The translations under genes were made by a program, and so were the position numbers. Positions 1 to 64,000 of a stretch of 64,000 nt of DNA are shown in pieces. The stretch's first letter is position 1; each line of letters opens with the position of its first letter. The stretch covers positions 99,642-163,641 of the forward strand of contig CAYWFX010000003.1 of assembly GCA_964457945.1 (NCBI GenBank), written 5' to 3'. The notes below the pieces were generated by a model. It was given only the letters and a program-made list of their open reading frames with translations, was not told where the DNA came from and did no database searches. The stretch is from an uncultured Syntrophomonas sp. Its GTDB lineage: Bacteria > Bacillota > Syntrophomonadia > Syntrophomonadales > Syntrophomonadaceae.

Positions 1-761
1 TGCTTGCCCGCGTGAACACACATATTAAATTGAAACGACAGGCCGAATCTCTTATAGAAGCGAATCGCGAACTCGATAGTTTTTGCTACTCCATAGCTCA
101 TGATTTAAAAGCTCCGTTACTGTCAATTGATAAACTAAGTGAGTACCTGGTGTCAGATTATATGGATAAGCTAGATGATGACGGGCATGATTTAATTATT
201 AATATCAAGGAAAAGTCAGAAGAAGTCCTTGGCATTATTGACCATTTACTTGAATTTTCCAAAATGTGCAAAATGCCACTACAAAGTGAAGATATCAATC
301 TGGAAAATTTGTTTCTCGATGTCTATAATGAACTGATGAAGCTTCATCCCCAAAGACAAATAAAGCTTCATCTCAATCATCTTCCCAATATAGAGGGCGA
401 TCCCGTAATGATAAAGATTCTGGTCTTAAACATTATTTTAAATGCGATTAAGTACACAAGTAATAGGGATGTGGCTATTATTAAGGTTACTTCCTTCGAT
501 AATAAAAATGAATACATTATTGCAGTTGAGGATAATGGGGCCGGCTTTGATATGCGGTTTTCTTCGAGGCTTTTTAAAGTATTTCAAAGACTCCACTCCC
601 AGAATGAGTTCGAAGGGTCCGGTGTGGGTCTCGCAATATGCCAGAGAATATTAAAAAGACATAACGGTATAGCCTGGATAACAGGAGAGGTAGATAAAGG
701 TGCATGCTTCTATTTTAGATTTCCAAAGTCTGCGGCAAATCTCCGGCCCGATGGTTGCTAA
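1..761 (+). CDS. Sensor histidine kinase, C-terminal part (HisKA + HATPase_c); 5' end lies outside the window
   Basis: The frame of ORF 12..761 stays open to the window edge. H-box SIAHDLKAPL, N-box NAIKYT, G-boxes DNGAGF and GSGVGLAI. Confidence 0.85.
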   Translation, partial: LARVNTHIKLKRQAESLIEANRELDSFCYSIAHDLKAPLLSIDKLSEYLVSDYMDKLDDDGHDLIINIKEKSEEVLGIIDHLLEFSKMCKMPLQSEDINLENLFLDVYNELMKLHPQRQIKLHLNHLPNIEGDPVMIKILVLNIILNAIKYTSNRDVAIIKVTSFDNKNEYIIAVEDNGAGFDMRFSSRLFKVFQRLHSQNEFEGSGVGLAICQRILKRHNGIAWITGEVDKGACFYFRFPKSAANLRPDGC

Positions 762-951
762 TTTTACAGGCTTTCTAAATAGTCCCCTTTTCTGCAATTG
801 GTTTTCTTCTATAGATTATTCTCATAATTATTGCGGTAAAAAACATTGCCCCGGCAAGGTAATAGAACCCCATACCGGGTTGAGAGCTATGGTAAGCTAC
901 ATTTCCGCCAGCTACATAACCAATTATATATAACATAAACGCAATTATATA

Positions 952-1580
952 TCAAAGATTACTTATCACAGGTTGTACAGTCTTTTTGGAATTGCGGATG
1001 CTGCAGGGAGAATAACCCTGGGAGTACAGACTACCCATTTTCATTCCGATGAGAGAGCTTATTTCATTTATATCACTTACTCCCTTGGCCGCCAATGCAG
1101 CTAATAGTACTTTGCCACAAGCTACCGCATCTTCCAGGGCATTATGGTGATTGAATTGGTGGCCGACACTTCTACTCACCGTATCAAGTTTATAATTCTC
1201 CAACCCACCCCAAATTCTCCGAGATAGTTTATATGTACACAAATAGTCAACCGTAGGATATTCAATATATACAAGTCCAGGACATGACGTAAAGCCGACA
1301 TGTCAAATGCAGCATTATGAGCTACTAATATAGAATCACTCAGTAAAGGTCTTATTTCATCGTAGATAGCATTAAATTCCAGAGCATTTTGCACATCCCT
1401 GGGCTGTATACCATGAATCATAATATTGAAAGGGTCAAATATATTGCAATCAGCATGCGGTTTCACCAGCCAATACCCGGTTTGGCTAATCTGGCCCTGC
1501 TCAATCACTGCCACCCCTACTGCACATATACTGCCGATAAAGCGATTGGCAGTTTCAAAATCTATACATACTATTTTCAT
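952..1580 (-). pseudogene. DEDDh 3'-5' exonuclease (DNA Pol III epsilon-like), split by a frameshift
   Basis: ORF 1176..1607 carries ExoI (CIDFETAN) and ExoII (AHNAAFDMS). ORF 952..1242 in another frame carries ExoIII (HHNALEDA). The frames join cleanly (..LDLY/IEYPTVDYLCTYKLSRR..) if 2 nt are removed from the atatata run at 1265..1271. The likely start is ATG 1580, preceded by GAGGGGA. Confidence 0.7.
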
Positions 1581-1779
1581 AATATTTCGCTTCCCCTCCC
1601 CGGTCAAGCACCATGCCAGCTTACCTTATCAATTGATCAATACTGGATAACACTCCTTTATTAAATGTTTATATTTACTTTAGTAATTTTTTACAGTTAT
1701 TTTATAGTCTTTTTAACAATTACATATATACTAATTATCGAAGAAAGCTATTTTAGCTGAAGGGAAGGATCAATTTTAA

Positions 1780-1989
1780 ATGAAAAATAATGGCAGGAAA
1801 AACCTTATTCTTGATGCTATTTTGTTTTTGGTCATGATAGCCATGCCAGTAAGTGCCGATGCAGAAATGCATGGCTTATTGGGACTTATTTTATTAGTAC
1901 TGGTGGTCATACACATTATATGGCATTGGAAACAAATAAAATTCATGTATCGCCAGTTAACTATGAAACCTAGAACTCAAATAAAGTAA
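1780..1989 (+). CDS. Small hydrophobic protein (2 predicted TM helices), unknown function
   Basis: 69-aa ORF with AAGGA about 11 nt upstream of the ATG and two hydrophobic stretches. No family recognised. Confidence 0.35.
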   Translation: MKNNGRKNLILDAILFLVMIAMPVSADAEMHGLLGLILLVLVVIHIIWHWKQIKFMYRQLTMKPRTQIK

Positions 1990-2035
1990 CCATAGTATTA
2001 TAATTACTAATAAAGCACTTGGGTCTTTTGTACCT

Positions 2036-2701
2036 CTAGCACTCGCTTAGCTTGGAGTTTTTATAGTAACCTATCCCCAGTACCCCAACTATGGTTAAGA
2101 AGGGAATCAATATCGAAAAATATGGAATAGAGCTTCCAGCATACTTGATAATCAAGCTGTCACTTACCATCATTTGCCCCGCTGTCCAGGCTAATACAGC
2201 TGCTCCGACGTAAACTATAACCGGATATTTTTCGATCAGCTTTAGAATAATAGTGCTCCCCCATACAATTATAGGAACACTTATTATAAGCCCAGCAATC
2301 ACCATCGCTAGACTCCCGTGAGAAGCTCCAGCAATAGCTATCACATTATCTATACCCATTACAACATCAGCTACAATGATAATCTTAATGGCTTCACCCA
2401 GACTATTACCGGTTTTACACTCAATTTCCTTCTTCTCTACCAATAATTTCAAAGCAATCCAAACCAACAACACTCCTCCTGCAAATTGTAATAGTGGTAC
2501 TTTCAGCAAATATAATGCTATCGCAGTAAATGCAGTCCTAACTAGAATTGCACCTACCACTCCCCAAAGCATAGCTTTTCTACGTTGCTCGGGTGCCAGA
2601 TCTTTACTAGCCAGGGCTATCAGTATTGCATTGTCCCCCCCAAGTACTATGTCTATTACTATAATACTGCTAATAGCTGTGATGATTTCCAATCCAGTCA
2701 C
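2036..2701 (-). CDS. terC: TerC/YjbE-family integral membrane protein (putative Mn2+/metal exporter)
   Basis: Seven hydrophobic segments. Duplicated GGDN(A/V)I(L/A)IA motifs (VLGGDNAILIALA, VMGIDNVIAIAGA) are typical of TerC. Lies 22 nt downstream of htpX, behind a Mn riboswitch. Confidence 0.8.
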   Translation of the reverse strand: MTGLEIITAISSIIVIDIVLGGDNAILIALASKDLAPEQRRKAMLWGVVGAILVRTAFTAIALYLLKVPLLQFAGGVLLVWIALKLLVEKKEIECKTGNSLGEAIKIIIVADVVMGIDNVIAIAGASHGSLAMVIAGLIISVPIIVWGSTIILKLIEKYPVIVYVGAAVLAWTAGQMMVSDSLIIKYAGSSIPYFSILIPFLTIVGVLGIGYYKNSKLSEC

Positions 2702-2722
2702 TCTATCTACCTCCTTATACTT

Positions 2723-3583
2723 TTATGAACTAATCTTCATTTGGTTTAATATTGCAACTCTCTCTGAGATAGGTGGATGGGTACTGAACATATTCATTAA
2801 TGATCTCCCTGACAAAGGATTCACTATAAACATGTGTGATGCCGCCGGGTTGACCTGCATAGGAATCCGATTCGAAGACTGTTCCAGTTTCAACAGGGCA
2901 TTAGATAATCCCTGGGATTTACCTGCCAGCTGAGCACCAGTCTTATCCGCCAGATACTCCCTTGATCTGGAAATTGCCATCTGGATTATTAGCGCCGCAA
3001 TTGGGGCCACAACTGCAAGTACTAAACTGCCAAAAATACCATATCCAGCTTCGTCTTCATCATCGTTATTTCCTGACAATCCTCCAAACATCGCACCCCA
3101 CTGAACCACATTGGCTATCATAGATATTGCACCTGCAAACGAAGCTGCTATTGTCCCTATTAGAATATCTCTATTTTTTATATGAGCAATTTCGTGTGCC
3201 AGAACACCCTCGATTTCATCTCTATTTAGCACCTTAAGCAGCCCCTCTGTGACAGCAACAACCGCATTTTCAGGGTTGCGTCCAGTAGCAAAGGCGTTGG
3301 GTTGAACCGACGCTGTAATGTAAAGGCGGGGCATTGGAATTTCTGCCCGGTCGGATAGCTTCTTTATCATTGCATACAGTTCAGGAGCCTGTGCTTCAGA
3401 TACGGGCTTTGAACCGGTCATTTTTATAACCATTTTGTCACTGTAATAGTAACTAAATAAATTCATCCCCACTGAAATAGCTAAAAATAAAAACGCTCCG
3501 GATTGTCCCCCTACGGCGTTACCTATTATAACTAGCAACACCGAAAGTACTCCCATAAGAAGCCCTGTTTTTATAGTATTCAT
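2723..3583 (-). CDS. htpX: Zinc metalloprotease HtpX (peptidase M48)
   Basis: HEIAHIKNRD zinc motif, N-terminal TM helices, and a C-terminal STHPPISERV motif characteristic of HtpX. Confidence 0.9.
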   Translation of the reverse strand: MNTIKTGLLMGVLSVLLVIIGNAVGGQSGAFLFLAISVGMNLFSYYYSDKMVIKMTGSKPVSEAQAPELYAMIKKLSDRAEIPMPRLYITASVQPNAFATGRNPENAVVAVTEGLLKVLNRDEIEGVLAHEIAHIKNRDILIGTIAASFAGAISMIANVVQWGAMFGGLSGNNDDEDEAGYGIFGSLVLAVVAPIAALIIQMAISRSREYLADKTGAQLAGKSQGLSNALLKLEQSSNRIPMQVNPAASHMFIVNPLSGRSLMNMFSTHPPISERVAILNQMKISS

Positions 3584-3683
3584 AAATTATCAACCTCCAT
3601 TCTATAATTAAGACTCAAAAACATATTTAAAAATATGCCTCAGCCAAGAGAAGAAGCCTCCCTCTTCTTCCATAAATTTGGGG

Positions 3684-3810
3684 AAAATAAAAAGACCTTT
3701 GTCTCAATCAAGAGACAAAGGTCTCACTTAGTCAATAATCTGACCGATAGAACCAGACGTTTCCGCCATGATGTTGATTCTATCCTAAGTAGTTACTCCC
3801 CTTTGCTTAA
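3684..3810 (-). promoter_or_regulatory. yybP-ykoY (Mn2+) riboswitch with intrinsic-terminator expression platform, leader of htpX-terC
   Basis: The minus strand reads CAAAGGGGAGUAAC-ACUUAG-GAUAGAAUC..GGUUCUAUCGGUCAGAUUAUUGACUAAGUGAGACCUUUG. This has the conserved GGGGAGUA and UUGAC..GAGACC boxes and pairable P1/P2/P3 arms. It is followed by hairpin AGACCUUUGUCUC/GAGACAAAGGUCU (3692..3725) plus a U-run. The 3' P1 strand overlaps the left arm of the terminator. Confidence 0.8.
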
Positions 3811-4248
3811 TGTTTATTCTAAATAAAATAAAGATTAATTGCAAGCAAATATTTTCTATTATTAAATCGGAATCTTTTAAATCAGCAAACTGGGTTTTTA
3901 GTTCGCGCATTGCGGCATTTGAATGCCGAAAAGTTATGCATGCTAATAATTCTTGCCTACAAACCAATCCGTAAAGTTAAGGGGTAATAGAGCTTCATAT
4001 TTTCTTCCTATCCATCTTACATGATATCCCATCGCCTAGGATATCATAAGAGATCTTAGAATTAGGTAAAATCCCAGAGAACTTCCAATCATAGCAGGAC
4101 TTGTCCAATTCAGAGAGCTTGTAGCCTGTTTGAACAATTATGGTCTTTACCTTAGACTATTAGCAATACTACTCATAAACTGCTTCATTAATCGCCGGAG
4201 CAGCTGAACGTTCTTTGACAATTCAACAGTTGAGAGAGGAGTTTTTTA

Positions 4249-4887
4249 ATGTTAAGCAAAAAGATTATTGTTCCAGTTTTCATACTATCATTATTTTTTA
4301 CGGGTTTGTTTTTTGCTGGAAGTGATGCCGCCATGGCAGCCTCTAACCTTTCCTGGGGCTCACGCGGAGCCGAGGTAGTACAATTGCAGAATACCTTAAA
4401 TACTAAGGGGTATTGGTGTGGATCAGCCGATGGAATCTTTGGTCCTAATACATATCAAGGGGTAACTAGTTTCCAAAGAGATGCCCAGTTGGTTGTTGAC
4501 GGAATAGTTGGGACAAACACCAGACAAGCTCTAGGTTTATCCAGCAGCACAGCTTCAGGTTCAACCGTATCCAGATCTGGTACTGATAATACTCGGACTG
4601 GTAAGGTTCTAACCATGGTAGCGACAGCATATGACGGTTGTTATGAGTGCAACAAACCATACTATGGACTGCCATCATATATTGGCCTTCCATTGGCAAA
4701 AGGAATCATCGCCGTAGATCCCAGGGTTATTCCTATGGGTACCAAACTTTATGTTGAAGGTTATGGCGAAGGAATTGCTGCTGATCAGGGTAACGCTATA
4801 AAGGGTAATAGACTTGATCTTTTCTTTAATACTCATCAGCAAGCATTGGATTATGGAATGAAGACGGTACAAGTCACAATTCTGTAA
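4249..4887 (+). CDS. Secreted cell-wall protein: signal peptide + peptidoglycan-binding (PG_binding_1) + C-terminal 3D domain
   Basis: N-terminal signal sequence ending AMAAS. LQNTLNTKGYW..DGIFGPNTYQGVTSFQ is a PG-binding repeat. The C-terminus (DPRVIPMGTKLYVEGYG..AADQGNAIKGNRLDLF) is the 3D/MltA-like fold with three Asp. Confidence 0.8.
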   Translation: MLSKKIIVPVFILSLFFTGLFFAGSDAAMAASNLSWGSRGAEVVQLQNTLNTKGYWCGSADGIFGPNTYQGVTSFQRDAQLVVDGIVGTNTRQALGLSSSTASGSTVSRSGTDNTRTGKVLTMVATAYDGCYECNKPYYGLPSYIGLPLAKGIIAVDPRVIPMGTKLYVEGYGEGIAADQGNAIKGNRLDLFFNTHQQALDYGMKTVQVTIL

Positions 4888-4895
4888 GAGATACT

Positions 4896-4932
4896 AGAAA
4901 CGCCGCACATATTGATGCGGCGTTTCTTTTTT
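4896..4932 (+). terminator. Rho-independent terminator
   Basis: AGAAACGCCGCA / TGCGGCGTTTCT stem followed by TTTTTT. Confidence 0.85.
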
Positions 4933-4991
4933 CTGCCCTGGCTCTAAAAGCTTACTTCGATATGTTCAAAAGTATAGAAGCTCCAATTGGA

Positions 4992-5774
4992 TCAGAGATC
5001 ATTACCGAGGGGACAGGATGTATAGCAGTTGAAACAGAAGTACTGAAAGCCTATCATTTGAGCCTGATAATTTTTCATGTATTCCTCAGTTAAGAACATC
5101 TTTTTTTGTGCCTCAGGAGTAGTATCAACGAATTTTCTCCAAAAGCTTATATCTGCTCCCAGACCATGGGGCTGAGAATTGCGCAAGCATTTCATCATAT
5201 GGGTCTTGCCCTCTTCATCAAGGGCTCCCGCTGGACAGCTTTCCACACAGATGTTGCAATCAGTGCATAAATCTTCGGTTACTTGAGGATCAGAGGGCAG
5301 ATCTAACTCGCTGAGAATAGCTGAATAAATCACGCGGGTCCCTAAGCGAGGATGAATTATCAGATTATGGCGGCCAAAAGCACCCAGACCAGCTGCCAGA
5401 GCTGCATGTCGCAGGGATACTTCCCCCACCAGTCCACCCTTTTGGGAACTCATATCCAAAGGATAGGAAACCGGTACGGACATAGCTTTAATGTGAAATT
5501 CTTTTTCCAAAAAGCGAGTAACCTTATAGTTGCAGGAACGAGTAAACTCCATAAGATCCAACCTACCGCTCATAGCGATGGCACTGCTGGAACTTTCGCA
5601 GTTAGATCCCTCTTGAAAAGCCATTACTATCATGGATCGAGCCTGGGGAAATATACTTTCAATTTTTGGGGATCGGGGACTGGAGTAATTGTTAACATTA
5701 GCAAACCCAACATCATCAGCCCCTAGGTCCAGAATATATTGACGAATCTTTTTCTTTGTCTCTGCAGCCACCAT
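4992..5774 (-). CDS. 4Fe-4S cluster protein, epoxyqueuosine-reductase (QueG)/reductive-dehalogenase-like fold
   Basis: CTDCNICVESCPAGA ferredoxin motif plus a second Cys group (CFNCYTSCP). The N-terminal ADDVGFANV region resembles the QueG/DUF1730 family. Confidence 0.55.
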   Translation of the reverse strand: MVAAETKKKIRQYILDLGADDVGFANVNNYSSPRSPKIESIFPQARSMIVMAFQEGSNCESSSSAIAMSGRLDLMEFTRSCNYKVTRFLEKEFHIKAMSVPVSYPLDMSSQKGGLVGEVSLRHAALAAGLGAFGRHNLIIHPRLGTRVIYSAILSELDLPSDPQVTEDLCTDCNICVESCPAGALDEEGKTHMMKCLRNSQPHGLGADISFWRKFVDTTPEAQKKMFLTEEYMKNYQAQMIGFQYFCFNCYTSCPLGNDL

Positions 5775-5863
5775 GTTATTACTCCTCCTATCATCTCTCC
5801 ACTAAACTTGATTTCACTCTTTCTTCTTCCAGCGGTTTGGCCGGGATTACTGTTCATGCAATA

Positions 5864-5892
5864 TTGACAACTGCGTATTCTGCATATATACT
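5864..5892 (+). promoter_or_regulatory. Sigma-A type promoter of the MarR gene
   Basis: TTGACA (5864..5869), a 17-nt spacer, then TATACT (5887..5892). Confidence 0.6.
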
Positions 5893-5906
5893 AACCTCAC
5901 TATATT

Positions 5907-5949
5907 ACATGTAATTATAACACATGTAATTATACTATATGTAATATAA
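5907..5949 (+). promoter_or_regulatory. Three tandem 15-bp repeats (ACATGTAATTATA x2, ATATGTAATATAA), putative MarR operator
   Basis: The repeats start at 5907, 5922 and 5937. Each contains the palindromic core (T)ACATGTA(A). They sit directly downstream of the -10 box in the divergent intergenic region. Confidence 0.55.
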
Positions 5950-5990
5950 TTTCGTATAATTATTCTGTATGTTTTAGGAGGTAAACCATT

Positions 5991-6425
5991 TTGCGCCAAT
6001 TTTCAGATTTGATGTGTTATAAACTGGGAGTGGCATCGCGAAAAATTCAAAAGTATTACAACAACCGCTATTTTGAATTTGGAATAACAGCTGTACAATC
6101 ACTTGTTCTTTTATCCCTGCTGGAAGAAGATGGGCAAAACATTAGAAATATTGCTCAGAAGCTAAGCATTGATAGCTCAGTTACTGGACTAATTGATAGA
6201 TTGGAAAAGGAACAACTGGTTAAAAGGGTTATTGATGCTCAAGATAGAAGATCTTTTCAGATATTTCTAACCGAGAAAGGCAAAGAAATTGCAAATTCAA
6301 TATTTCCAATAGCAATGCAAACTGATGCTATATTAAGGTCCAGAATAGATGGAAGCAACCATAATTTTATGGATAATATCCTGGATGAACTTGACAACAT
6401 GTTAGAACAGAAAAAATTGGAGTAG
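5991..6425 (+). CDS. MarR-family transcriptional regulator
   Basis: 144 aa, TTG start preceded by AGGAGG. The winged-HTH region has DRLEKEQLVKRVIDAQDRRSFQIFLTEKG, typical of MarR. Confidence 0.85.
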   Translation: MRQFSDLMCYKLGVASRKIQKYYNNRYFEFGITAVQSLVLLSLLEEDGQNIRNIAQKLSIDSSVTGLIDRLEKEQLVKRVIDAQDRRSFQIFLTEKGKEIANSIFPIAMQTDAILRSRIDGSNHNFMDNILDELDNMLEQKKLE

Positions 6426-6679
6426 TCGATAAAACTACAAAAAAACCTGCACTTCTTGCTCACCGCGGTCTGGTCCAAACCTTCAGTATGGAAAGGATTA
6501 CAAATGAAACCAACACTCACTAACACATTTACCAACCGCGCATAGGTATAATTTCCACCCACCATAATAATTATCAAAAAGATCTAATATAATTACCCAG
6601 ACCAGAAAATCTCCCGCAGGAAAATTTAACCTGTATGTTGTATTGTATAATCAATAATAATCATTTGGAGGTATACGAT

Positions 6680-7438
6680 ATGAAACTTACGGGCAAAGTG
6701 GCTATTGTTACAGGCGGAGGTACGGGGATAGGCCAGGGAGCGGCGATTGCTCTTGCGGCAGAAGGTGCCAAAATTATGGTATTGGGTAGGCGTCTAGAAC
6801 CTCTTCAGGAAACAGTTGCAAAAATAGAAGCGGCTGGCGGAGAAGCTTTTGCTTGTCCTACTGATGTTACCCAAGTAGCTCAGATCGAAAAAGCTGCTCA
6901 ACTGCTAAAAGAACGCTGGGGTCGCTTGGATATATTGATAAACAATGCTGGTTCAGCTCTATTCAAACCTTTTCTGCAAACTACTCTGGATGAATTTGAC
7001 CAAATATACCAGGTGGATTTGCGCAGTGTTTTTGCCGTTTCGCAGATCATGGTACCCATGTTAAAAGAATCAGGTGGGGGAAGCATCATAAATATTGCCT
7101 CCATATTAGGAGTATTGGGAAATGTCAATGCAACCGCTTACTGTGCTATGAAAGGCGGGGTTGTTAACCTCACCCGAGCCATGGCTGCAGGGCTGGGACC
7201 AGATATCCGGGTTAACTGCCTGTGCCCTTCCCATGTTGTGACCCCAATGATGCAGGATCAAATTGACCGCCTGGAGGCAATCGGTAAAATGGATAAGCTT
7301 AACAAGCTATTCCCCATGAAAAGGGTAGGTTATCCAGATGATATGGTCGGCAGCATCATCTTTTTTGCCTCTGAAGATTCCCGGTGGCTAACCGGTAATA
7401 TTTTTATGGTTGATGGCGGTCTATCCTGTTACGTTTAG
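6680..7438 (+). CDS. Short-chain dehydrogenase/reductase (SDR, FabG-like)
   Basis: TGGGTGIG cofactor motif, NNAG, and a Y-x3-K catalytic pair (YCAMKGG). Start moved to ATG 6680 (MKLTGKVAIVTGG), preceded by GGAGG. Confidence 0.9.
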   Translation: MKLTGKVAIVTGGGTGIGQGAAIALAAEGAKIMVLGRRLEPLQETVAKIEAAGGEAFACPTDVTQVAQIEKAAQLLKERWGRLDILINNAGSALFKPFLQTTLDEFDQIYQVDLRSVFAVSQIMVPMLKESGGGSIINIASILGVLGNVNATAYCAMKGGVVNLTRAMAAGLGPDIRVNCLCPSHVVTPMMQDQIDRLEAIGKMDKLNKLFPMKRVGYPDDMVGSIIFFASEDSRWLTGNIFMVDGGLSCYV

Positions 7439-7548
7439 TCCAATACTTTAAGCAAATAGCTTGCAATGATAACCAGGATTTGCTTCATAATTAAATGGCA
7501 GGTTAGGATATATATGGATATTAGCTTAGAATGAGAAAGGAGCCCGGT

Positions 7549-8403
7549 ATGGTATTTAAAGCTCGAAGCCGCAGCCAGCGTTTTGATTGGATTTTTCTCG
7601 GATTCATCACTATCGTGACTGGAGGGACAGGGGCACTCCTCTATCGGGTGCCAGATCGTTTAATGTTTTTTATTGTAGGTTTTTTCTTGCTTGGTGCTTT
7701 TGCCTTTGTTTATTATTCTGTACGATCCATTCAAAAGCTAGATTACGTCCTGGATGATGAAGGATTAATAATCAGATATGGACTAAGACCAAAAAAAATT
7801 AAATATGAGGAAATCAAAGGTGTTGAAAATATAACTCGGATTAACTGGAGCAGAGTAGCCGGGAATGAGTGGCCGGGCAACTATGTAGGCTATTTTGATG
7901 AGTATAAAAAAGGGATGGTTTTTGCCTATGCAAGCAGCCGTGAGCAGGTCCTTATAATAAACTCAACTCTGGGGCGTTTTGCCATTACTCCTGAAGATAC
8001 CACGGAATTTTTGTCTGTTTTGACTCCAAGGGTAAATATAGATAATTCGGTAATAGATATACAGCCTGAGTCTCAAAAGCTCTGGCAATCAAGCCGAGGA
8101 AAACTGCTAATATCTCTAAATATCTTAATATTCATAGCCGTTGTTGCCTTCATACAGTACCATGTAATGCTCGGTAAGACGCATATACCCATGCATTATA
8201 ATCTGTCCGGACAGGTGGACCGCTATGGCTCCGCAGTGGAATTGTATTTCATGCTGCAAGTGCCAGTCATATTATTCCCTTTAATGATACTTGTGGGAGA
8301 TAATATGACCCGCAAGGGAGTAAAAGAAGGTGTTTATCTACTGCTGATTTCTCTGTTTTTCACAGTATTCATGGGTGCCATTGCTGTTACTATACTGCTT
8401 TAA
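7549..8403 (+). CDS. Membrane protein, bacterial-PH-like N-terminal part + DUF1648-like C-terminal TM region
   Basis: Two TM helices, a soluble beta-rich segment, then 3-4 TM helices. AAGGAG lies 6 nt before ATG 7549. The family assignment is tentative. Confidence 0.45.
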   Translation: MVFKARSRSQRFDWIFLGFITIVTGGTGALLYRVPDRLMFFIVGFFLLGAFAFVYYSVRSIQKLDYVLDDEGLIIRYGLRPKKIKYEEIKGVENITRINWSRVAGNEWPGNYVGYFDEYKKGMVFAYASSREQVLIINSTLGRFAITPEDTTEFLSVLTPRVNIDNSVIDIQPESQKLWQSSRGKLLISLNILIFIAVVAFIQYHVMLGKTHIPMHYNLSGQVDRYGSAVELYFMLQVPVILFPLMILVGDNMTRKGVKEGVYLLLISLFFTVFMGAIAVTILL

Positions 8404-8471
8404 CAATGGGTGGACTTTGTCCTTGCCCTTATATAGAATTGTATAAGAAAATCAAAATCGAGGAGCTATTT

Positions 8472-9626
8472 ATGAATAAGTCTTTATTTTCTTCCAGAGC
8501 CGCGCAATTATCGCCCTTTATTGTTATGGAGGTGCTGGAAAAAGCACAGGCCATGATGGCCCAGGGTGAGGACATTATCCACCTGGAGGTAGGTGAACCC
8601 GATTTTGCTACCCCAGAACCGGTAAAAGAAGCGGCCCTGCGAGCTATCACACAGGACGATACCCATTACACGCACAGCCTGGGTAAAATTACCTTGCGGG
8701 AAGAAATAGCCCGCTACTACTGGAAAAAGTATCAGGTAAAGATTTCTCCCGAGCAGGTCATGATAACTTCTGGTACGTCACCGGGCATGCTCTTGGTTTT
8801 TTCAGCACTCCTCGAAAAAGGGGAAGAGATTATCCTGCCCGATCCCTATTATGCCTGTTATCCTAATTTTATTCGTTACGTGGATGGACAACCAGTCTTC
8901 GTGCCGGTGAGCGAGGATGATGGGTTCAAGTACCGCCCGGAGGATATAAAAAAACACCTGAGTCCTCTGACCCAGGCCATTATGGTCAACTCTCCCAGCA
9001 ATCCTACCGGTTCAGTATTCAGCGCTGATAATCTTAAAGCCCTGGCTGGATTAGATCAGATGATTATATCCGATGAGATATATAATGGATTGATTTACGA
9101 AGGTGAAGAGCACAGTATTCTGGAGTTTACTGACCGGGCCTTTGTCATCAATGGCTTCTCCAAGCTGTATGCCATGACCGGCTGGCGCCTGGGATATATT
9201 ATTGCTCCCCGGGAGTATATCCGGGCCATGCAGATAATGCAGCAGAACTTCTTTATTTGCGCGTCTTCCTTTGCTCAGGAGGGTGGCATGGCTGCCCTGC
9301 GCGACTGTGACCGGGAAGTAAAAGAAATGCTGAGAATATATAACGAGCGACGCCTGTATTTACTGGGGAGGCTAAAACAAATGGGTATTGCTACCTGCCA
9401 TGATCCCAGCGGAGCCTTCTATGCCCTGGCTAATGTTAAGGAATATACCGCTGATTCCTATCACCTGGCCTTTGAAATATTGGAGAAGGCCAAAGTGGCA
9501 GTAACCCCCGGCATAGATTTCGGAGCCAACTGCGAAGGCTATATTCGTTTTTCCTATGCCAATTCCTTAAGCAATATAAAAGAAGGCCTGGATCGCCTGG
9601 AGGCCTTCCTGAAAAATTATAAGTAG
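8472..9626 (+). CDS. Class I/II pyridoxal-phosphate aminotransferase (aspartate/aromatic type)
   Basis: SKLYAMTGWRLGY PLP-lysine motif, NSPSNPTG, and DEIY. Start placed at ATG 8472 (MNKSLF), preceded by GAGGAG. Confidence 0.9.
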   Translation: MNKSLFSSRAAQLSPFIVMEVLEKAQAMMAQGEDIIHLEVGEPDFATPEPVKEAALRAITQDDTHYTHSLGKITLREEIARYYWKKYQVKISPEQVMITSGTSPGMLLVFSALLEKGEEIILPDPYYACYPNFIRYVDGQPVFVPVSEDDGFKYRPEDIKKHLSPLTQAIMVNSPSNPTGSVFSADNLKALAGLDQMIISDEIYNGLIYEGEEHSILEFTDRAFVINGFSKLYAMTGWRLGYIIAPREYIRAMQIMQQNFFICASSFAQEGGMAALRDCDREVKEMLRIYNERRLYLLGRLKQMGIATCHDPSGAFYALANVKEYTADSYHLAFEILEKAKVAVTPGIDFGANCEGYIRFSYANSLSNIKEGLDRLEAFLKNYK

Positions 9627-9633
9627 GCAAGTA

Positions 9634-9741
9634 TGGGGACTACACCTTCTGGGAAGCAGTCTTGATCCGAACGAAGATCCCATTAAGTAACCTTAATTGC
9701 GAATAAAGTTCATTTAAGAGTATCCTCAGGTGTAGTCCCCA
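9634..9741. repeat. 14-bp perfect inverted repeat separated by 80 nt
   Basis: TGGGGACTACACCT (9634..9647) and AGGTGTAGTCCCCA (9728..9741), between convergent genes. Confidence 0.9.
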
Positions 9742-9764
9742 CAGGGAAAAATATTCTTCTTATG

Positions 9765-10346
9765 CTAAATGTAATTTTGGATTAATTGGCGCAGCTCAAC
9801 CAGCATTTCTTTGCGTTCCTGTTCCGAAACAGTAGGTACAGCAAAAAAGTTCTTGTACTTATATTGTGCAAATCCTGAGAAGCCAAAAACAGCATTTACG
9901 ACTGACTTGGTGATCCCATCCACCATACCGCCTTTTTGAGCAGTACTTTCATCAGCTCCACATGTCGTGATTAGCAGAGCATTCTTGCCGGTCAACATTC
10001 CCCTGGGTCCAGTCGGTGTGTATTCATAAGCGAAACCAATACTTAAGACCCGATCGATATAGCCTTTTAGAATAGCGGGTATTGAATACCACCATACTGG
10101 AGCAACCATGATAATCACATCTGCCCCGCTGATATCTGCTTGTTCAGTTTTAACGTCTTCCGATAAATTACCCTTATGGTAGCCCTCAAAATCCTTGGCA
10201 CTCAAAACTGGATTCCAGTTCATGGCATACAAGTCCTTGAATTTTACCTGTGCACCCTTTTTCTCCAATTCTTCTCTAACAACTGCAGCAATGGCGGAAT
10301 TGAAACTCATGGGGTTGGGATGTGCATATATTACAACTGCCTTCAT
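9765..10346 (-). CDS. NAD(P)H dehydrogenase (quinone)/FMN reductase, flavodoxin-like fold
   Basis: 193 aa. MKAVVIYAHPNPMSFN and APVWWYSIPAILKGYIDRV are typical of the Flavodoxin_2 (MdaB/YrkL-like) family. Confidence 0.8.
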   Translation of the reverse strand: MKAVVIYAHPNPMSFNSAIAAVVREELEKKGAQVKFKDLYAMNWNPVLSAKDFEGYHKGNLSEDVKTEQADISGADVIIMVAPVWWYSIPAILKGYIDRVLSIGFAYEYTPTGPRGMLTGKNALLITTCGADESTAQKGGMVDGITKSVVNAVFGFSGFAQYKYKNFFAVPTVSEQERKEMLVELRQLIQNYI

Positions 10347-10657
10347 TAAATCACCTCCTGACTATTATCATTTACCAGTCCAGTGAATATTAAATACGGG
10401 TTGTATTTTTTTATCCATTATAACCCCTACCTAAACTCACCTTGTTTTTTGTCATGTATTTTCAGCGCATTCTTCAAGGCTACCTAAATAAACCTACTAG
10501 TCTTCATTACAGATAAACTAAATATGTTGATTTCATAACACAAAAAATCATTACACTTTTTAATAATTGCAGGAAAACTTATTAATAATGGAGAATAATG
10601 GTATATGAGTTAAACAGGCAAGAATTAGTCTTAAAATATTGAGCGGAGGTAGTAAGA

Positions 10658-11902
10658 ATGAAAAAGTTTTGCAGTGTAATATTGTTGGCGCTCCTTCTAA
10701 TAGGCTCTTTTTCGCAGGGAGCTTGGGCAGCAGATAAATCTCAGGATATCTTGATTGAAATGGATGGAATGCTTCTTAATCCAGATGTAAGCCCGATGAT
10801 TCAAAGCTCGCGCATTCTGATACCCTTCCGGACGGTGGCCGAAGCACTAAACCTGCAAGTTAAGTGGAATTCAGATGCGCAGGAAATTGGGGTGGACGGT
10901 AATGGAGTCCTACTTAAAATGTATATCGGATCTAATCAGGCTGTAAAAAATGGTGTCACTATACCGCTTGATACACCTCCGTTTATCATAGCCAACACTA
11001 CCATGGTGCCAATACGCTTTATAAGCGAGGTATTTGGGTGTCAGGTTAATTGGGATGCAGGAGCCAGTATGGTGAGGATTAGCTCTCCCCCGCTCCCTAT
11101 GACTGTAATTGGCTATTATGGGCTGGGGGATGAGAAAAGCAGCAGTTGGACCAATTTGTTTGCAGACAAGTATCCTAAAAGCAGCAAAGGAAATACGGAC
11201 ATAATCCAAGAACTGGAATTATGTTGGTACACTATGGATGAAGAGGGACGGCTTTTGACCCGAAGTGACAGCGGTTGGCAACGACCTGATGGATGGAATG
11301 ATGTATTAGCAGCTGCCTCCAGCTATAAACTGGGTGTTGAGATGTGTGTGCAAATGACTGATGAGAAAGGTCGCATCAGAAAAATGATTAATAATGATAC
11401 CGCGAGAAAAATGGCTATTAAAAATATGGTTAACGAAGCTGCATTATATAAAGGTGTAAATCTGGATTTTGAAGGACTAGGCTATAAGGATACGCCCGAA
11501 GAGCTTAGCAAAGTCCGTTCGGATTTCACTCGTTTTGTGAATGAGCTGGCCAGTTCCCTCCATTCCTCTGGAAAGACTCTGACTTTGTCACTCCATGCCC
11601 TGAACACTGCTTATCCTGGTTATGACTATACCGCATTGGGAAAGCTCGCCGACCACATTATTATTATGGCCTATGATTATGGACCGAATCCAGAACCGAA
11701 TGATCTGGTAGAGCAGGCTGTCAAGCTTGCCACTGCAAGCGTTTCTGGTGATAAACTATGGCTGGGTATTTCAGCCGGGAATGAATCTGAAATTAGTATG
11801 AAAAGCAAACTAGGCATCGCCAAACGCTACCGCCTGGGAGGTATCGCGCTCTGGCGTCTGGGCGTGATTTCGGACGATCTATGGAAGGTACTGAGGAAAT
11901 AA
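10658..11902 (+). CDS. Secreted protein: copper-amine-oxidase N-terminal-like domain + glycoside hydrolase family 18-like domain
   Basis: Signal peptide (..GAWAAD). Stalk-domain repeats (RILIPFRTVAEALNLQVKWN, TMVPIRFISEVFGCQVNWD). GH18-type GVNLDFEGL motif, MAYDY, and a C-terminal GGIALWRLG. Confidence 0.75.
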   Translation: MKKFCSVILLALLLIGSFSQGAWAADKSQDILIEMDGMLLNPDVSPMIQSSRILIPFRTVAEALNLQVKWNSDAQEIGVDGNGVLLKMYIGSNQAVKNGVTIPLDTPPFIIANTTMVPIRFISEVFGCQVNWDAGASMVRISSPPLPMTVIGYYGLGDEKSSSWTNLFADKYPKSSKGNTDIIQELELCWYTMDEEGRLLTRSDSGWQRPDGWNDVLAAASSYKLGVEMCVQMTDEKGRIRKMINNDTARKMAIKNMVNEAALYKGVNLDFEGLGYKDTPEELSKVRSDFTRFVNELASSLHSSGKTLTLSLHALNTAYPGYDYTALGKLADHIIIMAYDYGPNPEPNDLVEQAVKLATASVSGDKLWLGISAGNESEISMKSKLGIAKRYRLGGIALWRLGVISDDLWKVLRK

Positions 11903-11966
11903 CCTACATCATTCCAACTGAAACGTGGAAGGAATGCCCGAATAGTATTGATAATATAGCATTTTT

Positions 11967-11992
11967 AAAGGAACTCTTTTGGGAGTTCCTTT
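11967..11992 (+). terminator. Hairpin between convergent genes
   Basis: Perfect 10-bp stem AAAGGAACTC/GAGTTCCTTT. The downstream T-run is weak. Confidence 0.45.
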
Positions 11993-12025
11993 CGTTCGTG
12001 TTTTATGAATAATCTGAATAAATTT

Positions 12026-12367
12026 CTATTCTTCCGCTGTAAATTCTTCTAATACTTTCATAGCAAATCTCGCATTTGGATAAGTGATAGAACCACCACC
12101 AATAACGCCAATCTGTATTGCTTCCATAATTTCATCTACACTTGCTCCAGCATTTAGACAACCCTCTATGTGATAACAAATACACTCGTTGCAACGGCTA
12201 ACTACTGAAATGGCCAATCCCATAAGTTCCTTGTGCTTTTTATCAATTGCACCAGCAGAATATGTTTTATCATCCAATTCTCCAAATTCCTTAAAAAAGT
12301 CGTCAGCCTGAATGAGTTTCAGATTATACTCTTTTCGATACTCTTTCATTTTTTTAATGTCCAACAT
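12026..12367 (-). CDS. Carboxymuconolactone decarboxylase (AhpD-like) family protein
   Basis: 113 aa. CNECICYH (CxxC..H) motif and ELMGLAISV helix are typical of the CMD family. Confidence 0.75.
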   Translation of the reverse strand: MLDIKKMKEYRKEYNLKLIQADDFFKEFGELDDKTYSAGAIDKKHKELMGLAISVVSRCNECICYHIEGCLNAGASVDEIMEAIQIGVIGGGSITYPNARFAMKVLEEFTAEE

Positions 12368-12774
12368 TATTTCTCCTGTTATTTAAATAATATTTCCTTC
12401 GTCATATTCTACTATTGTTCATTTGCTTTATTATATAGAATGATATTAAAAATTCCAAATATTTCACATTACTACATATAAATTGGTTCTCTTACTCTAA
12501 AATACTTTAATTTTGTATCAGCGTAAGAAGTATTAGATTGTACCAGTAAGAGTTTACTCTTTACAATATCCTTATCTGTGCTAAATAACTGTTACCATTT
12601 AAACCAGCTCTTGCCGAGTAGAATACATAAAAATCTTAGTCACTCATACATATAAATAGGATATTTTATACCTATATAATTCATGCAGCATATAGGTTAA
12701 TGAAATCTTGGCAGAAGACACCCAGTAAAATCCTTAAAAATTGAAACTCAAGAATCAAAAATGTGGAGATTAAA

Positions 12775-13623
12775 ATGATGGACGCGAGAATTATTACCGA
12801 TACATCTTGTGACTTACCAGAAGAAGAGTTGGATAAGTACCATATCGAGATGATACCTTTGAAAATTACCTTCGAGGATGGTGAGACATTCTTAGATCGT
12901 TTCGAAATTAGTCCCTCATTGTTCGTGGATAAAATGATATCGTCTAAAACCCTACCCAAAACCTCAGCCCCGGACCCGGCTGCCTTTGTTTCCTGTTTTG
13001 AAAAGGGACTCAGGGAAGCCAGTGAGGTGTTGTTTGTCAGCCTGTCGTCAGGCCTGAGCAGCACCTATCAAACAGCAGTGCTAGCCAGCGAAATGCTCGG
13101 CAATGAAAATATTCGAATTTTTGATACTCTAACTGCCTCATTGGGAACGGGTATTGCAGCCATTAAAGCCGCCCGCCTGGCAGCCCAGGGATTGAACGTA
13201 GGTGCTATAGTAGATCAATTGTCTGCGATGAGAAAAACCAGTGAAACTTTATTTACCCTAGATACTCTGGAAAATGTAGTCAAAGGAGGACGCCTTAGCC
13301 GGTTCCAAGGAATGGCCGGAACCATGCTTAATATTAAGCCCATATTAAGGGCTAATCCTCAGGGCATACCCGAGATAGTTGAAAAGGTCAGGGGTAGAAA
13401 AAGGGCTATACATCGCTTAGTAAGCATGATAGGAGAAATAGTAGGTGCTTCTGTTAGTGAAAATCTTATTGGTATCAGCCATGTTTGTTGCCGGGAAGAT
13501 GCCGATAAGCTAGCCCGGAGCATCAAAGACTTGTACCGGCCTAAAGAGGAAATAATAATTGCTGAAATGGGAGCTACCATAGGAAACTACGCAGGTGTGG
13601 GTGGCTTGATGATCAACTTATGA
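12775..13623 (+). CDS. DegV-family fatty-acid-binding protein
   Basis: IITDTSCDLP start motif, PKTSAP, and LSSGLSSTYQTA, characteristic of DegV. Start moved to ATG 12775 after TGGAG. Confidence 0.9.
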   Translation: MMDARIITDTSCDLPEEELDKYHIEMIPLKITFEDGETFLDRFEISPSLFVDKMISSKTLPKTSAPDPAAFVSCFEKGLREASEVLFVSLSSGLSSTYQTAVLASEMLGNENIRIFDTLTASLGTGIAAIKAARLAAQGLNVGAIVDQLSAMRKTSETLFTLDTLENVVKGGRLSRFQGMAGTMLNIKPILRANPQGIPEIVEKVRGRKRAIHRLVSMIGEIVGASVSENLIGISHVCCREDADKLARSIKDLYRPKEEIIIAEMGATIGNYAGVGGLMINL

Positions 13624-13745
13624 TCCTACTCCAAGCGGAGTACTTGTCTGGAATTGCTACACAGGGAGGATGCCACCTTCGTCCTTATCGGTTCAAACAT
13701 CTCAATCGTTGACTTCCAAGTCCACTCGGGCTTAATATAGTTTTA

Positions 13746-13773
13746 TTCAGAAGGGGCGCTGCCCCTTCTGAAT
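13746..13773. terminator. Hairpin shared by convergent DegV and acyl-CoA dehydrogenase genes
   Basis: TTCAGAAGGGGC-GCT-GCCCCTTCTGAA, a perfect 12-bp stem. The flanking T/A runs are modest. Confidence 0.6.
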
Positions 13774-13842
13774 ATGGATATTTAACCTGAAACTATTTGC
13801 TTTAAACTCTTCAGTATAACGGCCTGCTCAGCTACAAATGAC

Positions 13843-15699
13843 CTAGTATTCGAAACAGCCTTTATCTATAGTCAACACAGAAGTATCCGCCAATTTGATA
13901 ATTTCTGCCAAATTGGCCACATGAGGCACTTCATTCAGGAGATAATACCTGGCTGAGTGAACTTTGCCTGAATAGAATTTATAATCGTAGTGATCCTGAC
14001 CCAGCTCTTTAATTTTTCTATCCGCGATAAGGGCTTGCTCCAAGATCAGTTTGCCGCCCATGAGTTCAGCGGTAGCCATCAGAATCCGTTTGGAAAAGGT
14101 GGGCAATAGGCGCATTTTTTCCTTATCCTTGGCATACTCGGCCATGGTCGTCTGGATTTCTTCATAGGCCTTTATGGCTTTACCCAGTTGTCCGAATTCC
14201 TTTTCAAACCCGGGGGTCTTTTGGTTGGCTTCGAAGAATGCCTGATTATCCTGCATCCAGCGAGCAAACACTGCACCGTTTTCCATGTTCCATTTGCGTC
14301 CTACCAGATCCATAGACTGAATGAAAGTGGTGCCTTCATACAGGGTGTTTATCTTCGTATCACGGGCCAGTTTTTCACAGGGATAATCGGATATATATCC
14401 ATATCCACCGTAAATCTGAATGGCCTCGGTTCCCACTACATCCCAGGAGATTTCGCTGCAATAGGCTTTGGCCAAGGGAATCAAAATGCCAAGTTCATCC
14501 GCGTATTTTTTTCTTTCTTCCGGGTTAGGATCCCAATGATCCACCTCAATATTGAAATAGGCCTTATAAGTAATGGCCCGGCAGACTTCTGTGATCGCTT
14601 TAAGCCTTAACAGAGATCTCTTGATATCCTCATGATCTATGATTGCGACTCGGTCCCCTTTAGGATTGATAAAAGGCCTGCCCTGAATTCTCTCTTTGGC
14701 ATATTCCCGGGCGTTATAATAGGCGTTGCCCATGGTGCCGCAAGATTGCATACCACAGAAGGTACGTTCTTCATTCATCATTTTGAACATTAAGGCCATT
14801 CCGTCGCCTTTACCACCGTGTTCAAGCGGATTTCTTCCCATCAGGAAACCCCGGCAGGCATTGTTTTCACCAAAGGCCAATGATACGGTGGGATTGCCAT
14901 GCATTCCCATCTTATGCTCCACGCCCGTGGCGGCCACATCGTTGGACTCCAGGGTGCCATCATCATTAATCCAGTATTTAGGAACAATAAATAGTGAAAT
15001 TCCAGCGGTTCCTGGCAGCGCACCCTCCACCCGGGCTAAATACATATGCACAATGTTTTCTGCGAAATTATTGTCGCCATTGCTTATGAAATTTTTCACA
15101 CCCTTAATTTTATAGATACGGGGATCATCGGTGGGGAAAGCCTTGCTGGATATGTCGCCCACATCGGAACCGGCCTGGGGTTCGGTCAAACACATAGTGC
15201 CGGTATAATCACCTGAAAACATCTTGGGCAAGAATTTCTGTTTAAGGTCTTCAGGTGCCAACTGATCGATTAGCATAGAAGCCCCCTGAGTCATAGCCAG
15301 AAATGGGCCGGGAAATGCGGGATTTGCCGCTGCAAACATCTCCCACAAAGGGAACATGATGACCTGGGGCAGAACCACTGCTCCAGGACTGGTATCGTTA
15401 TTAGCACAGCCCCAGCCTTCAGACTGCAGTTTTTTATAAACCGGCGGCACCGTAGGAGAAATGATGACCTGTCCATTTTCGAATTTTATGGGATTGATTT
15501 CGCCATCATCAGAGGTAGGTTCAACTACATCTTTGGTCATCTTTAAGACCGTATCCAGGATCATGTCAACATCATCGACACCATAGTTTTCACTGTAACG
15601 TGGGTAGGCAAGAATCTTAGCCAGGGGCAGCCATTCTTTTAATATGAATTTAAAATCCCGAGTGTTTTTATAAGCAAAATTAGAAGCCATTCTTAACAT
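13843..15699 (-). CDS. Long-form acyl-CoA dehydrogenase (N-terminal extension + ACAD core + C-terminal ACDH_C-like domain)
   Basis: 618 aa. CLTEPQAGSDVG and QIYGGYGY motifs are typical of ACADs. Confidence 0.85.
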   Translation of the reverse strand: MLRMASNFAYKNTRDFKFILKEWLPLAKILAYPRYSENYGVDDVDMILDTVLKMTKDVVEPTSDDGEINPIKFENGQVIISPTVPPVYKKLQSEGWGCANNDTSPGAVVLPQVIMFPLWEMFAAANPAFPGPFLAMTQGASMLIDQLAPEDLKQKFLPKMFSGDYTGTMCLTEPQAGSDVGDISSKAFPTDDPRIYKIKGVKNFISNGDNNFAENIVHMYLARVEGALPGTAGISLFIVPKYWINDDGTLESNDVAATGVEHKMGMHGNPTVSLAFGENNACRGFLMGRNPLEHGGKGDGMALMFKMMNEERTFCGMQSCGTMGNAYYNAREYAKERIQGRPFINPKGDRVAIIDHEDIKRSLLRLKAITEVCRAITYKAYFNIEVDHWDPNPEERKKYADELGILIPLAKAYCSEISWDVVGTEAIQIYGGYGYISDYPCEKLARDTKINTLYEGTTFIQSMDLVGRKWNMENGAVFARWMQDNQAFFEANQKTPGFEKEFGQLGKAIKAYEEIQTTMAEYAKDKEKMRLLPTFSKRILMATAELMGGKLILEQALIADRKIKELGQDHYDYKFYSGKVHSARYYLLNEVPHVANLAEIIKLADTSVLTIDKGCFEY

Positions 15700-16171
15700 C
15701 CCTTCCTTAACAAAATATACGTTACTCCAAATGCAGTATTAAGAATTACATGAATACTCTTTCCATCTTACTTTTCATGATAAGATAGGACCTCCGAGAC
15801 CTTTTTCACCTCCCAATATATTTTTTCCGTTAATAATTAATATTTACATGATTAACATGTTAACTTTTGCATCAATTATTTGTCAATACTTAATTAGGGA
15901 TTGTTGAAATGATCATAAAATGCAGCAAAACCCGTTGTCGTGAGGTACAAACGTTGAAAGAATGCACATAGGAAAATTGCAAAAAACTAGCAAAAATCGT
16001 GACTTGGGGGAGGTTTTATTCAATAAACCTGATAGCCAGATGTTCCAAGAAGAACTTGCGGCTTATCTTTGAAGGAAAACTACCTAAAGAAAATCGATAG
16101 CTAAATTAGCTCAAATTATATACCAGGATAGAGATCGAAGATGGGCATGCTTTGCTGAACGCGCTATATAT

Positions 16172-16201
16172 AACAAAAAGAGTACCCAAGCTGGTACTCT
16201 T
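16172..16201 (-). terminator. Rho-independent terminator of the MarR gene
   Basis: The minus strand has stem AAGAGTACC/GGTACTCTT followed by TTTTTG. Confidence 0.7.
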
Positions 16202-16259
16202 AAGGAAATTATTCTCTATATATGTTGTTAAATTTTATCTTTTCCTAGCAAAAAACAGT

Positions 16260-16691
16260 TTATTCCGGATAATTTAACTGATCTTTTTCTAAACTCATTA
16301 GAGCAGATTGCAACGCATTTGAGTCTCCGCCGACTTTTCGCCTAATATACTTATTAAATTCATCAGCCTGGGGCAGTAATTTTTGTGCTGTTTCTTTCCC
16401 CTTATTGGTTAAATGCAAGCGTAATGTCCTACGATCTGACGGATCTTCAATTCTAACCACTAAATTCTCCTTTAGAAGTCTATCAATGAAGTTAGTAATA
16501 GCAGGAGGATCAAGCATTATTCTAGCTGCCATATCTTTCATACTACTACCTTCGTGGGCTAAAAGGTCAAATAATATAAATGATTGACTTGCTGTAACTC
16601 CGTATTCTGTGCATATTCTATTATAACTACGGCTTATTTTTCTGGATATTACTGACATGTGAAAACATAAAAACTCTCTGTAATCTACCAA
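16260..16691 (-). CDS. MarR-family transcriptional regulator
   Basis: 143 aa. DRLLKENLVVRIEDPSDRRTLRLHLTNKG wing motif. Confidence 0.85.
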   Translation of the reverse strand: MVDYREFLCFHMSVISRKISRSYNRICTEYGVTASQSFILFDLLAHEGSSMKDMAARIMLDPPAITNFIDRLLKENLVVRIEDPSDRRTLRLHLTNKGKETAQKLLPQADEFNKYIRRKVGGDSNALQSALMSLEKDQLNYPE

Positions 16692-17029
16692 AGGTAGCTC
16701 CCCTTACTTTACTAAATAATAAAATACCCAACTTCTATAGTTAGGTATTAGTCATAAAAATTTATCATTAAATTATTATGATGTCAACCAGCATTCAAAT
16801 CCAAACGATGCTGGTTTTAGTTAACTATATTATTTAATCGATTAACCTTTAACTAATTATGTGTTATTGTAATAATGGTTTGTTTTGGATATGTATGAAG
16901 CTGGCAGAATTAGAGGAAAAAAGAAGCAGATTGATAAAGGTAAAATGGTTTATACTTTTGCTATGGGCAGCAAGAAGTTGTATGGCAGGGTATAGCATAC
17001 TAAACAATCTTAATCGAACGCATCTTTAT

Positions 17030-17470
17030 TTAAGCTGTATAGCCAGGAATAGTTCTTAAATCTATGTTGCTTTTCATAAACTCTCCTCTACCCAGAGCGA
17101 CAAGCTTTCCCCTTTCATCGTAAAGGCTTGATTCGCCTATAAATAAATTACGGGAACTGTGTTTAAGCTCGCCTATAGCTTTTATTATTCCGCTTTGGAC
17201 AGGACGCAGGAATTGGGTATGAAAGGAAACGGTATACACCATTAAGTCTTCTATCGTCGAGTTTACCGCAAAGAAAGCATCATCATCCAGCATGCGAAAA
17301 TATGCTGATCCATGCATTGCTCCGGCACCATGATGGTGTCGAGGGCAGACCCGGGTGGAAATTTCGGCCCGACCTTCGCTTATAACGATACTAGTCTCAT
17401 CGTACAGAGCAACGTTATAAGGGGCGATTAAATATATCTGTTCCATTCTCTTATAATGATCTTTACTCAT
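17030..17470 (-). CDS. Hotdog-fold thioesterase (PaaI/YbgC-like)
   Basis: 146 aa. GAMHGSAYFRMLDDDAFFA and the central-helix pattern are typical of PaaI-type thioesterases. Confidence 0.7.
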   Translation of the reverse strand: MSKDHYKRMEQIYLIAPYNVALYDETSIVISEGRAEISTRVCPRHHHGAGAMHGSAYFRMLDDDAFFAVNSTIEDLMVYTVSFHTQFLRPVQSGIIKAIGELKHSSRNLFIGESSLYDERGKLVALGRGEFMKSNIDLRTIPGYTA

Positions 17471-17568
17471 AGATCTTTCCTCACAAGCATTTATGTATAG
17501 TTCTTATTTACTCAACTTTCCCACTCGAGGGAAAGTTGAGTTGTTTTTAATAGTAACCTTTTCAGATT

Positions 17569-18162
17569 TTATTTAAGTATGGGCCCCGGCATTGGCAACA
17601 CTGTCTTACCAAAAGCCGTGTTAAGTATTCCTGCAGACGCTACCCATATGGCACAAACCCCTGCAGCCAGAGCGCAATAGCCAGCAATAGGAGCATAAGA
17701 ATGTGCCAATTTCCCCATATCCATGAAAGTAACACAGAAAACCGTAACATCCAAGAGTAAAACTACTAGGCCCATTACCGCAGGACTTTCCTTTAAATAG
17801 GCAGGGGTCCATAGTATTAAGGTAATAAATAGCGGCAACCACAGCCAGCCATCCATGGTAAAATCAACTTTCCATCCATAAATAGCAGTAAAAAATTTAA
17901 AAATAAATTCCAAACCACCAACTAACATGAAAAATGCTGAGAAGAACAGAAATACATTTCCACCAGTTAAATGACCATTTTTTAGTTCAATAAGAGCAAC
18001 TGATAATTGAATCACAAAACCACCTATAAGCCAAATACCTAAAACTGGTGCTGCAGTTCCCTTAACTGTACCGGTCAAAATAGCATAGAAACCAAAACAA
18101 GCTACTGCTAAAGCAACTAATCCAGCTGGACCTGGAGTCGCCCACCCCTTATGTTCTGACAT
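17569..18162 (-). CDS. GPR1/FUN34/YaaH (SatP-like) acetate/succinate channel family protein
   Basis: 197 aa with six hydrophobic helices. The N-terminal WATPGPAGLVALAV resembles the NPAPLGL signature. Confidence 0.55.
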   Translation of the reverse strand: MSEHKGWATPGPAGLVALAVACFGFYAILTGTVKGTAAPVLGIWLIGGFVIQLSVALIELKNGHLTGGNVFLFFSAFFMLVGGLEFIFKFFTAIYGWKVDFTMDGWLWLPLFITLILWTPAYLKESPAVMGLVVLLLDVTVFCVTFMDMGKLAHSYAPIAGYCALAAGVCAIWVASAGILNTAFGKTVLPMPGPILK

Positions 18163-18961
18163 TAAAATCCTCTCCTTCTTTACCTCTCTAGTATTCTAAC
18201 CAGAGGGTTGTTAATCTTAATCCGGTTTAGATAACACCTGTAATAATCATCCTTTGTATATCCATAACCCCTTCTGCCTGAGACCCCATTATGGCATCAC
18301 GATAAATGTAAGCAACTTGGTAATCGGCCAGGGCAATATGGATAATGCTTTCGGTTATATCCTCCTCTCCACCGCTGATAAAACATTCCTCAAACATACT
18401 TAGCATCCTAAAACAATCTTAACTCCTGCCCGATCTGGTCACCTCCTACAACGAAAATAATTAATCTCGACATTAGTAAACCCATGCCAAGTATGTTCTT
18501 ACTCTCTACTTCCGATTTCCGTTAACTTATTATTTAATAACTTATAAGTTATTAAAACGTTATCTATTTTGTTAAAATTTTCCGCCTTTTTTATATCTCC
18601 CCAGATTTATCAACAACTAATCGCTATTTTCTAATTCTTAATAAAAGCTTCTGTTATGTTAATGCTAAACCAAATGTATTATTAATTAATACATTATTAA
18701 ATTATATGTTAATGTCCCTTTTTTGGAATGTCAACATTAATTGCTTAATCTAATCAACCTTTTGGCCCCTATAAGAAATAAAAAATTATTGGTTTTTCTC
18801 TATTTTACTTTCATTCTACGCTGCCTTTCCATAAAAAGAGGCCATCCCTTTAGGGCAGCCTCTTCAAACCCAGTAGCACCACAAGCAGGACAGACCTTTC
18901 TAATCTCGACTTTTCCCCATAAACCACAGATCTTATATTTTATTTATCCTGAGTCTCCAAC

Positions 18962-21073
18962 CTATGCCAACGTTCGAACGGACTTTTCACGATTCCACTG
19001 GCGTGTCTTGGCCATCGTAATAAATGCGTCTTTGTCGTTAGCATCCACGATGCCTGCGTCTTTTCCGACATTCGCTTTTTTCAACAGCGCTTGGCCGCCT
19101 TTATCGACGGCGATTGCCTTGAGATGAGAGAAAGCATCGCGCACAAAATCGATCGCGCTGCCTTCCGTCGACAGTGCCTTTGCGCCTTCGTCGGAGAGGA
19201 TAATGGCTACTGCGTCGAATAGAACAGAAGGGGTACCAGCCAGTTGTCCGTCAGCAACCAGTATGGAGCCATCGGCAAGCATAGCACCCCCCACTTTTGG
19301 GGCTACGATCTTCACGGCAGCACCCGCATCCGTCGCGGCCTTTTTAATCTTCTCGATAACAGCGCCGTCTGAACCATCCGTAATCAGGATACCAATCGCG
19401 CGCCCCATGAGTGTATCTTTCATTTTGCCAATGATCTGCAATGCAGGCGAAGGCGCCATTACCTGCACGGGCTTGGCAGCCACTGGCGCATCGGGTATTT
19501 TTACCAGAGCAAGGCCTGCGGCAACCCGTTTGGCAAGGTCTTCTTCAATATGTCGCAGGTGACCAACCATAGCTTTCCGCACATGCACATGTTCGACCTT
19601 GGAAAGCTCAAACACTAGCGCCGAGGCGATGTGTGCCTGCTCATACGCAGTTTGACTGATATAGAACTGCTGCGCCTGGCTGTAGTGGTCAGCAAAGCTC
19701 TCGGCACGAATGCGGCCTTTATCGCCGGTTTCAGTTACCGCAGCGCTATGAAAGCTGTTGAGCGGCATTTCGCGGGGCGAGTTTGCCGATAAGGAGTTGG
19801 GCTCATACGCAACACGACCTGCCGGTTGCTCCATCTGCATGTGTCCGTCGCGTTGTTGGTTGGAGAAAGGGCACTTCGGTGTGTTGATCGGGATCTGATG
19901 AAAATTCGGCGAACCCAGACGCAAAAGCTGCGTGTCTTGATAGGAAAATAAACGGCCTTGCAAGAGTGGATCATTCGAGAAATCAATGCCTGGTACGATA
20001 TTAGAAGCACAGTAAGCAACCTGTTCAGTTTCAGCGAAGAAATTATTCGGCCAGCGATTCAGCACCATACGGCCGATCACTTTTAAGGGCACCAGTTCTT
20101 CGGGAATCAGCTTGGTCGCGTCCAGATGATCGAACGGAAATTTGTCCGCTTCCTCCTGCGTGAAAAGTTGAACCGCGAATTCCCACTCGGGGAAATTACC
20201 CGCCGCAATGGCATCAAACATATCGCGGCGGTGAAAATCCGGATCAGCACCGGAAATCTTGACTGTTTCATCCCAAATTGTTGATTGCAGGCCAAGCTTG
20301 GGACGCCAGTGAAATTTGACAAAGGTTGATTCGCCGGCATTGTTAATCAGCCGAAAACTATGCACACCAAAGCCTTCGATCATCCGTAGTGACCGCGGTA
20401 TGGTGCGATCCGACATGATCCACATCACCATATGCATGGATTCAGGCGTGAGCGAAATGAAATCCCAAAACGTGTCGTGCGCGCTGGCCGATTGCGGAAA
20501 GCCGCGGTCGGGCTCCATTTTCACAGCATGAATGAGGTCGGGGAATTTGATGGCATCTTGGATAAAGAAAACTGGAATGTTGTTGCCGACCAGATCCCAG
20601 TTGCCTTCCTTAGTATAAAACTTGACGGCAAATCCGCGTACGTCACGAGGGGTATCTACCGAACCCGCGCCGCCTGCTACGGTTGATAGACGAGTAAAAA
20701 CGGGGGTCTTCTCACCTACCTCGGTGAGTATCTTGGCAGTGGTATATTGCTGCAACGATTCGGTCAGCTCGAAGAATCCATGCACGCCCGTCCCTCGTGC
20801 GTGAACGATACGCTCGGGAATACGCTCGTGATCGAAGTGAGTGATTTTTTCGCGAAGGATGAAATCCTCCAGAAGCGTAGGGCCGCGCTGATTGGCCCTG
20901 AGCGAGTTTTGATTATCGGAAAGCGGAACACCCTGGTTCGTGGTAAGCGAGGGGTGCTCTCCCCCAGCTATCTGGTGTAACTCGCCGCCGGCAGCCAGTT
21001 GTAAGTCTACATTGGATTTTCCCTTTTCTTGTTTGCCTTTTCCAGAATTAATTTTCGCGTTATTTTTAGCCAT
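18962..21073 (-). CDS. katE: Large-subunit catalase (HPII/KatE clade) with C-terminal DJ-1/flavodoxin-like domain
   Basis: 703 aa. [22 protein letters not shown] active-site His region, [14 protein letters not shown] proximal Tyr region, and a C-terminal GILITDGSD domain. Confidence 0.95.
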
Positions 21074-21187
21074 GATTGATCCTCCTTAGTTTGCAACGCC
21101 AGCTTGTTTGATGTTAGTGTGCTGTAAAACGCCACTTCTCCACTTTATAAGTGTTCCCGGAAAATCAAAAAGTATTAAGGATTCTAG

Positions 21188-24100
21188 TTACAGTGCCAAG
21201 GTGTCTTGCGTCTCAACGGAAGGGCTTACTCTATACCAAGCCGCATACATGGCGGGAAGCACCAGTAAGGTTAGAATGGTAGCTACTAAAAGACCTCCGG
21301 CGATGGCTACGGCCATTGGCCCCCAAAAAACACTGGTGGTTAACGGGATCATGCCCAAGACCGCGGCGGCAGCCGTCAGCATAATGGGGCGAAATCTAAG
21401 CACTGCAGCGTTAATAATAGCGTTCCAGGTTGACTCCCCCAACTCAAGCTGTTTATCAATTTGGTCAATGAGAATTACTGAATTACGAATAATGATGCCT
21501 GCCAGAGCTAGAATTCCGCAATAGGTCACAAAGGCTAGAGGTTTATTCGTAAGCAAAAGTGCCGGACTGACACCAATCATGCCCAAAGGAGCGGTGAGCA
21601 AGGTTAATAGCACTTTGGGCATACTCTGCAGCTGAATCATAAGCAATATAACAATCACTACCGCCATCAAGGGAACAACTTTAATCAAGTTAGACACAGC
21701 AGTAACTGATGTCTCCGCTGAACCTGCCATTTTTATACTGTAACCGAGCGGCAAATTCTGGCGCAGATTATTAAGTCTCTGATAAACTTGTTTAGTGGCA
21801 TCTGTACCGGTAATGCCTGTTGTTACACCTGCCTGTACGGTAATAGTTGGCTTTAAATCACGCCGCCATATTAGACCCTCTTCGGCATCGTAGCTAATCT
21901 TGGCGATCTGATCCAATGGAACATATTGGCCATTGCTAAGTGGTATGTTGAGATCCTTAACGCTGGATAAATCGCTCCGACTCTGGGAATCCAGGCGAAA
22001 TACCAAGCTGACCGTTTTATCCTTTTCCCGGAATTCAGCCATCGACACACCCGATAGTTGGGCTTGCAAGGTTGACGCCAGAGACTCGCTGTTAACTCCT
22101 AATATGCGGGCTTTATCCTGATCGATTTGTAGATGTACCACTTTGTTTTTCTGGCTCCAATCCAGGTTTACATCACACAGATATTCTTCCGAGGCCATCA
22201 CGTCTCGGACCTGTTCTGCTATATTTCTGACCTTGTCATGATCGTAGCCTGTGACACTTAGCATTACCGGATATTTGGCAGGTGGTCCTATTTGTATAGA
22301 TCTATAGTTCCCTTGCACTGCCGGAAATTTAGTGAGTAAATTATCAATCTTCTTCGCAACTCTTTCCCGGGCTTCAAGGTCTCTGGTTACAATCACGAAC
22401 TGAGAAAAATCACTACTGGAAAGAACTGGCTCATGGGAAAGAATAAAGCGGGGGGCACCCTGCCCTACATAATAGGAATAATCGACGATATCGGGGTCAT
22501 CCTGCAGAAAATCCGCGAATTTTTTAGTTTCCTTATCAGTAGCCTGAATGGAAGAACCTACCGGCAGCCTAAAGTCGAGGATTAGTTCCGGACGGACTGA
22601 CGCTGGGAAAAAATCCTGTTTGACAACGCGCAGAAGGAAAATAGAACCGATAAAAACTGCTATGGTTAATATGAGAACAATCCTGCGGTTTTCCAAGCAC
22701 CAGCTTAACACCATTTTAAATAAACGATAGAACCTGGTATCATATAGATCTAAGCCATGCTCAACGGAAGAGGGCGCAACTCTAATCATCTGATACCCCA
22801 GGAGTGGAGTGGCTGTCACGGCCACTATCCAGGAAATAACCAGCGCCATAGTAACTACCCAGAAAAGACTCCCCACAAATTCCGCTGCACTGCCCTCGGA
22901 CAGACCTACCGGGATGAAGCCGGCACAGGTAACCAGGGTTCCGGTCAACATCGGCCCGGCAGTGTTTGTGTAAGCGTAACAGGCGGCTTTACCCCGTTCC
23001 CAACCCTCTTCGAGTTTTACCGTCATACTTTCCAGAATAATAATGGCATCGTCTACTAGTAAGCCAATGGCGATAATCAACGCCCCTAATGAGACTTTAT
23101 GCAGATCTACACTACTGACCTCCATGGTTACAAAAACACCCGCGATGACCAGGGGAATCACCATGGCCACAACAGCTCCGGTACGCATTCCCAGGCTAAA
23201 AAAACACACCAAAAGTATGATCAGTATAGCTATGAGCAGGGTTATAACAAACTCATTGATGGACTCCTTGACCACCTGGGGCTGGTTTGCCACCTGGTGA
23301 ATCTCCAGTCCCAGCGGCAGGTTCTTTTGAATTTTGCTTATGGTTTGGTCAAGATCCTTCCCCAAAGTGAGGATATTTCCACCCTCTTGCATAGCTAGAG
23401 CCAGGCCAATGGCTGGCTGCCCATTATAATACATTTTAGGCTCGCAGGGCTCAGCGTAGCTTCTCTGTACTTTGGCTATATCGCGCAGGCGAACAGTACC
23501 GCTGCTGGTTCGTATGGGGAGGTCAGTAATATCTTCAACATTGTCAAACATGCCGGAAACGCGCATGTAAACATTGTCAGACGATGTCTCAAACATTCCC
23601 GCTGGGGTCATGGCGTTTTGGCTCTGCAAGGTTGCTATAATTGTATTAGCGTTTATGCCCAATTTGGCCAGTTTACTGCTTTCTATTTCAATGTAAATCT
23701 TCTCGGGCTGAACACCTATCAACTGAACCTTCTTGACACTTCCCACATCCATTAGAATCCGCCGCATCTTTTCGGCCTCTGCTCTCATCTCTTCATAGGT
23801 AAACCCATCTGAAGTAATAGCATAAATGGAACCGAAAACATCGCTAAACTTATCGTTAAAATAGGGTCCAACCACTCCTTGTGGCAGAGTATCTTTTATG
23901 TCGTTTACCATGTTGCGAACATCCTGCCAGGTGGGCTGGATCTGATCCTCCTTAACTGAAAAATCTAAATTGACGAATATATAGGTCTTCCCAGGTACTG
24001 AATAACTGCGCAGATAATCCAGTCCAGGCGTATCTTGAAGCTTTTTCTCAATTTTATCAGTGACCTGCTCTTCAACCTGCAGAGCGCTGGCTCCCGGCCA

Positions 24101-24268
24101 GGCCACAGTAACCACCATTTGCCGTATTACGAAGTCCGGATCTTCCATCCTGCCCAGATTTTGATAAGAGTAGACACCCATAATGAATACTAGAATTATA
24201 AAAAAATAGACCAATGACTTGTGTTCGAGTGCCCATTCAGTAATATTAAATGTTTTCACCGGCATCAT
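21188..24268 (-). CDS. RND efflux permease (AcrB/HAE family)
   Basis: 1026 aa, 12-TM/2-loop topology. GLLVDDAIIILE and ILALAGIIIRNSVILID motifs. Confidence 0.95.
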   Translation of the reverse strand: MMPVKTFNITEWALEHKSLVYFFIILVFIMGVYSYQNLGRMEDPDFVIRQMVVTVAWPGASALQVEEQVTDKIEKKLQDTPGLDYLRSYSVPGKTYIFVNLDFSVKEDQIQPTWQDVRNMVNDIKDTLPQGVVGPYFNDKFSDVFGSIYAITSDGFTYEEMRAEAEKMRRILMDVGSVKKVQLIGVQPEKIYIEIESSKLAKLGINANTIIATLQSQNAMTPAGMFETSSDNVYMRVSGMFDNVEDITDLPIRTSSGTVRLRDIAKVQRSYAEPCEPKMYYNGQPAIGLALAMQEGGNILTLGKDLDQTISKIQKNLPLGLEIHQVANQPQVVKESINEFVITLLIAILIILLVCFFSLGMRTGAVVAMVIPLVIAGVFVTMEVSSVDLHKVSLGALIIAIGLLVDDAIIILESMTVKLEEGWERGKAACYAYTNTAGPMLTGTLVTCAGFIPVGLSEGSAAEFVGSLFWVVTMALVISWIVAVTATPLLGYQMIRVAPSSVEHGLDLYDTRFYRLFKMVLSWCLENRRIVLILTIAVFIGSIFLLRVVKQDFFPASVRPELILDFRLPVGSSIQATDKETKKFADFLQDDPDIVDYSYYVGQGAPRFILSHEPVLSSSDFSQFVIVTRDLEARERVAKKIDNLLTKFPAVQGNYRSIQIGPPAKYPVMLSVTGYDHDKVRNIAEQVRDVMASEEYLCDVNLDWSQKNKVVHLQIDQDKARILGVNSESLASTLQAQLSGVSMAEFREKDKTVSLVFRLDSQSRSDLSSVKDLNIPLSNGQYVPLDQIAKISYDAEEGLIWRRDLKPTITVQAGVTTGITGTDATKQVYQRLNNLRQNLPLGYSIKMAGSAETSVTAVSNLIKVVPLMAVVIVILLMIQLQSMPKVLLTLLTAPLGMIGVSPALLLTNKPLAFVTYCGILALAGIIIRNSVILIDQIDKQLELGESTWNAIINAAVLRFRPIMLTAAAAVLGMIPLTTSVFWGPMAVAIAGGLLVATILTLLVLPAMYAAWYRVSPSVETQDTLAL

Positions 24269-24303
24269 TCCTCCAAATCGGCAATAATGAAGCTCTTAAC
24301 CAA

Positions 24304-25413
24304 TTATTGGGCTTCATTTATTATTCGGATTTTTTGTCCCTCACGCAATTTATTCACCCCTGCAGTAACTACATTATCACCGTCTTTAAGACCTTCACTC
24401 ACCATAGCTTGGTCGTGATCAAAGCCATTAATTTTAATTTTTCTCATACTTACCGCTTCTTCATTTATTACCCATACCGTCGGGGAATCTCCAGTCTGGT
24501 AAATGGCGCTCAAGGGAATAGCTATAAAAGCTGTTTGATCTGGATCGGAATTGTTTAATATAACCGTGGCAGTCATACCTAATTTTAAATCTGGTGGCGG
24601 ATTAATGAGACTGATTCGCACCTTGAAGGTCCGGGCAACCACATCAGCCACTGGCGAGACCTCACGCACTTTTCCATCCAAGCTTAAATCCGGAAGTGCC
24701 CAAAAACTTACCCTAATGGTGCTGGCTTTATGTAAATCATCTATTCGGTTTTCCGGTATGTTTATTTCAACTTCTCGTTCACCATCCCCCACCAGCGTTA
24801 ATACCGGAGTAGCTGCCGCTATAAACTGTCCGGCTTCAACTCTTATCCCAGTTATGGTACCGGCGTGATCAGCAGTCAAGCTGCAGTATTGAAGCAGATT
24901 GGCAGATTGCTGATGCTGGGCCTTGGCTTGACTATAAGCAGCTTCAGCGGCAACGTAGCCGTTTTGAGCAGCTTCATAGTCTGCTTTACTTAATGCTCCT
25001 TGCTCGTATAAAGCCTTGGCTCGACTCAGACTGTCCTTGGCAAGTTTCATTTTTGATTCCGTTGAATTAAGCTGCGCTGTGTTGGCCTGAACGCTCAACT
25101 CGGGATCCGAACTATCTAATTGCATCAGCAGATCGCCAGGTTTTACGATACTACCCACCTCGATATTCCTACTTAAGACTTTGCCATTAACCCGAAAAGC
25201 CAGCTGACTTTCATAACGCCCATGAACCTCCCCGGAATATTTGAAGCTCTCGGCATTATTATCTATACGTACGACCATAGATCGTACCAAAGGGTTGTTT
25301 TCTTCCACTTTATTGGCAGGATGGTAGGCTCGCAGAAAATATCCAGCAACACCAAGAACTGCAACCAAGAAAATGACAGCATAGCGTTTTTTGTTTTTAC
25401 CAATCTGCATCAT
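24304..25413 (-). CDS. RND efflux periplasmic adaptor (membrane-fusion protein, HlyD_D23-like)
   Basis: Single N-terminal TM helix, lipoyl/barrel motifs (VKPGDLLMQLD), and a coiled-coil segment. Start moved to ATG 25413 (MMQIGKNKK), preceded by GAGGAG. Confidence 0.9.
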   Translation of the reverse strand: MMQIGKNKKRYAVIFLVAVLGVAGYFLRAYHPANKVEENNPLVRSMVVRIDNNAESFKYSGEVHGRYESQLAFRVNGKVLSRNIEVGSIVKPGDLLMQLDSSDPELSVQANTAQLNSTESKMKLAKDSLSRAKALYEQGALSKADYEAAQNGYVAAEAAYSQAKAQHQQSANLLQYCSLTADHAGTITGIRVEAGQFIAAATPVLTLVGDGEREVEINIPENRIDDLHKASTIRVSFWALPDLSLDGKVREVSPVADVVARTFKVRISLINPPPDLKLGMTATVILNNSDPDQTAFIAIPLSAIYQTGDSPTVWVINEEAVSMRKIKINGFDHDQAMVSEGLKDGDNVVTAGVNKLREGQKIRIINEAQ

Positions 25414-25495
25414 TACATCACTCCTCATCCCCATGTGGCGCACCAGCAGTTCTGGTGAAGCAATTGACTTTTTCCTGCAACTAAATGATAATAAT

Positions 25496-25522
25496 ATGCA
25501 CAGAGTATACCATGTTGTGCAT
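25496..25522. promoter_or_regulatory. Inverted repeat ATGCACA-N13-TGTGCAT, candidate TetR operator
   Basis: Perfect 7-bp arms in the divergent region between the RND operon and its TetR gene. Confidence 0.4.
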
Positions 25523-25610
25523 TTTGTGTAAATGACTGAAGCTTTTTTTGTGGTGTATAATTGATTCATAGTTTTAAGAATCTATGTATTCTAATTGAGG
25601 AGTTTTTAGG

Positions 25611-26165
25611 GTGAATAAAGAAGAGCAGATTTTGAAAGCATTCAAAGAATTGTCTTATAACCAGGGTTTTTATTCAGTAAGGATGGAAGAACTAGCAGTC
25701 AGAGCCGGGGTCAGCAAACGAACCATCTATCTTTATTTCAAAAGCAAGGAAGATCTGGTGGATAAAGCGCTGGACTCCTTCATCTCTGAATTTCCGAATA
25801 GAATTGATTTCATTACCAAACAATCCGATTTGGTAAGCGCTCTGGCCAAAGCAATGGAATCTTTAATGAAAGACGGGGCTTTTCTGATGAATGCTCAATC
25901 GATAAGGGATTTGCAGGTTCACTACCCTGTGGCGTGGCAAAAACTTGAGGCCTATCGCCACGACCAAATAACATCCGTTTTAGAAATAATCCTGGCAAGA
26001 AGTGAAAAAGAATGGGTTCGGGAATTGGATCCGCGCATTATCAGAGAGGCCATTATGGCCATCGACCGCCGCTTTGCCAATGTTGAATTTGCTATTGAAA
26101 TGGGAATGTCCCTACACGAAGTAACCCTCCAATTTGCCAAGCTCATTGCTTACCCTTATGTTTGA
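25611..26165 (+). CDS. TetR/AcrR-family transcriptional regulator
   Basis: N-terminal HTH (MEELAVRAGVSKRTIYLYFKSKEDL). Divergent from the RND pump. Confidence 0.9.
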   Translation: MNKEEQILKAFKELSYNQGFYSVRMEELAVRAGVSKRTIYLYFKSKEDLVDKALDSFISEFPNRIDFITKQSDLVSALAKAMESLMKDGAFLMNAQSIRDLQVHYPVAWQKLEAYRHDQITSVLEIILARSEKEWVRELDPRIIREAIMAIDRRFANVEFAIEMGMSLHEVTLQFAKLIAYPYV

Positions 26166-26225
26166 GGACCCGCCCCCATAAGGGGCAAAGTTATAGGTAA
26201 AACCAGTTACATGGATTGAGATACT

Positions 26226-26993
26226 CTAGACCTTAATAAAAACAAATCCAAACAGTGATATTACGAAGACCCCACCGATTACATACATCAATGGAGATGC
26301 TGACATCTGCATACCCAAGACAATCATCAAAACTATGAATACTTCACTTGCCAACAAAGATAATAACAGCGCATATTTTAAACTAATAAGCCGTTTTACC
26401 TTCTGTGCTTGTAAATTCTCCGATATAGCAATATTTCCAGGTAAAGTAATTTCCATTTTACTGTCCTCCGAGGTCAAAACAATCAACAACGGCAAACCAA
26501 ATAGAATTGGAAATCCAAAGTCGTTAATCAAAATAATCCAAAATATTCGAGGAATCCACATACCAAACAGCACATCCAGTCCGCAGGCAATCAGTATGGC
26601 AGTTGCAATGGCCGCAGCAGCAGCAATAAAAATATATTTAACTATATTTTTATTGTTTTTTACGTTAGGCTTTTCCCTCTTGCCTGATATATGCCAAAGT
26701 TTATAAGGCAGCCAGGCAGCAATGAAATTGCCCACAAAACCCAGAATAGATGCTTGGGAAAAGGTGCCAAAAAGATCTGCGATCAGGTTGCCTATGGCAC
26801 AGCCCCATGCCCCGGCAGGTCCCAATAACAGCCCGGCTACTACCGGCACTGCATTGACTGGTCGCACCTCGGTAAAACCTTCGATGAGCACCATCACCTT
26901 AAAGGGTACAGCCATCCCTATAAATACCAGGGCGCATATAATGATTTGCAATAATTTCTGTTTTGATTTGAAAGGTGAAAGGATTTCTTGCAT
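26226..26993 (-). CDS. QueT-like/ECF-S-component-like membrane protein with extra C-terminal TM helices
   Basis: VRPVNAVPVVAGLLLGPAGAWGCAIGNLIADLF resembles the QueT transporter signature. At 255 aa it is longer than typical QueT. Confidence 0.5.
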   Translation of the reverse strand: MQEILSPFKSKQKLLQIIICALVFIGMAVPFKVMVLIEGFTEVRPVNAVPVVAGLLLGPAGAWGCAIGNLIADLFGTFSQASILGFVGNFIAAWLPYKLWHISGKREKPNVKNNKNIVKYIFIAAAAAIATAILIACGLDVLFGMWIPRIFWIILINDFGFPILFGLPLLIVLTSEDSKMEITLPGNIAISENLQAQKVKRLISLKYALLLSLLASEVFIVLMIVLGMQMSASPLMYVIGGVFVISLFGFVFIKV

Positions 26994-26996
26994 ATA

Positions 26997-27908
26997 TTAT
27001 TCCCCCTCTGCGCATTGGCCAAGGCTATTTCTTTTATTCAAGAAATTAGTTCCGGCACAGATGGCTCCGGCAACGATAAAGGCTGCCCCGACTAGCTTTG
27101 CACTGGTCATAAGCTCTGTAGACCCAAAAGTATTAGGAATCAGTAAGGCAAGCACCAGGGTAACCACTGGCTCTGTAGAGGCCATTACCGTTACGGCGAT
27201 AGGGGATGCATATTTTTGCGAATACATCAGCATGATGTAGGCGTAAGCTTTGGCAAAAAAGGCTAACAGGAAAATATTGGCCAGGATTTCATTGGTATAA
27301 GTAACAGCAAAAAAGGTCTTAGGTTCCTCAATGAACCATAACCCAAAGCCAATAATAGCAGTAAAAAACATCTGCCCTATTCCGAGCAATAGTGGATCAC
27401 TTTTTTTGGCAAAGCTATCAACCGTAATTATATACATTGCCATGAAAAGGCAGGCCGCTGCCATAGCCAGAACACCGTAATTCACCGAATCTCCAGGCTT
27501 CAGGCCACTGGTACAAATAAGGCCGATCAAGATTAAAATAATACCTAACAGGTTGTTGGGACTGGGTTTGCGATTAAATAGGAGCAGCAGGAGGGGTACA
27601 AATACAATATTTAAAGATGCTACAAAGCTGGCTGTGGATGCCGGTATCCGCGTAATGCCAATCCTCTCGAGGATGAGATTTCCGCAAATAATAGCTGCCA
27701 GAATAAGACTTCTCTGTAAGGTTTTTTTATCAAACTCCTTAAGCCTTTTAAAAAATACAATGACTAAAATGAGGCTGGCAATCCCTGTTGTCATGGTCAA
27801 ATAGGCGAAGGGTGAGATAGAATCGGGAATATTCTTGATAAATATGTAAGACGCGGCCCAGCAAAGAGTAATGGAGAATAAAATAATATTGGACTCAGTT
27901 CGTGTCAT
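26997..27908 (-). CDS. EamA/DMT-superfamily transporter
   Basis: 303 aa with 10 hydrophobic helices arranged as two EamA repeats. Confidence 0.8.
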   Translation of the reverse strand: MTRTESNIILFSITLCWAASYIFIKNIPDSISPFAYLTMTTGIASLILVIVFFKRLKEFDKKTLQRSLILAAIICGNLILERIGITRIPASTASFVASLNIVFVPLLLLLFNRKPSPNNLLGIILILIGLICTSGLKPGDSVNYGVLAMAAACLFMAMYIITVDSFAKKSDPLLLGIGQMFFTAIIGFGLWFIEEPKTFFAVTYTNEILANIFLLAFFAKAYAYIMLMYSQKYASPIAVTVMASTEPVVTLVLALLIPNTFGSTELMTSAKLVGAAFIVAGAICAGTNFLNKRNSLGQCAEGE

Positions 27909-28333
27909 GGCCTGGTTCCCTCGTAAAAATCATAATTTACTTTTTCCTTTTCTATGAGTATGGAATTCTGATTAAGCTCTTGCAGAATCTCGTCCATGAT
28001 GGCTTTCATTTGCTGGTCGGTAGCATTATAAAATTCAATAACAAGGCTGTTTTCGTGGGTTATTACCCCTTTTTCATCCTTGTATGCACCTTTGCCGACA
28101 CGCGCTGTAAAACCATCCACATATTTCAAAGCGATGTTGCTTACCTTCTTCTCAGCTTCCTCGTATGAAATACGCTGTGTGTATGTGTCCTTATCATTCA
28201 GCCCTATATACATAGTGTATTTGAGCGCCTCGCTCTGCCCAAGACCTGTCTGCATTGTACAGCCAGAAAGCCCCGAGCATAATACAGTAATCAAAACAAT
28301 GGAAATAAGCAGGCTTCTTGTCATTTTCCACAT
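27905..28333 (-). CDS. Small lipoprotein, unknown function
   Basis: Lipobox LSGC at residues 22-25. Soluble alpha/beta-looking remainder. 4-nt overlap with the next gene. Confidence 0.6.
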   Translation of the reverse strand: MWKMTRSLLISIVLITVLCSGLSGCTMQTGLGQSEALKYTMYIGLNDKDTYTQRISYEEAEKKVSNIALKYVDGFTARVGKGAYKDEKGVITHENSLVIEFYNATDQQMKAIMDEILQELNQNSILIEKEKVNYDFYEGTRP

Positions 28334-28336
28334 GCT

Positions 28337-29458
28337 TTATTCAAACCTTCCATCTCTGCAAATTAAGCTTGGCAGCTTATTTACATCTACTACCATCGCA
28401 CCGCCTTTAGCAAAAGCAATATGCCTCCCTATGCCCTGATAGCCCTTTTCATCATGCATCGCCTTTGCTATTTTCGACGGCTCGTTTGTGTCCAGTCGTA
28501 CGGCAGTTTCTACAACCAACCTGATCATGTCATAACCCTGCACCGCCCATACATCTGCCTCTTTGCCGTATTTCTGCCGGTATCGCTCTTTGAATGCTTT
28601 AAGCTTTTCGCTTTCTTCAATTACCAGAGTAGACGGTACCATCATTCCCTCGGTTACTGATTTATTCTCAGCCAATGCATTGGCCCTGTTAAAAATAGGC
28701 TCGCCCATGACTGCTAAATTCTTGTCTTTACTGCGAAGCATTTTTAAGACCTCAAAAGCGCGGTCAAGACCATACTGAGAAATAACCACGCCATCCACTC
28801 CGAGAGCCTGCCAGCGGCTGTAAACGTTCTCAAATGCATTTGCCGAGGCAATTGACGGTACATAATCCACTATTTTAGTTTCAGTATTCAATAATTTAAG
28901 CTCAAAAGCTGTAACCAGTTCTTCCTGTGACTGCTTGCCGTTGTGATAGACGGCAATTCGCTTGAAGCCATTTTTCAAAGCATAATCCGCCATGGCCTGG
29001 CCTAAGTCTGAAAAAGCAGGCACACCACAAAAAATATTTGCGTTCTCTTTGGTAAATAGACTGTCATAGGCACCGTACGGAAACAGGATCAGCTTCCCAC
29101 TCCTGGTGAGTATATCCGCTGTGGTTTTGGAAACATCAAAATTTTGCAGATTAAAGACTGCAGTAACTCTATTGTCCTCCGCCACCCTGGTTGCCATTTC
29201 CACACCCTTTTCATAGAGGGCTTGGTCGTCAATAACTTCTATTTTTGTGTTAAACCCCTTGTCAGAATACTCCTTGTTTACATCCTCCACTGCCAGCTGC
29301 ACACCATTGATAAACGCTCCGTCAGCTGTCAGCCATGTGGCATCAGCCACGATTGGAATATAAATATCACGGCCACCGACTATTTCCTTATTACTGCATG
29401 ATATAGATATGAGACTTAGTGCAGTAATGAGGCATAAAATAAGCAGTTTTCTCATCAT
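28337..29458 (-). CDS. Periplasmic-binding-protein type I (Leu/Ile/Val-binding-like, Peripla_BP_6) lipoprotein, orphan
   Basis: Lipobox ISISC. The overall pattern fits LivJ-like solute-binding proteins. There are no adjacent permease or ATPase genes of that system. Start at ATG 29458 after GAAGGGGG. Confidence 0.7.
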   Translation of the reverse strand: MMRKLLILCLITALSLISISCSNKEIVGGRDIYIPIVADATWLTADGAFINGVQLAVEDVNKEYSDKGFNTKIEVIDDQALYEKGVEMATRVAEDNRVTAVFNLQNFDVSKTTADILTRSGKLILFPYGAYDSLFTKENANIFCGVPAFSDLGQAMADYALKNGFKRIAVYHNGKQSQEELVTAFELKLLNTETKIVDYVPSIASANAFENVYSRWQALGVDGVVISQYGLDRAFEVLKMLRSKDKNLAVMGEPIFNRANALAENKSVTEGMMVPSTLVIEESEKLKAFKERYRQKYGKEADVWAVQGYDMIRLVVETAVRLDTNEPSKIAKAMHDEKGYQGIGRHIAFAKGGAMVVDVNKLPSLICRDGRFE

Positions 29459-29512
29459 GACCCCCTTCTCAAGGTTAAACCTCATTCATTTTATTATGGG
29501 CAAATGGCTGTA

Positions 29513-31684
29513 CTAGCTGACCTGCCTTAGCGCAAACTCATAAAACAAACCCTTTTTCTCCATAAGCTCCGCAAAATCACCCTCTTCGGAGATTCTTCCC
29601 TTGTCCATTACAATGATTCTATCGCAGTTTTTAACGGTTGATAGACGATGAGCTATGACAATTCTGGTACAGCCCAGCTGCGCCAGGCTGTCTGCAACAT
29701 GCTTCTGGGTAATATTATCCAATGCGCTAGTCGCTTCATCAAAGAGCAGAATTTTGGGGTTTGAGACCAGTGCCCTGGCAATAAGTATTCTCTGGCGCTG
29801 TCCCCCGGATATGCCGCCGCTGCCCTCGCTAATTAAGGTGTGCATGCCCATGGGCATAGCCTTGATGTCTTCCTCTACCCCTGCCATGTTGGCTGCCCTC
29901 CAGGCATCGTCAAGGGTGCTCCAGGGCGAAGCGATGATTATATTAGAAAATATATCCCCTGAAAAGAGCTTGCCGTTTTGCAGAGCAGTTCCGATGCATT
30001 GACGCACTGAACGAACATCCAGAGTTTCCAAATCTGATCCGTCATAATAAACGGAACCCGCTTCTGGCTTCTCAAAGCCCAGCAGCAATCGCATGAGGGT
30101 TGATTTGCCGCAGCCGCTTTTCCCGACTATGGCGATGTATTCACCTGGGGTTACCTTTAAGTTTATATTATCAAGGGTGATCGGTCCGTCTTGGGTGTAT
30201 CGAAAGGTGGCATTTGATATTTCAATATTGCCGGAAAGCGCAGTAACAATCTGTTTGCTGGCGTCTACTTCAGGGACGGCCTCAAAAATAGGTTGGACCA
30301 TTTCCAGAAGCGGCTTTACGTTGGCAATGGTCATAATCACACCCGCCAGCGACATTATTGCTCCGCTGACGGCACCGTAGGCAATATTGAAAGCAATGTA
30401 GTCGGATTGGGAGATTTTATTCAGACCTGCAAAATAGTAGAGCAGCATTACGCCTCCTAGGGTAAGGGCTCCCGTTATTGCGGCGTTAAGCCGCAATAAC
30501 AGTGGAGGTGAAAACGTCAACCTACCGGTTTCCTTATATACCGCTGCCCATTTGGCAAAGGCTCGTTTTTCAGCGCCGGCCAACTTTACCTTTTGCAGAC
30601 CATTAAACAGCCCAAACACCAACCCGCTCATTTTCGCAGACAGCTTCATCTGTTTTTTAGATAGTTTTTGCTGCCATAGACCTGTTAAGATCGTAAAGAC
30701 ACACATGGTGATAATGACCAGCAGACCTGGAATAACCAGTGTCGGCGCAAAGCTTCCCATCTGAAAGATATAAACAAAGGAAAATAGAACTGAAAGCCCA
30801 GTTGTCAATACTGTATCCGAAAGCATAGAGCAAAGCTGATTAATACTCATAGCCCGGGTGCTTAGTTCCCCTGCCGTAAAATCTTTGAAGAAGGCTGCCG
30901 GCAAGGAAAATATCCTGGCCATAGCCGCGCTCTGCACAGAGAGGTTTATTTTGTCACGCAGCCTGGTCAAAACCAGGTTTCGTGTAATCCCAAACAAAGA
31001 CGAGCCTATAGCCACCCCAATTAAAAGGCCTGCTACAGGGAACACATCGCTTTTGGTTCCGCTGGGAATCACGTTGTTAAAAATCTGCTTGTTTACAAAA
31101 GGTATAAAAAGTCCCAGCAGGCTGACCAACAGGCTGGCACCAAGCACAAAAGCAATATCCGCTCTGGTAATGGAACGGAGAGCAAATAGACCCAGGTCCA
31201 GCAAATTAATTTTTTTGGCAGGCAATGCTGGGTAAAAGCAAAAAGCATCAGTATCCAGCTTTAACGCTGTTTTCCTGTTGACCTTCACCCGCTTTCCAGA
31301 CTCCCCATCGTAGAACATATAGCCGGATGGAAAGGCCGGAAGTATGGCTACCGCATCACCTTCTTTAGTACTGCCCAGCAAAACCCCGGTAGTATCCCGC
31401 CACCATTCCCCCACTAATTCCACACGCCTTCGCATCATCCCAGATGGACACAGCATATATTCAAGGCGGGCATTGATATCCTCTATTTCATCCGGCACCC
31501 GTGTTATTTTAACCCCGAGAGCAGACAACACCTCATTAATAGCGCTCTCTGCTGCCAACTCTTTTCCCTCAGCCAGCGTTTTATCCCTATCGTCGCCAAT
31601 GATGGAAAAAAGGTCCGAAAAGGCATTATCCATGGCCCTATTATCGTTTTCAAGACGTTTTTGCAGCTGCTCGCTGAATGCCAC
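29513..31684 (-). CDS. Bacteriocin/RiPP export ABC transporter, permease+ATPase, no peptidase domain (NHLM-type ABC2-like)
   Basis: 723 aa. About 150 aa of N-terminal extension, 6 TM helices, Walker A GKSGCGKST, signature ISGGQRQR, Walker B LLFDEATSALD. Confidence 0.85.
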   Translation of the reverse strand: MAFSEQLQKRLENDNRAMDNAFSDLFSIIGDDRDKTLAEGKELAAESAINEVLSALGVKITRVPDEIEDINARLEYMLCPSGMMRRRVELVGEWWRDTTGVLLGSTKEGDAVAILPAFPSGYMFYDGESGKRVKVNRKTALKLDTDAFCFYPALPAKKINLLDLGLFALRSITRADIAFVLGASLLVSLLGLFIPFVNKQIFNNVIPSGTKSDVFPVAGLLIGVAIGSSLFGITRNLVLTRLRDKINLSVQSAAMARIFSLPAAFFKDFTAGELSTRAMSINQLCSMLSDTVLTTGLSVLFSFVYIFQMGSFAPTLVIPGLLVIITMCVFTILTGLWQQKLSKKQMKLSAKMSGLVFGLFNGLQKVKLAGAEKRAFAKWAAVYKETGRLTFSPPLLLRLNAAITGALTLGGVMLLYYFAGLNKISQSDYIAFNIAYGAVSGAIMSLAGVIMTIANVKPLLEMVQPIFEAVPEVDASKQIVTALSGNIEISNATFRYTQDGPITLDNINLKVTPGEYIAIVGKSGCGKSTLMRLLLGFEKPEAGSVYYDGSDLETLDVRSVRQCIGTALQNGKLFSGDIFSNIIIASPWSTLDDAWRAANMAGVEEDIKAMPMGMHTLISEGSGGISGGQRQRILIARALVSNPKILLFDEATSALDNITQKHVADSLAQLGCTRIVIAHRLSTVKNCDRIIVMDKGRISEEGDFAELMEKKGLFYEFALRQVS

Positions 31685-31702
31685 TGAATTCTCCCCCTTA
31701 AG

Positions 31703-33847
31703 CTAATTGCTAATTAGTGCGGCATATTTACCGCCCATTTGCATTAGCTCTTCATGCCGGCCCCTTTCGGAAACCCCGCCTTGGTCCAATACGATGATCT
31801 CGTCGCAGTCCCGAATAGTGGAAAGCCGGTGGGCCACAATAATCAAAGTAATCCCCCTTGCTTTCACTGCTTCCATAATCAGCTGCTCGGTTTTGGCATC
31901 CAATGCGCTGGTGGCCTCGTCCAGTATGATAATGGACGGTTCCTGGGCCAGAGCCCTGGCTATTTCGAAACGCTGCCGCTGACCACCGGAGAAGTTTTTG
32001 CCGCTTTCCTGGATTATATGGGAGTATCCTCCCTCCCGCAGCATAATGTCCTCATGAATCTGGGCATCCTTACAGGAGGATACAATGACAGCCTCATCAA
32101 TAGATTGATCCCACATGGTAATATTATTTTCAATAGTATCCTCAAAAAGCACAATGTCCTGATCTACTACTGCCAGTGAACTTGTGAAGATACTCCGGTT
32201 GATTTCATTTTTAGGTAGTCCACCAAAACGAATTTCGCCGGACCATGGCTGATATAAGCCAGAAATGAGCTTGGCCAGTGTTGATTTGCCGCTGCCTGAA
32301 CCACCTACTAAAGCAACACTCCCACCCTGTAAAAGTTTAAGGGAAAAATCCTCAATTAAGGGTGGTGAAAGCTTGTTGTATCCGAAGGTAATATTTGCCA
32401 TCTCAATTTGTCCCGTAAGTTTTTCCAAGCATGTATCATCCAATTGGTTCTGTTCATTATCATCAACATCCGGCTGGTAATTCATTACATCCTCCACCCG
32501 CTCCATCTCTGAGCGCATCTCAATAAATGATTGTCCCACTCCCACCAGCTGATTGACTGGGGACAGGAAGGAGGATAAAAAGCCCTGGAAGGCTAAAAGC
32601 ATACCAATCGTAAACTCTCCGTCTAAAATAAGGTAAACGCCTATCATCAAAACAACGGTATTTGCTATCTGCTGTAATAGCGAAGGTATTATGCTGTAAA
32701 ACTGGTTGGCTTTAGCGAAGACAACCTGGGCATTCCCCTGCTTGGCAAAATACCCAGACCAGCGTTCAAAAAACCCGTTTTCCGCACCCGACGCTTTGAT
32801 GGTTTCAATCATCTCAAAGCCAGACATAGTGATACCTGCCAGCTTGCCGCCATCGCGCTGCATAACCCGACTCATATTGACCCTTTTCTTGGATACCATT
32901 CGCAGGACCAGCATATTGATCAGTGCGGCTCCAATTCCTACAAAGGATAACGTAACACTGTAACTAATCATCACCCCCAGGTAAAGCACTAAGAGGCATA
33001 CATTCATAAATATAGGTGCTATTTGGCCGATCAGGGTGGCGGCAATTGTTTCATTGCTCGCTTGCCTGGAGGCAATATCTCCGGCAAACCGTTGGGAGAA
33101 AAAATCCACCGGCAGGCGCAGCACATGCCACATAAAGGAAGCATTCGCTTCTATGGCCAGCTTGCCCTCGATTTTAAGCCAGTAAATACCCTGAATGATG
33201 CTCACCACAAACTGCAAAATGAGAACCAACAGCATAGCTCCAATAAACGGCATCAGCCACTCCGGGTTTTTACCCGATAGGATATTATCCATAAAAACTC
33301 GGGAGAAAAACGGGGTAATTATGCCAATTCCTGCTGTGAGGATACCGGTTAGTATTACAAAGGCAAAAGCTGCAGCCGTACCGCGCAGCCGTTTCTTCGC
33401 AAAGCCCCAGACGCTTTTGGGCTTGCCCTCGGCCACAAATTCCTCAGTTTTTTCAAAACGCAAAACTATTCCGGTAAAGCTTTTATCAAACTCCTCCAGA
33501 GTTACTTCAACTATGCCCCTGGCCGGATCATTCAACACCGCCTTATCCTTTTTAAAACCATTTAACACCACAAAATGATTGAAATTCCAGTGGATAATAG
33601 CAGGCAAAGCAATATCCCGAAGAGATGAGGGTTCCATACGGTAACCTGCAGCCTTCATTCCATACGCTCTTGCAGCCATTAATACGTTTTTAGCGCTGCT
33701 GCCGTCCCGGGATACACCGCAATCTGCGCGCACCTGCTCCAGAGGCAGCCATTTTCCATGATAGGCCAGTATCATACAGAGGGACGCTGCCCCGCACTCC
33801 AGGGCTTCCATCTGCATGACCACCGGCACTTTTATAACTTTTGACAT
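31703..33847 (-). CDS. Bacteriocin/RiPP export ABC transporter with N-terminal C39 double-glycine peptidase domain (NHLM-type ABC1-like)
   Basis: 714 aa. C39 catalytic region QMEALECGAASLCMIL...HFVVL, Walker A GGSGSGKST, signature FSGGQRQR, Walker B IILDEATSALD. Confidence 0.9.
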   Translation of the reverse strand: MSKVIKVPVVMQMEALECGAASLCMILAYHGKWLPLEQVRADCGVSRDGSSAKNVLMAARAYGMKAAGYRMEPSSLRDIALPAIIHWNFNHFVVLNGFKKDKAVLNDPARGIVEVTLEEFDKSFTGIVLRFEKTEEFVAEGKPKSVWGFAKKRLRGTAAAFAFVILTGILTAGIGIITPFFSRVFMDNILSGKNPEWLMPFIGAMLLVLILQFVVSIIQGIYWLKIEGKLAIEANASFMWHVLRLPVDFFSQRFAGDIASRQASNETIAATLIGQIAPIFMNVCLLVLYLGVMISYSVTLSFVGIGAALINMLVLRMVSKKRVNMSRVMQRDGGKLAGITMSGFEMIETIKASGAENGFFERWSGYFAKQGNAQVVFAKANQFYSIIPSLLQQIANTVVLMIGVYLILDGEFTIGMLLAFQGFLSSFLSPVNQLVGVGQSFIEMRSEMERVEDVMNYQPDVDDNEQNQLDDTCLEKLTGQIEMANITFGYNKLSPPLIEDFSLKLLQGGSVALVGGSGSGKSTLAKLISGLYQPWSGEIRFGGLPKNEINRSIFTSSLAVVDQDIVLFEDTIENNITMWDQSIDEAVIVSSCKDAQIHEDIMLREGGYSHIIQESGKNFSGGQRQRFEIARALAQEPSIIILDEATSALDAKTEQLIMEAVKARGITLIIVAHRLSTIRDCDEIIVLDQGGVSERGRHEELMQMGGKYAALISN

Positions 33848-33961
33848 AAGGATAGTTCTCCAGTTTCATTGTTACGTTGCAACGATTAGATCCCTAATCA
33901 TCTTTACCCTAATAATTGCTAACCACATCTTGGTCTTTGTCCGCCTGATTTGTTGTTCTGT

Positions 33962-34402
33962 TCAGCTAAAATACCCATATTCGCAGCTCACACATCGATT
34001 CATCGAGGCATAATGAGGATGATATTCATAGCCAGGACACACATATTTATCGCCGTTTCTCGTCGCCATCGCTTTTTTTATGTATTCTGGGTCCTCAAAT
34101 TTACTGCAGTGTATGCACCCAGAATAACGCATTTGCCCTTCGCCCCCAACCACCTGATCCAGATCCTCATCGGATAATTCTCCTTCCTTGAGAGATGCCT
34201 GAAACTCCTTCAATTCATCAATGCTAAATTCAAAGCCGGCTCCTTTAGCTATAGGTAGAATTTCGCGCTCAAATAATTTGTCTTTTTCCGCCTCTTCAAG
34301 TGTTTGCAGCTCACCTTTACTAACTACATCCACATACTTGCTCTTTAGATCACTGTTCATCTCCATTGACATAAAAAACCTCATTGCATTTTCTTTAGAC
34401 AT
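33962..34402 (-). CDS. Nif11-type leader RiPP precursor A (87-aa leader ending VVGG, 59-aa Cys/Tyr/His-rich core)
   Basis: The leader MSKENAMRFF..LPIAKGAGFEFSIDELKEF..LSDEDLDQVVGG matches the Nif11-like leader pattern. The GG codons are at 34142..34147. The core, at 33965..34141, is EGQMRYSGCIHC...CVSCEYGYFS. Confidence 0.85.
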   Translation of the reverse strand: MSKENAMRFFMSMEMNSDLKSKYVDVVSKGELQTLEEAEKDKLFEREILPIAKGAGFEFSIDELKEFQASLKEGELSDEDLDQVVGGEGQMRYSGCIHCSKFEDPEYIKKAMATRNGDKYVCPGYEYHPHYASMNRCVSCEYGYFS

Positions 34403-34459
34403 AAAATATTCCTCCTTTTAATTGTTATTCAATCCGCTTTTATTGAAAATCTCTGAGAA

Positions 34460-35353
34460 CTATTTCAACACCAATTCATATGGTCTGTAGTCTTTAACCA
34501 CAATCAACATATTGCAGCTAGTTCCTATGGAAAGCGGTGTGCTTTCACCTTTTTTGCTGGACCATTTGATTTTATTCTGGGATTCTGGATCAACGGTAAG
34601 AGTCACCCGCACTTCGACACTGCTTTCCTCGGGCATCAGTCCCTTGGCATACTGCATACTGCCAACTGCTGACAACACATCCGCTTCTGATACCGGATAA
34701 GTGCCAATGTTGGTGATGTGTCCAAGCATATAACCATATTCTTCACGAGGTGCAAAATCAGGAGATACCTGTACTTCCATCCCCTCTTTAAGCTTTTTCG
34801 CGGTTGAGGTTGGAATATAACAGATGATCTGCTTGTCATCAGCATATTTTTCCTGCTTGACGATTCCGGCAATAGCTTCGGTAGAAGAGACCGTTTCATT
34901 GACAGACTTAACTGAAAGAACAATCCCTGAAACAGGGGATACAATCAGGGAGCGGCTTTCATATTCGCTGGTCAAGGCAGAAATCAGTTTTTGATCGGGC
35001 TGGACATTATCTTTTAATTCGTTCAGCTGTTTTATGATATTTTCCTGAGGTATAACAGCAATAATCTGGCCCGCTTCTACAAAATCGCCAACTTTAACCC
35101 GCATATCGCTGATACGCCCACCAGCTGATGGTATAACCGCACTAGCACCACTTTGTGGAAATATCACCCCTTTAGCCCTAACGCTTTCGGGGATGTTTCC
35201 GTAATACCCCCAGAAACACACGGCAATCAGGAGGGCAAGACAAGCCATAAGAATGCTCCAGATCCCGGGATTTGTTATTTTTATGTATTCATTAAGCCTC
35301 TCCGGTGAGGATATGCGTTCCAGTGAAGATTTTCTGAAGATGCTGGGTTCCAT
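34460..35353 (-). CDS. HlyD-family secretion adaptor of the RiPP exporter
   Basis: 297 aa. N-terminal SSLERISSPERL box, a single TM helix, and barrel/lipoyl-like motifs (VKVGDFVEAGQIIAVI). Confidence 0.85.
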   Translation of the reverse strand: MEPSIFRKSSLERISSPERLNEYIKITNPGIWSILMACLALLIAVCFWGYYGNIPESVRAKGVIFPQSGASAVIPSAGGRISDMRVKVGDFVEAGQIIAVIPQENIIKQLNELKDNVQPDQKLISALTSEYESRSLIVSPVSGIVLSVKSVNETVSSTEAIAGIVKQEKYADDKQIICYIPTSTAKKLKEGMEVQVSPDFAPREEYGYMLGHITNIGTYPVSEADVLSAVGSMQYAKGLMPEESSVEVRVTLTVDPESQNKIKWSSKKGESTPLSIGTSCNMLIVVKDYRPYELVLK

Positions 35354-35652
35354 TCCGTCCCCTCCATTTTCCTAATTTGCCCTTTCTATAGATGCGAGTT
35401 ATGTCTAATCTTGTTCTAAAAGGACGAATAATGTTCGATATGTAATTTTATTATATACGAATCAGATTTATATTGGGGGAAATATCTATGCCAAAAAACC
35501 ACTGGAAGTGCACGGCCTAACGGATCACAATAATTTAAACATTTGACATCTGCCTGTCACACACAAACAAAGTCGCCCCAATGCCATGAATTAAGAAGCG
35601 ACTCTATAATCTCATCATTAAAATACCTATTCTTGAAAAAAGATTGGTAACA

Positions 35653-37050
35653 TTAAGAGGGTTTTAGATACAACTGTTTTATTTTATCTTCATATTTATT
35701 CTTAAAGAAATAGCAGGTATATTCGTCGCAGCCAAGGTACTCATTGCAGGAAATTAGAGCTCCTGCACGGCATCCGCCGCCGCAATACAGTTTGTGCTCA
35801 CAGGCACTGCACTTTTCATTTGCATTCAATAAATCAACTAGCCTTGTATCGATGCGCCGGAGGTAGGTGGAATCGGACAAAGCCTTTAACAAGCCAATTT
35901 CCATGATATTCGGCATCTCCTCCTGGATTGGCATGCCTGTCAATGGAATGCAAGGCAGAAGCTTTCCGTCAGCGGCAATATACATCGTATTACGAGCACT
36001 ACCGCAGATGGTCTGTCTAAGCATTCTTTCGCTTCCATCAAATTTTTTACAGGGAATGTTGTAGTTGTCACTGCCTTTCTTACAATAAAAAAATCCACCC
36101 AGCATTATATTTATCGGTGCACCGGCACTTCTGTACTTCTGGATAAAGCCCAGATAGGCCTCATATATCTCCCTGACATCCAAATTATATTGACCCTGCT
36201 CTTTCAACCACTCGCCGGCATCACTTGCCGGGCTGACTTTCCAGCTTCGTACTCCAAGTTCAGCCAACAGGTAGAGTGTGGGTTCCAACACATGAATGTT
36301 TCCTTTATGCACCGCAGTCTCAATGCCAACTGGAAAGCCGTGGGCCCTCAGCAGCTTTATTGCATCAACCGCTTTTTTTTCAGCTCCGTCTACACCACGC
36401 ATCCAGTCATGACAACCCACACCGTCGAAGCTCAGGTTGAATTCCGGCTTTACCTGCCTTTTTTCCAGTTCTGACAAAAGAAGCTCGTCGACCAGTACTC
36501 CATTGGTATAAATCTGACTGATGACTATTTTTTGGGCAAGCAAAGCATCCACGATACTTAGAAAATCTTTGCGGACGAGAGGCTCGCCTCCGGTCAGGGA
36601 TACTTTACCAATACCGGCTTCTGACAACTGCTGTACAATACTCATGCACTCACTGTAGGACAGTTCACCGTACTTTGCCTGGGGTGCAGACATAAAGCAG
36701 TGGCGGCAGCGCAGATTGCACTTTCCGGTAATGGACCAGTGAGCCCGGGTAATAAACCTGCTTGGTATATACCGGTACTTCTGTTCCTCTTTAAGCTCAT
36801 CAGCATAGCTGTACTCATCTAATATACCTTTTTCATTTAAATCTCTGATGATATCCTTGTGAATTGGCAGTATAAGGGGGCTTTCAGTATCCATTTGTCC
36901 ATCGCAAAATGAAACTGCCTGAAAACTTATATCATCAAGAAAGGAGGTTTTGCCTGTTTGTGTATCCTGTATAGCATAGGGAAGCCGCTCCCACCCCCTG
37001 AGCACAAACCTATCCTTAAGCTTATAAAACACTTGGTCCATTCCTTTCAT
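35653..37050 (-). CDS. Radical SAM / SPASM-domain peptide maturase
   Basis: CNLRCRHC (CxxxCxxC) at about residue 110, SLTGGEPL, and C-terminal auxiliary-cluster cysteines (CGSARN.., CSACEHKLYCGGGCRAG). The roughly 100-aa N-terminal domain could be a leader-recognition element. Confidence 0.85.
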   Translation of the reverse strand: MKGMDQVFYKLKDRFVLRGWERLPYAIQDTQTGKTSFLDDISFQAVSFCDGQMDTESPLILPIHKDIIRDLNEKGILDEYSYADELKEEQKYRYIPSRFITRAHWSITGKCNLRCRHCFMSAPQAKYGELSYSECMSIVQQLSEAGIGKVSLTGGEPLVRKDFLSIVDALLAQKIVISQIYTNGVLVDELLLSELEKRQVKPEFNLSFDGVGCHDWMRGVDGAEKKAVDAIKLLRAHGFPVGIETAVHKGNIHVLEPTLYLLAELGVRSWKVSPASDAGEWLKEQGQYNLDVREIYEAYLGFIQKYRSAGAPINIMLGGFFYCKKGSDNYNIPCKKFDGSERMLRQTICGSARNTMYIAADGKLLPCIPLTGMPIQEEMPNIMEIGLLKALSDSTYLRRIDTRLVDLLNANEKCSACEHKLYCGGGCRAGALISCNEYLGCDEYTCYFFKNKYEDKIKQLYLKPS

Positions 37051-37068
37051 AAAAAGTAACGCAATTAA

Positions 37069-37112
37069 TAAACCTTCAAACTAAATAAAAAATCTATCAG
37101 TCTGAAGGTTTA
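37069..37112 (-). promoter_or_regulatory. Stem-loop between precursor B and the rSAM gene (possible partial terminator/processing site)
   Basis: AAACCTTCA ... TGAAGGTTT is a 9-bp perfect stem with an A/T-rich loop of about 26 nt. No clear U-run follows. Confidence 0.4.
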
Positions 37113-37168
37113 TAGATTAAGCGAAACAGTTAATGGATTGCTTGACGGGTTTCCTATTTCCCTCAAGT

Positions 37169-37564
37169 TTACCCAATGCCAGCAAGAAAACAAGAGCAAT
37201 ATTCATCGTCACCATCATCAGGAGCTGAACCACCCCCGGCTAAGCCACATACACATTTACCACCTTCGCCACTCGCATAGCCACCAATTACACATCCACA
37301 ATCGACACCGCCGGCAACTGCTTCCAGTTCATCATCGGAAAGCGGACTACTAGTTATTTCCCTGGCATATTCCTTCAATTCACTAAGAGTAAATTCATAA
37401 CCCGCCTCTTTGGCAATAGGAATTATTTTGCTATCCAGAATTCCGTCAAGTTGTTCCTCAGTGGAATTTTGATCAAAACTACCATTGATTACTTTAAATT
37501 TTGTTTTTAGGGCTTCGTTTTTTGCAAGCTCAGTGTAGAAAAGTTTTACATTTTCCTTTGACAT
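37169..37564 (-). CDS. Nif11-type leader RiPP precursor B (leader ending AVAGG, 45-aa Gly/Cys-rich core with three CxC motifs)
   Basis: MSKENVKLFYTELAKNEALKTKF..IPIAKEAGYEFTLSELKEY..LSDDELEAVAGG. The GG codons are at 37307..37312. The core, at 37172..37306, is VDCGCVIGGYASGEGGKCVCGLAGGGSAPDDGDDEYCSCFLAGIG. The start is placed at the second ATG so that both precursors begin MSKEN. Confidence 0.85.
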   Translation of the reverse strand: MSKENVKLFYTELAKNEALKTKFKVINGSFDQNSTEEQLDGILDSKIIPIAKEAGYEFTLSELKEYAREITSSPLSDDELEAVAGGVDCGCVIGGYASGEGGKCVCGLAGGGSAPDDGDDEYCSCFLAGIG

Positions 37565-37801
37565 AAGTTTCCACATCCTTTCGAAGTTTAGGTTATTTTA
37601 TTTAGTTCTTCATTAATATATAAAATTCCTTTTATTTCGAAAGATTCATTGTATTTTTGTGTCGTATTTAACATTATAATGTCGCAAAATAGTATTTAAG
37701 TAGCTAGCGATGCTCTCTATATCTGTAAAAAAATATGGCACGGAGGGCACAGAGGTTTCTAAAAAGTCGGTTATAACAACCGAAAAGCCATGAGATAAGT
37801 G

Positions 37802-40800
37802 TTAAGTGGATATAATTTGAGGTACATGTAACTTGGGCAAAAGAAGGCCAGGATGAGGCTCGCTCGTGGCTTGAATATTTTTAAAAGCCACTGATAGCAT
37901 CAGTTTCAGGCGATTGAGCTGATTGACTTCACTGGCACCGGGATCATAGTCGATGGCAGTGATGTTCGCTTGTGGATAATTCCTTTTTAATTCTTTTATC
38001 ATCCCTTTGCCGGTCACATGATTGGGAAGGCAGCCAAAAGGTTGCACACAGACGATATTGGGAACCCCGCTATGAATCAGGTCTATCATCTCTGCAGTTA
38101 ATAACCATCCCTCCCCGCAGTGGTGTCCCAGTGACATGATCTGGTTGGCGAGATTGGCCTTATGGTAGATCGAAGCAGGTGCATGAAAGCGATGACTTTG
38201 TTCCAGGAGCGCATTCATGAGCTTACGACTGTTCTCAAGGTAGTAAATAAAAAACTTCCCGAGTAATAAAGCACTCTTTTTTCCAGATAGATACTTAGCA
38301 TCGAATACATAGTCATAGGCACAATAAAGGAAGAAATCCATCAGATCTGGCAGTACCACTTCGACCCCTTCCTCTTCCAAGATTCTCACGATATTGTTGT
38401 TGGCAGCCGGATGGTATTTAACCAATATTTCTCCTACCACACCCACCCGAGGTTTTTTTACTGTTGATATGGCTAGATTATTAAACTCTTTTACAATTCC
38501 CCGCAGGTTGTCTTCAAATTCCTGTTTGTTTCCAGTGACAAGCTGCACCTTGCAACGCTCTACCCATCTCTGATAGAGCAAGTCGGCTGATCCTGGAATT
38601 TTTTCATAGGGCCTTACACGATGTAAAACGCGCATCAATAGATCGCCATAAACAACTGCACTAATCGCTTTTTTAATGAGCTTGAGAGTGATTCTAAAGC
38701 CGGGATTTTTTTCTGCGCCATAAATGTTGGCAGATAAAACTGGTATGTTTTCAAAGTCAGCCTCTTTTAGTGCTTTTCTGAGAAGGCCGATATAGTTCGT
38801 GGCTCGACACCCACCACCGGTCTGACTAATGACAACCGAGGTGTTGTTGAGGTCATATTTGCCTGATTGCAGGGCGTTAAGTAGCTGCCCAATAACAATT
38901 ATGGCTGGATAGCAGGCATCATTGTTCACATATTTGACGCCTTCATCCATAGCCTGTTTGTCCACCGAAGGCAGTAGTTCTATATGGTAGCCATCGCTCT
39001 TAAATACTTCCTCTAAAAATTCAAAATGCATCGGGGACATCTGGGGAAACAAAATGGTATGCTTCTCCTTCATATCTTTGGTAAACACGATTTTCTTCTG
39101 TGCACAAGGTACATTCTCAGTTTTCAGAGGATTTCCCTTTCTCCCACTGATGACTGCCAAAAGAGAGCGGAGCCTGATTTTGGCTGCGCCAAGATTGCTG
39201 CCTTCATCTATTTTAAGGACGGTGTAAACCTTGCCCCTGGCCTTGAGAATTTCTTGCACCTGGTCGCTGTTTATTGCGTCTAGGCCACAGCCAAAGGAAT
39301 TCAACTGGACCAGCTCTAAATTGGATTGGGTGCTCACAAAGCTGGCCGCCGCATAGAGTCGTGACTGATACATCCATTGGTCAATGACTCGGATGGGTCG
39401 CAGGACGGCCCCCAGGTGAGCCACTGCATCTTCTGTGAGAACCGCCATCCCTAGGGAATTTATCATCTCTGGTATGCCATGATTGATTTCTGGGTCGATG
39501 TGGTAAGGACGCCCGGCCAGCACAATGCCTTGTTTTCCGGTTTCTTCAAGATAAGCTAGTACTTCTTCACCTTTCTGCCGAATCTCATCTTTGAAGTCAA
39601 GATCTTCCTGCCAGGCCCTATTGACAGCCCGAGCGATTTCTTTTTTCGAAATCCCCTGACTTAGCTCTTGATGAAGTCTAATGATTAGCTGCTTCTTATT
39701 ATCGTAAGGCAGAAAGGGGGTCATCAATTTCACATTGTTCTCCCTTATCATGTCCAGATTGTTCTTAATGACCTCGGGATAGGAAGTAACCATCGGACAA
39801 TTATAATGGTGATCCGCCTTTTTCTGCTCCAAACGCTCATAAATGATGGAAGGATAGAAAATCTGCTTTACACCTTGGTTGATCAGAGAGGCAATATGCC
39901 CATGTACCAATTTGGCAGGAAAACAGGCCGTATCTGAAGGGATGGTCTCAATACCCAGGTCATAAAGCGACCGCGAAGAACGGGGGGAAATTTCCACCCT
40001 AAAGCCCAGCTCTGTAAAAAAGGTAAACCAAAAAGGATAATTTTCATACATGTTTAGAACCATTGGAATGCCAATGACGCCCCTTATGGCGTCTTTCTCA
40101 GGCAAAGGTTCATAAGCAAGGAGTCGTTTATACTTGTAAGCATAGAGATTTGGATTAGACTGCTCTTTACTTTCTTTCGCAATGGTTTTTTCACAGCGAT
40201 TGCCAGATACGAATCTCCCACCATCCTGAAACTTATTGATGATGAGTAAGCAAGCATTGCCGCAGCCCCCACAGCGATTTAAATTCGTTTGAATAGAAAA
40301 CTGGTCTATCTGTTCTTTTGATAGCAGTGAACTCGTTTGCCCTTTTTGGCTGCGATCCCGGGCAATGAGCGCTGCACCAAAGGCTCCCATCAAGGGCGCG
40401 ATATTGGGTCGAATTACTTCTCTTCCAGTGATAAGCTCCATACTTCGGAGGACCGCATCATTTTGAAAGGTCCCACCCTGAACCACAATCTTTTCGCCCA
40501 GATCATGAGGATTTCTTACCTTCATTACCTTAAACAAGGCATTCTTAATGACCGAGTAAGAAAGCCCGGCTGAGATATCGCCGACTGTAGCCCCTTCCGT
40601 TTGGGCCTGTTTTACCATGGAATTCATAAAGACGGTACAGCGGGAACCTAAATCGACTGGGTCTGATGCATTGAGTGCCAGCTCAGCAAAATCTTGCACC
40701 GATAGATTTAATGAATGGGCAAAGCCTTCGATAAAGGAACCACACCCGGATGAGCAAGCTTCATTGAGCATGATATTTTCTATGATGCCGCCCCTAATCT

Positions 40801-42082
40801 TGAGGCATTTCATGTCCTGACCGCCAATATCCAGGATTAAATCTACGCCGGGATCAAAAAACTGCGCGGCATTGTAGTGTGCCACCGTTTCCACTTCCCC
40901 TAAATCAACACGCAGAGCGGCTTTTAAGAGTCCTTCGCCATAGCCTGTAACGGCTGCATTGGCAATTCTGGCGTTAGCTGGCAGGCGAATGTACAGATCT
41001 TTTAGGATATTAATGCCAGAATTCAAGGGACCACCAGTATTATTGCCATAGTAAGAATAGAGGAGAGCTCCATTTTCATCAATCAAGACCGCCTTGGTCG
41101 TGGTTGAACCTGCATCTATACCCATAAAACAATCTCCTGCGAAGCAATCCAAATCCTTCTTACCGATCTGATGAAGCGCATGTCGCTTGCGAAACTGATC
41201 CAGCTCATCCGTATCCTTGAAGAGGGGCTGTAGTCGAGAGATCTCAGAACTGCCTTCTACATCCGCTAAGCGTTTTATAAGTCCATGTAAATGGATAAGC
41301 TTATCGTTGTTAGATGTTAACGCCGCACCCATTGCCACAAAGAACTGCGCCTGTTCCGGAAAGATGGCCTGCTTATCATTAATTTGCAGGGTATCCTTAA
41401 ACCTTTCCCGAAGTGCAGATAAGAAGTGCAGTGGGCCACCGAGAAAGGCGACATTACCTCTTATCGGTTTCCCGCCGGCTAGACCACTGATCGTTTGATT
41501 GACAACCGCTTGAAACACAGAAGCTGCAATGTCTTCTTTACGCGCACCTTCATTTAAAAGTACCTGAATATCAGTTTTGGCAAAAACACCACAGCGAGCT
41601 GCCACAGGATAGATGATGGAATACTGCCTGGCTAGTTCGTTTAAGCCATGAGCATCTGTCCCCAGCAGGGTTGCCATTTGATCGATAAAAGCCCCCGTTC
41701 CTCCTGCGCAGATCCCATTCATGCGTTGATCCAACCCGCCACGAAAAAAGGTAATCTTTGCATCTTCTCCTCCCAGCTCGATGGCTACATCGGTGTGAGG
41801 GATAAACCGATCAATCGTATTGTTACAGGCAATGACTTCCTGAATATGTTTAACACCCAACCATGAGGAGATAGCAATCCCCGCTGAACCGCTTACCATC
41901 GCTGTAAGGGGATGATTACCTATATGCCCAAATGCATTGATCAGCAGTTCAGTGGTGTGCCTTCTGGTTTCTGTGTGGTGCCGGCGATAGTTTTTGTAAA
42001 TAATTCTGCCATCATCGTCCATAATGACTAGTTTAACTGTGGTAGATCCCACATCTAGCCCCATGCGCAGTGCATCGATCAT
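37802..42082 (-). CDS. Giant fusion: two BcrAD/BadFG (HgdC-like) activase ATPase modules + HgdB/DUF2229-like C-terminal region
   Basis: 1426 aa. It has two actin-fold ATPase starts ([24 protein letters not shown]). The long C-terminal part is typical of 'CoA-substrate-specific enzyme activase' fusions. Confidence 0.8.
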
Positions 42083-42188
42083 TCATACCCCTCCAACTTT
42101 TAATCATAGATTAAAACAATGTTTGAAATGATCATAGCTTTATGCTAAATTAAAAAGGAATTATTGTCAACGGTCGATTCTATAGTCA

Positions 42189-42240
42189 TTGAACAAGCAA
42201 AGTAAATGCTCTATAATCGTTTTAAACACCGTTTTAAACA
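42189..42240 (+). promoter_or_regulatory. Promoter (TTGAAC-17-TATAAT) followed by a tandem 12-bp repeat CGTTTTAAACA(C), candidate TetR operator
   Basis: -35 at 42189..42194 and -10 at 42212..42217. Repeats at 42218..42228 and 42230..42240, just before the TetR start codon. Confidence 0.5.
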
Positions 42241-42249
42241 TGGGGGGGT

Positions 42250-42864
42250 ATGGAAAAAGTGAAAAGCCAGCTTGAAAGCTGTTCAACCAAAGAAAGAATC
42301 ATTCAGGTTGCCATAGATATGATTGCAGAAGAAGGGTTTCAAAACATTACCATCAGAAAAATAGCTGCGCGGGCAAGCGTCAACGTAGCAGCTGTTAACT
42401 ATCATTTTGGCTCCAAAGATGCCTTAATCAACGAAGCATTAAGACATGTTACAGATCAGTTAAAAAACACATTTGAAGATTTTAAGACGGGGAACGAAGA
42501 CGAGGAGACGAAACTGTCCACATTTATTAAGAACTACCTTGACATCATGTTTGAATACCCAGATATCATCAAGAACATGATCAGCCATGCAATTCACGAC
42601 AAAGCGCTTGATGTGCATGTGGAGTACTTGGCCTTCATCCAGTACGAAGGGTTCGAATTGATAAAACAAACGATTCGGCAAAAAAGACCGGATCTAGATG
42701 ACTGTGTTCTTTCTTTAAAAACACTAAATTTAGTAAGTGGTTTATCCTTTCCTTTCTTAATGGGGGAGCATATTAAACATATTATGGAATTGGATTTACA
42801 CAATGAAGAGATACGACAAATGTACACGAAACTATTATTAGAGAATGTTTGTCGAAGGGATTAG
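42250..42864 (+). CDS. TetR-family transcriptional regulator
   Basis: N-terminal HTH (ITIRKIAARASVNVAAVNYHFGSKDAL). Divergent from the activase gene. Confidence 0.9.
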   Translation: MEKVKSQLESCSTKERIIQVAIDMIAEEGFQNITIRKIAARASVNVAAVNYHFGSKDALINEALRHVTDQLKNTFEDFKTGNEDEETKLSTFIKNYLDIMFEYPDIIKNMISHAIHDKALDVHVEYLAFIQYEGFELIKQTIRQKRPDLDDCVLSLKTLNLVSGLSFPFLMGEHIKHIMELDLHNEEIRQMYTKLLLENVCRRD

Positions 42865-42882
42865 CGGTTTCCGAGTAGGTTC

Positions 42883-44265
42883 TCAACCATTATAAGTAGC
42901 GGCTTTTTTATAATCGAGCAAGCTGTCGAGTAAAGCTTCCTCTATCAGCATTTTCTCCATAATTACTTCCTTGATTTTTTTCGAGTCATTCTTGCACTCG
43001 GTTACTATCTGCGCAGCTTTGTCGTATCCGATATAGGGTGTAAGCGCAGTTAGGATAACCAGTGACTGCTCCAGATGTTCCAGGCACTTGTCCCGATTGG
43101 CGGCAAGCGGTTCAATGCATCTTGTTCTGAACAAGGCAACCGCTTCTGTCAGCTGTGAAAGGCTTTCCAACAAACAATCGGCGATCAGCGGCATAAACGC
43201 GTTGAGTTCAAAGTTCCCGTTAGCTGCACTGAATGTGATTGCCGTGTCATTCGCCATTACTTTTATTGCTACCTGGGTCACCATTTCGGGTATGACGGGA
43301 TTCACCTTACCCGGCATAATGGTGCTTCCCATTTGTAATTCTTTAAGCGTTATTTCTCCGAAACCACCGCAGGGTCCTGAATTCATCAGTCGTAAGTCGG
43401 TAGATATTTTCATAAGATTCACAGCCAGTGCCTTAAGCAGTCCTGAAACCTCCACAAAAACATCATTATTTTGCGTAATATCCATCGGAAACTCCGCTCT
43501 GGCAATTCCTATGTCAGTGAGCTCTCTTAAAACCTCAATTACTTTGTAGCTATATTTACGGTTTATGTTACTGCCTGTTCCGACCGCCGTTCCGCCGAGA
43601 TTAACTTGACGCAGGCGTTCCTCAACCTTATAAATCCGCCAGCGGTCGCGTGCAATCGCCTGTGCATAAGCGCCGAATTCCTGCCCGAGCGTGATCGGCA
43701 TCGCATCCATGAGTTCGGTGCGCCCCAGCTTGTAAACATCTGCGAATTCGCTTTCTTTTTTTTGCAGTGATTCCTGCAGCTTTGCACATTCATCGCTTAA
43801 TAAGCGAACCATCTCGATGGCCGCAATGCGCAGAGCGGTTGGATATACATCGTTGGTTGACTGTCCTTTGTTAACATCGTCAAGCGGATGGATGACCGCA
43901 TACTCACCGCATTTTCTGCCCTGAGACAGCAGGGCAAGGTTGGCTATTACCTCATTGACATTCATATTAGTAGAAGTGCCGGCCCCACCCTGCAAAGCGT
44001 TGGTCACAAAAGCAGCGTCGGCTTTTCCGCTTAGAATGGTATCACATGCATCGATAATCGCTTCTGCTTTTTGGCTCTCAATAAGGTTCAGTTCACGATT
44101 GGCGATGGCAGCGGCCTTTTTTACCATGACTATCGCATATATTAGTTTTAAGCTGACACATTTGTCACCTACGGCAAAATTATCTACAGCTCTTTGGGTT
44201 TGTATGCCATATAATTTATCGTCAGAAAGTATGACCGTGCCGATTTTATCACTTTCAGTACGCAT
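42883..44265 (-). CDS. Aspartate ammonia-lyase/class-II fumarase family protein, last gene of the hyd maturation operon
   Basis: GSTIMPGKVNPV (GSSxMPxKxNP signature), TNDVYPTA, and SKIGR-like regions. Start at ATG 44265 with GGAGGA inside the hydF 3' end, 4 nt after the hydF stop. Confidence 0.85.
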   Translation of the reverse strand: MRTESDKIGTVILSDDKLYGIQTQRAVDNFAVGDKCVSLKLIYAIVMVKKAAAIANRELNLIESQKAEAIIDACDTILSGKADAAFVTNALQGGAGTSTNMNVNEVIANLALLSQGRKCGEYAVIHPLDDVNKGQSTNDVYPTALRIAAIEMVRLLSDECAKLQESLQKKESEFADVYKLGRTELMDAMPITLGQEFGAYAQAIARDRWRIYKVEERLRQVNLGGTAVGTGSNINRKYSYKVIEVLRELTDIGIARAEFPMDITQNNDVFVEVSGLLKALAVNLMKISTDLRLMNSGPCGGFGEITLKELQMGSTIMPGKVNPVIPEMVTQVAIKVMANDTAITFSAANGNFELNAFMPLIADCLLESLSQLTEAVALFRTRCIEPLAANRDKCLEHLEQSLVILTALTPYIGYDKAAQIVTECKNDSKKIKEVIMEKMLIEEALLDSLLDYKKAATYNG

Positions 44266-44269
44266 AGAA

Positions 44270-45475
44270 TCAATCCTCCAGAGACATCGCAATATACGGG
44301 AAAGGCTCTATGCTGCGCTTCAATATCCCCTGCATATAGGCGATAAGAATACCGTAATTAGTAATGGGAATATTTTGATCCTGCGCACATTGCTGTCTGT
44401 ATTTCATTTCCCGCTCGTTTAACATACAGCCGCCACAATGGACGATCAGTTTGTATTTCGACAGATCAACAGGAAACTCTGTGCCTGAGCTGAACTCAAA
44501 ATTCAACTGTTTACCGGTGTGCTGCTTTATCCAGCGAGGGACCTTGACTGTGCCTATATCATCGCACTGGCGGTGATGGGTGCACCCCTCCGAAATCAGA
44601 ACAGCGTCACCATCATCGAGATAATCAATTGCTTTGGCGCCCTTAACAGCCAGCTCCAGGTTACCCTTGTAGCGTGCAAACAGGATCGAAAAAGAAGTCA
44701 ACAGAATATCTCTGGGCGTGTCGGCAGAAACCTTGGCAAACACTTGACTATCAGTGATGACAAGCTTCGGCTTTTTACCCAGCGAATCCAGCGTTTGCCG
44801 AAGCTCATATTCTTTGACAACTATTGCGGTTGCGTCGGCCTCAAGAATATCCCGAATGGTTTGCTGCTGTGGAAGAATAAGTCTTCCTTTCGGCGCCGCC
44901 TTGTCGATCGGTACGACCAAGACCACAAAATCTGAAGGTTCAATAAGATCCGCAACTATACGGAGCTTTGATTCTTCGCTGACAGACAATTTTGCGATAC
45001 GTTCCTTCAGTTCATGGATGTGAAAGAGTGTTTTTGCACTCACCCATATTTCATGCTCCGATACAATATGGGTATCATTGCGCAAATCTGACTTGTTATA
45101 TGCAATAATGTAGTTTATATTCTTGCGCTTGAAGCTGTCGATCAACTCATCATCAATAATTGTTTTGCCGACTGTTCCGTCGATGACCAGAACTGCTACA
45201 TCAGTCTTATTTAATACCTGCAGGCTCCTTTTTACGCGCAAACTGCCAAGTTCACCCTCATCATCAATTCCTGGGGTGTCGATAATCATTACCGGACCAA
45301 GCGGCAGCAGCTCCATGGCCTTATATACAGGGTCGGTGGTAGTTCCCTTAACATCCGAAACGATTGCAATATTTTGACCAGTAACAGCATTGACAACGCT
45401 GGATTTCCCAGCATTTCGTTTACCAAAAAAAGCAATATGTACGCGATCGGATGATGGAGTGTTGTTTAAGCTCAT
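44270..45475 (-). CDS. hydF: [FeFe]-hydrogenase maturation GTPase HydF
   Basis: G1 GKRNAGKSS, G3 DTPG, G4 NKSD, and C-terminal cluster ligands CTHH..HCGGC. Confidence 0.9.
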   Translation of the reverse strand: MSLNNTPSSDRVHIAFFGKRNAGKSSVVNAVTGQNIAIVSDVKGTTTDPVYKAMELLPLGPVMIIDTPGIDDEGELGSLRVKRSLQVLNKTDVAVLVIDGTVGKTIIDDELIDSFKRKNINYIIAYNKSDLRNDTHIVSEHEIWVSAKTLFHIHELKERIAKLSVSEESKLRIVADLIEPSDFVVLVVPIDKAAPKGRLILPQQQTIRDILEADATAIVVKEYELRQTLDSLGKKPKLVITDSQVFAKVSADTPRDILLTSFSILFARYKGNLELAVKGAKAIDYLDDGDAVLISEGCTHHRQCDDIGTVKVPRWIKQHTGKQLNFEFSSGTEFPVDLSKYKLIVHCGGCMLNEREMKYRQQCAQDQNIPITNYGILIAYMQGILKRSIEPFPYIAMSLED

Positions 45476-45487
45476 GCCACACCTCCG

Positions 45488-46906
45488 TTAAAATCTGAAA
45501 TCACGGCTGCCCTGTTGGATTTGGGTTAGGTTTTTCAGCGCGATTTGTCTCACTTTTTCGCTGGGGATATTCTTCATCTCCGCTAAGATCAATTGTTCGC
45601 CGGCTTTTTTGGTCTCCTCGGATGCATAATCCTCAGTATATTCCTTTAAAGTCATGAGAGCATTTGGATGGCAGCAGTTTTGGATTTGTCCGCTCTTGCA
45701 AAGGCTCATAAACCGGTCTCCCGTCCTGCCCTCCCGGTAACAAGCAGTGCAAAAACTGGGAATGTACCCTAGTTCCATCAACCAAAGCACAATCTCATCC
45801 AACGTCCTAGTATCACTTACATCAAATTGTTCGGATTTCTCGTCCTCGGGTTCCGGCTCGGCATATCCGCCCACACTGGTTCTCGATCCTCCGCTGACTT
45901 GTGAAATACCAAGGTGCAAAACACGTTCACGGCATTTTTGACTTTCCCTGGTCGAGACGATCATCCCGGTATACGGAACTGAAATACGGATACAAGCCAC
46001 AAGTTTCGCAAAAATATCATCATCTATTCCGTTGTCAAACGCACTCGCATCGATATCATCTGCATGACGGATTCTCGGTACGCTGATTGTATGAGGACCA
46101 ACGCCGAACACTGCTTCAAGATGCTCGCCATGCATCAAAAGGGCTGCCATTTCGTAGCGGTACAGCTCCAAACCAAACAATACCCCCAGCCCTACATCCT
46201 CAATTCCGCCGAGCATAGCTCTGTCCATGGCTTCAGTGTGATAGGCGTAATTATGCTTGGGTCCGGTTGGATGCAGTTTCTCATAGCTTTCCTTATGATA
46301 GGTTTCCTGGAACAAGATATAGGTGCCGATCTCCGCATCCTTCAATTTTTTATAATTTTCCACGGTGGTTGCGGCTATATTGACATTAACACGGCGGATG
46401 GCACCGTTCTTGTGCTTGACGCTGTAGATGGTATTGATACATTCTAAAATATATTCGATCGGATTCATTATCGGATCTTCGCCTGCCTCGATCGCAAGGC
46501 GCTTATGACCCATATCCTGCAATGCGGCAACCTCGATACGAATCTCCTCCTGAGTCAGCTTTTTACGAGTGATATGCTTGTTTTTCAGGTGGTATGGGCA
46601 GTAAACACATCCATTTACACAGTAATTCGACAGATACAAGGGAGCGAACATTACGATGCGGTTGCCATAAAAATCTTTTTTTACCTGCTCGGCCAGCGTA
46701 TAGATCTCCTGATTTTTCTCCTCAATATCGCAATCAAGCAAAACGGCGGCTTCTCTGTGCGACAGACCTTTTCTCAGTTTGGCCTTTTCGATAATGCTAT
46801 CGATCAGTGCCAGATTACTTTTGTTTTTCTGTGCATACTCAAGGGTATCCATAACCTCTTCGTGTGAAATGAATTCTTCCGCTTTTGATGATTTGGGATC
46901 GTACAT
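45488..46906 (-). CDS. hydG: [FeFe]-hydrogenase maturase HydG (radical SAM tyrosine lyase)
   Basis: 472 aa. CVNGCVYCPY radical SAM motif and a C-terminal auxiliary-cluster region (FCTACYR...LC). Confidence 0.9.
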   Translation of the reverse strand: MYDPKSSKAEEFISHEEVMDTLEYAQKNKSNLALIDSIIEKAKLRKGLSHREAAVLLDCDIEEKNQEIYTLAEQVKKDFYGNRIVMFAPLYLSNYCVNGCVYCPYHLKNKHITRKKLTQEEIRIEVAALQDMGHKRLAIEAGEDPIMNPIEYILECINTIYSVKHKNGAIRRVNVNIAATTVENYKKLKDAEIGTYILFQETYHKESYEKLHPTGPKHNYAYHTEAMDRAMLGGIEDVGLGVLFGLELYRYEMAALLMHGEHLEAVFGVGPHTISVPRIRHADDIDASAFDNGIDDDIFAKLVACIRISVPYTGMIVSTRESQKCRERVLHLGISQVSGGSRTSVGGYAEPEPEDEKSEQFDVSDTRTLDEIVLWLMELGYIPSFCTACYREGRTGDRFMSLCKSGQIQNCCHPNALMTLKEYTEDYASEETKKAGEQLILAEMKNIPSEKVRQIALKNLTQIQQGSRDFRF

Positions 46907-46973
46907 ATTTTATTCTCCTTTCTTAATCGGGTCAGGACATGAGACCTTTCCCTTCAGCTAGGTTTTTTTGCCG

Positions 46974-48029
46974 CTAAACGACAGATTTATAGTCTCCGCG
47001 GTCGACTTTTATGCTATAACCGATTTCTTCCATACGGTGCTGCATACAATACCGGCATTCAGCGGCTTCGTCTCCCGTGCAGATTTTGTTGTCATAGAGC
47101 AAATATTTGTTGCGAACATCTGTCGGAGAAAGATTTGGCATTACCACATTTGCTCCAGCGAGGATACCCAGTTCCCTCCCTTTAGGATGTATTGTTCCGA
47201 GTGCAGTTGTCGATGGCATAAGCACATTCGGCAACATCAGCCGTATTAACCCTAGCATGAACAGTGTCATCTCAAGTGTACCGGCGGGTTCTGTTGCAAA
47301 CGGCGTATCGCGATGCGGAATAAAAGGCCCGACACCAACCATCTGAGGCTGAAGGTCGTTGATGAATAACATATCCTCTGCAAGATATTCTGCAGTTTGA
47401 TACGGTGAACCGACCATAAAGCCGCATCCAACCTGAAACCCTATTTTCTTCAGGTTATATAAGCATTGTTTTCGGTTCGACAGCGACATCGACAGTGGAT
47501 GCAACTTTTTATAATGCTCATCATTAGCTGTTTCGTGACGGAGTAAATAGCGGTCGGCGCCGGCTTTATGATAAGCTTCATAGCTTGTATAGCTTTTTTC
47601 ACCGATCGACAGAGTCAGGGCACAATCAGAATGCTGGCTTTTAATGGTCTTAATCATGTCGCATATACGATCGTCGGTAAAATACGCGTCCTCTCCACCC
47701 TGAAGTACAAATGTGCGAAAACCCAGATCATATCCTGTTTTACAGCAATCTAGCACCTGTTCCTTGGTCAGTCGGTATCGTTCGGCATTCTGATTGCTTT
47801 TCCGTATCCCGCAGTAGAGGCAGTCTTTTTTGCAGAAATTTGTAAATTCGATAAGACCGCGGATATAAATATCGCTTTCGTAATGCTTGTTGCGAATGGC
47901 AACAGCCTTTTCAAACAGATATTTGTCCAGTTCTGGATTTCTGTTGGAGATTAGAGCTACAAATTCCTCATTGGTTAGATTACGTTTTTTCTCCAGTTTG
48001 TCAATCAGTGCTTTCATTATTGTCATCAC
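46974..48029 (-). CDS. hydE: [FeFe]-hydrogenase maturase HydE (radical SAM, BioB-like)
   Basis: 351 aa. CKKDCLYCGIR motif, with a BioB-like fold pattern (LQGGED, ETANDEHY). Confidence 0.9.
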   Translation of the reverse strand: MMTIMKALIDKLEKKRNLTNEEFVALISNRNPELDKYLFEKAVAIRNKHYESDIYIRGLIEFTNFCKKDCLYCGIRKSNQNAERYRLTKEQVLDCCKTGYDLGFRTFVLQGGEDAYFTDDRICDMIKTIKSQHSDCALTLSIGEKSYTSYEAYHKAGADRYLLRHETANDEHYKKLHPLSMSLSNRKQCLYNLKKIGFQVGCGFMVGSPYQTAEYLAEDMLFINDLQPQMVGVGPFIPHRDTPFATEPAGTLEMTLFMLGLIRLMLPNVLMPSTTALGTIHPKGRELGILAGANVVMPNLSPTDVRNKYLLYDNKICTGDEAAECRYCMQHRMEEIGYSIKVDRGDYKSVV

Positions 48030-48285
48030 CGCTTTTTAAAGAATATTTTGAATATACTACCTTGGAGCTTACCCCCGGCAGCATACCGAGTTTGCCCGAC
48101 AGCGTACTGATGATATTGGCCGGTGCATCCACGGCAATGCTAATGATACTGATTTGCTTCTTGTGGTAGGGAATACCCATTCTGCCTATGATATAGCTCC
48201 CGAATTGGTGGAGAATACTGTTCAGCTTTTCCACCGACTTAACATCTTCGACGACGATTCCAATCAGTGCCACTCTTGTTTCCAT
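48001..48285 (-). CDS. TM1266-like small ACT-fold protein ('iron-only hydrogenase system regulator')
   Basis: The sequence from ATG 48285 (METRVALIGIVVEDVKSVEKLNSILHQFGSYIIGRMGIPY..) matches my recollection of the TM1266 family. It overlaps the hydE start. Confidence 0.7.
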   Translation of the reverse strand: METRVALIGIVVEDVKSVEKLNSILHQFGSYIIGRMGIPYHKKQISIISIAVDAPANIISTLSGKLGMLPGVSSKVVYSKYSLKSGDDNNESTD

Positions 48286-48301
48286 TACTATCACCTCTTT
48301 T

Positions 48302-48332
48302 ATAAAATAGAAAATGCGCCCTGCAAGGCGCA
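48302..48332 (-). terminator. Leader terminator/attenuator hairpin just upstream of the hyd operon start codon
   Basis: The minus strand reads UGCGCC-uugcag-GGCGCA followed by UUUUCUAUUUU, about 25 nt before the SD/ATG of the first hyd-operon gene. Confidence 0.45.
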
Positions 48333-48558
48333 CAAAAATACACGAACTATTTTTTGCCCTTCCACCTCAGATAACATCTTCGTGTGTCAGATAAAATACC
48401 AGCGCTTGGTCAAAAGATCGAATCTCATAACTCAGCGGCCTCAGCCCAACAAAAACAAGTGGACCATTTCTTTGAAATAAATAATATCACATGTTTGTGA
48501 ATAAAGAAACAAGATTATAAATCGGATTATAAAAATGGCGAAGATAAGGTACAATAAA

Positions 48559-50054
48559 CGACCTGTTGACAAACCCCAGATATAAGAAATATTTGATAAA
48601 ATAGTACTGGGGTGATACATAATGATGGGTAAACAAAGTGCGCAGTTACAGATGATCATTTTAGATATGGAACAGATGATACCGCAAACACATTTACTTA
48701 GGAAAATTGATCACATAGTTGACTTTAGTTTCATTTATGAAAGGGCAGCTGGACTTTATGCCAAAAATGGTAGACCTTCTATCGATCCAGTTGTGCTTAT
48801 CAAAATGTTGCTAATTGGCTATATGTATGGCATCAAGTCCGAACGTCGATTGGAACAGGAAGTAAATCTAAATATCGCATATCGCTGGTTTTGCGGGTTG
48901 CAACTAACCGATCGGGTTCCTGACCATAGTACATTCAGTCAAAACCGACGGAGAAGATTTAGCACAAGCGGTATCTTTCAAGAAATATTCTATGAAATCG
49001 TAAGGCAGTGCATTGATCAGGGATTGGTTGATGGGGAGTACACCGTATGTGATGGAAGCTTCCTACCTGCTGAGGTGTCAAGAAGTAGCCATACAACCAT
49101 AGAAACAACCATCCGTAAGAGCATGCAAAGTTATCTGGATGTTTTAGACGAGGAACTTGCCACTCAGCCTGGATACAAATTGGTCGAAGAGCAACCCCAG
49201 GTAATTAATCGCCTAACAAGTAAAACCGATCCAGAGTGTGGATTCATGCATAAGGGCAAAAAGAATGGGATGGGATACCTTGTTGAAACTACAGTGGATT
49301 GTAGTAACGGAATTATTACTGGAGTTGATGTGTATCCGGCCAATCAGAAAGAGAGCAGTATTGTTCTACAACATCTAGAAAAGCAGATTCAGGCGAATGG
49401 TTTGGAAATTAAACGAATAGCATTGGATGGCGGATATGACGTAGGTGCCGTACACCGTGGTCTGGAATTGATGGGAATTGAAGGATATATACCTGCAATT
49501 CCTTATTCAAACGCCCCCGAAAAACAAGGTTTTGTTTATCAATCTCACGATGATTGTTTTGTATGTCCTCGGGGACAGAAAATTAACTATGACAAACTAT
49601 ATTGTGTTCGTACTACCGGTAATTTTCTGAGGTGTTATCTAGCAGCACGTGATACCTGTCAAAACTGTCCGCAAAAATTACCATGTTTGGGCAAGGAAAA
49701 ACGCCGAAGAATCTTGGCCAGTAGTTTTTACCCTGCGTTTTACAGAGGGCATGAACGAGCCAAAGGATTACTTTATGACAAGATGATGCGCCTGCGAGCA
49801 ATTTGGTCAGAAGGTACTTTTTCCGTTTTGAAACGAGAACACAAAATGAAAACGATACAAAAACGCGGGATTGTAAATGCCAGAGAAGAGTGCCTACTGG
49901 CATCCATTGCTTTAAATCTGAAAAGAATGGTAAAAGCCTTACCCAATAAATCATACGATGGTCTTAGTTTAGTATTCTTCAAAGTGTTCATGTTCCCCAT
50001 CATCAACTTAAGAACAAATTAAGCTCCCGAAAAACCATGTTTGTCAACAGGTCG
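48559..50054 (+). mobile_element. IS1182-family (IS5-like DDE) insertion sequence, apparently intact
   Basis: Perfect 16-bp terminal inverted repeats CGACCTGTTGACAAAC (48559..48574) and GTTTGTCAACAGGTCG (50039..50054). Flanked by the 6-bp direct repeat AATAAA (48553..48558 and 50055..50060). Single transposase ORF. Confidence 0.9.
48622..50022 (+). CDS. IS1182/IS5-type DDE transposase
   Basis: 466 aa. N-terminal GRPSIDPVVLIKMLLIGYMYGIKSERRLE motif, with DDE and C-terminal Cys-rich region. Confidence 0.9.
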   Translation: MMGKQSAQLQMIILDMEQMIPQTHLLRKIDHIVDFSFIYERAAGLYAKNGRPSIDPVVLIKMLLIGYMYGIKSERRLEQEVNLNIAYRWFCGLQLTDRVPDHSTFSQNRRRRFSTSGIFQEIFYEIVRQCIDQGLVDGEYTVCDGSFLPAEVSRSSHTTIETTIRKSMQSYLDVLDEELATQPGYKLVEEQPQVINRLTSKTDPECGFMHKGKKNGMGYLVETTVDCSNGIITGVDVYPANQKESSIVLQHLEKQIQANGLEIKRIALDGGYDVGAVHRGLELMGIEGYIPAIPYSNAPEKQGFVYQSHDDCFVCPRGQKINYDKLYCVRTTGNFLRCYLAARDTCQNCPQKLPCLGKEKRRRILASSFYPAFYRGHERAKGLLYDKMMRLRAIWSEGTFSVLKREHKMKTIQKRGIVNAREECLLASIALNLKRMVKALPNKSYDGLSLVFFKVFMFPIINLRTN

Positions 50055-51399
50055 AATAAATTTCGCAAATTGAATTAGCGTCCAGAAAATAAAGGACATG
50101 GGCGCAGCCGCTTGGTAAGATAGAGTTGCAACACAAAATCTGCCAAGAAAGGAGCCACGTAACCATGTCCAATAAGATTATACAACTAAACGAAGGGGCC
50201 ATAAAGCTTGAACTTAAGGAGCTGGTCCGCAACAGCGTGGAGGAAACACTCAATGAACTGCTGGAAAAGGAAGCGGTTGAGCTGACAAATGCAGGACGGT
50301 ATGAAAGAACCGAGGAACGTCAGGGGTATCGCTCTGGTCATTACGAGCGTAACCTGACCACTACCTCAGGCGAGGTGAAGCTTAAGATGCCCAAACTCAA
50401 AGGGGTGGCATTTGAGACCGCCATCATTGAGCGATACCGGCGTCGGGAAAGCTCGGTAGAGGAAGCACTGATTGAAATGTACTTAGCCGGTGTATCAGTG
50501 CGGCGGGTCGAAGACATAACCGAAGCACTATGGGGTACCAAAGTATCTGCAGGTACGGTAAGCAACCTGAACAAGAAGGTCTATGGACATATCGAGACCT
50601 GGCGCAACCGGCCCCTGCAAGGCAAATATCCATATGTATATGTGGACGGGATCTATCTCAAGCGCAACTGGGGCGGTGAATACGAAAACGTAGCCATTCT
50701 GATTGCGATGGCGGTTAACGAAGATGGTTACCGTGAAGTGATCGGGGCTGCGGAGGGAATGAAGGAGGACAAGGCCAGTTGGCAGGAGTTCCTTAAGAGT
50801 CTCAAACAGCGTGGACTGGAAGGCACCCAGCTATTCATAGGCGATAAGTGTCTTGGACTTCTTGAGGCGGTCAATGAGGTGTACCCCGGTTCCAAATATC
50901 AACGCTGCACGGTTCACTTTTACCGCAATGTATTCTCTGTAACCCCTCGCACCAAAATGAAAGAAGTCGCGGCTATGCTTAAGGCCATTCATGCCCAGGA
51001 AAATAAAGAGGTAGCCAGAGAAAAAGCTGCTGCTGTGGCCGCCAAGCTGAAGGAAATGAAACTTAAGGAAGCTGCTAAAAAGATCGAGGATGGTATTCTA
51101 GAAACCCTAACATATATGGACTTCCCATATGCGCACTGGTCAAAACTACGCAGTAACAATGTAATTGAGCGGCTGAACCGAGAGATCCGGCGTCGAACCC
51201 GAGTGGTCGGCACCTTCCCGGATGGTAATTCGGCCTTGATGCTGGTCTGTGCCAGGCTCAGGCATGTGGCCAGTAAGGCATGGGGAACCAAACGCTATAT
51301 GAGCATGAGGCATTTAGAAGAAATGAACAAAGAAGCCAACCTGGTTGCCGGTTAATAGCTAGCTACCAAGCGGCAAATCAAATTTGCGAAAAACTATTG
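50055..51399 (+). mobile_element. IS256-family insertion sequence (outer limits approximate; the left tip may continue at 48552..48558 across the IS1182 insertion)
   Basis: Terminal inverted repeats TTTCGCAAATT (50061..50071) / AATTTGCGAAA (51381..51391). Subterminal repeats GCCGCTTGGTA / TACCAAGCGGC. Mutator-type transposase ORF. Confidence 0.8.
50165..51355 (+). CDS. IS256-family (mutator-type) transposase
   Basis: Start at ATG 50165 after AAGGAG. YVDGIYLK, AMAVNEDGYREV, and QRCTVHFYRNV motifs. Confidence 0.9.
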   Translation: MSNKIIQLNEGAIKLELKELVRNSVEETLNELLEKEAVELTNAGRYERTEERQGYRSGHYERNLTTTSGEVKLKMPKLKGVAFETAIIERYRRRESSVEEALIEMYLAGVSVRRVEDITEALWGTKVSAGTVSNLNKKVYGHIETWRNRPLQGKYPYVYVDGIYLKRNWGGEYENVAILIAMAVNEDGYREVIGAAEGMKEDKASWQEFLKSLKQRGLEGTQLFIGDKCLGLLEAVNEVYPGSKYQRCTVHFYRNVFSVTPRTKMKEVAAMLKAIHAQENKEVAREKAAAVAAKLKEMKLKEAAKKIEDGILETLTYMDFPYAHWSKLRSNNVIERLNREIRRRTRVVGTFPDGNSALMLVCARLRHVASKAWGTKRYMSMRHLEEMNKEANLVAG

Positions 51400-51485
51400 A
51401 CGGTACCATGGCGAAAGACCAATAAGGATAGGCGTGAGCCTCATTCATACTTTTGTTCATTCCATTTTTGCGAATTTGTTGGCAT

Positions 51486-51537
51486 AAAAAAAACCACCTT
51501 TTGATTATTCTTACTAAGAATAATACCCAAAAAGTGG
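51486..51537 (-). terminator. Strong minus-strand intrinsic terminator, probably the original glmS terminator displaced by the Tn7-like insertion
   Basis: Long, almost perfect stem CCACTTTTTGG-GTATTATTCTTAG-TA-AGAATAAT-CAAAAGGTGG followed by TTTTTTTT on the minus strand. It lies about 95 nt beyond the distal end of the element. Confidence 0.65.
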
Positions 51538-51629
51538 AATTATACAACATTATTATAAATTATATAATATTTTTATTTACTATATAGGTTTATTATTAAG
51601 GACACTTCTTTTTTGTTTTCTAACAACCT

Positions 51630-51754
51630 TGTGTAGTTTTATAATAAAGTTTATATCGTTTCGGATAAAATAAAGGCAATATTTTAATAATAAAGTTCGT
51701 ATTAATTATTCATCTCTAATTTAAGTGCATTAAATAGTTTAATAATAAAGTTTG
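51630..51754 (+). repeat. Distal (L-like) end: terminal TGTGTAG plus three dispersed copies of (T)AATAATAAAGTTYG
   Basis: Copies at 51641..51652, 51685..51699 and 51740..51754, spaced about 45-55 bp apart, all in the same orientation. Confidence 0.75.
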
Positions 51755-51846
51755 TTCTAATTCTTCATAAGGCTATAATGAATCATACTTACAATATGGA
51801 TCCATATTCATTTCCGCAGCATTTGTCATACCAATTCATTTTATGT

Positions 51847-54800
51847 TTAATGGTCAATATTCTTAGCATCCCTTGCCGACACCAATGCCGCTTTTACCAT
51901 TTCAAGACAAGATAATTGTAGTGTTGACCACTGTTCTTCTGTTGTTGGAAGTTTTTGCCCAATAGCACCCATACACCGTTCTTCAAAGATTTTTTTACTT
52001 TTTGCCCACCTTTCTTCCTCTCCTAATTCTGGCATGCTATGAGATTTATAGTTTCTTAATTGTCGCAATATATATAATGCGGAAGCTAAGTCCTTAAACG
52101 GTACCCTGATTTTCTTATTTCCTGTCCGCATGTCTAATTTTAAATCTCTATTTAAAATGCTGTTAAGACCATCAATGAAGGAATCCCAGTCATCTGGTGT
52201 TCTCACAGTTTTACGAGCCTTATTTAACTCAACAGGATTATCCTGATTCTCAAAAATGTTCTTATCCTCTAAACTATTCTTACCAATCAGTAACTGGCGT
52301 AACTGGTGTTTTATATTGCGGATTTCATCTACAACTATACTCGATTGAGAATTATTTGAATCATCATCCGGTTTTCTACTATCTTTATCATAACCTTCAT
52401 ACTCTGGAGCAGAAATCTTCTCGGGGCGCAGATTTGCACATATGTTCTCACCCTGAACATTTTTACGACGAACCCATTCTTCAACCAGAAGGCTGCAAAA
52501 TCCAAGTTGTCCATCACTATCTGTAATAAAAACTTCGTTATCAACAAGACCTTGTATCACGTCCCCACACTGTCCAATACTATTACAATGTTTGAGCATT
52601 CTATCCCGAGATGTTCTATGGTCATTTAATAAATCTAGAATCAGATACATAACATCCTGTTCAATATGTCCGATTCTCTCTTGTCTACATATACCTTCCT
52701 CAAAATAGGTATCCTGTTCAATGAATCGTTGAATTACAGCCTCGATATCATAATTTGTAACAAAATACCTACGATGCTTGTTTAAAATATCTATTAAATC
52801 ACTGCAAATTATTTGTATGTGCCATGGGTAGCCTGCAGTCAGTTTATAAATGTAATCCACTATTTCACTTGGGATAATGACCTTGGTCTTTTCCAGTGGA
52901 GCAAGAATGGCATTCTGCGCATCTGGTTTGTCTAAAAAAGTAACCTTTTCGCTACGTAAATCTGCCCATATCTGAGCAGGGACCTTATTGGCTAGTTCAT
53001 CACTGGTGTGCCAATCTGCAAATACAACACCGAGTCCGTATTGGGAATCAGTATAAAAATTTCTCAGATCCCCAAGGCAACCACTATCCACGGTACCCTT
53101 ATTTATGCGATCGATAAGACCGTGAAACTCATCCAGCATCAGAATTATTCTTTCAATTCCCGCTTCTTGGCATTCATACAATAACTCTGCGAATTCATCT
53201 GCATCTTTTGCGATTGGAATATCGGTGCCTATACCTCTCTTTCTAAATTCTCCTTGTATTTGTCGGGATAATTTAAAAAAAATATTTGTCCATGAACCAT
53301 CCAAAGTGACAAAAACAACCATAAATTTGTTATTTGAGTCTGAAGTAATTTGTTTTTTTAAAAAGTGCAAGATAGATGTCTTGCCAACCTTTCTAACTCC
53401 TTGAATAAATGGGCGAAACCTATTTTGACGGACTCCGTTAGACAATCTCCCCAGCAATTCCTCTCTGCCATACAAATTGTCTGGTCCATCCACCCTAGGT
53501 TGAAGAGCGTTATGGTCATAAATGGCATCTACATCCATAAACTTTGAGATATTAATAATAACATCCTGAGAATAGCTTTCAGGATTGAGTTGCCTAGGGA
53601 GAGAGGCATATTCTATAACAACTCTGATATCAATAGAGCATTCTTGATAGATTTTATTAATGAAGTTAATTGGCAATGAAATATAGAGAATATCACCACT
53701 CGGGAGTGAGAGTTCCAAATCATTAGAATAAGAGTTCCATTTATCCTGCATAGGGTTTTGCACCTGAATTCGATAAATTGTTAACCCTGCCAGACCGACA
53801 TTTGCAATTTTAGCAATTACATTGACACAGATATCACCCGGTATGAAATAACTACCCGTTTCAAGTTCGAGATTAACCCGAGGCTTTTTAAATTGCTGTT
53901 CTAAATAATCAATACAGTTTCGTAAATTTTGAAATGCATTTAGCAATGCCCCTCGATAAAGAGGAACTATATTGTCAATCTGCTTATCTCTAATATCTTT
54001 TAATTGAGCCGTAATTGCGGGTAGTTCATACCCGTCCCCATTGGATTTATGTTCCAAAGCAATATTGTACAACCTATTTATTAATTCTGGTAGGAGGTTA
54101 TCTGGTTGCTTTTGTAGCGACATTACTGCATCAGCAATTTTCGGCAATAAATTATAGTAAGCGTCTGCGTCAGAAGCGGAAAACCTGCGATTTAACCAGG
54201 TTACCTCTTCAGGCAAGGAAGAGATGTATTTAGATAAATTTTTCATGTCATCTTCTATCTTGGTCAGCTTAGCATCCCAACCCCGCAATGGAAAAACGTT
54301 CTTGTAATGCATTAATGTTTGATATGTATCATAGGCTCTATGATAATCCAATAGTTCATGTCTATAAGCCAAAGCTATGCTTCGATATCCATGATATATT
54401 TGGTATGGCCGAACAGGCAATGAATCCATCAATAGGGTGGCTTTCTCTAGATTAAGGTAGCCTTCTTCAATTTTTCCCTGTCTGCTCATTGCTTTTCCAT
54501 AAAATGAATGCGCTAGGGCAAGGCTGTAAATATTTTCAGCATTAGTTTGATTGCATTCGTATTCAACTTCACGAGCATGTAATACATCCAAGAATAGTGT
54601 GCATCGCTCTTCGGAACTACCTTTATATGAGGAATAGAAAGACACCATTTGATGAAGATCACGACACCCATGTACCATGTCTTTATAAACCCTGCTTTCC
54701 GGATTCAATGGTGGGACAGTATTATGCGAATACTTTGGTATACTATTATTCTCGACTAAGAAACTGGAGGATTCCGGCCATATATGATTCAGTACATCTT

Positions 54801-56058
54801 TATATTTTATGAGAAAATCTCCAGAAATTTGAGATGCTTTCAAAAGTCGTTCCTCTGCTTCATTATTCTGACTAGCCAAATAAGCTAGCAAGCCTGATAC
54901 CATCCATGCTTTCGCATTATTGCTGTACTCCTTTTTAGTGAAGCACGAGGAAACCGTAAACGCTGACCCATATTCGCCCAGATAATAATAGGCGCAGGCA
55001 ACATTCCAGTATACAGCGGCTGGAGTAGAATTATTTTCTAAATGACTTTGTGCTTTCTCTGTAGCATTTTGGTAATCACCATTGGCAACCATGCAATCTA
55101 TTAATGCCCATTCTAATGGGGTTGAATCAAAGCCTTTTGATAATAATTGCTTGATCAGGTTAATTGATTCTTCTATATCTCCATCTGAATATCTTTCGAG
55201 AGATTTAGAATATTCAGATCTCATCTTAAGCCAATTTGAACTCTGCATAAGCTGAGCATATCTAGATGGTGGTCTAGGAATGAGAATGTTTTGAAGGACG
55301 CTTTTGACAGATTGTTGATTGGTTTGTGATGAGCTAATATGAGGTGTTTTATCAGCAATATCGTTTTGTTGCTCAGTAGATGTGAGTGATATGTTTTGCT
55401 GGAGGGTACTATCAGTGGTTCCTGGATCAGGATCTTTGCATGTCGCAACTTGTTGAAGATCTGTTTTCTTAACAGATGCTTCAACTTCTGCAATATATCT
55501 TTGAATTAGATTAGAGTTTTTATTAAGAGCCATTTGCAAATTTTGGCGAGCATTTTCAGTGTCATTACTTTGAAGATTTAATAAACAAAGTAAAAAATGC
55601 CCTCTTTCAGGATGCTGTTCCTGCGGATTATCGATCCATTCCTCTATACACTCCTGGCTTTTGCCGATTTGATGTTTAAGGTAATAAGCTTGTGCCAACC
55701 CCCACAAGGCAGGACCCACTACTGGGTTTGCTTTGTGTAATGGGGCATAGAATTCAATATAGTCGTTGTATTTCCCAATTTTAAGCCAACAAAGTGTTTC
55801 GGATATTCGACTGGTAGTAATTGCCGTTGGTCTATTAGGTAGAGAATTATTTAACTCACGAAATAGCACTGCTGCGGTTTCGTAATCACTATTATCAAAA
55901 TATTGAGCGGCCTTATTGTATTGTTCTAGAATATTAGGGCGATCAAGTACGTATTTACCTGGTCCAACAGTCCACGAACGATGAAATAATTCGTCAATTA
56001 GGCCTAGTTGTATATCGCCATCCAGTATTTGTGATAGAATAATATCAACTTGTTCCAT
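51847..56058 (-). CDS. TPR-repeat / STAND-type P-loop ATPase / C-terminal HEPN-like protein (about 1400 aa)
   Basis: The N-terminal 600 aa or so form two blocks of TPR-like helical repeats split by an S/T/Q-rich linker. ATPase: LYGREELLGRL..GVRKVGKTS (Walker A, 53377..53400) and IILMLDEFH (Walker B, 53122..53145). C-terminus: LRQLRNYKSHS, an R-x4-H HEPN motif (52039..52056). Start set at ATG 56058, which has AAGGAG 9 nt upstream. Confidence 0.75.
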   Translation of the reverse strand: MEQVDIILSQILDGDIQLGLIDELFHRSWTVGPGKYVLDRPNILEQYNKAAQYFDNSDYETAAVLFRELNNSLPNRPTAITTSRISETLCWLKIGKYNDYIEFYAPLHKANPVVGPALWGLAQAYYLKHQIGKSQECIEEWIDNPQEQHPERGHFLLCLLNLQSNDTENARQNLQMALNKNSNLIQRYIAEVEASVKKTDLQQVATCKDPDPGTTDSTLQQNISLTSTEQQNDIADKTPHISSSQTNQQSVKSVLQNILIPRPPSRYAQLMQSSNWLKMRSEYSKSLERYSDGDIEESINLIKQLLSKGFDSTPLEWALIDCMVANGDYQNATEKAQSHLENNSTPAAVYWNVACAYYYLGEYGSAFTVSSCFTKKEYSNNAKAWMVSGLLAYLASQNNEAEERLLKASQISGDFLIKYKDVLNHIWPESSSFLVENNSIPKYSHNTVPPLNPESRVYKDMVHGCRDLHQMVSFYSSYKGSSEERCTLFLDVLHAREVEYECNQTNAENIYSLALAHSFYGKAMSRQGKIEEGYLNLEKATLLMDSLPVRPYQIYHGYRSIALAYRHELLDYHRAYDTYQTLMHYKNVFPLRGWDAKLTKIEDDMKNLSKYISSLPEEVTWLNRRFSASDADAYYNLLPKIADAVMSLQKQPDNLLPELINRLYNIALEHKSNGDGYELPAITAQLKDIRDKQIDNIVPLYRGALLNAFQNLRNCIDYLEQQFKKPRVNLELETGSYFIPGDICVNVIAKIANVGLAGLTIYRIQVQNPMQDKWNSYSNDLELSLPSGDILYISLPINFINKIYQECSIDIRVVIEYASLPRQLNPESYSQDVIINISKFMDVDAIYDHNALQPRVDGPDNLYGREELLGRLSNGVRQNRFRPFIQGVRKVGKTSILHFLKKQITSDSNNKFMVVFVTLDGSWTNIFFKLSRQIQGEFRKRGIGTDIPIAKDADEFAELLYECQEAGIERIILMLDEFHGLIDRINKGTVDSGCLGDLRNFYTDSQYGLGVVFADWHTSDELANKVPAQIWADLRSEKVTFLDKPDAQNAILAPLEKTKVIIPSEIVDYIYKLTAGYPWHIQIICSDLIDILNKHRRYFVTNYDIEAVIQRFIEQDTYFEEGICRQERIGHIEQDVMYLILDLLNDHRTSRDRMLKHCNSIGQCGDVIQGLVDNEVFITDSDGQLGFCSLLVEEWVRRKNVQGENICANLRPEKISAPEYEGYDKDSRKPDDDSNNSQSSIVVDEIRNIKHQLRQLLIGKNSLEDKNIFENQDNPVELNKARKTVRTPDDWDSFIDGLNSILNRDLKLDMRTGNKKIRVPFKDLASALYILRQLRNYKSHSMPELGEEERWAKSKKIFEERCMGAIGQKLPTTEEQWSTLQLSCLEMVKAALVSARDAKNIDH

Positions 56059-56217
56059 ACTTAAACACTCCTTTTTAGGAATAGGGAAGCTCAAACTTAG
56101 AAGTCACTCTTTTAATAAATAAAATAAATATTGTCTGCTTGAATGTTCATGCCGCCAAATTGCACGTGAGTATACACTATTGTTCGCGGATACCAAAAGC
56201 CTTTACGACCTCCTTTG

Positions 56218-57210
56218 TTACGTTAAACTAATATAGAGACCCAACCTATCCTTAATAGCTTGCCTAATGTGTGCAGGCGAAATCACCATAGCTGAAGCTC
56301 CCAACGAAAGCACCGATCTAATTACTTCGTCTTTGTCGAATTCATAATAGCTTACTTCCAGTATATAAACCCCATCTTCGCGCACATAGGCTTTTCTAAC
56401 AAAATAAGAAAACAAGGAAAAGCAGCGTTCAATAACATTTTTTTCATCCTTAATAGCAATGACAAGTGGTTCGGACGCTTTTTTACTTTCAATAGATTCA
56501 ATTATATCCCTATTGTCATTATTTGTCTGCTCTTCAATATCCGAAACATTATATAGCCTAGAAATATTGGCCTTGATAGCTCTGCTTTCAGCCATTGAGT
56601 ACATGGATACTCTAAACCTGTTCTCAAGTGTTGAGTATTCTATCCTAAACGGTATAGCACGACAGTTTTCATACTTGCGATCATCTAAGGCAATATTCGA
56701 ATATTGTATTACTGACTTCTTATCTATTGCGTTAAGAATTATTTTGAAGTTGTTAATATAGTCAGCGGCTTTATAATCATCCTTATCTGAATAATTATTT
56801 CTAATATCAAAATGCTTGCTGAAATCAAGTGATTTTTGGTCCATATTAATTAGATTAGTTTGGAGTTTATCGATTACATCCTGTTCAAGAAACAATCTAA
56901 TGCGTTCATCTTTGAGTAAATTTGACAACCAAACTAATTCAATATTCAGGGGCCTTACAGGTATATACCCTTCAAGCTGAGTGTGCGCTTGCTGATTTTT
57001 ATCAAAGAAAAGTAGTTCGAAATTGGCATCAGCTTCCTTGTTTCGGTTAAGAAGAGCATCTATGTAACCGTATACAGGTTCATTAAAACAGTTTTGCATA
57101 AAGCTATCGGCAATCTCATTCTTAGTATAACTATAGCCTGCGTGGAACCGGTTAATTAGGTCAATGGTGTGGGCGATGTATTTGTTTTTATATTCATTAA
57201 ATAGCTTCAT
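56218..57210 (-). CDS. WYL-domain + WCX-like C-terminal domain protein (second of a pair)
   Basis: IPFRIEYSTLENRFRVSMY..IKANISRL has the WYL-like Sm-fold pattern. The C-terminal IRSVLSLGASAMVISPAHIRQAIKDRL is the typical WCX ending. ATG 57210 overlaps the upstream stop by 14 nt. Confidence 0.6.
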   Translation of the reverse strand: MKLFNEYKNKYIAHTIDLINRFHAGYSYTKNEIADSFMQNCFNEPVYGYIDALLNRNKEADANFELLFFDKNQQAHTQLEGYIPVRPLNIELVWLSNLLKDERIRLFLEQDVIDKLQTNLINMDQKSLDFSKHFDIRNNYSDKDDYKAADYINNFKIILNAIDKKSVIQYSNIALDDRKYENCRAIPFRIEYSTLENRFRVSMYSMAESRAIKANISRLYNVSDIEEQTNNDNRDIIESIESKKASEPLVIAIKDEKNVIERCFSLFSYFVRKAYVREDGVYILEVSYYEFDKDEVIRSVLSLGASAMVISPAHIRQAIKDRLGLYISLT

Positions 57211-58519
57211 AATTTTGAGCCCAAACCTCCAATTCTTTAAGAAATTCTTCCCGTAGTTGGTGCCTGTCGCTCTTAATAACCTCCACAAATCCCATGAAGG
57301 TTCTAATCCACGGTTTCATTTCACGTGGGTCAGTAACATCAATGGCATATAAATATCTGCAATCTCCTAATTTTCGAAGTTCGCCCCACTTGCCTCCATC
57401 TTTTATGCGTTTTACCATATATGGTTCATTTTCCGGTGTAAATGTGAATATTAACTCTACCTTAAAAAGACCTAGGTCCCTTTTCAATGGACTGGCACAC
57501 CAACAAAATTGCATATGCTCATCATAAATAGTATCTAAATCTAGTTCTGCCGGTTTGGTTCCGGTTTCCTTAATAAACCTCATACGATCTATTCTAAATA
57601 TTATAGGAATTAAATTCGTTTCTTTAAATGCACATAAGAACCGCCTTCCATAGAGTTCGTCAATAATTATTTTGTGTGGAATAACATCCTGGTTGACAAT
57701 CCACTCTATAGAATCAAATTTTCTATATTCAAATCTGATAAGAGAAGCTTTATTTACCGCAATGATTAATTGCCAAACAGCCTCATCGTCCAGAACATGC
57801 TGGAAATGACAGTGTTTAAACATAAACATATCTGCCTGAACCTCATTGCAGCTTTGTTCAATTTGCATATATTGCTTCAGTGTATCGGATAGATAATATC
57901 CCGGTGTGCAAGGATAAAAGGTGTTTTTATAAAACTTAACTGCTTGGGCAAGGTTTCTTAGTTCAGAATCTGATAAGTGCTTCAAAATATCATCAGCAAC
58001 TGCATAATATAGGTTCTTTCCCTTGTATGTACTTTTTAATATGCCGATTCCACATAATTCCGTTAATTTACGATATACGGTATTATGATTATATCTCTCT
58101 TGGGGCATTTCTGAATTATAATTTTCTATCATAGCTGAGATTTTATTTTCATCTAATCCTCCTGGATGGCAACTCAATAACTGCATTATCTTCAAGTACA
58201 GTTCAATATCCAGGTTAGTAAAGCTCTTGGTTCGAAATGAATCAATTAAATAATTAGTTGTGGTATTAAACATATTGGAACTCATTCTTACATATTTTTT
58301 CTTGTTCTCAATCTGTTCCGTAATGTTACTGTTATCAAGAAAACCTAATATCTTGCGTTTTTCATTATCGTATTTTCTAGAACTTATCCCGCGGTATTCA
58401 AAGTCTGTTCTGGAAAAGCAGCCATATATAAAAATATCTCTTAAAACGCTTCTGAGTTTTTCGTAGTTGCCGACAAAGTCTCGGTTACTGATTCTTTTCA
58501 CTCTTTCACCCCCACCCAC
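57197..58519 (-). CDS. wHTH + WYL + WCX transcriptional regulator (first of a pair)
   Basis: N-terminal wHTH-like region (NTVYRKLTELCGIGILKS). WYL region IRFEYRK..VIPHKIIIDELYGRRFLCAF..IFRIDRM. C-terminal MKPWIRTFMGFVEVIKSDRHQLREEF. Start uncertain (GTG 58519 or GTG 58501). Confidence 0.65.
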   Translation of the reverse strand: MGGGERVKRISNRDFVGNYEKLRSVLRDIFIYGCFSRTDFEYRGISSRKYDNEKRKILGFLDNSNITEQIENKKKYVRMSSNMFNTTTNYLIDSFRTKSFTNLDIELYLKIMQLLSCHPGGLDENKISAMIENYNSEMPQERYNHNTVYRKLTELCGIGILKSTYKGKNLYYAVADDILKHLSDSELRNLAQAVKFYKNTFYPCTPGYYLSDTLKQYMQIEQSCNEVQADMFMFKHCHFQHVLDDEAVWQLIIAVNKASLIRFEYRKFDSIEWIVNQDVIPHKIIIDELYGRRFLCAFKETNLIPIIFRIDRMRFIKETGTKPAELDLDTIYDEHMQFCWCASPLKRDLGLFKVELIFTFTPENEPYMVKRIKDGGKWGELRKLGDCRYLYAIDVTDPREMKPWIRTFMGFVEVIKSDRHQLREEFLKELEVWAQNYEAI

Positions 58520-58570
58520 TATTGCCTATATCGTAATTCATACCCAATCAATAAAATCCATTTGTGATTA

Positions 58571-58692
58571 AGCACTGAATAAATTTAGCAATTTCGCATG
58601 GTTTTTGAAATGCACCAATTTTAATAGGGGCTTATTATAGATACACGCTCCAGGTAATACTGAAGCAATACATCACGAGGAGGTGAAAATAC
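58571..58692 (+). promoter_or_regulatory. Upstream module copy A (conserved box TTCGCATGGTTTTTGAAATG, -10-like TATTAT, conserved 5' UTR AGGTAATACTGAAGCAATACAT, strong SD)
   Basis: Aligns base-for-base over about 100 nt with copy B at 59226..59342. The conserved box starts 100 nt before the start codon, versus 101 nt in copy B. Confidence 0.6.
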
Positions 58693-58887
58693 ATGTCATT
58701 TACAGACAGACTCTCAAACGGTCTCAAAGGAGCTACTATTGGCAGCACTGCCGTTGCTTCACTCGGCGGAAATATCGTCTCAGGAGTATGTCCAGTAGGT
58801 GGTTCTATTGTAGGCCCACTTGGAAACGGCATAACAGTCGGTTCTGGTACCGGTGTTGCTGTGATCAGTCTATCGGTACTGTCATAA
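58693..58887 (+). CDS. 64-aa glycine-zipper-like small hydrophobic protein
   Basis: GAGGAGG lies 9 nt upstream of the ATG. The sequence is rich in G-x3-G spacing (GATIGSTAVASLGGNIVSGVCPVGGSIVGPLGNGITVGSGTG). Confidence 0.6.
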   Translation: MSFTDRLSNGLKGATIGSTAVASLGGNIVSGVCPVGGSIVGPLGNGITVGSGTGVAVISLSVLS

Positions 58888-58960
58888 GTGGATGGTTTCT
58901 TTGATGGAGGCTAATCATCCTCTTCAATGCCCAACTACTAAAAAAAGGAGGTGAATCGTT

Positions 58961-59035
58961 ATGTCGTGCAAATGCTTAACTTGCCCGCTATCCTTACTTT
59001 GCCTGCTACTTAACCCTTTAAGATGTGGCAGATAG
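58961..59035 (+). CDS. 24-aa Cys-rich micro-ORF (MSCKCLTCPLSLLCLLLNPLRCGR), below the ORF-track cutoff
   Basis: A canonical AAGGAGG lies 8 nt upstream of the ATG. Read manually from the sequence. No other support. Confidence 0.3.
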   Translation: MSCKCLTCPLSLLCLLLNPLRCGR

Positions 59036-59225
59036 GCTGTTTTACTTTTTCCAGTAAGAAAGGAGGTGTCATTTCCATCAAAATATTGGCTCTGTGAGGG
59101 CTAAAAAGGTTAGTTTTTCCTTCTATTTGGAGTTTTAAATCTGGTGGAAGGACTTTTTGCAGTGATACTAGTCTATATTGCAATGGATACTAACGCAATT
59201 AAGTAGATATTTGGCGATAGACAGA

Positions 59226-59342
59226 ATTAATTTCCAACAAATTCGCATGCTTTTTGAAATGTTTCAATTAAGGTATGCAGTTACAATAAGTACATACCCT
59301 AGGTAATGCTGAATCAACACATAATAAAAGGAGGAGAGTATA
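59226..59342 (+). promoter_or_regulatory. Upstream module copy B (TTCGCATGCTTTTTGAAATG, -10 TACAAT, AGGTAATGCTGAATCAACACAT, SD AAGGAGGAG)
   Basis: Paralogous to 58571..58692, with the same spacing to the start codon. Confidence 0.6.
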
Positions 59343-60161
59343 TTGGAAAACAAAAATCATGGTGGTAGTGTATCTGCTGGTATCAAAGAGGTTTACGAAG
59401 CAAAAGTTGGTATTGAGGCAGTTTCAAGAGCTGGTCAGAATAAGAACCTACACGGCATTGTGCACGAAGTGCTCTATAAAGATGCCCAAACCGTTAATCC
59501 CTCAAACCTAATTAAAGGTACAAAAGCTGTTCTAACAAAGTCTACAACAGCTGTCAGGGACGATGTTCTCCTAATGAACGCTGGGAAAGTTGTAGGACGG
59601 ACTCAATTGAAGGATACTGTCCCATCAATCGGAAAAACTGTTAAGCAAGTTGCATCAGGTAAATATCAAGGTACAACCTTAATGGGAACCAAGGAAACGG
59701 TTAAGGCTTTTAATTCAGAGGTTGCAAAAGCAGCTTCGAATGGAGCTAAGGTGACTCAAAAAATGCAATCCACCGGAATTTCTTCTGCTGATACTGCGCG
59801 CATTGCCGGCAAAGCACTCGGAGGCAATATAACGGGTAAGGCACTTGCAAGCGCTGCAAAAAGTTCAGGTGCAGTAGGTGCAGTGGTCTCTGGCGGTTTT
59901 GAAGTCTTTTCCGCAGGCAAAGATCTTTTAGACGGTCAAATAGACGGAGGAGAATTTGTAGGTAGAGTGGCTAAAGAAGCTACTGGCGGCGGTTTGTCAG
60001 CTGCTGCCGCTGGTACTGCAGCTACTGCACTAACTACCGTAGCTGCCGGATTACTAGCTGGAAGTACAGCGCCTGTGTGGGTACCGGTTGTGGCTGGGTT
60101 TGGAGCTGCAATAGCAGTTGGTTCAGCAGCCAAAGGTTTGTGGGATTTCTTATGGGACTAA
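59343..60161 (+). CDS. 272-aa protein: unknown N-terminal domain (NLHGIVHEVLYKD) + Gly/Ala-rich hydrophobic C-terminal region
   Basis: TTG start 7 nt after AAGGAGGAG. The C-terminal 110 aa or so are GxxxG/AxxxA-rich, ending in a probable TM segment (PVWVPVVAGFGAAIAVGSAAKGLW). A short stretch (ALGGNITGKAL) echoes the 64-aa protein (SLGGNIVSGV). Confidence 0.65.
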   Translation: MENKNHGGSVSAGIKEVYEAKVGIEAVSRAGQNKNLHGIVHEVLYKDAQTVNPSNLIKGTKAVLTKSTTAVRDDVLLMNAGKVVGRTQLKDTVPSIGKTVKQVASGKYQGTTLMGTKETVKAFNSEVAKAASNGAKVTQKMQSTGISSADTARIAGKALGGNITGKALASAAKSSGAVGAVVSGGFEVFSAGKDLLDGQIDGGEFVGRVAKEATGGGLSAAAAGTAATALTTVAAGLLAGSTAPVWVPVVAGFGAAIAVGSAAKGLWDFLWD

Positions 60162-60580
60162 CAAGAACAAAATATCATTCCAGGACAGGAGGAGATGTCT
60201 TTTCCTGTCCTAGCATTTGTAAGCAATTGTAAAAATGAATTTTGATGAGAATTAAAATGTATCGATAGCTTATTGGATATTCTTTGATGAAGTATTTGAT
60301 GACTATGAGTAATCAGACTCTTTTCAAAAGTCGCAACATTTTCCTCGTTTATCTCTAGCGGAAATTCTTCTAATAAAACCACTAATACCTTTTGCAGACG
60401 TTCAATTCCAACTGATAATTGGTATAGCACATGAAAAACTTCACATTCTTCTTCAAACCATTCCATTTTGTCGAAGCATTTCATACCGTTATATATGAAT
60501 GTACCCGCAATATCTATTTCTCTTCCCAAATTAAAATTTTTATAGAACTGAATTAAATTCATAATTACATAATCTCCCAT
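60158..60580 (-). CDS. Hypothetical 140-aa protein, possibly a truncated gene
   Basis: This is the first ORF inside the glmS-proximal end. It has no recognised motifs. The C-terminal tail (TGKDISSCPGMIFCSC) overlaps the convergent gene end by 4 nt. Confidence 0.35.
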   Translation of the reverse strand: MGDYVIMNLIQFYKNFNLGREIDIAGTFIYNGMKCFDKMEWFEEECEVFHVLYQLSVGIERLQKVLVVLLEEFPLEINEENVATFEKSLITHSHQILHQRISNKLSIHFNSHQNSFLQLLTNARTGKDISSCPGMIFCSC

Positions 60581-60630
60581 AAACTATTTTTAATTCTAAC
60601 ACACAACCGGATTCGAATTAAAGTTAGCCC

Positions 60631-60728
60631 ACCGAACTTTATTTTTCAGTGGGCCATTTCACTCAAACTTTATTTTAATTACTCAGACTTTATTTTATAT
60701 ACTCAAACAATATTTTAAATCTACAACA
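60631..60728 (-). repeat. glmS-proximal (R-like) end: terminal TGTTGTAG + three abutting 20-bp repeats + a fourth copy
   Basis: The plus strand has ACTCAAACTTTATTTTAATT (60661..60680), ACTCAGACTTTATTTTATAT (60681..60700), ACTCAAACAATATTTTAAAT (60701..60720), ACCGAACTTTATTTTTCAGT (60631..60650), and the terminus CTACAACA (60721..60728). Their reverse complement shares the AATAAAGTT core with the distal-end repeats. Confidence 0.8.
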
Positions 60729-60751
60729 CTCTTAATCTTACCCCACCGCTC

Positions 60752-62656
60752 CTATTCCACCGTGACGCTTTTCGCTAAATTGCGCGGCTTATCGACATCT
60801 GCTCCTCTAAAGATTGCCATGTAATAGGAAAATATTTGCAGAGGTACTACTGATACCATCGGGGCCAGGATGGGGTTTACATTTGGCAAGAGTATCTGCT
60901 CATCGCATTCCTGACAAGCTTCTTGCAGGTTTTCCTTACATATCGCTACTACTACGGCTCCACGGGCTTTTACTTCTTTGATATTGGACATGGTCTTTTC
61001 GACCAAGTTATCTTGAGTAATCAGGGCCAACACTGGTACACCCTCATCGATAAGGGCCAGGGGACCGTGTTTTAACTCTCCGGCGGCATAAGCCTCGGCA
61101 TGGATATAGGATATTTCCTTTAACTTTAAGGCTCCTTCCATGGCTACGGCATAATCCAGACCTCTCCCCAGGAAAAAGGTATCCTGAACACCCTGGTATT
61201 TTTCAGCCAGCTTCTTAATTTTGTCCTCTTCAGTCAAAACCTGCTCCACCAGTTCATCAATATGCGTAATTTCCTCGGCTAGTTCGGCCAACTCTTGCGG
61301 ACTGCAGGTTCCTCTAACCCTGGCCAGGTGAAGCCCCAGGAGATACATTACCAAAAGCTGGGTGGAATATGCCTTGGTGGAAGCGACGGCTATTTCTGGG
61401 CCGGCATGGGTGTAAATGACTCGGTCAGCTTCACGGGCCACAGAGCTCCCTACTACATTCGTAACTGCCAGTACCTTAATACCGTTGCGTTTGGCTTCGC
61501 GCAAAACTGCCAGCGTATCAGCGGTCTCCCCTGATTGACTGATAACCATCATTACAGATTTGGGATTCCAAAGAATATCCCTATAACGGAATTCCGAGGC
61601 TATGTCCGTCTCCACCGAAATGCGGGCCAGTTTTTCCAGGACAGTACGCCCTACCAACCCAGCATGATAGGCAGTTCCGCAGGCTACAATATATATCTTT
61701 TCTACATCGGTAAAAATATCGTCTATCCCTAGATCACTGAGATCAATCATATTGTTTTTTATATTTCCCCGCAGGGTCTCCCTCAGGGCAGTGGGCTGCT
61801 CATGAATTTCTTTGAGCATAAAATGTTCATAGCCGCCTTTTTCTGCTGCTTCCACATCCCAGGTGACTTCAAATATTTCTTTGGCAATCGGGTTACCTGC
61901 AAAGTCAGTAATTACCACGGAATCACTTTTTATTACTACAAACTCGTCATCCTCAATAATGTATACCCTTTTAGTTTTCCCTATAATGGCTGGGATGTCT
62001 GAGGCCAGATAGGTTTCACCTTCACCCAGTCCTACTATCATAGGGCTGGCTTTTTTGGCGGCAATTATTTTGTCGGGTTCATCAGCACATATTACTACTA
62101 TGGCAAAGGAACCATGCACATAAGTTAAGGCTTTACGGACGGCTTCCTCCAGGGAGCCGTTATAATACTTTTCAATTAGATGAACCATTACTTCGGTATC
62201 GGTCTCAGAAACAAAATCATGACCCTCTAATATGAGTTGTTTACGTAAACCGGCATAGTTTTCTATAATCCCATTGTGCACCAGGGCAATACGCCCATTG
62301 CAATCGGTGTGGGGATGTGCGTTAGCATCGCTAGGTACGCCGTGGGTAGCCCAGCGAGTATGTCCAATTGCTAAATTAGTGACCGGAAATTCACCCAGTA
62401 CATCGACCATCTCAGTAAGTCGGCCTTTTTTCTTAACGATTTCGATGCACGCATCTCTATATTCAATAATTGCAGAGCCGCTGCTTTCTTGTTCTCCATT
62501 TTGGTCCACCAACAGTGGCTGATGCTTCTTCTCCTGGGAAGCTTTAAACATGGCAATACCCGCAGAATCATATCCACGGTATTCCAGTTTACTAAGTCCA
62601 TCTATAATTACCGGCACGGCATTACCGTTGCCTATATAACCCATAATTCCACACAT
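60752..62656 (-). CDS. glmS: Glutamine--fructose-6-phosphate aminotransferase
   Basis: MCGI(M)GYIG N-terminal Cys, RLEYRGYDSAG-type motif, two SIS domains, and a C-terminal ..NLAKSVTVE. Confidence 0.97.
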   Translation of the reverse strand: MCGIMGYIGNGNAVPVIIDGLSKLEYRGYDSAGIAMFKASQEKKHQPLLVDQNGEQESSGSAIIEYRDACIEIVKKKGRLTEMVDVLGEFPVTNLAIGHTRWATHGVPSDANAHPHTDCNGRIALVHNGIIENYAGLRKQLILEGHDFVSETDTEVMVHLIEKYYNGSLEEAVRKALTYVHGSFAIVVICADEPDKIIAAKKASPMIVGLGEGETYLASDIPAIIGKTKRVYIIEDDEFVVIKSDSVVITDFAGNPIAKEIFEVTWDVEAAEKGGYEHFMLKEIHEQPTALRETLRGNIKNNMIDLSDLGIDDIFTDVEKIYIVACGTAYHAGLVGRTVLEKLARISVETDIASEFRYRDILWNPKSVMMVISQSGETADTLAVLREAKRNGIKVLAVTNVVGSSVAREADRVIYTHAGPEIAVASTKAYSTQLLVMYLLGLHLARVRGTCSPQELAELAEEITHIDELVEQVLTEEDKIKKLAEKYQGVQDTFFLGRGLDYAVAMEGALKLKEISYIHAEAYAAGELKHGPLALIDEGVPVLALITQDNLVEKTMSNIKEVKARGAVVVAICKENLQEACQECDEQILLPNVNPILAPMVSVVPLQIFSYYMAIFRGADVDKPRNLAKSVTVE

Positions 62657-62732
62657 AATATAACCTCCGGTCCAATTTCATATTGTTAGTTTAATTTTTA
62701 ATATAGTTGGATTTTGCCAGCTATTCAAATTA

Positions 62733-62888
62733 TCATCCACATGTATAGCCTTTTACTAACGCATATTACTATTCGCCTTTGTAGCTATACTAACGGTTGT
62801 GACAACCGGGGGGCACCCGCCGAATCATTCGATAAACCCCCTCCTCGTCACCCGGCCTTCAACTAACGGTTCTGCCGGGTCAGGCGCT
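62733..62888 (-). ncRNA. glmS ribozyme: glmS ribozyme (GlcN6P-dependent self-cleaving riboswitch)
   Basis: The minus strand reads A/GCGCCUGACCCGGCAGAACC...GACGAGGAGGGGGUUUAUCGAAUGAUUCGGCGGGUGCCCCCCGGUUGUCACAACCG.... This matches the conserved core of Bacillus/Thermoanaerobacter glmS ribozymes, including the A/GCGCC cleavage site (62888/62887). Confidence 0.9.
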
Positions 62889-62938
62889 TGCAAGTATCGA
62901 TTCTGAATTCCTCCTTTATTAGGTTTTTAGTCTTACTC

Positions 62939-64000
62939 TTAACTATCCTGGGCCTGTTTAATGGAATTGCTTATATCCGCTATCACCTCCTCAAGTAAAT
63001 ACTGATGTGGTCCCTGCGCCATGATTCTAACCATGGGCTCAGTTCCCGAGGGCCTTACCACTAGTTTTCCCCATTCTCCCAGCTTTTCTTCCGCCCGGCT
63101 CATGGCTGCAGTCACCAGGTCATGGGAAAGAATGGTGTCTTTATCTTCCATGGTGATATTCACCAGGATCTGGGGCTGTTTCTCCATCTCCCGTGCCAGT
63201 TGCGACAAGGGCAGCCCGGTTCTCTTCATAACTTCTACCAGTTTCAATGAGGTTAGTAGTCCGTCACCGGTGGTGGCATGCTCCATAAATATGATATGCC
63301 CGGATTGCTCGCCCCCTATGACCGCTCCGGTTTCTTTCATCTTTTCCAGCACATAGCGGTCGCCCACTTTGCAGCTTTCTACGTGTACGTTTTCTCTGCG
63401 CAATGCTATATTGAGACCAACATTGCTCATAACTGTAGCTACAACTTTAGAAAGTTTGAGTTTACCTTGACGTTGTAAATCCAGTGCACAGATAGTCATA
63501 AGGTGGTCTCCATCTGTTTCGTTGCCGCATTCGTCAATGGCGATACAACGATCAGCATCACCGTCATAAGCAATGCCGATATCAGCTTTAAAATGCAATA
63601 CCGCCCTTTTCAGCCCCTCAGTATAGGTGGAGCCGCAGCGGTCATTTATATTTACTCCGTTGGGCTGGTTGTTAAGGGCAATAACCCTTGCGCCCAGACG
63701 GCTCCATAGCTTAGGACCGGCTTTATAGGCTGCCCCATTGGCACAATCCACCACTATGGTAATATCATTTAATTTCTCCTGTCCAGTATAACAGGAAACC
63801 AGAAAATCCAGATAACGGTTCAGAGCCTCTTCCACATCGTAAACTCGACCTATTTCTTCGCCTATGGGGCGGCTCAAATCCCTGGTTCCATCTACTACCA
63901 ACTTTTCTATTTCGGCTTCTAGTTCATCAGGCAGCTTATACCCATTGGGGCCGAAGAACTTGATTCCATTGTCTTGAACCGGATTATGGGAAGCTGATAT
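62939..64000 (-). CDS. glmM: Phosphoglucosamine mutase, 5' end outside the window
   Basis: The reading frame stays open to the window edge. The active-site ISASHNP is encoded near 63990. DGDADR metal loop and GEQSGH sugar loop. Confidence 0.95.
   Translation of the reverse strand: MSASHNPVQDNGIKFFGPNGYKLPDELEAEIEKLVVDGTRDLSRPIGEEIGRVYDVEEALNRYLDFLVSCYTGQEKLNDITIVVDCANGAAYKAGPKLWSRLGARVIALNNQPNGVNINDRCGSTYTEGLKRAVLHFKADIGIAYDGDADRCIAIDECGNETDGDHLMTICALDLQRQGKLKLSKVVATVMSNVGLNIALRRENVHVESCKVGDRYVLEKMKETGAVIGGEQSGHIIFMEHATTGDGLLTSLKLVEVMKRTGLPLSQLAREMEKQPQILVNITMEDKDTILSHDLVTAAMSRAEEKLGEWGKLVVRPSGTEPMVRIMAQGPHQYLLEEVIADISNSIKQAQDS

What the first reader, a model, noticed from the sequence alone, without database searches (positions are those of the whole stretch)
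51847..56058. Giant TPR / STAND-ATPase / C-terminal HEPN protein, a candidate NLR-like defence sensor with inverted domain order
The roughly 1400-aa protein has four parts. First are about 600 aa of TPR-like repeats in two blocks separated by a low-complexity S/T/Q linker. Next is a beta-rich middle region. Then comes a P-loop NTPase of the ATPase_2/AAA_16 (STAND/ORC-like) type, with YGRE-ELL, Walker A GVRKVGKTS and Walker B LMLDEFH, followed by a wHTH-like segment. Finally there is an acidic linker and a helical C-terminal domain of about 160 aa containing LRQLRNYKSHS, a textbook R-N-x3-H HEPN RNase motif. Described antiviral STAND (Avs) proteins usually have the order effector, NTPase, then C-terminal TPR sensor. 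Here the repeat array is N-terminal and the putative RNase effector is C-terminal. The gene is also the main cargo of a Tn7-like element next to WYL regulators. This points to an abortive-infection-type RNase switched on by oligomerisation, but the architecture is not one I can assign to a named system.
Basis: partly seen in the sequence, partly recalled or inferred. Interest (0 to 1): 0.8.

Follow-up and report, generated by a model that had tools for sequence, protein, structure and literature searches.

The report
Rare TPR–ATPase–HEPN-like defence candidate
This intact 1403-residue gene encodes a very rare protein with repeats at the front, an ATP-driven switch in the middle and a probable RNA-cutting domain at the end, so it is a plausible but untested single-gene anti-phage sensor carried on a small transposon remnant.

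Summary
The gene is real: window 51847-56058, minus strand, 1403 aa, with a good ribosome-binding site. The described anatomy holds.

- **N-terminus:** TPR repeats.
- **Middle:** a low-confidence beta region, then an intact P-loop ATPase (K893, D976/E977) with a lid and a winged helix.
- **C-terminus:** a 168-aa all-helical domain carrying R1332-x2-R1335-N1336-x3-H1340.

By fold, the ATPase is closest to archaeal Cdc6/Orc1 and the ATPase_2 protein PAB2304. It is homologous (hhalign 99.5%) to an ATPase module found fused to type I restriction-modification methylase/specificity subunits.

The family is tiny. About ten metagenomic relatives (one clade; one member is in an Anaerolineales MAG) share the whole architecture at 30-32% identity.

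The R-N-x3-H motif is invariant in all of them. It sits at the end of a helix with the His in the following loop, as defined for HEPN. No Pfam model, PDB profile search or Foldseek search confirms a HEPN fold, so "HEPN-like" remains an inference.

Relatives lie next to bSEFIR, SIR2-TPR and methylase genes. The window gene follows two WYL genes inside a 9.1-kb element with Tn7-type ends, 23 nt after glmS, and the element has no tns genes.

Verdict: a new variant of a known kind, of moderate interest.

The parts
51847..56058 (-). Whole gene, 1403 aa plus stop. Intact, with AAGGAG 8 nt upstream of the ATG.
   Evidence: Aligns end to end (32% identity) with the 1591-aa homologue P0005.
55459..56058 (-). 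Residues 1-200: N-terminal TPR-like block 1.
   Evidence: NCBIfam and Pfam TPR-type hits are sub-threshold. The homologous region of P0005 hits TPR_2 and TPR_14. 30% identity to the metagenomic clade.
55273..55458 (-). Residues 201-262: S/T/Q-rich low-complexity linker, about 28 aa longer than in relatives.
53914..55272 (-). Residues 263-715: TPR block 2 (263-420), then a variable helical-repeat region (421-715). That region is 295 aa here and about 531 aa in relatives.
   Evidence: Consensus TPR structures match 288-410 (E 6e-5). P0005 hits TPR_19 at 6.5e-13. Indel and 24% identity.
53485..53913 (-). Residues 716-858: beta-rich region, possibly a beta-sandwich.
   Evidence: AlphaFold predicts strands at about residues 744-752, 762-766, 777-781 and 790-798, at pLDDT below 50. 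A similarly placed beta region exists in P0002-like proteins, but homology is not demonstrable (hhalign probability 1.6%).
52669..53484 (-). Residues 859-1130: P-loop ATPase core plus helical lid, of the ORC/Cdc6, ATPase_2 and AAA_16 type.
   Evidence: pLDDT 70-88. Foldseek: 2qby_A 4.4e-9, 2qen 2.4e-8, Apaf-1 5.8e-6. PDB profile hit to Cdc6 at 0.0035. hhalign 99.5% to the P0002-like family, whose members carry AAA_16, ATPase_2 and nSTAND1 annotations. This is the most conserved region (45%).
53374..53400 (-). Walker A GVRKVGKTS (residues 887-895; Lys893).
   Evidence: Invariant in all relatives that cover it.
53122..53142 (-). Walker B LMLDEFH (residues 973-979; Asp976, Glu977).
   Evidence: LDEFH is invariant in all relatives.
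52444..52668 (-). Residues 1131-1205: winged-helix-like segment after the lid.
   Evidence: Helix-helix-helix-strand-strand pattern, but pLDDT below 50. The hhalign match to the P0002-like family runs through it. Foldseek alignments span whole Cdc6/Orc1 and 2qen chains, which end in a winged helix.
52354..52443 (-). Residues 1206-1235: acidic, poorly conserved linker.
   Evidence: 12% identity to relatives. pLDDT below 50.
51850..52353 (-). Residues 1236-1403: six-helix C-terminal domain, the putative HEPN-like effector.
   Evidence: Two AlphaFold runs agree on the helices. An exhaustive phmmer search of 1.84 billion representatives found this domain only in this family. No Pfam, PDB or Foldseek match.
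52039..52065 (-). R1332-Q-L-R1335-N1336-Y-K-S-H1340: candidate catalytic Rx4H motif.
   Evidence: R, R, N and H are invariant in all 11 sequences that hold the domain. The helix ends at N1336 and H1340 lies in the following loop in both models, as defined for HEPN in PMC3710099.
56218..57210 (-). WYL/WCX-domain protein 2 (330 aa), 160 nt upstream of the large gene.
   Evidence: PADLOC WYL 1.7e-8. Pfam WCX 2.9e-5. Gene call in L001.
57197..58519 (-). WYL/WCX-domain protein 1 (440 aa). It overlaps the start of WYL protein 2 by 14 nt.
   Evidence: PADLOC WYL 1.7e-14. Weak Pfam WYL and WCX hits.
60633..60728 (-). glmS-proximal (right-type) end of a Tn7-like element. The terminus is TGTTGTAG, followed by three tandem 20-nt repeats and a fourth copy.
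   Evidence: It lies 23 nt after the glmS stop. Closely packed sites at the end next to the att site match the Tn7 right end (PMC11406308).
51630..51757 (+). Distal (left-type) end of the Tn7-like element. The terminus is TGTGTAG, with repeat copies spaced 46 and 55 nt apart.
   Evidence: Spaced sites match the Tn7 left end. No 5-bp target duplication is visible.
60752..62656 (-). glmS, whose 3' end marks the classical Tn7 attachment site.
   Evidence: Pfam SIS plus GATase. glmS ribozyme just upstream at 62733-62899.

Best explanation
The gene most likely encodes a stand-alone, nucleotide-dependent immune switch that works as follows.
1. The N-terminal TPR and helical-repeat array (about 715 aa) acts as the ligand or protein sensor.
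2. The ORC/Cdc6- and ATPase_2-like AAA+/STAND-type ATPase, with its lid and winged helix, is the switch. It changes state and oligomerises when the sensor is engaged.
3. Oligomerisation brings the C-terminal helical domains together.
4. Those domains form a HEPN-type, metal-independent RNase site from R1335, N1336 and H1340, helped by D1305. RNA cleavage arrests the infected cell (abortive infection).

The gene is the main cargo of a 9.1-kb non-autonomous Tn7-like element inserted 23 nt downstream of glmS. In this genome it probably lies under the control of two WYL-domain regulators.

Shown here: the gene, the domain order, conservation of the ATPase and R-N-x3-H motifs, the fold class of the ATPase, the rarity of the family, the defence-type neighbours and the transposon ends.

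Inferred: that the TPR array is the sensor, that activation is by oligomerisation, that the C-terminal domain is an RNase, and that the system defends against phage.
For: **Conserved architecture**
- The whole architecture is kept over 30-32% identity in about ten relatives.
- Walker A and Walker B are invariant, and the ATPase is the most conserved region at 45%.
- The repeat region is the most variable, at 24% identity with a 236-aa length difference. I would expect that of a sensor.

**ATPase class**
- Foldseek top hits are Cdc6/Orc1 and PAB2304 at E 1e-8 to 1e-9. Apaf-1 also matches at 5.8e-6.
- hhalign gives 99.5% probability to a family annotated AAA_16, ATPase_2 and nSTAND1.

**C-terminal domain**
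- R1332, R1335, N1336 and H1340 are invariant in 11 of 11 sequences, together with D1305 and other polar residues.
- In both AlphaFold models the helix ends at N1336 and H1340 sits in the next loop.
- That is the placement given for the HEPN motif: end of helix 3 and start of the loop, a polar N/D/H after the Arg, an acidic residue in helix 2, and an insert between helices 2 and 3 (PMC3710099).

**Context**
- bSEFIR sits next to the L005 homologue (E 1.7e-62).
- A SIR2_2-TPR protein sits next to the L011 homologue.
- A DNA methylase plus an SMC-like ATPase lie near the L008/L013 homologue.
- The nearest ATPase relatives sit inside type I R-M operons.
- Two WYL genes lie upstream here.
- The element has low GC (0.36-0.39 against 0.43-0.46 in the flanks) and Tn7-type ends.
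- Tn7-like elements are rich in defence cargo (PMC11406308).
Against: - No HEPN family in Pfam matches the C-terminal domain of this protein, or of P0003, P0004 or P0005, even at E up to 1-10.
- A profile of the domain finds no HEPN chain in the PDB.
- Foldseek on a pLDDT-66 model returns only generic helical bundles, best E 0.5.
- No PADLOC model of a named system matches. The only hits are 13-bit matches to PDC-S27 and PDC-S01.
- The WYL genes are not conserved neighbours of the relatives.
- Several relatives sit next to ordinary metabolic genes.
- The beta and winged-helix regions are modelled at low confidence.
- There are no functional data of any kind.
Confidence: 0.5

Rival explanations
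1. It is a defence or conflict protein, but the ATPase and winged-helix module senses nucleic acid, as proposed for BrxC and DUF499/HmaC. The TPR array is then a scaffold for partners rather than the sensor. The C-terminal domain could be an RNase or a nucleotide- or nucleic-acid-binding regulatory domain.
For: - The closest structural matches are DNA-binding initiators, Cdc6/Orc1 with DNA.
- The closest sequence relatives of the module are fused to the DNA-recognising HsdM/HsdS parts of type I R-M systems.
- ORC/Cdc6-type ATPases with a winged helix are the anchoring ATPases of BREX and BREX-related systems, some of them fused to HEPN (PMC12839542).
Against: - Neither the window element nor the relatives' loci show a consistently adjacent methylase or helicase partner gene.
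- The winged-helix segment is poorly conserved (28%) and modelled at low confidence.
Confidence: 0.2
2. It is a MalT-like signal-transduction ATPase with no role in immunity. The TPR array senses a ligand or partner, the ATPase switches, and the winged helix together with the C-terminal helical domain gives a regulatory rather than nucleolytic output.
For: - Many STAND clades are not defence-related: 391 of 589 in PMC13581612.
- There is no profile or fold confirmation of a nuclease.
- Some relatives have metabolic neighbours, such as an M20 peptidase, an indigoidine synthase A-like protein and an amidohydrolase.
Against: - An invariant cluster of R, R, N, H, D and E residues in the last domain looks like an active site.
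- Defence genes lie next to three relatives.
- The gene is carried on a mobile element with lower GC than the flanks.
- The sparse, patchy distribution, with about ten sequences among 15 billion proteins, is more typical of conflict genes than of regulators.
Confidence: 0.15
3. It is a toxin-type addiction or stabilisation module of the Tn7-like element. The large protein is a regulated toxin, kept off by the WYL proteins, that penalises loss of the element.
For: - It occupies 46% of a 9.1-kb element that has no transposition genes.
- It lies directly downstream of two co-oriented WYL genes.
Against: - The relatives are not found with WYL genes.
- No Tn7-type context was noticed around the relatives: the neighbouring genes scanned were not tns-like. 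Their flanks were not searched for end repeats.
- A 1403-aa sensor-switch architecture is far more elaborate than addiction toxins need.
Confidence: 0.08

Closest known systems
Antiviral STAND (Avs) / bacterial NLR-like proteins
   Same: One very large polypeptide that combines a TPR-type repeat array, a central oligomerising P-loop switch with a winged helix, and a putative nuclease effector. It occurs in defence-type neighbourhoods.
   Different: - The order is reversed. Here it is repeats, ATPase, effector. Avs is effector, ATPase, C-terminal sensor (PMC13581612).
- No Avs model in PADLOC matches.
- The ATPase is nearer to ORC/Cdc6 and ATPase_2 than to Apaf-1 in Foldseek ranking.
HEPN-STAND-TPR(-S1) proteins of Anantharaman et al. 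2013 (Npun_F6454, MED222_16016, Desac_1927)
   Same: The same three ingredients in one protein: a HEPN-type RNase, a STAND-type ATPase and TPR repeats (PMC3710099).
   Different: - In those proteins HEPN is N-terminal and belongs to a recognisable HEPN family.
- Here the HEPN-like domain is C-terminal and matches no HEPN model.
- I could not fetch those sequences to compare them directly.
DUF499 ATPase (HmaC; type-1 BREX-related systems) and BrxC
   Same: A STAND/ORC-Cdc6-type AAA+ ATPase followed by a helical bundle and a winged helix. DUF499 is often fused to a HEPN endoRNase proposed as a suicide effector (PMC12839542).
   Different: - In DUF499 the HEPN domain is N-terminal.
- Those proteins work with a methylase and a helicase-nuclease encoded alongside.
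- Here there are no such partners, a large TPR array is present, and no DUF499 or BrxC model hit was obtained.
P0002-like ATPase module attached to type I R-M HsdM/HsdS
   Same: Homologous ATPase, lid and winged-helix region: hhalign 99.5%, E 8e-23, over 330 columns. It shares the YGR[ED]ELL, G-x-R-x-GKTSIL and LMLDEF motifs. A beta-rich region precedes the ATPase in both.
   Different: - Only about 21-25% identity.
- The N-terminus is a methylase/specificity fusion, or is absent, instead of TPR.
- There is no C-terminal R-N-x3-H domain.
- Homology of the beta regions is not demonstrable.
PrrC/RloC and RNase L/Ire1 (from my own knowledge, plus the table in PMC3710099)
   Same: A nucleotide-binding regulatory module followed by a C-terminal HEPN-type RNase that switches on through oligomerisation or dimerisation.
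   Different: The regulatory modules are unrelated (an ABC ATPase, or a kinase) and there is no TPR sensor. This is an analogy of mechanism only.

Membership tests
HEPN superfamily | Rx4-6H motif with a polar residue (N, D or H) directly after the Arg | tested here: met
   R1335-N1336-Y-K-S-H1340. R, N and H are invariant in 11 of 11 family members. Definition from PMC3710099.
HEPN superfamily | [quoted passage not shown] | tested here: met
   Both AlphaFold models end a helix at residue 1336 and place H1340 in the following loop, which has low confidence. These are models only, at pLDDT 56-66.
HEPN superfamily | A second conserved acidic residue in helix 2 (typically Ex3[KR]), and an insert between helices 2 and 3 | tested here: inconclusive
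   D1305 is invariant, just after helix 1288-1303. It reads D-x3-R in the metagenomic clade but D-x-K in the window protein. A low-confidence insert follows at about 1304-1318.
HEPN superfamily | Four-helix up-down bundle recognisably similar to solved HEPN structures | tested here: inconclusive
   Foldseek against the PDB and BFVD gives a best E of 0.5-0.6 and only generic helical bundles, with no HEPN entry. The model quality is moderate (pTM 0.68).
HEPN superfamily | Profile match to a described HEPN family | tested here: not met
   No Pfam HEPN-type family matched at E up to 10 for the window domain, or up to 1 for P0003, P0004 and P0005. The PDB profile search gave no HEPN chain. A profile-profile search (HHpred) could not be run.
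HEPN superfamily | Metal-independent RNase activity | not testable with these tools
   Needs biochemistry.
STAND / ORC-Cdc6-type AAA+ NTPases | Intact Walker A and Walker B motifs in a five-stranded P-loop core | tested here: met
   GVRKVGKTS and LMLDEFH are invariant. The AlphaFold core has pLDDT 70-88 and five strands.
STAND / ORC-Cdc6-type AAA+ NTPases | Helical lid plus C-terminal winged helix after the core, and a two-helix insert after strand 2 | tested here: met
   Foldseek aligns 370-430 columns with whole Cdc6/Orc1, ORC2 and PAB2304 chains (E 4e-9 to 1e-7). Two helices follow strand 2 in the model. The winged-helix part itself has pLDDT below 50.
STAND / ORC-Cdc6-type AAA+ NTPases | Above-threshold match to a curated STAND or AAA_16/ATPase_2 model | tested here: not met
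   - On this protein AAA_16 scores 20 bits (cut-off 32.6), ATPase_2 14 bits and nSTAND6 15 bits.
- The link is indirect. hhalign gives 99.5% to a family whose members carry precomputed AAA_16, ATPase_2 and nSTAND1 hits.
STAND / ORC-Cdc6-type AAA+ NTPases | Fusion to superstructure-forming repeats | tested here: met
   TPR array at the N-terminus.
Avs (antiviral STAND) families | N-terminal effector, central STAND ATPase, C-terminal sensor, and a match to Avs models | tested here: not met
   The order is reversed. PADLOC returns no Avs model.
Tn7-like transposon | Insertion just downstream of glmS with TGT termini and arrays of transposase-binding repeats, packed at one end and spaced at the other | tested here: met
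   End architecture as described in PMC11406308.
Tn7-like transposon | tnsA/B/C and tniQ/tnsD genes, and a 5-bp target-site duplication | tested here: not met
   - No such genes lie within the element or among the ORFs examined in the window (Pfam scans for 42-64 kb; translations of ORFs of 280 aa or more at 13-38 kb read by eye). ORFs at 1-13 kb and shorter ORFs were not checked.
- The flanks read AACCT and CTCTT.
- It is therefore a non-autonomous or decayed element.

The most novel reading that the evidence does not exclude
This would be the founding member of an undescribed family of single-protein immune receptors with reversed polarity: sensor repeats at the N-terminus and effector at the C-terminus. 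It is built on an ORC/Cdc6- and ATPase_2-like ATPase module that is otherwise attached to type I restriction-modification subunits. It ends in a new HEPN family that no current profile recognises. If true, ATP-driven pattern-recognition switches were assembled more than once, from different AAA+ lineages and in both orientations.
Probability: 0.35. Interest if true: 0.65.

Novelty: new variant of a known kind. Interest (0 to 1): 0.5.

Why it matters
If the prediction holds, it adds a very rare defence family that no model I could run here (PADLOC, Pfam, NCBIfam) recognises.

- It would show that the repeat-switch-effector logic of NLR-like receptors also works with the parts in the opposite order.
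- It would do so on an ATPase lineage closer to replication initiators and to R-M-associated ATPases.
- It would define a new HEPN-like RNase domain.
- It gives a compact test case of a defence gene riding a transposase-less Tn7-type element at glmS, with WYL regulators.

In practice it is a clean single-gene candidate for heterologous phage-challenge experiments, with obvious point mutants.

Tried and rejected
**Searches that found little or nothing**
- Word-indexed searches of 5.8 billion proteins with the full protein, and with a two-sequence profile, found only the protein itself and one R-M fusion. The relatives came only from the exhaustive phmmer search with the C-terminal domain and from pattern scans of metagenomes.
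- The first genome-contig scan used TPR patterns and found nothing. The second found a single Anaerolineales MAG.
- There are no relatives in IMG/VR viral contigs or GenBank phages. Among plasmids there is one weak ATPase hit, on a Burkholderia 3.5-Mb replicon with no annotation.

**Tests of the HEPN idea that gave no match**
- Pfam, NCBIfam and PADLOC scans of the C-terminal domain.
- A PDB profile search.
- Foldseek against the PDB and BFVD.
- The supplement of the HEPN paper holds no alignments, so I could not build HEPN profiles for hhalign.

**Other dead ends**
- Homology between the beta regions of this family and of P0002-like proteins was tested and is not significant.
- I first judged the Tn7 claim unsupported because no tns genes are present. 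I reversed that after the repeat scan showed Tn7-type ends.
- I rejected the idea that the WYL genes are an obligatory part of the system, because no relative has them nearby.
- No inverted-repeat operator was found in the 160-nt gap upstream of the gene.

Full report
**1. The observation**

The minus strand carries one uninterrupted ORF from 56094 to 51847. The ATG at 56058 has AAGGAG 8 nt upstream and gives a 1403-aa protein. This protein is in the public collection as a singleton (P0001), seen on a 231,870-nt NCBI contig and on one Logan contig.

All the quoted motifs are present:
- YGREELL at 863-869
- GVRKVGKTS at 887-895
- LMLDEFH at 973-979
- LRQLRNYKSHS at 1331-1341

The window comes from a Firmicutes-type genome. 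Its HydF falls in a 90%-identity cluster with a protein named 'Firmicutes bacterium' MAG, and a glmS ribozyme precedes glmS.

**2. Direct annotation is almost empty**

Pfam, NCBIfam and PADLOC give only sub-threshold hits:
- TPR-type families in the first 420 residues.
- AAA_16 (20 bits against a cut-off of 32.6), ATPase_2 and nSTAND6 on residues 860-980.
- 13-bit hits to the PADLOC candidates PDC-S27 and PDC-S01.

Nothing at all matches residues 621-826 or the last 168 residues. PDB sequences give only designed consensus TPR proteins, on residues 288-410 (E 6e-5).

**3. Relatives**

The word-indexed search of 5.8 billion proteins found only the protein itself and P0002. P0002 is a 1325-aa 'type I restriction enzyme M protein' whose last 430 residues align with residues 830-1119 (21% identity, pairwise E 2e-15).

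An exhaustive phmmer search of 1.84 billion cluster representatives with residues 1236-1403 found three more proteins. One of them, P0005 (1591 aa), aligns with the window protein from the first to the last residue at 32% identity.

Pattern scans then recovered 11 JGI metagenome loci and one GTDB genome, an uncultured Anaerolineales MAG. Full-length genes of 1589-1600 aa are present in L003, L005 and L008/L009/L013.

These relatives form one clade, 50-90% identical to each other and 30-32% identical to the window protein, which is the lone divergent member. The family is therefore real, purified by selection along its whole length, and extremely rare. Nothing similar occurs in IMG/VR or GenBank phages, and there is only one weak ATPase hit among plasmids.

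**4. Anatomy, region by region**

*(a) Residues 1-715: helical repeats.*
- P0005 has above-threshold TPR_19 (6.5e-13), TPR_16 and TPR_2 hits.
- The S/T/Q linker (201-262) is about 28 aa longer in the window protein than in its relatives.
- Residues 421-715 are the most variable part, at 24% identity, and measure 295 aa against about 531 aa in the relatives.

*(b) Residues 716-858: beta-rich region.* AlphaFold predicts four strands between about 744 and 798, at pLDDT 31-50. A beta region occupies the same position in P0002-like proteins, but hhalign does not support homology.

*(c) Residues 859-1205: ATPase, lid and winged helix.*
- It is the best conserved part (45% identity over 859-1130), and Walker A and Walker B are invariant.
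- The AlphaFold core has pLDDT 70-88. It shows five strands, two helices inserted after strand 2, a helical lid, and then a helix-helix-helix-strand-strand segment.
- Foldseek against the PDB gave 575 hits at E of 0.001 or better.

| Target | E-value | Note |
|---|---|---|
| Cdc6/Orc1 2qby_A | 4.4e-9 | archaeal initiator bound to DNA |
| PAB2304 2qen | 2.4e-8 | ATPase_2 protein, TM 0.61 normalised to the target |
| ORC2 1w5s | 7.8e-8 | archaeal ORC2 |
| Apaf-1 3sfz | 5.8e-6 | rank 43 |

Clamp loaders also appear high in the list.
- A sequence profile also finds Cdc6 (E 0.0035) and 2qen (E 0.08).
- A profile that included P0002 retrieved 57 proteins carrying precomputed AAA_16, ATPase_2 and nSTAND1 annotations. 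Many of them are called type I R-M M proteins by JGI.
- A profile of the window family without P0002 matches that family at 99.5% probability (E 8e-23) over 330 columns, through the winged helix.
- P0002 itself is the fourth gene of an hsdR-hsdM-hsdS operon.

The switch is therefore an active-looking AAA+ ATPase of the ORC/Cdc6, ATPase_2 and AAA_16 kind, on the border with STAND. It is not a NACHT or NB-ARC type.

*(d) Residues 1206-1235: acidic linker.* Identity to the relatives is 12%.

*(e) Residues 1236-1403: all-alpha domain found only in this family.*

**5. Is the last domain HEPN?**

*For:*
- R1332, R1335, N1336 and H1340 are invariant in all 11 sequences that contain the domain. So are D1305, E1277, E1349, E1359/E1360 and other polar residues.
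- Two separate AlphaFold runs (pLDDT 66 with pTM 0.68 for the domain alone, and the second within a 688-aa model) give the same six helices: 1237-1258, 1275-1282, 1288-1303, 1319-1336, 1347-1361 and 1374-1401. The motif-bearing helix therefore ends at N1336 and H1340 lies in the following flexible loop.
- The reference description of the superfamily states these features:
  - The residue after the Arg is usually N, D or H.
  - A second acidic residue lies in helix 2, often as Ex3[KR].
  - Inserts are frequent between helices 2 and 3 (PMC3710099).
- Three of these features are met outright. The fourth, the acidic residue, is met in part: D1305 reads D-x3-R in the relatives and D-x-K here, and a disordered insert follows it.

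*Against:*
- No Pfam HEPN family matches any member.
- A family profile finds no HEPN chain in the PDB.
- Foldseek returns only generic up-down helical bundles such as PA26/PA28 and designed bundles, with a best E of 0.5.

HEPN families are notoriously divergent and were originally united by profile-profile methods that I could not run. I put the probability that this is a HEPN-type RNase at about 0.55-0.6.

**6. Context**

*Around the window gene.*
- The two co-oriented genes directly upstream are WYL/WCX proteins (PADLOC WYL 1.7e-14 and 1.7e-8; Pfam WCX). Their reading frames overlap by 14 nt, and a 160-nt gap separates them from the large gene.
- The stretch from 52 to 60 kb has lower GC (0.36-0.39) than its flanks (0.43-0.46).

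- The 11-mer AATAAAGTYYG occurs five times in 64 kb against 0.23 expected. Two copies lie on the plus strand at 51689 and 51744, and three on the minus strand at 60633, 60664 and 60684.
- Read inward, the glmS-side end starts TGTTGTAG at 60728, 23 nt after the glmS stop codon. It carries three tandem 20-nt repeats plus a fourth copy.
- The far end starts TGTGTAG at 51630, with copies spaced 46 and 55 nt apart.
- Packed sites next to the att site and spaced sites at the other end are the Tn7 right-end and left-end pattern. Tn7-like elements are known to be rich in defence cargo (PMC11406308).
- The 9.1-kb element holds only five ORFs: a 140-aa ORF, a 272-aa Gly/Ala-rich ORF, the two WYL genes and the large gene.
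- No tnsA/B/C/D gene is present in the element or among the window ORFs I examined. No 5-bp duplication is visible. It is a non-autonomous or decayed element.
- Two insertion sequences lie just outside its far end.

*Around the relatives.*
- L005 has bSEFIR (E 1.7e-62).
- L011 has a 793-aa SIR2_2-TPR protein.
- L008/L013 has a DNA methylase (N6_N4_Mtase plus DUF1156) and an SMC_N ATPase.
- Others have metabolic neighbours or too little flank.
- WYL genes are not conserved partners.

**7. Mechanism**

The best-supported reading is a one-protein, ATP-dependent sensor-switch-effector.
- The variable TPR array binds a trigger.
- The AAA+ module oligomerises.
- The C-terminal domains are brought together and form a HEPN-type RNase site, giving abortive infection.
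- WYL proteins add local transcriptional control in this genome.

Only the parts list, the conserved catalytic-type residues and the genomic associations are shown. Every functional step is inferred.

The main rival keeps the defence role but makes the ATPase and winged-helix module the nucleic-acid sensor. It rests on the ORC-like fold and on kinship with R-M-attached modules and with BrxC and DUF499 (PMC12839542). A non-immune MalT-like regulator and a transposon addiction toxin are less likely.

**8. Comparison and novelty**

The theme is known.
- HEPN fused to STAND and TPR was listed in 2013 (PMC3710099).
- HEPN fused to ORC/Cdc6-type DUF499 ATPases is widespread.
- Avs proteins are the paradigm of TPR-sensing STANDs, described as N-terminal effector, central NTPase and C-terminal sensor.

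This family differs in four ways:
- The polarity is reversed.
- The ATPase lineage is different.
- The effector domain matches no existing model.
- The family is very rare.

It fails the membership tests for Avs, and for any named HEPN family at profile level, while working like both. I class it as a new variant of a known kind. It is a good experimental candidate of moderate, not high, surprise value.

Noticed in passing
window 51630-51757 and 60633-60728: Tn7-type transposon ends bound a 9.1-kb element inserted 23 nt downstream of glmS. The ends have TGT termini, packed repeats on the glmS side and spaced repeats on the far side. The element has no tnsA/B/C/D genes and no visible 5-bp target duplication, so it is a non-autonomous or decayed Tn7-like element.
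   Followed up: yes
window 48559-50054 and 50061-51391: Two insertion sequences lie side by side just outside the far end of the Tn7-like element. One is an IS1182/IS5-type (DUF772 plus DDE_Tnp_1_6 transposase) with perfect 16-nt inverted repeats. The other is an IS256-type (Transposase_mut) with 19-nt imperfect inverted repeats.
   Followed up: partly
window 58589-58673 and 59238-59322: An 85-nt direct repeat (72% identity) sits in the ORF-free 820-nt gap between the first WYL gene and the divergent 272-aa ORF. No Rfam family matches it, and its purpose is unknown.
   Followed up: no
window 59343-60161 (+): A 272-aa ORF with a Gly/Ala-rich, probably membrane-associated C-terminal half. It has no Pfam hit, only weak matches to the PADLOC candidate PDC-M72B (E 7.5e-4).
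   Followed up: partly
window 60158-60580 (-): A 140-aa ORF directly inside the glmS-side transposon end. Its only hit is a weak partial match to nSTAND_NTPase7 (E 0.027). It may be a gene remnant.
   Followed up: no
window 62733-62899 (-): A glmS ribozyme (Rfam RF00234, 99 bits) lies upstream of glmS.
   Followed up: yes
L014 3022-13545 (JGI Ga0502775_0000670): A type I R-M operon (hsdR, hsdM, hsdS) is followed by P0002, a second HsdM/HsdS fusion carrying a beta region, the related ATPase and a winged helix. Next comes a 524-aa AAA_16/ATPase_2/NACHT-like protein. At least 57 relatives of this ATPase module exist, many of them called 'type I restriction enzyme M protein'. I did not look for a published description of this R-M-attached ATPase family.
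   Followed up: partly
L011 1303-3684; L005 152-1207: Defence-type genes lie directly beside two relatives of the large protein. One is a 793-aa SIR2_2 plus TPR protein, and the other is a bSEFIR/TIR protein.
   Followed up: partly
window 29513-37050 (-): A cluster that looks like a peptide or bacteriocin maturation and export locus. It holds two ABC transporters, one with an N-terminal region that looks like a peptidase domain, a 297-aa protein that looks like a membrane-fusion (HlyD-type) protein, and a protein that looks like a radical-SAM/SPASM enzyme. All these names are my reading of the translations. No family search was run on them.
   Followed up: no
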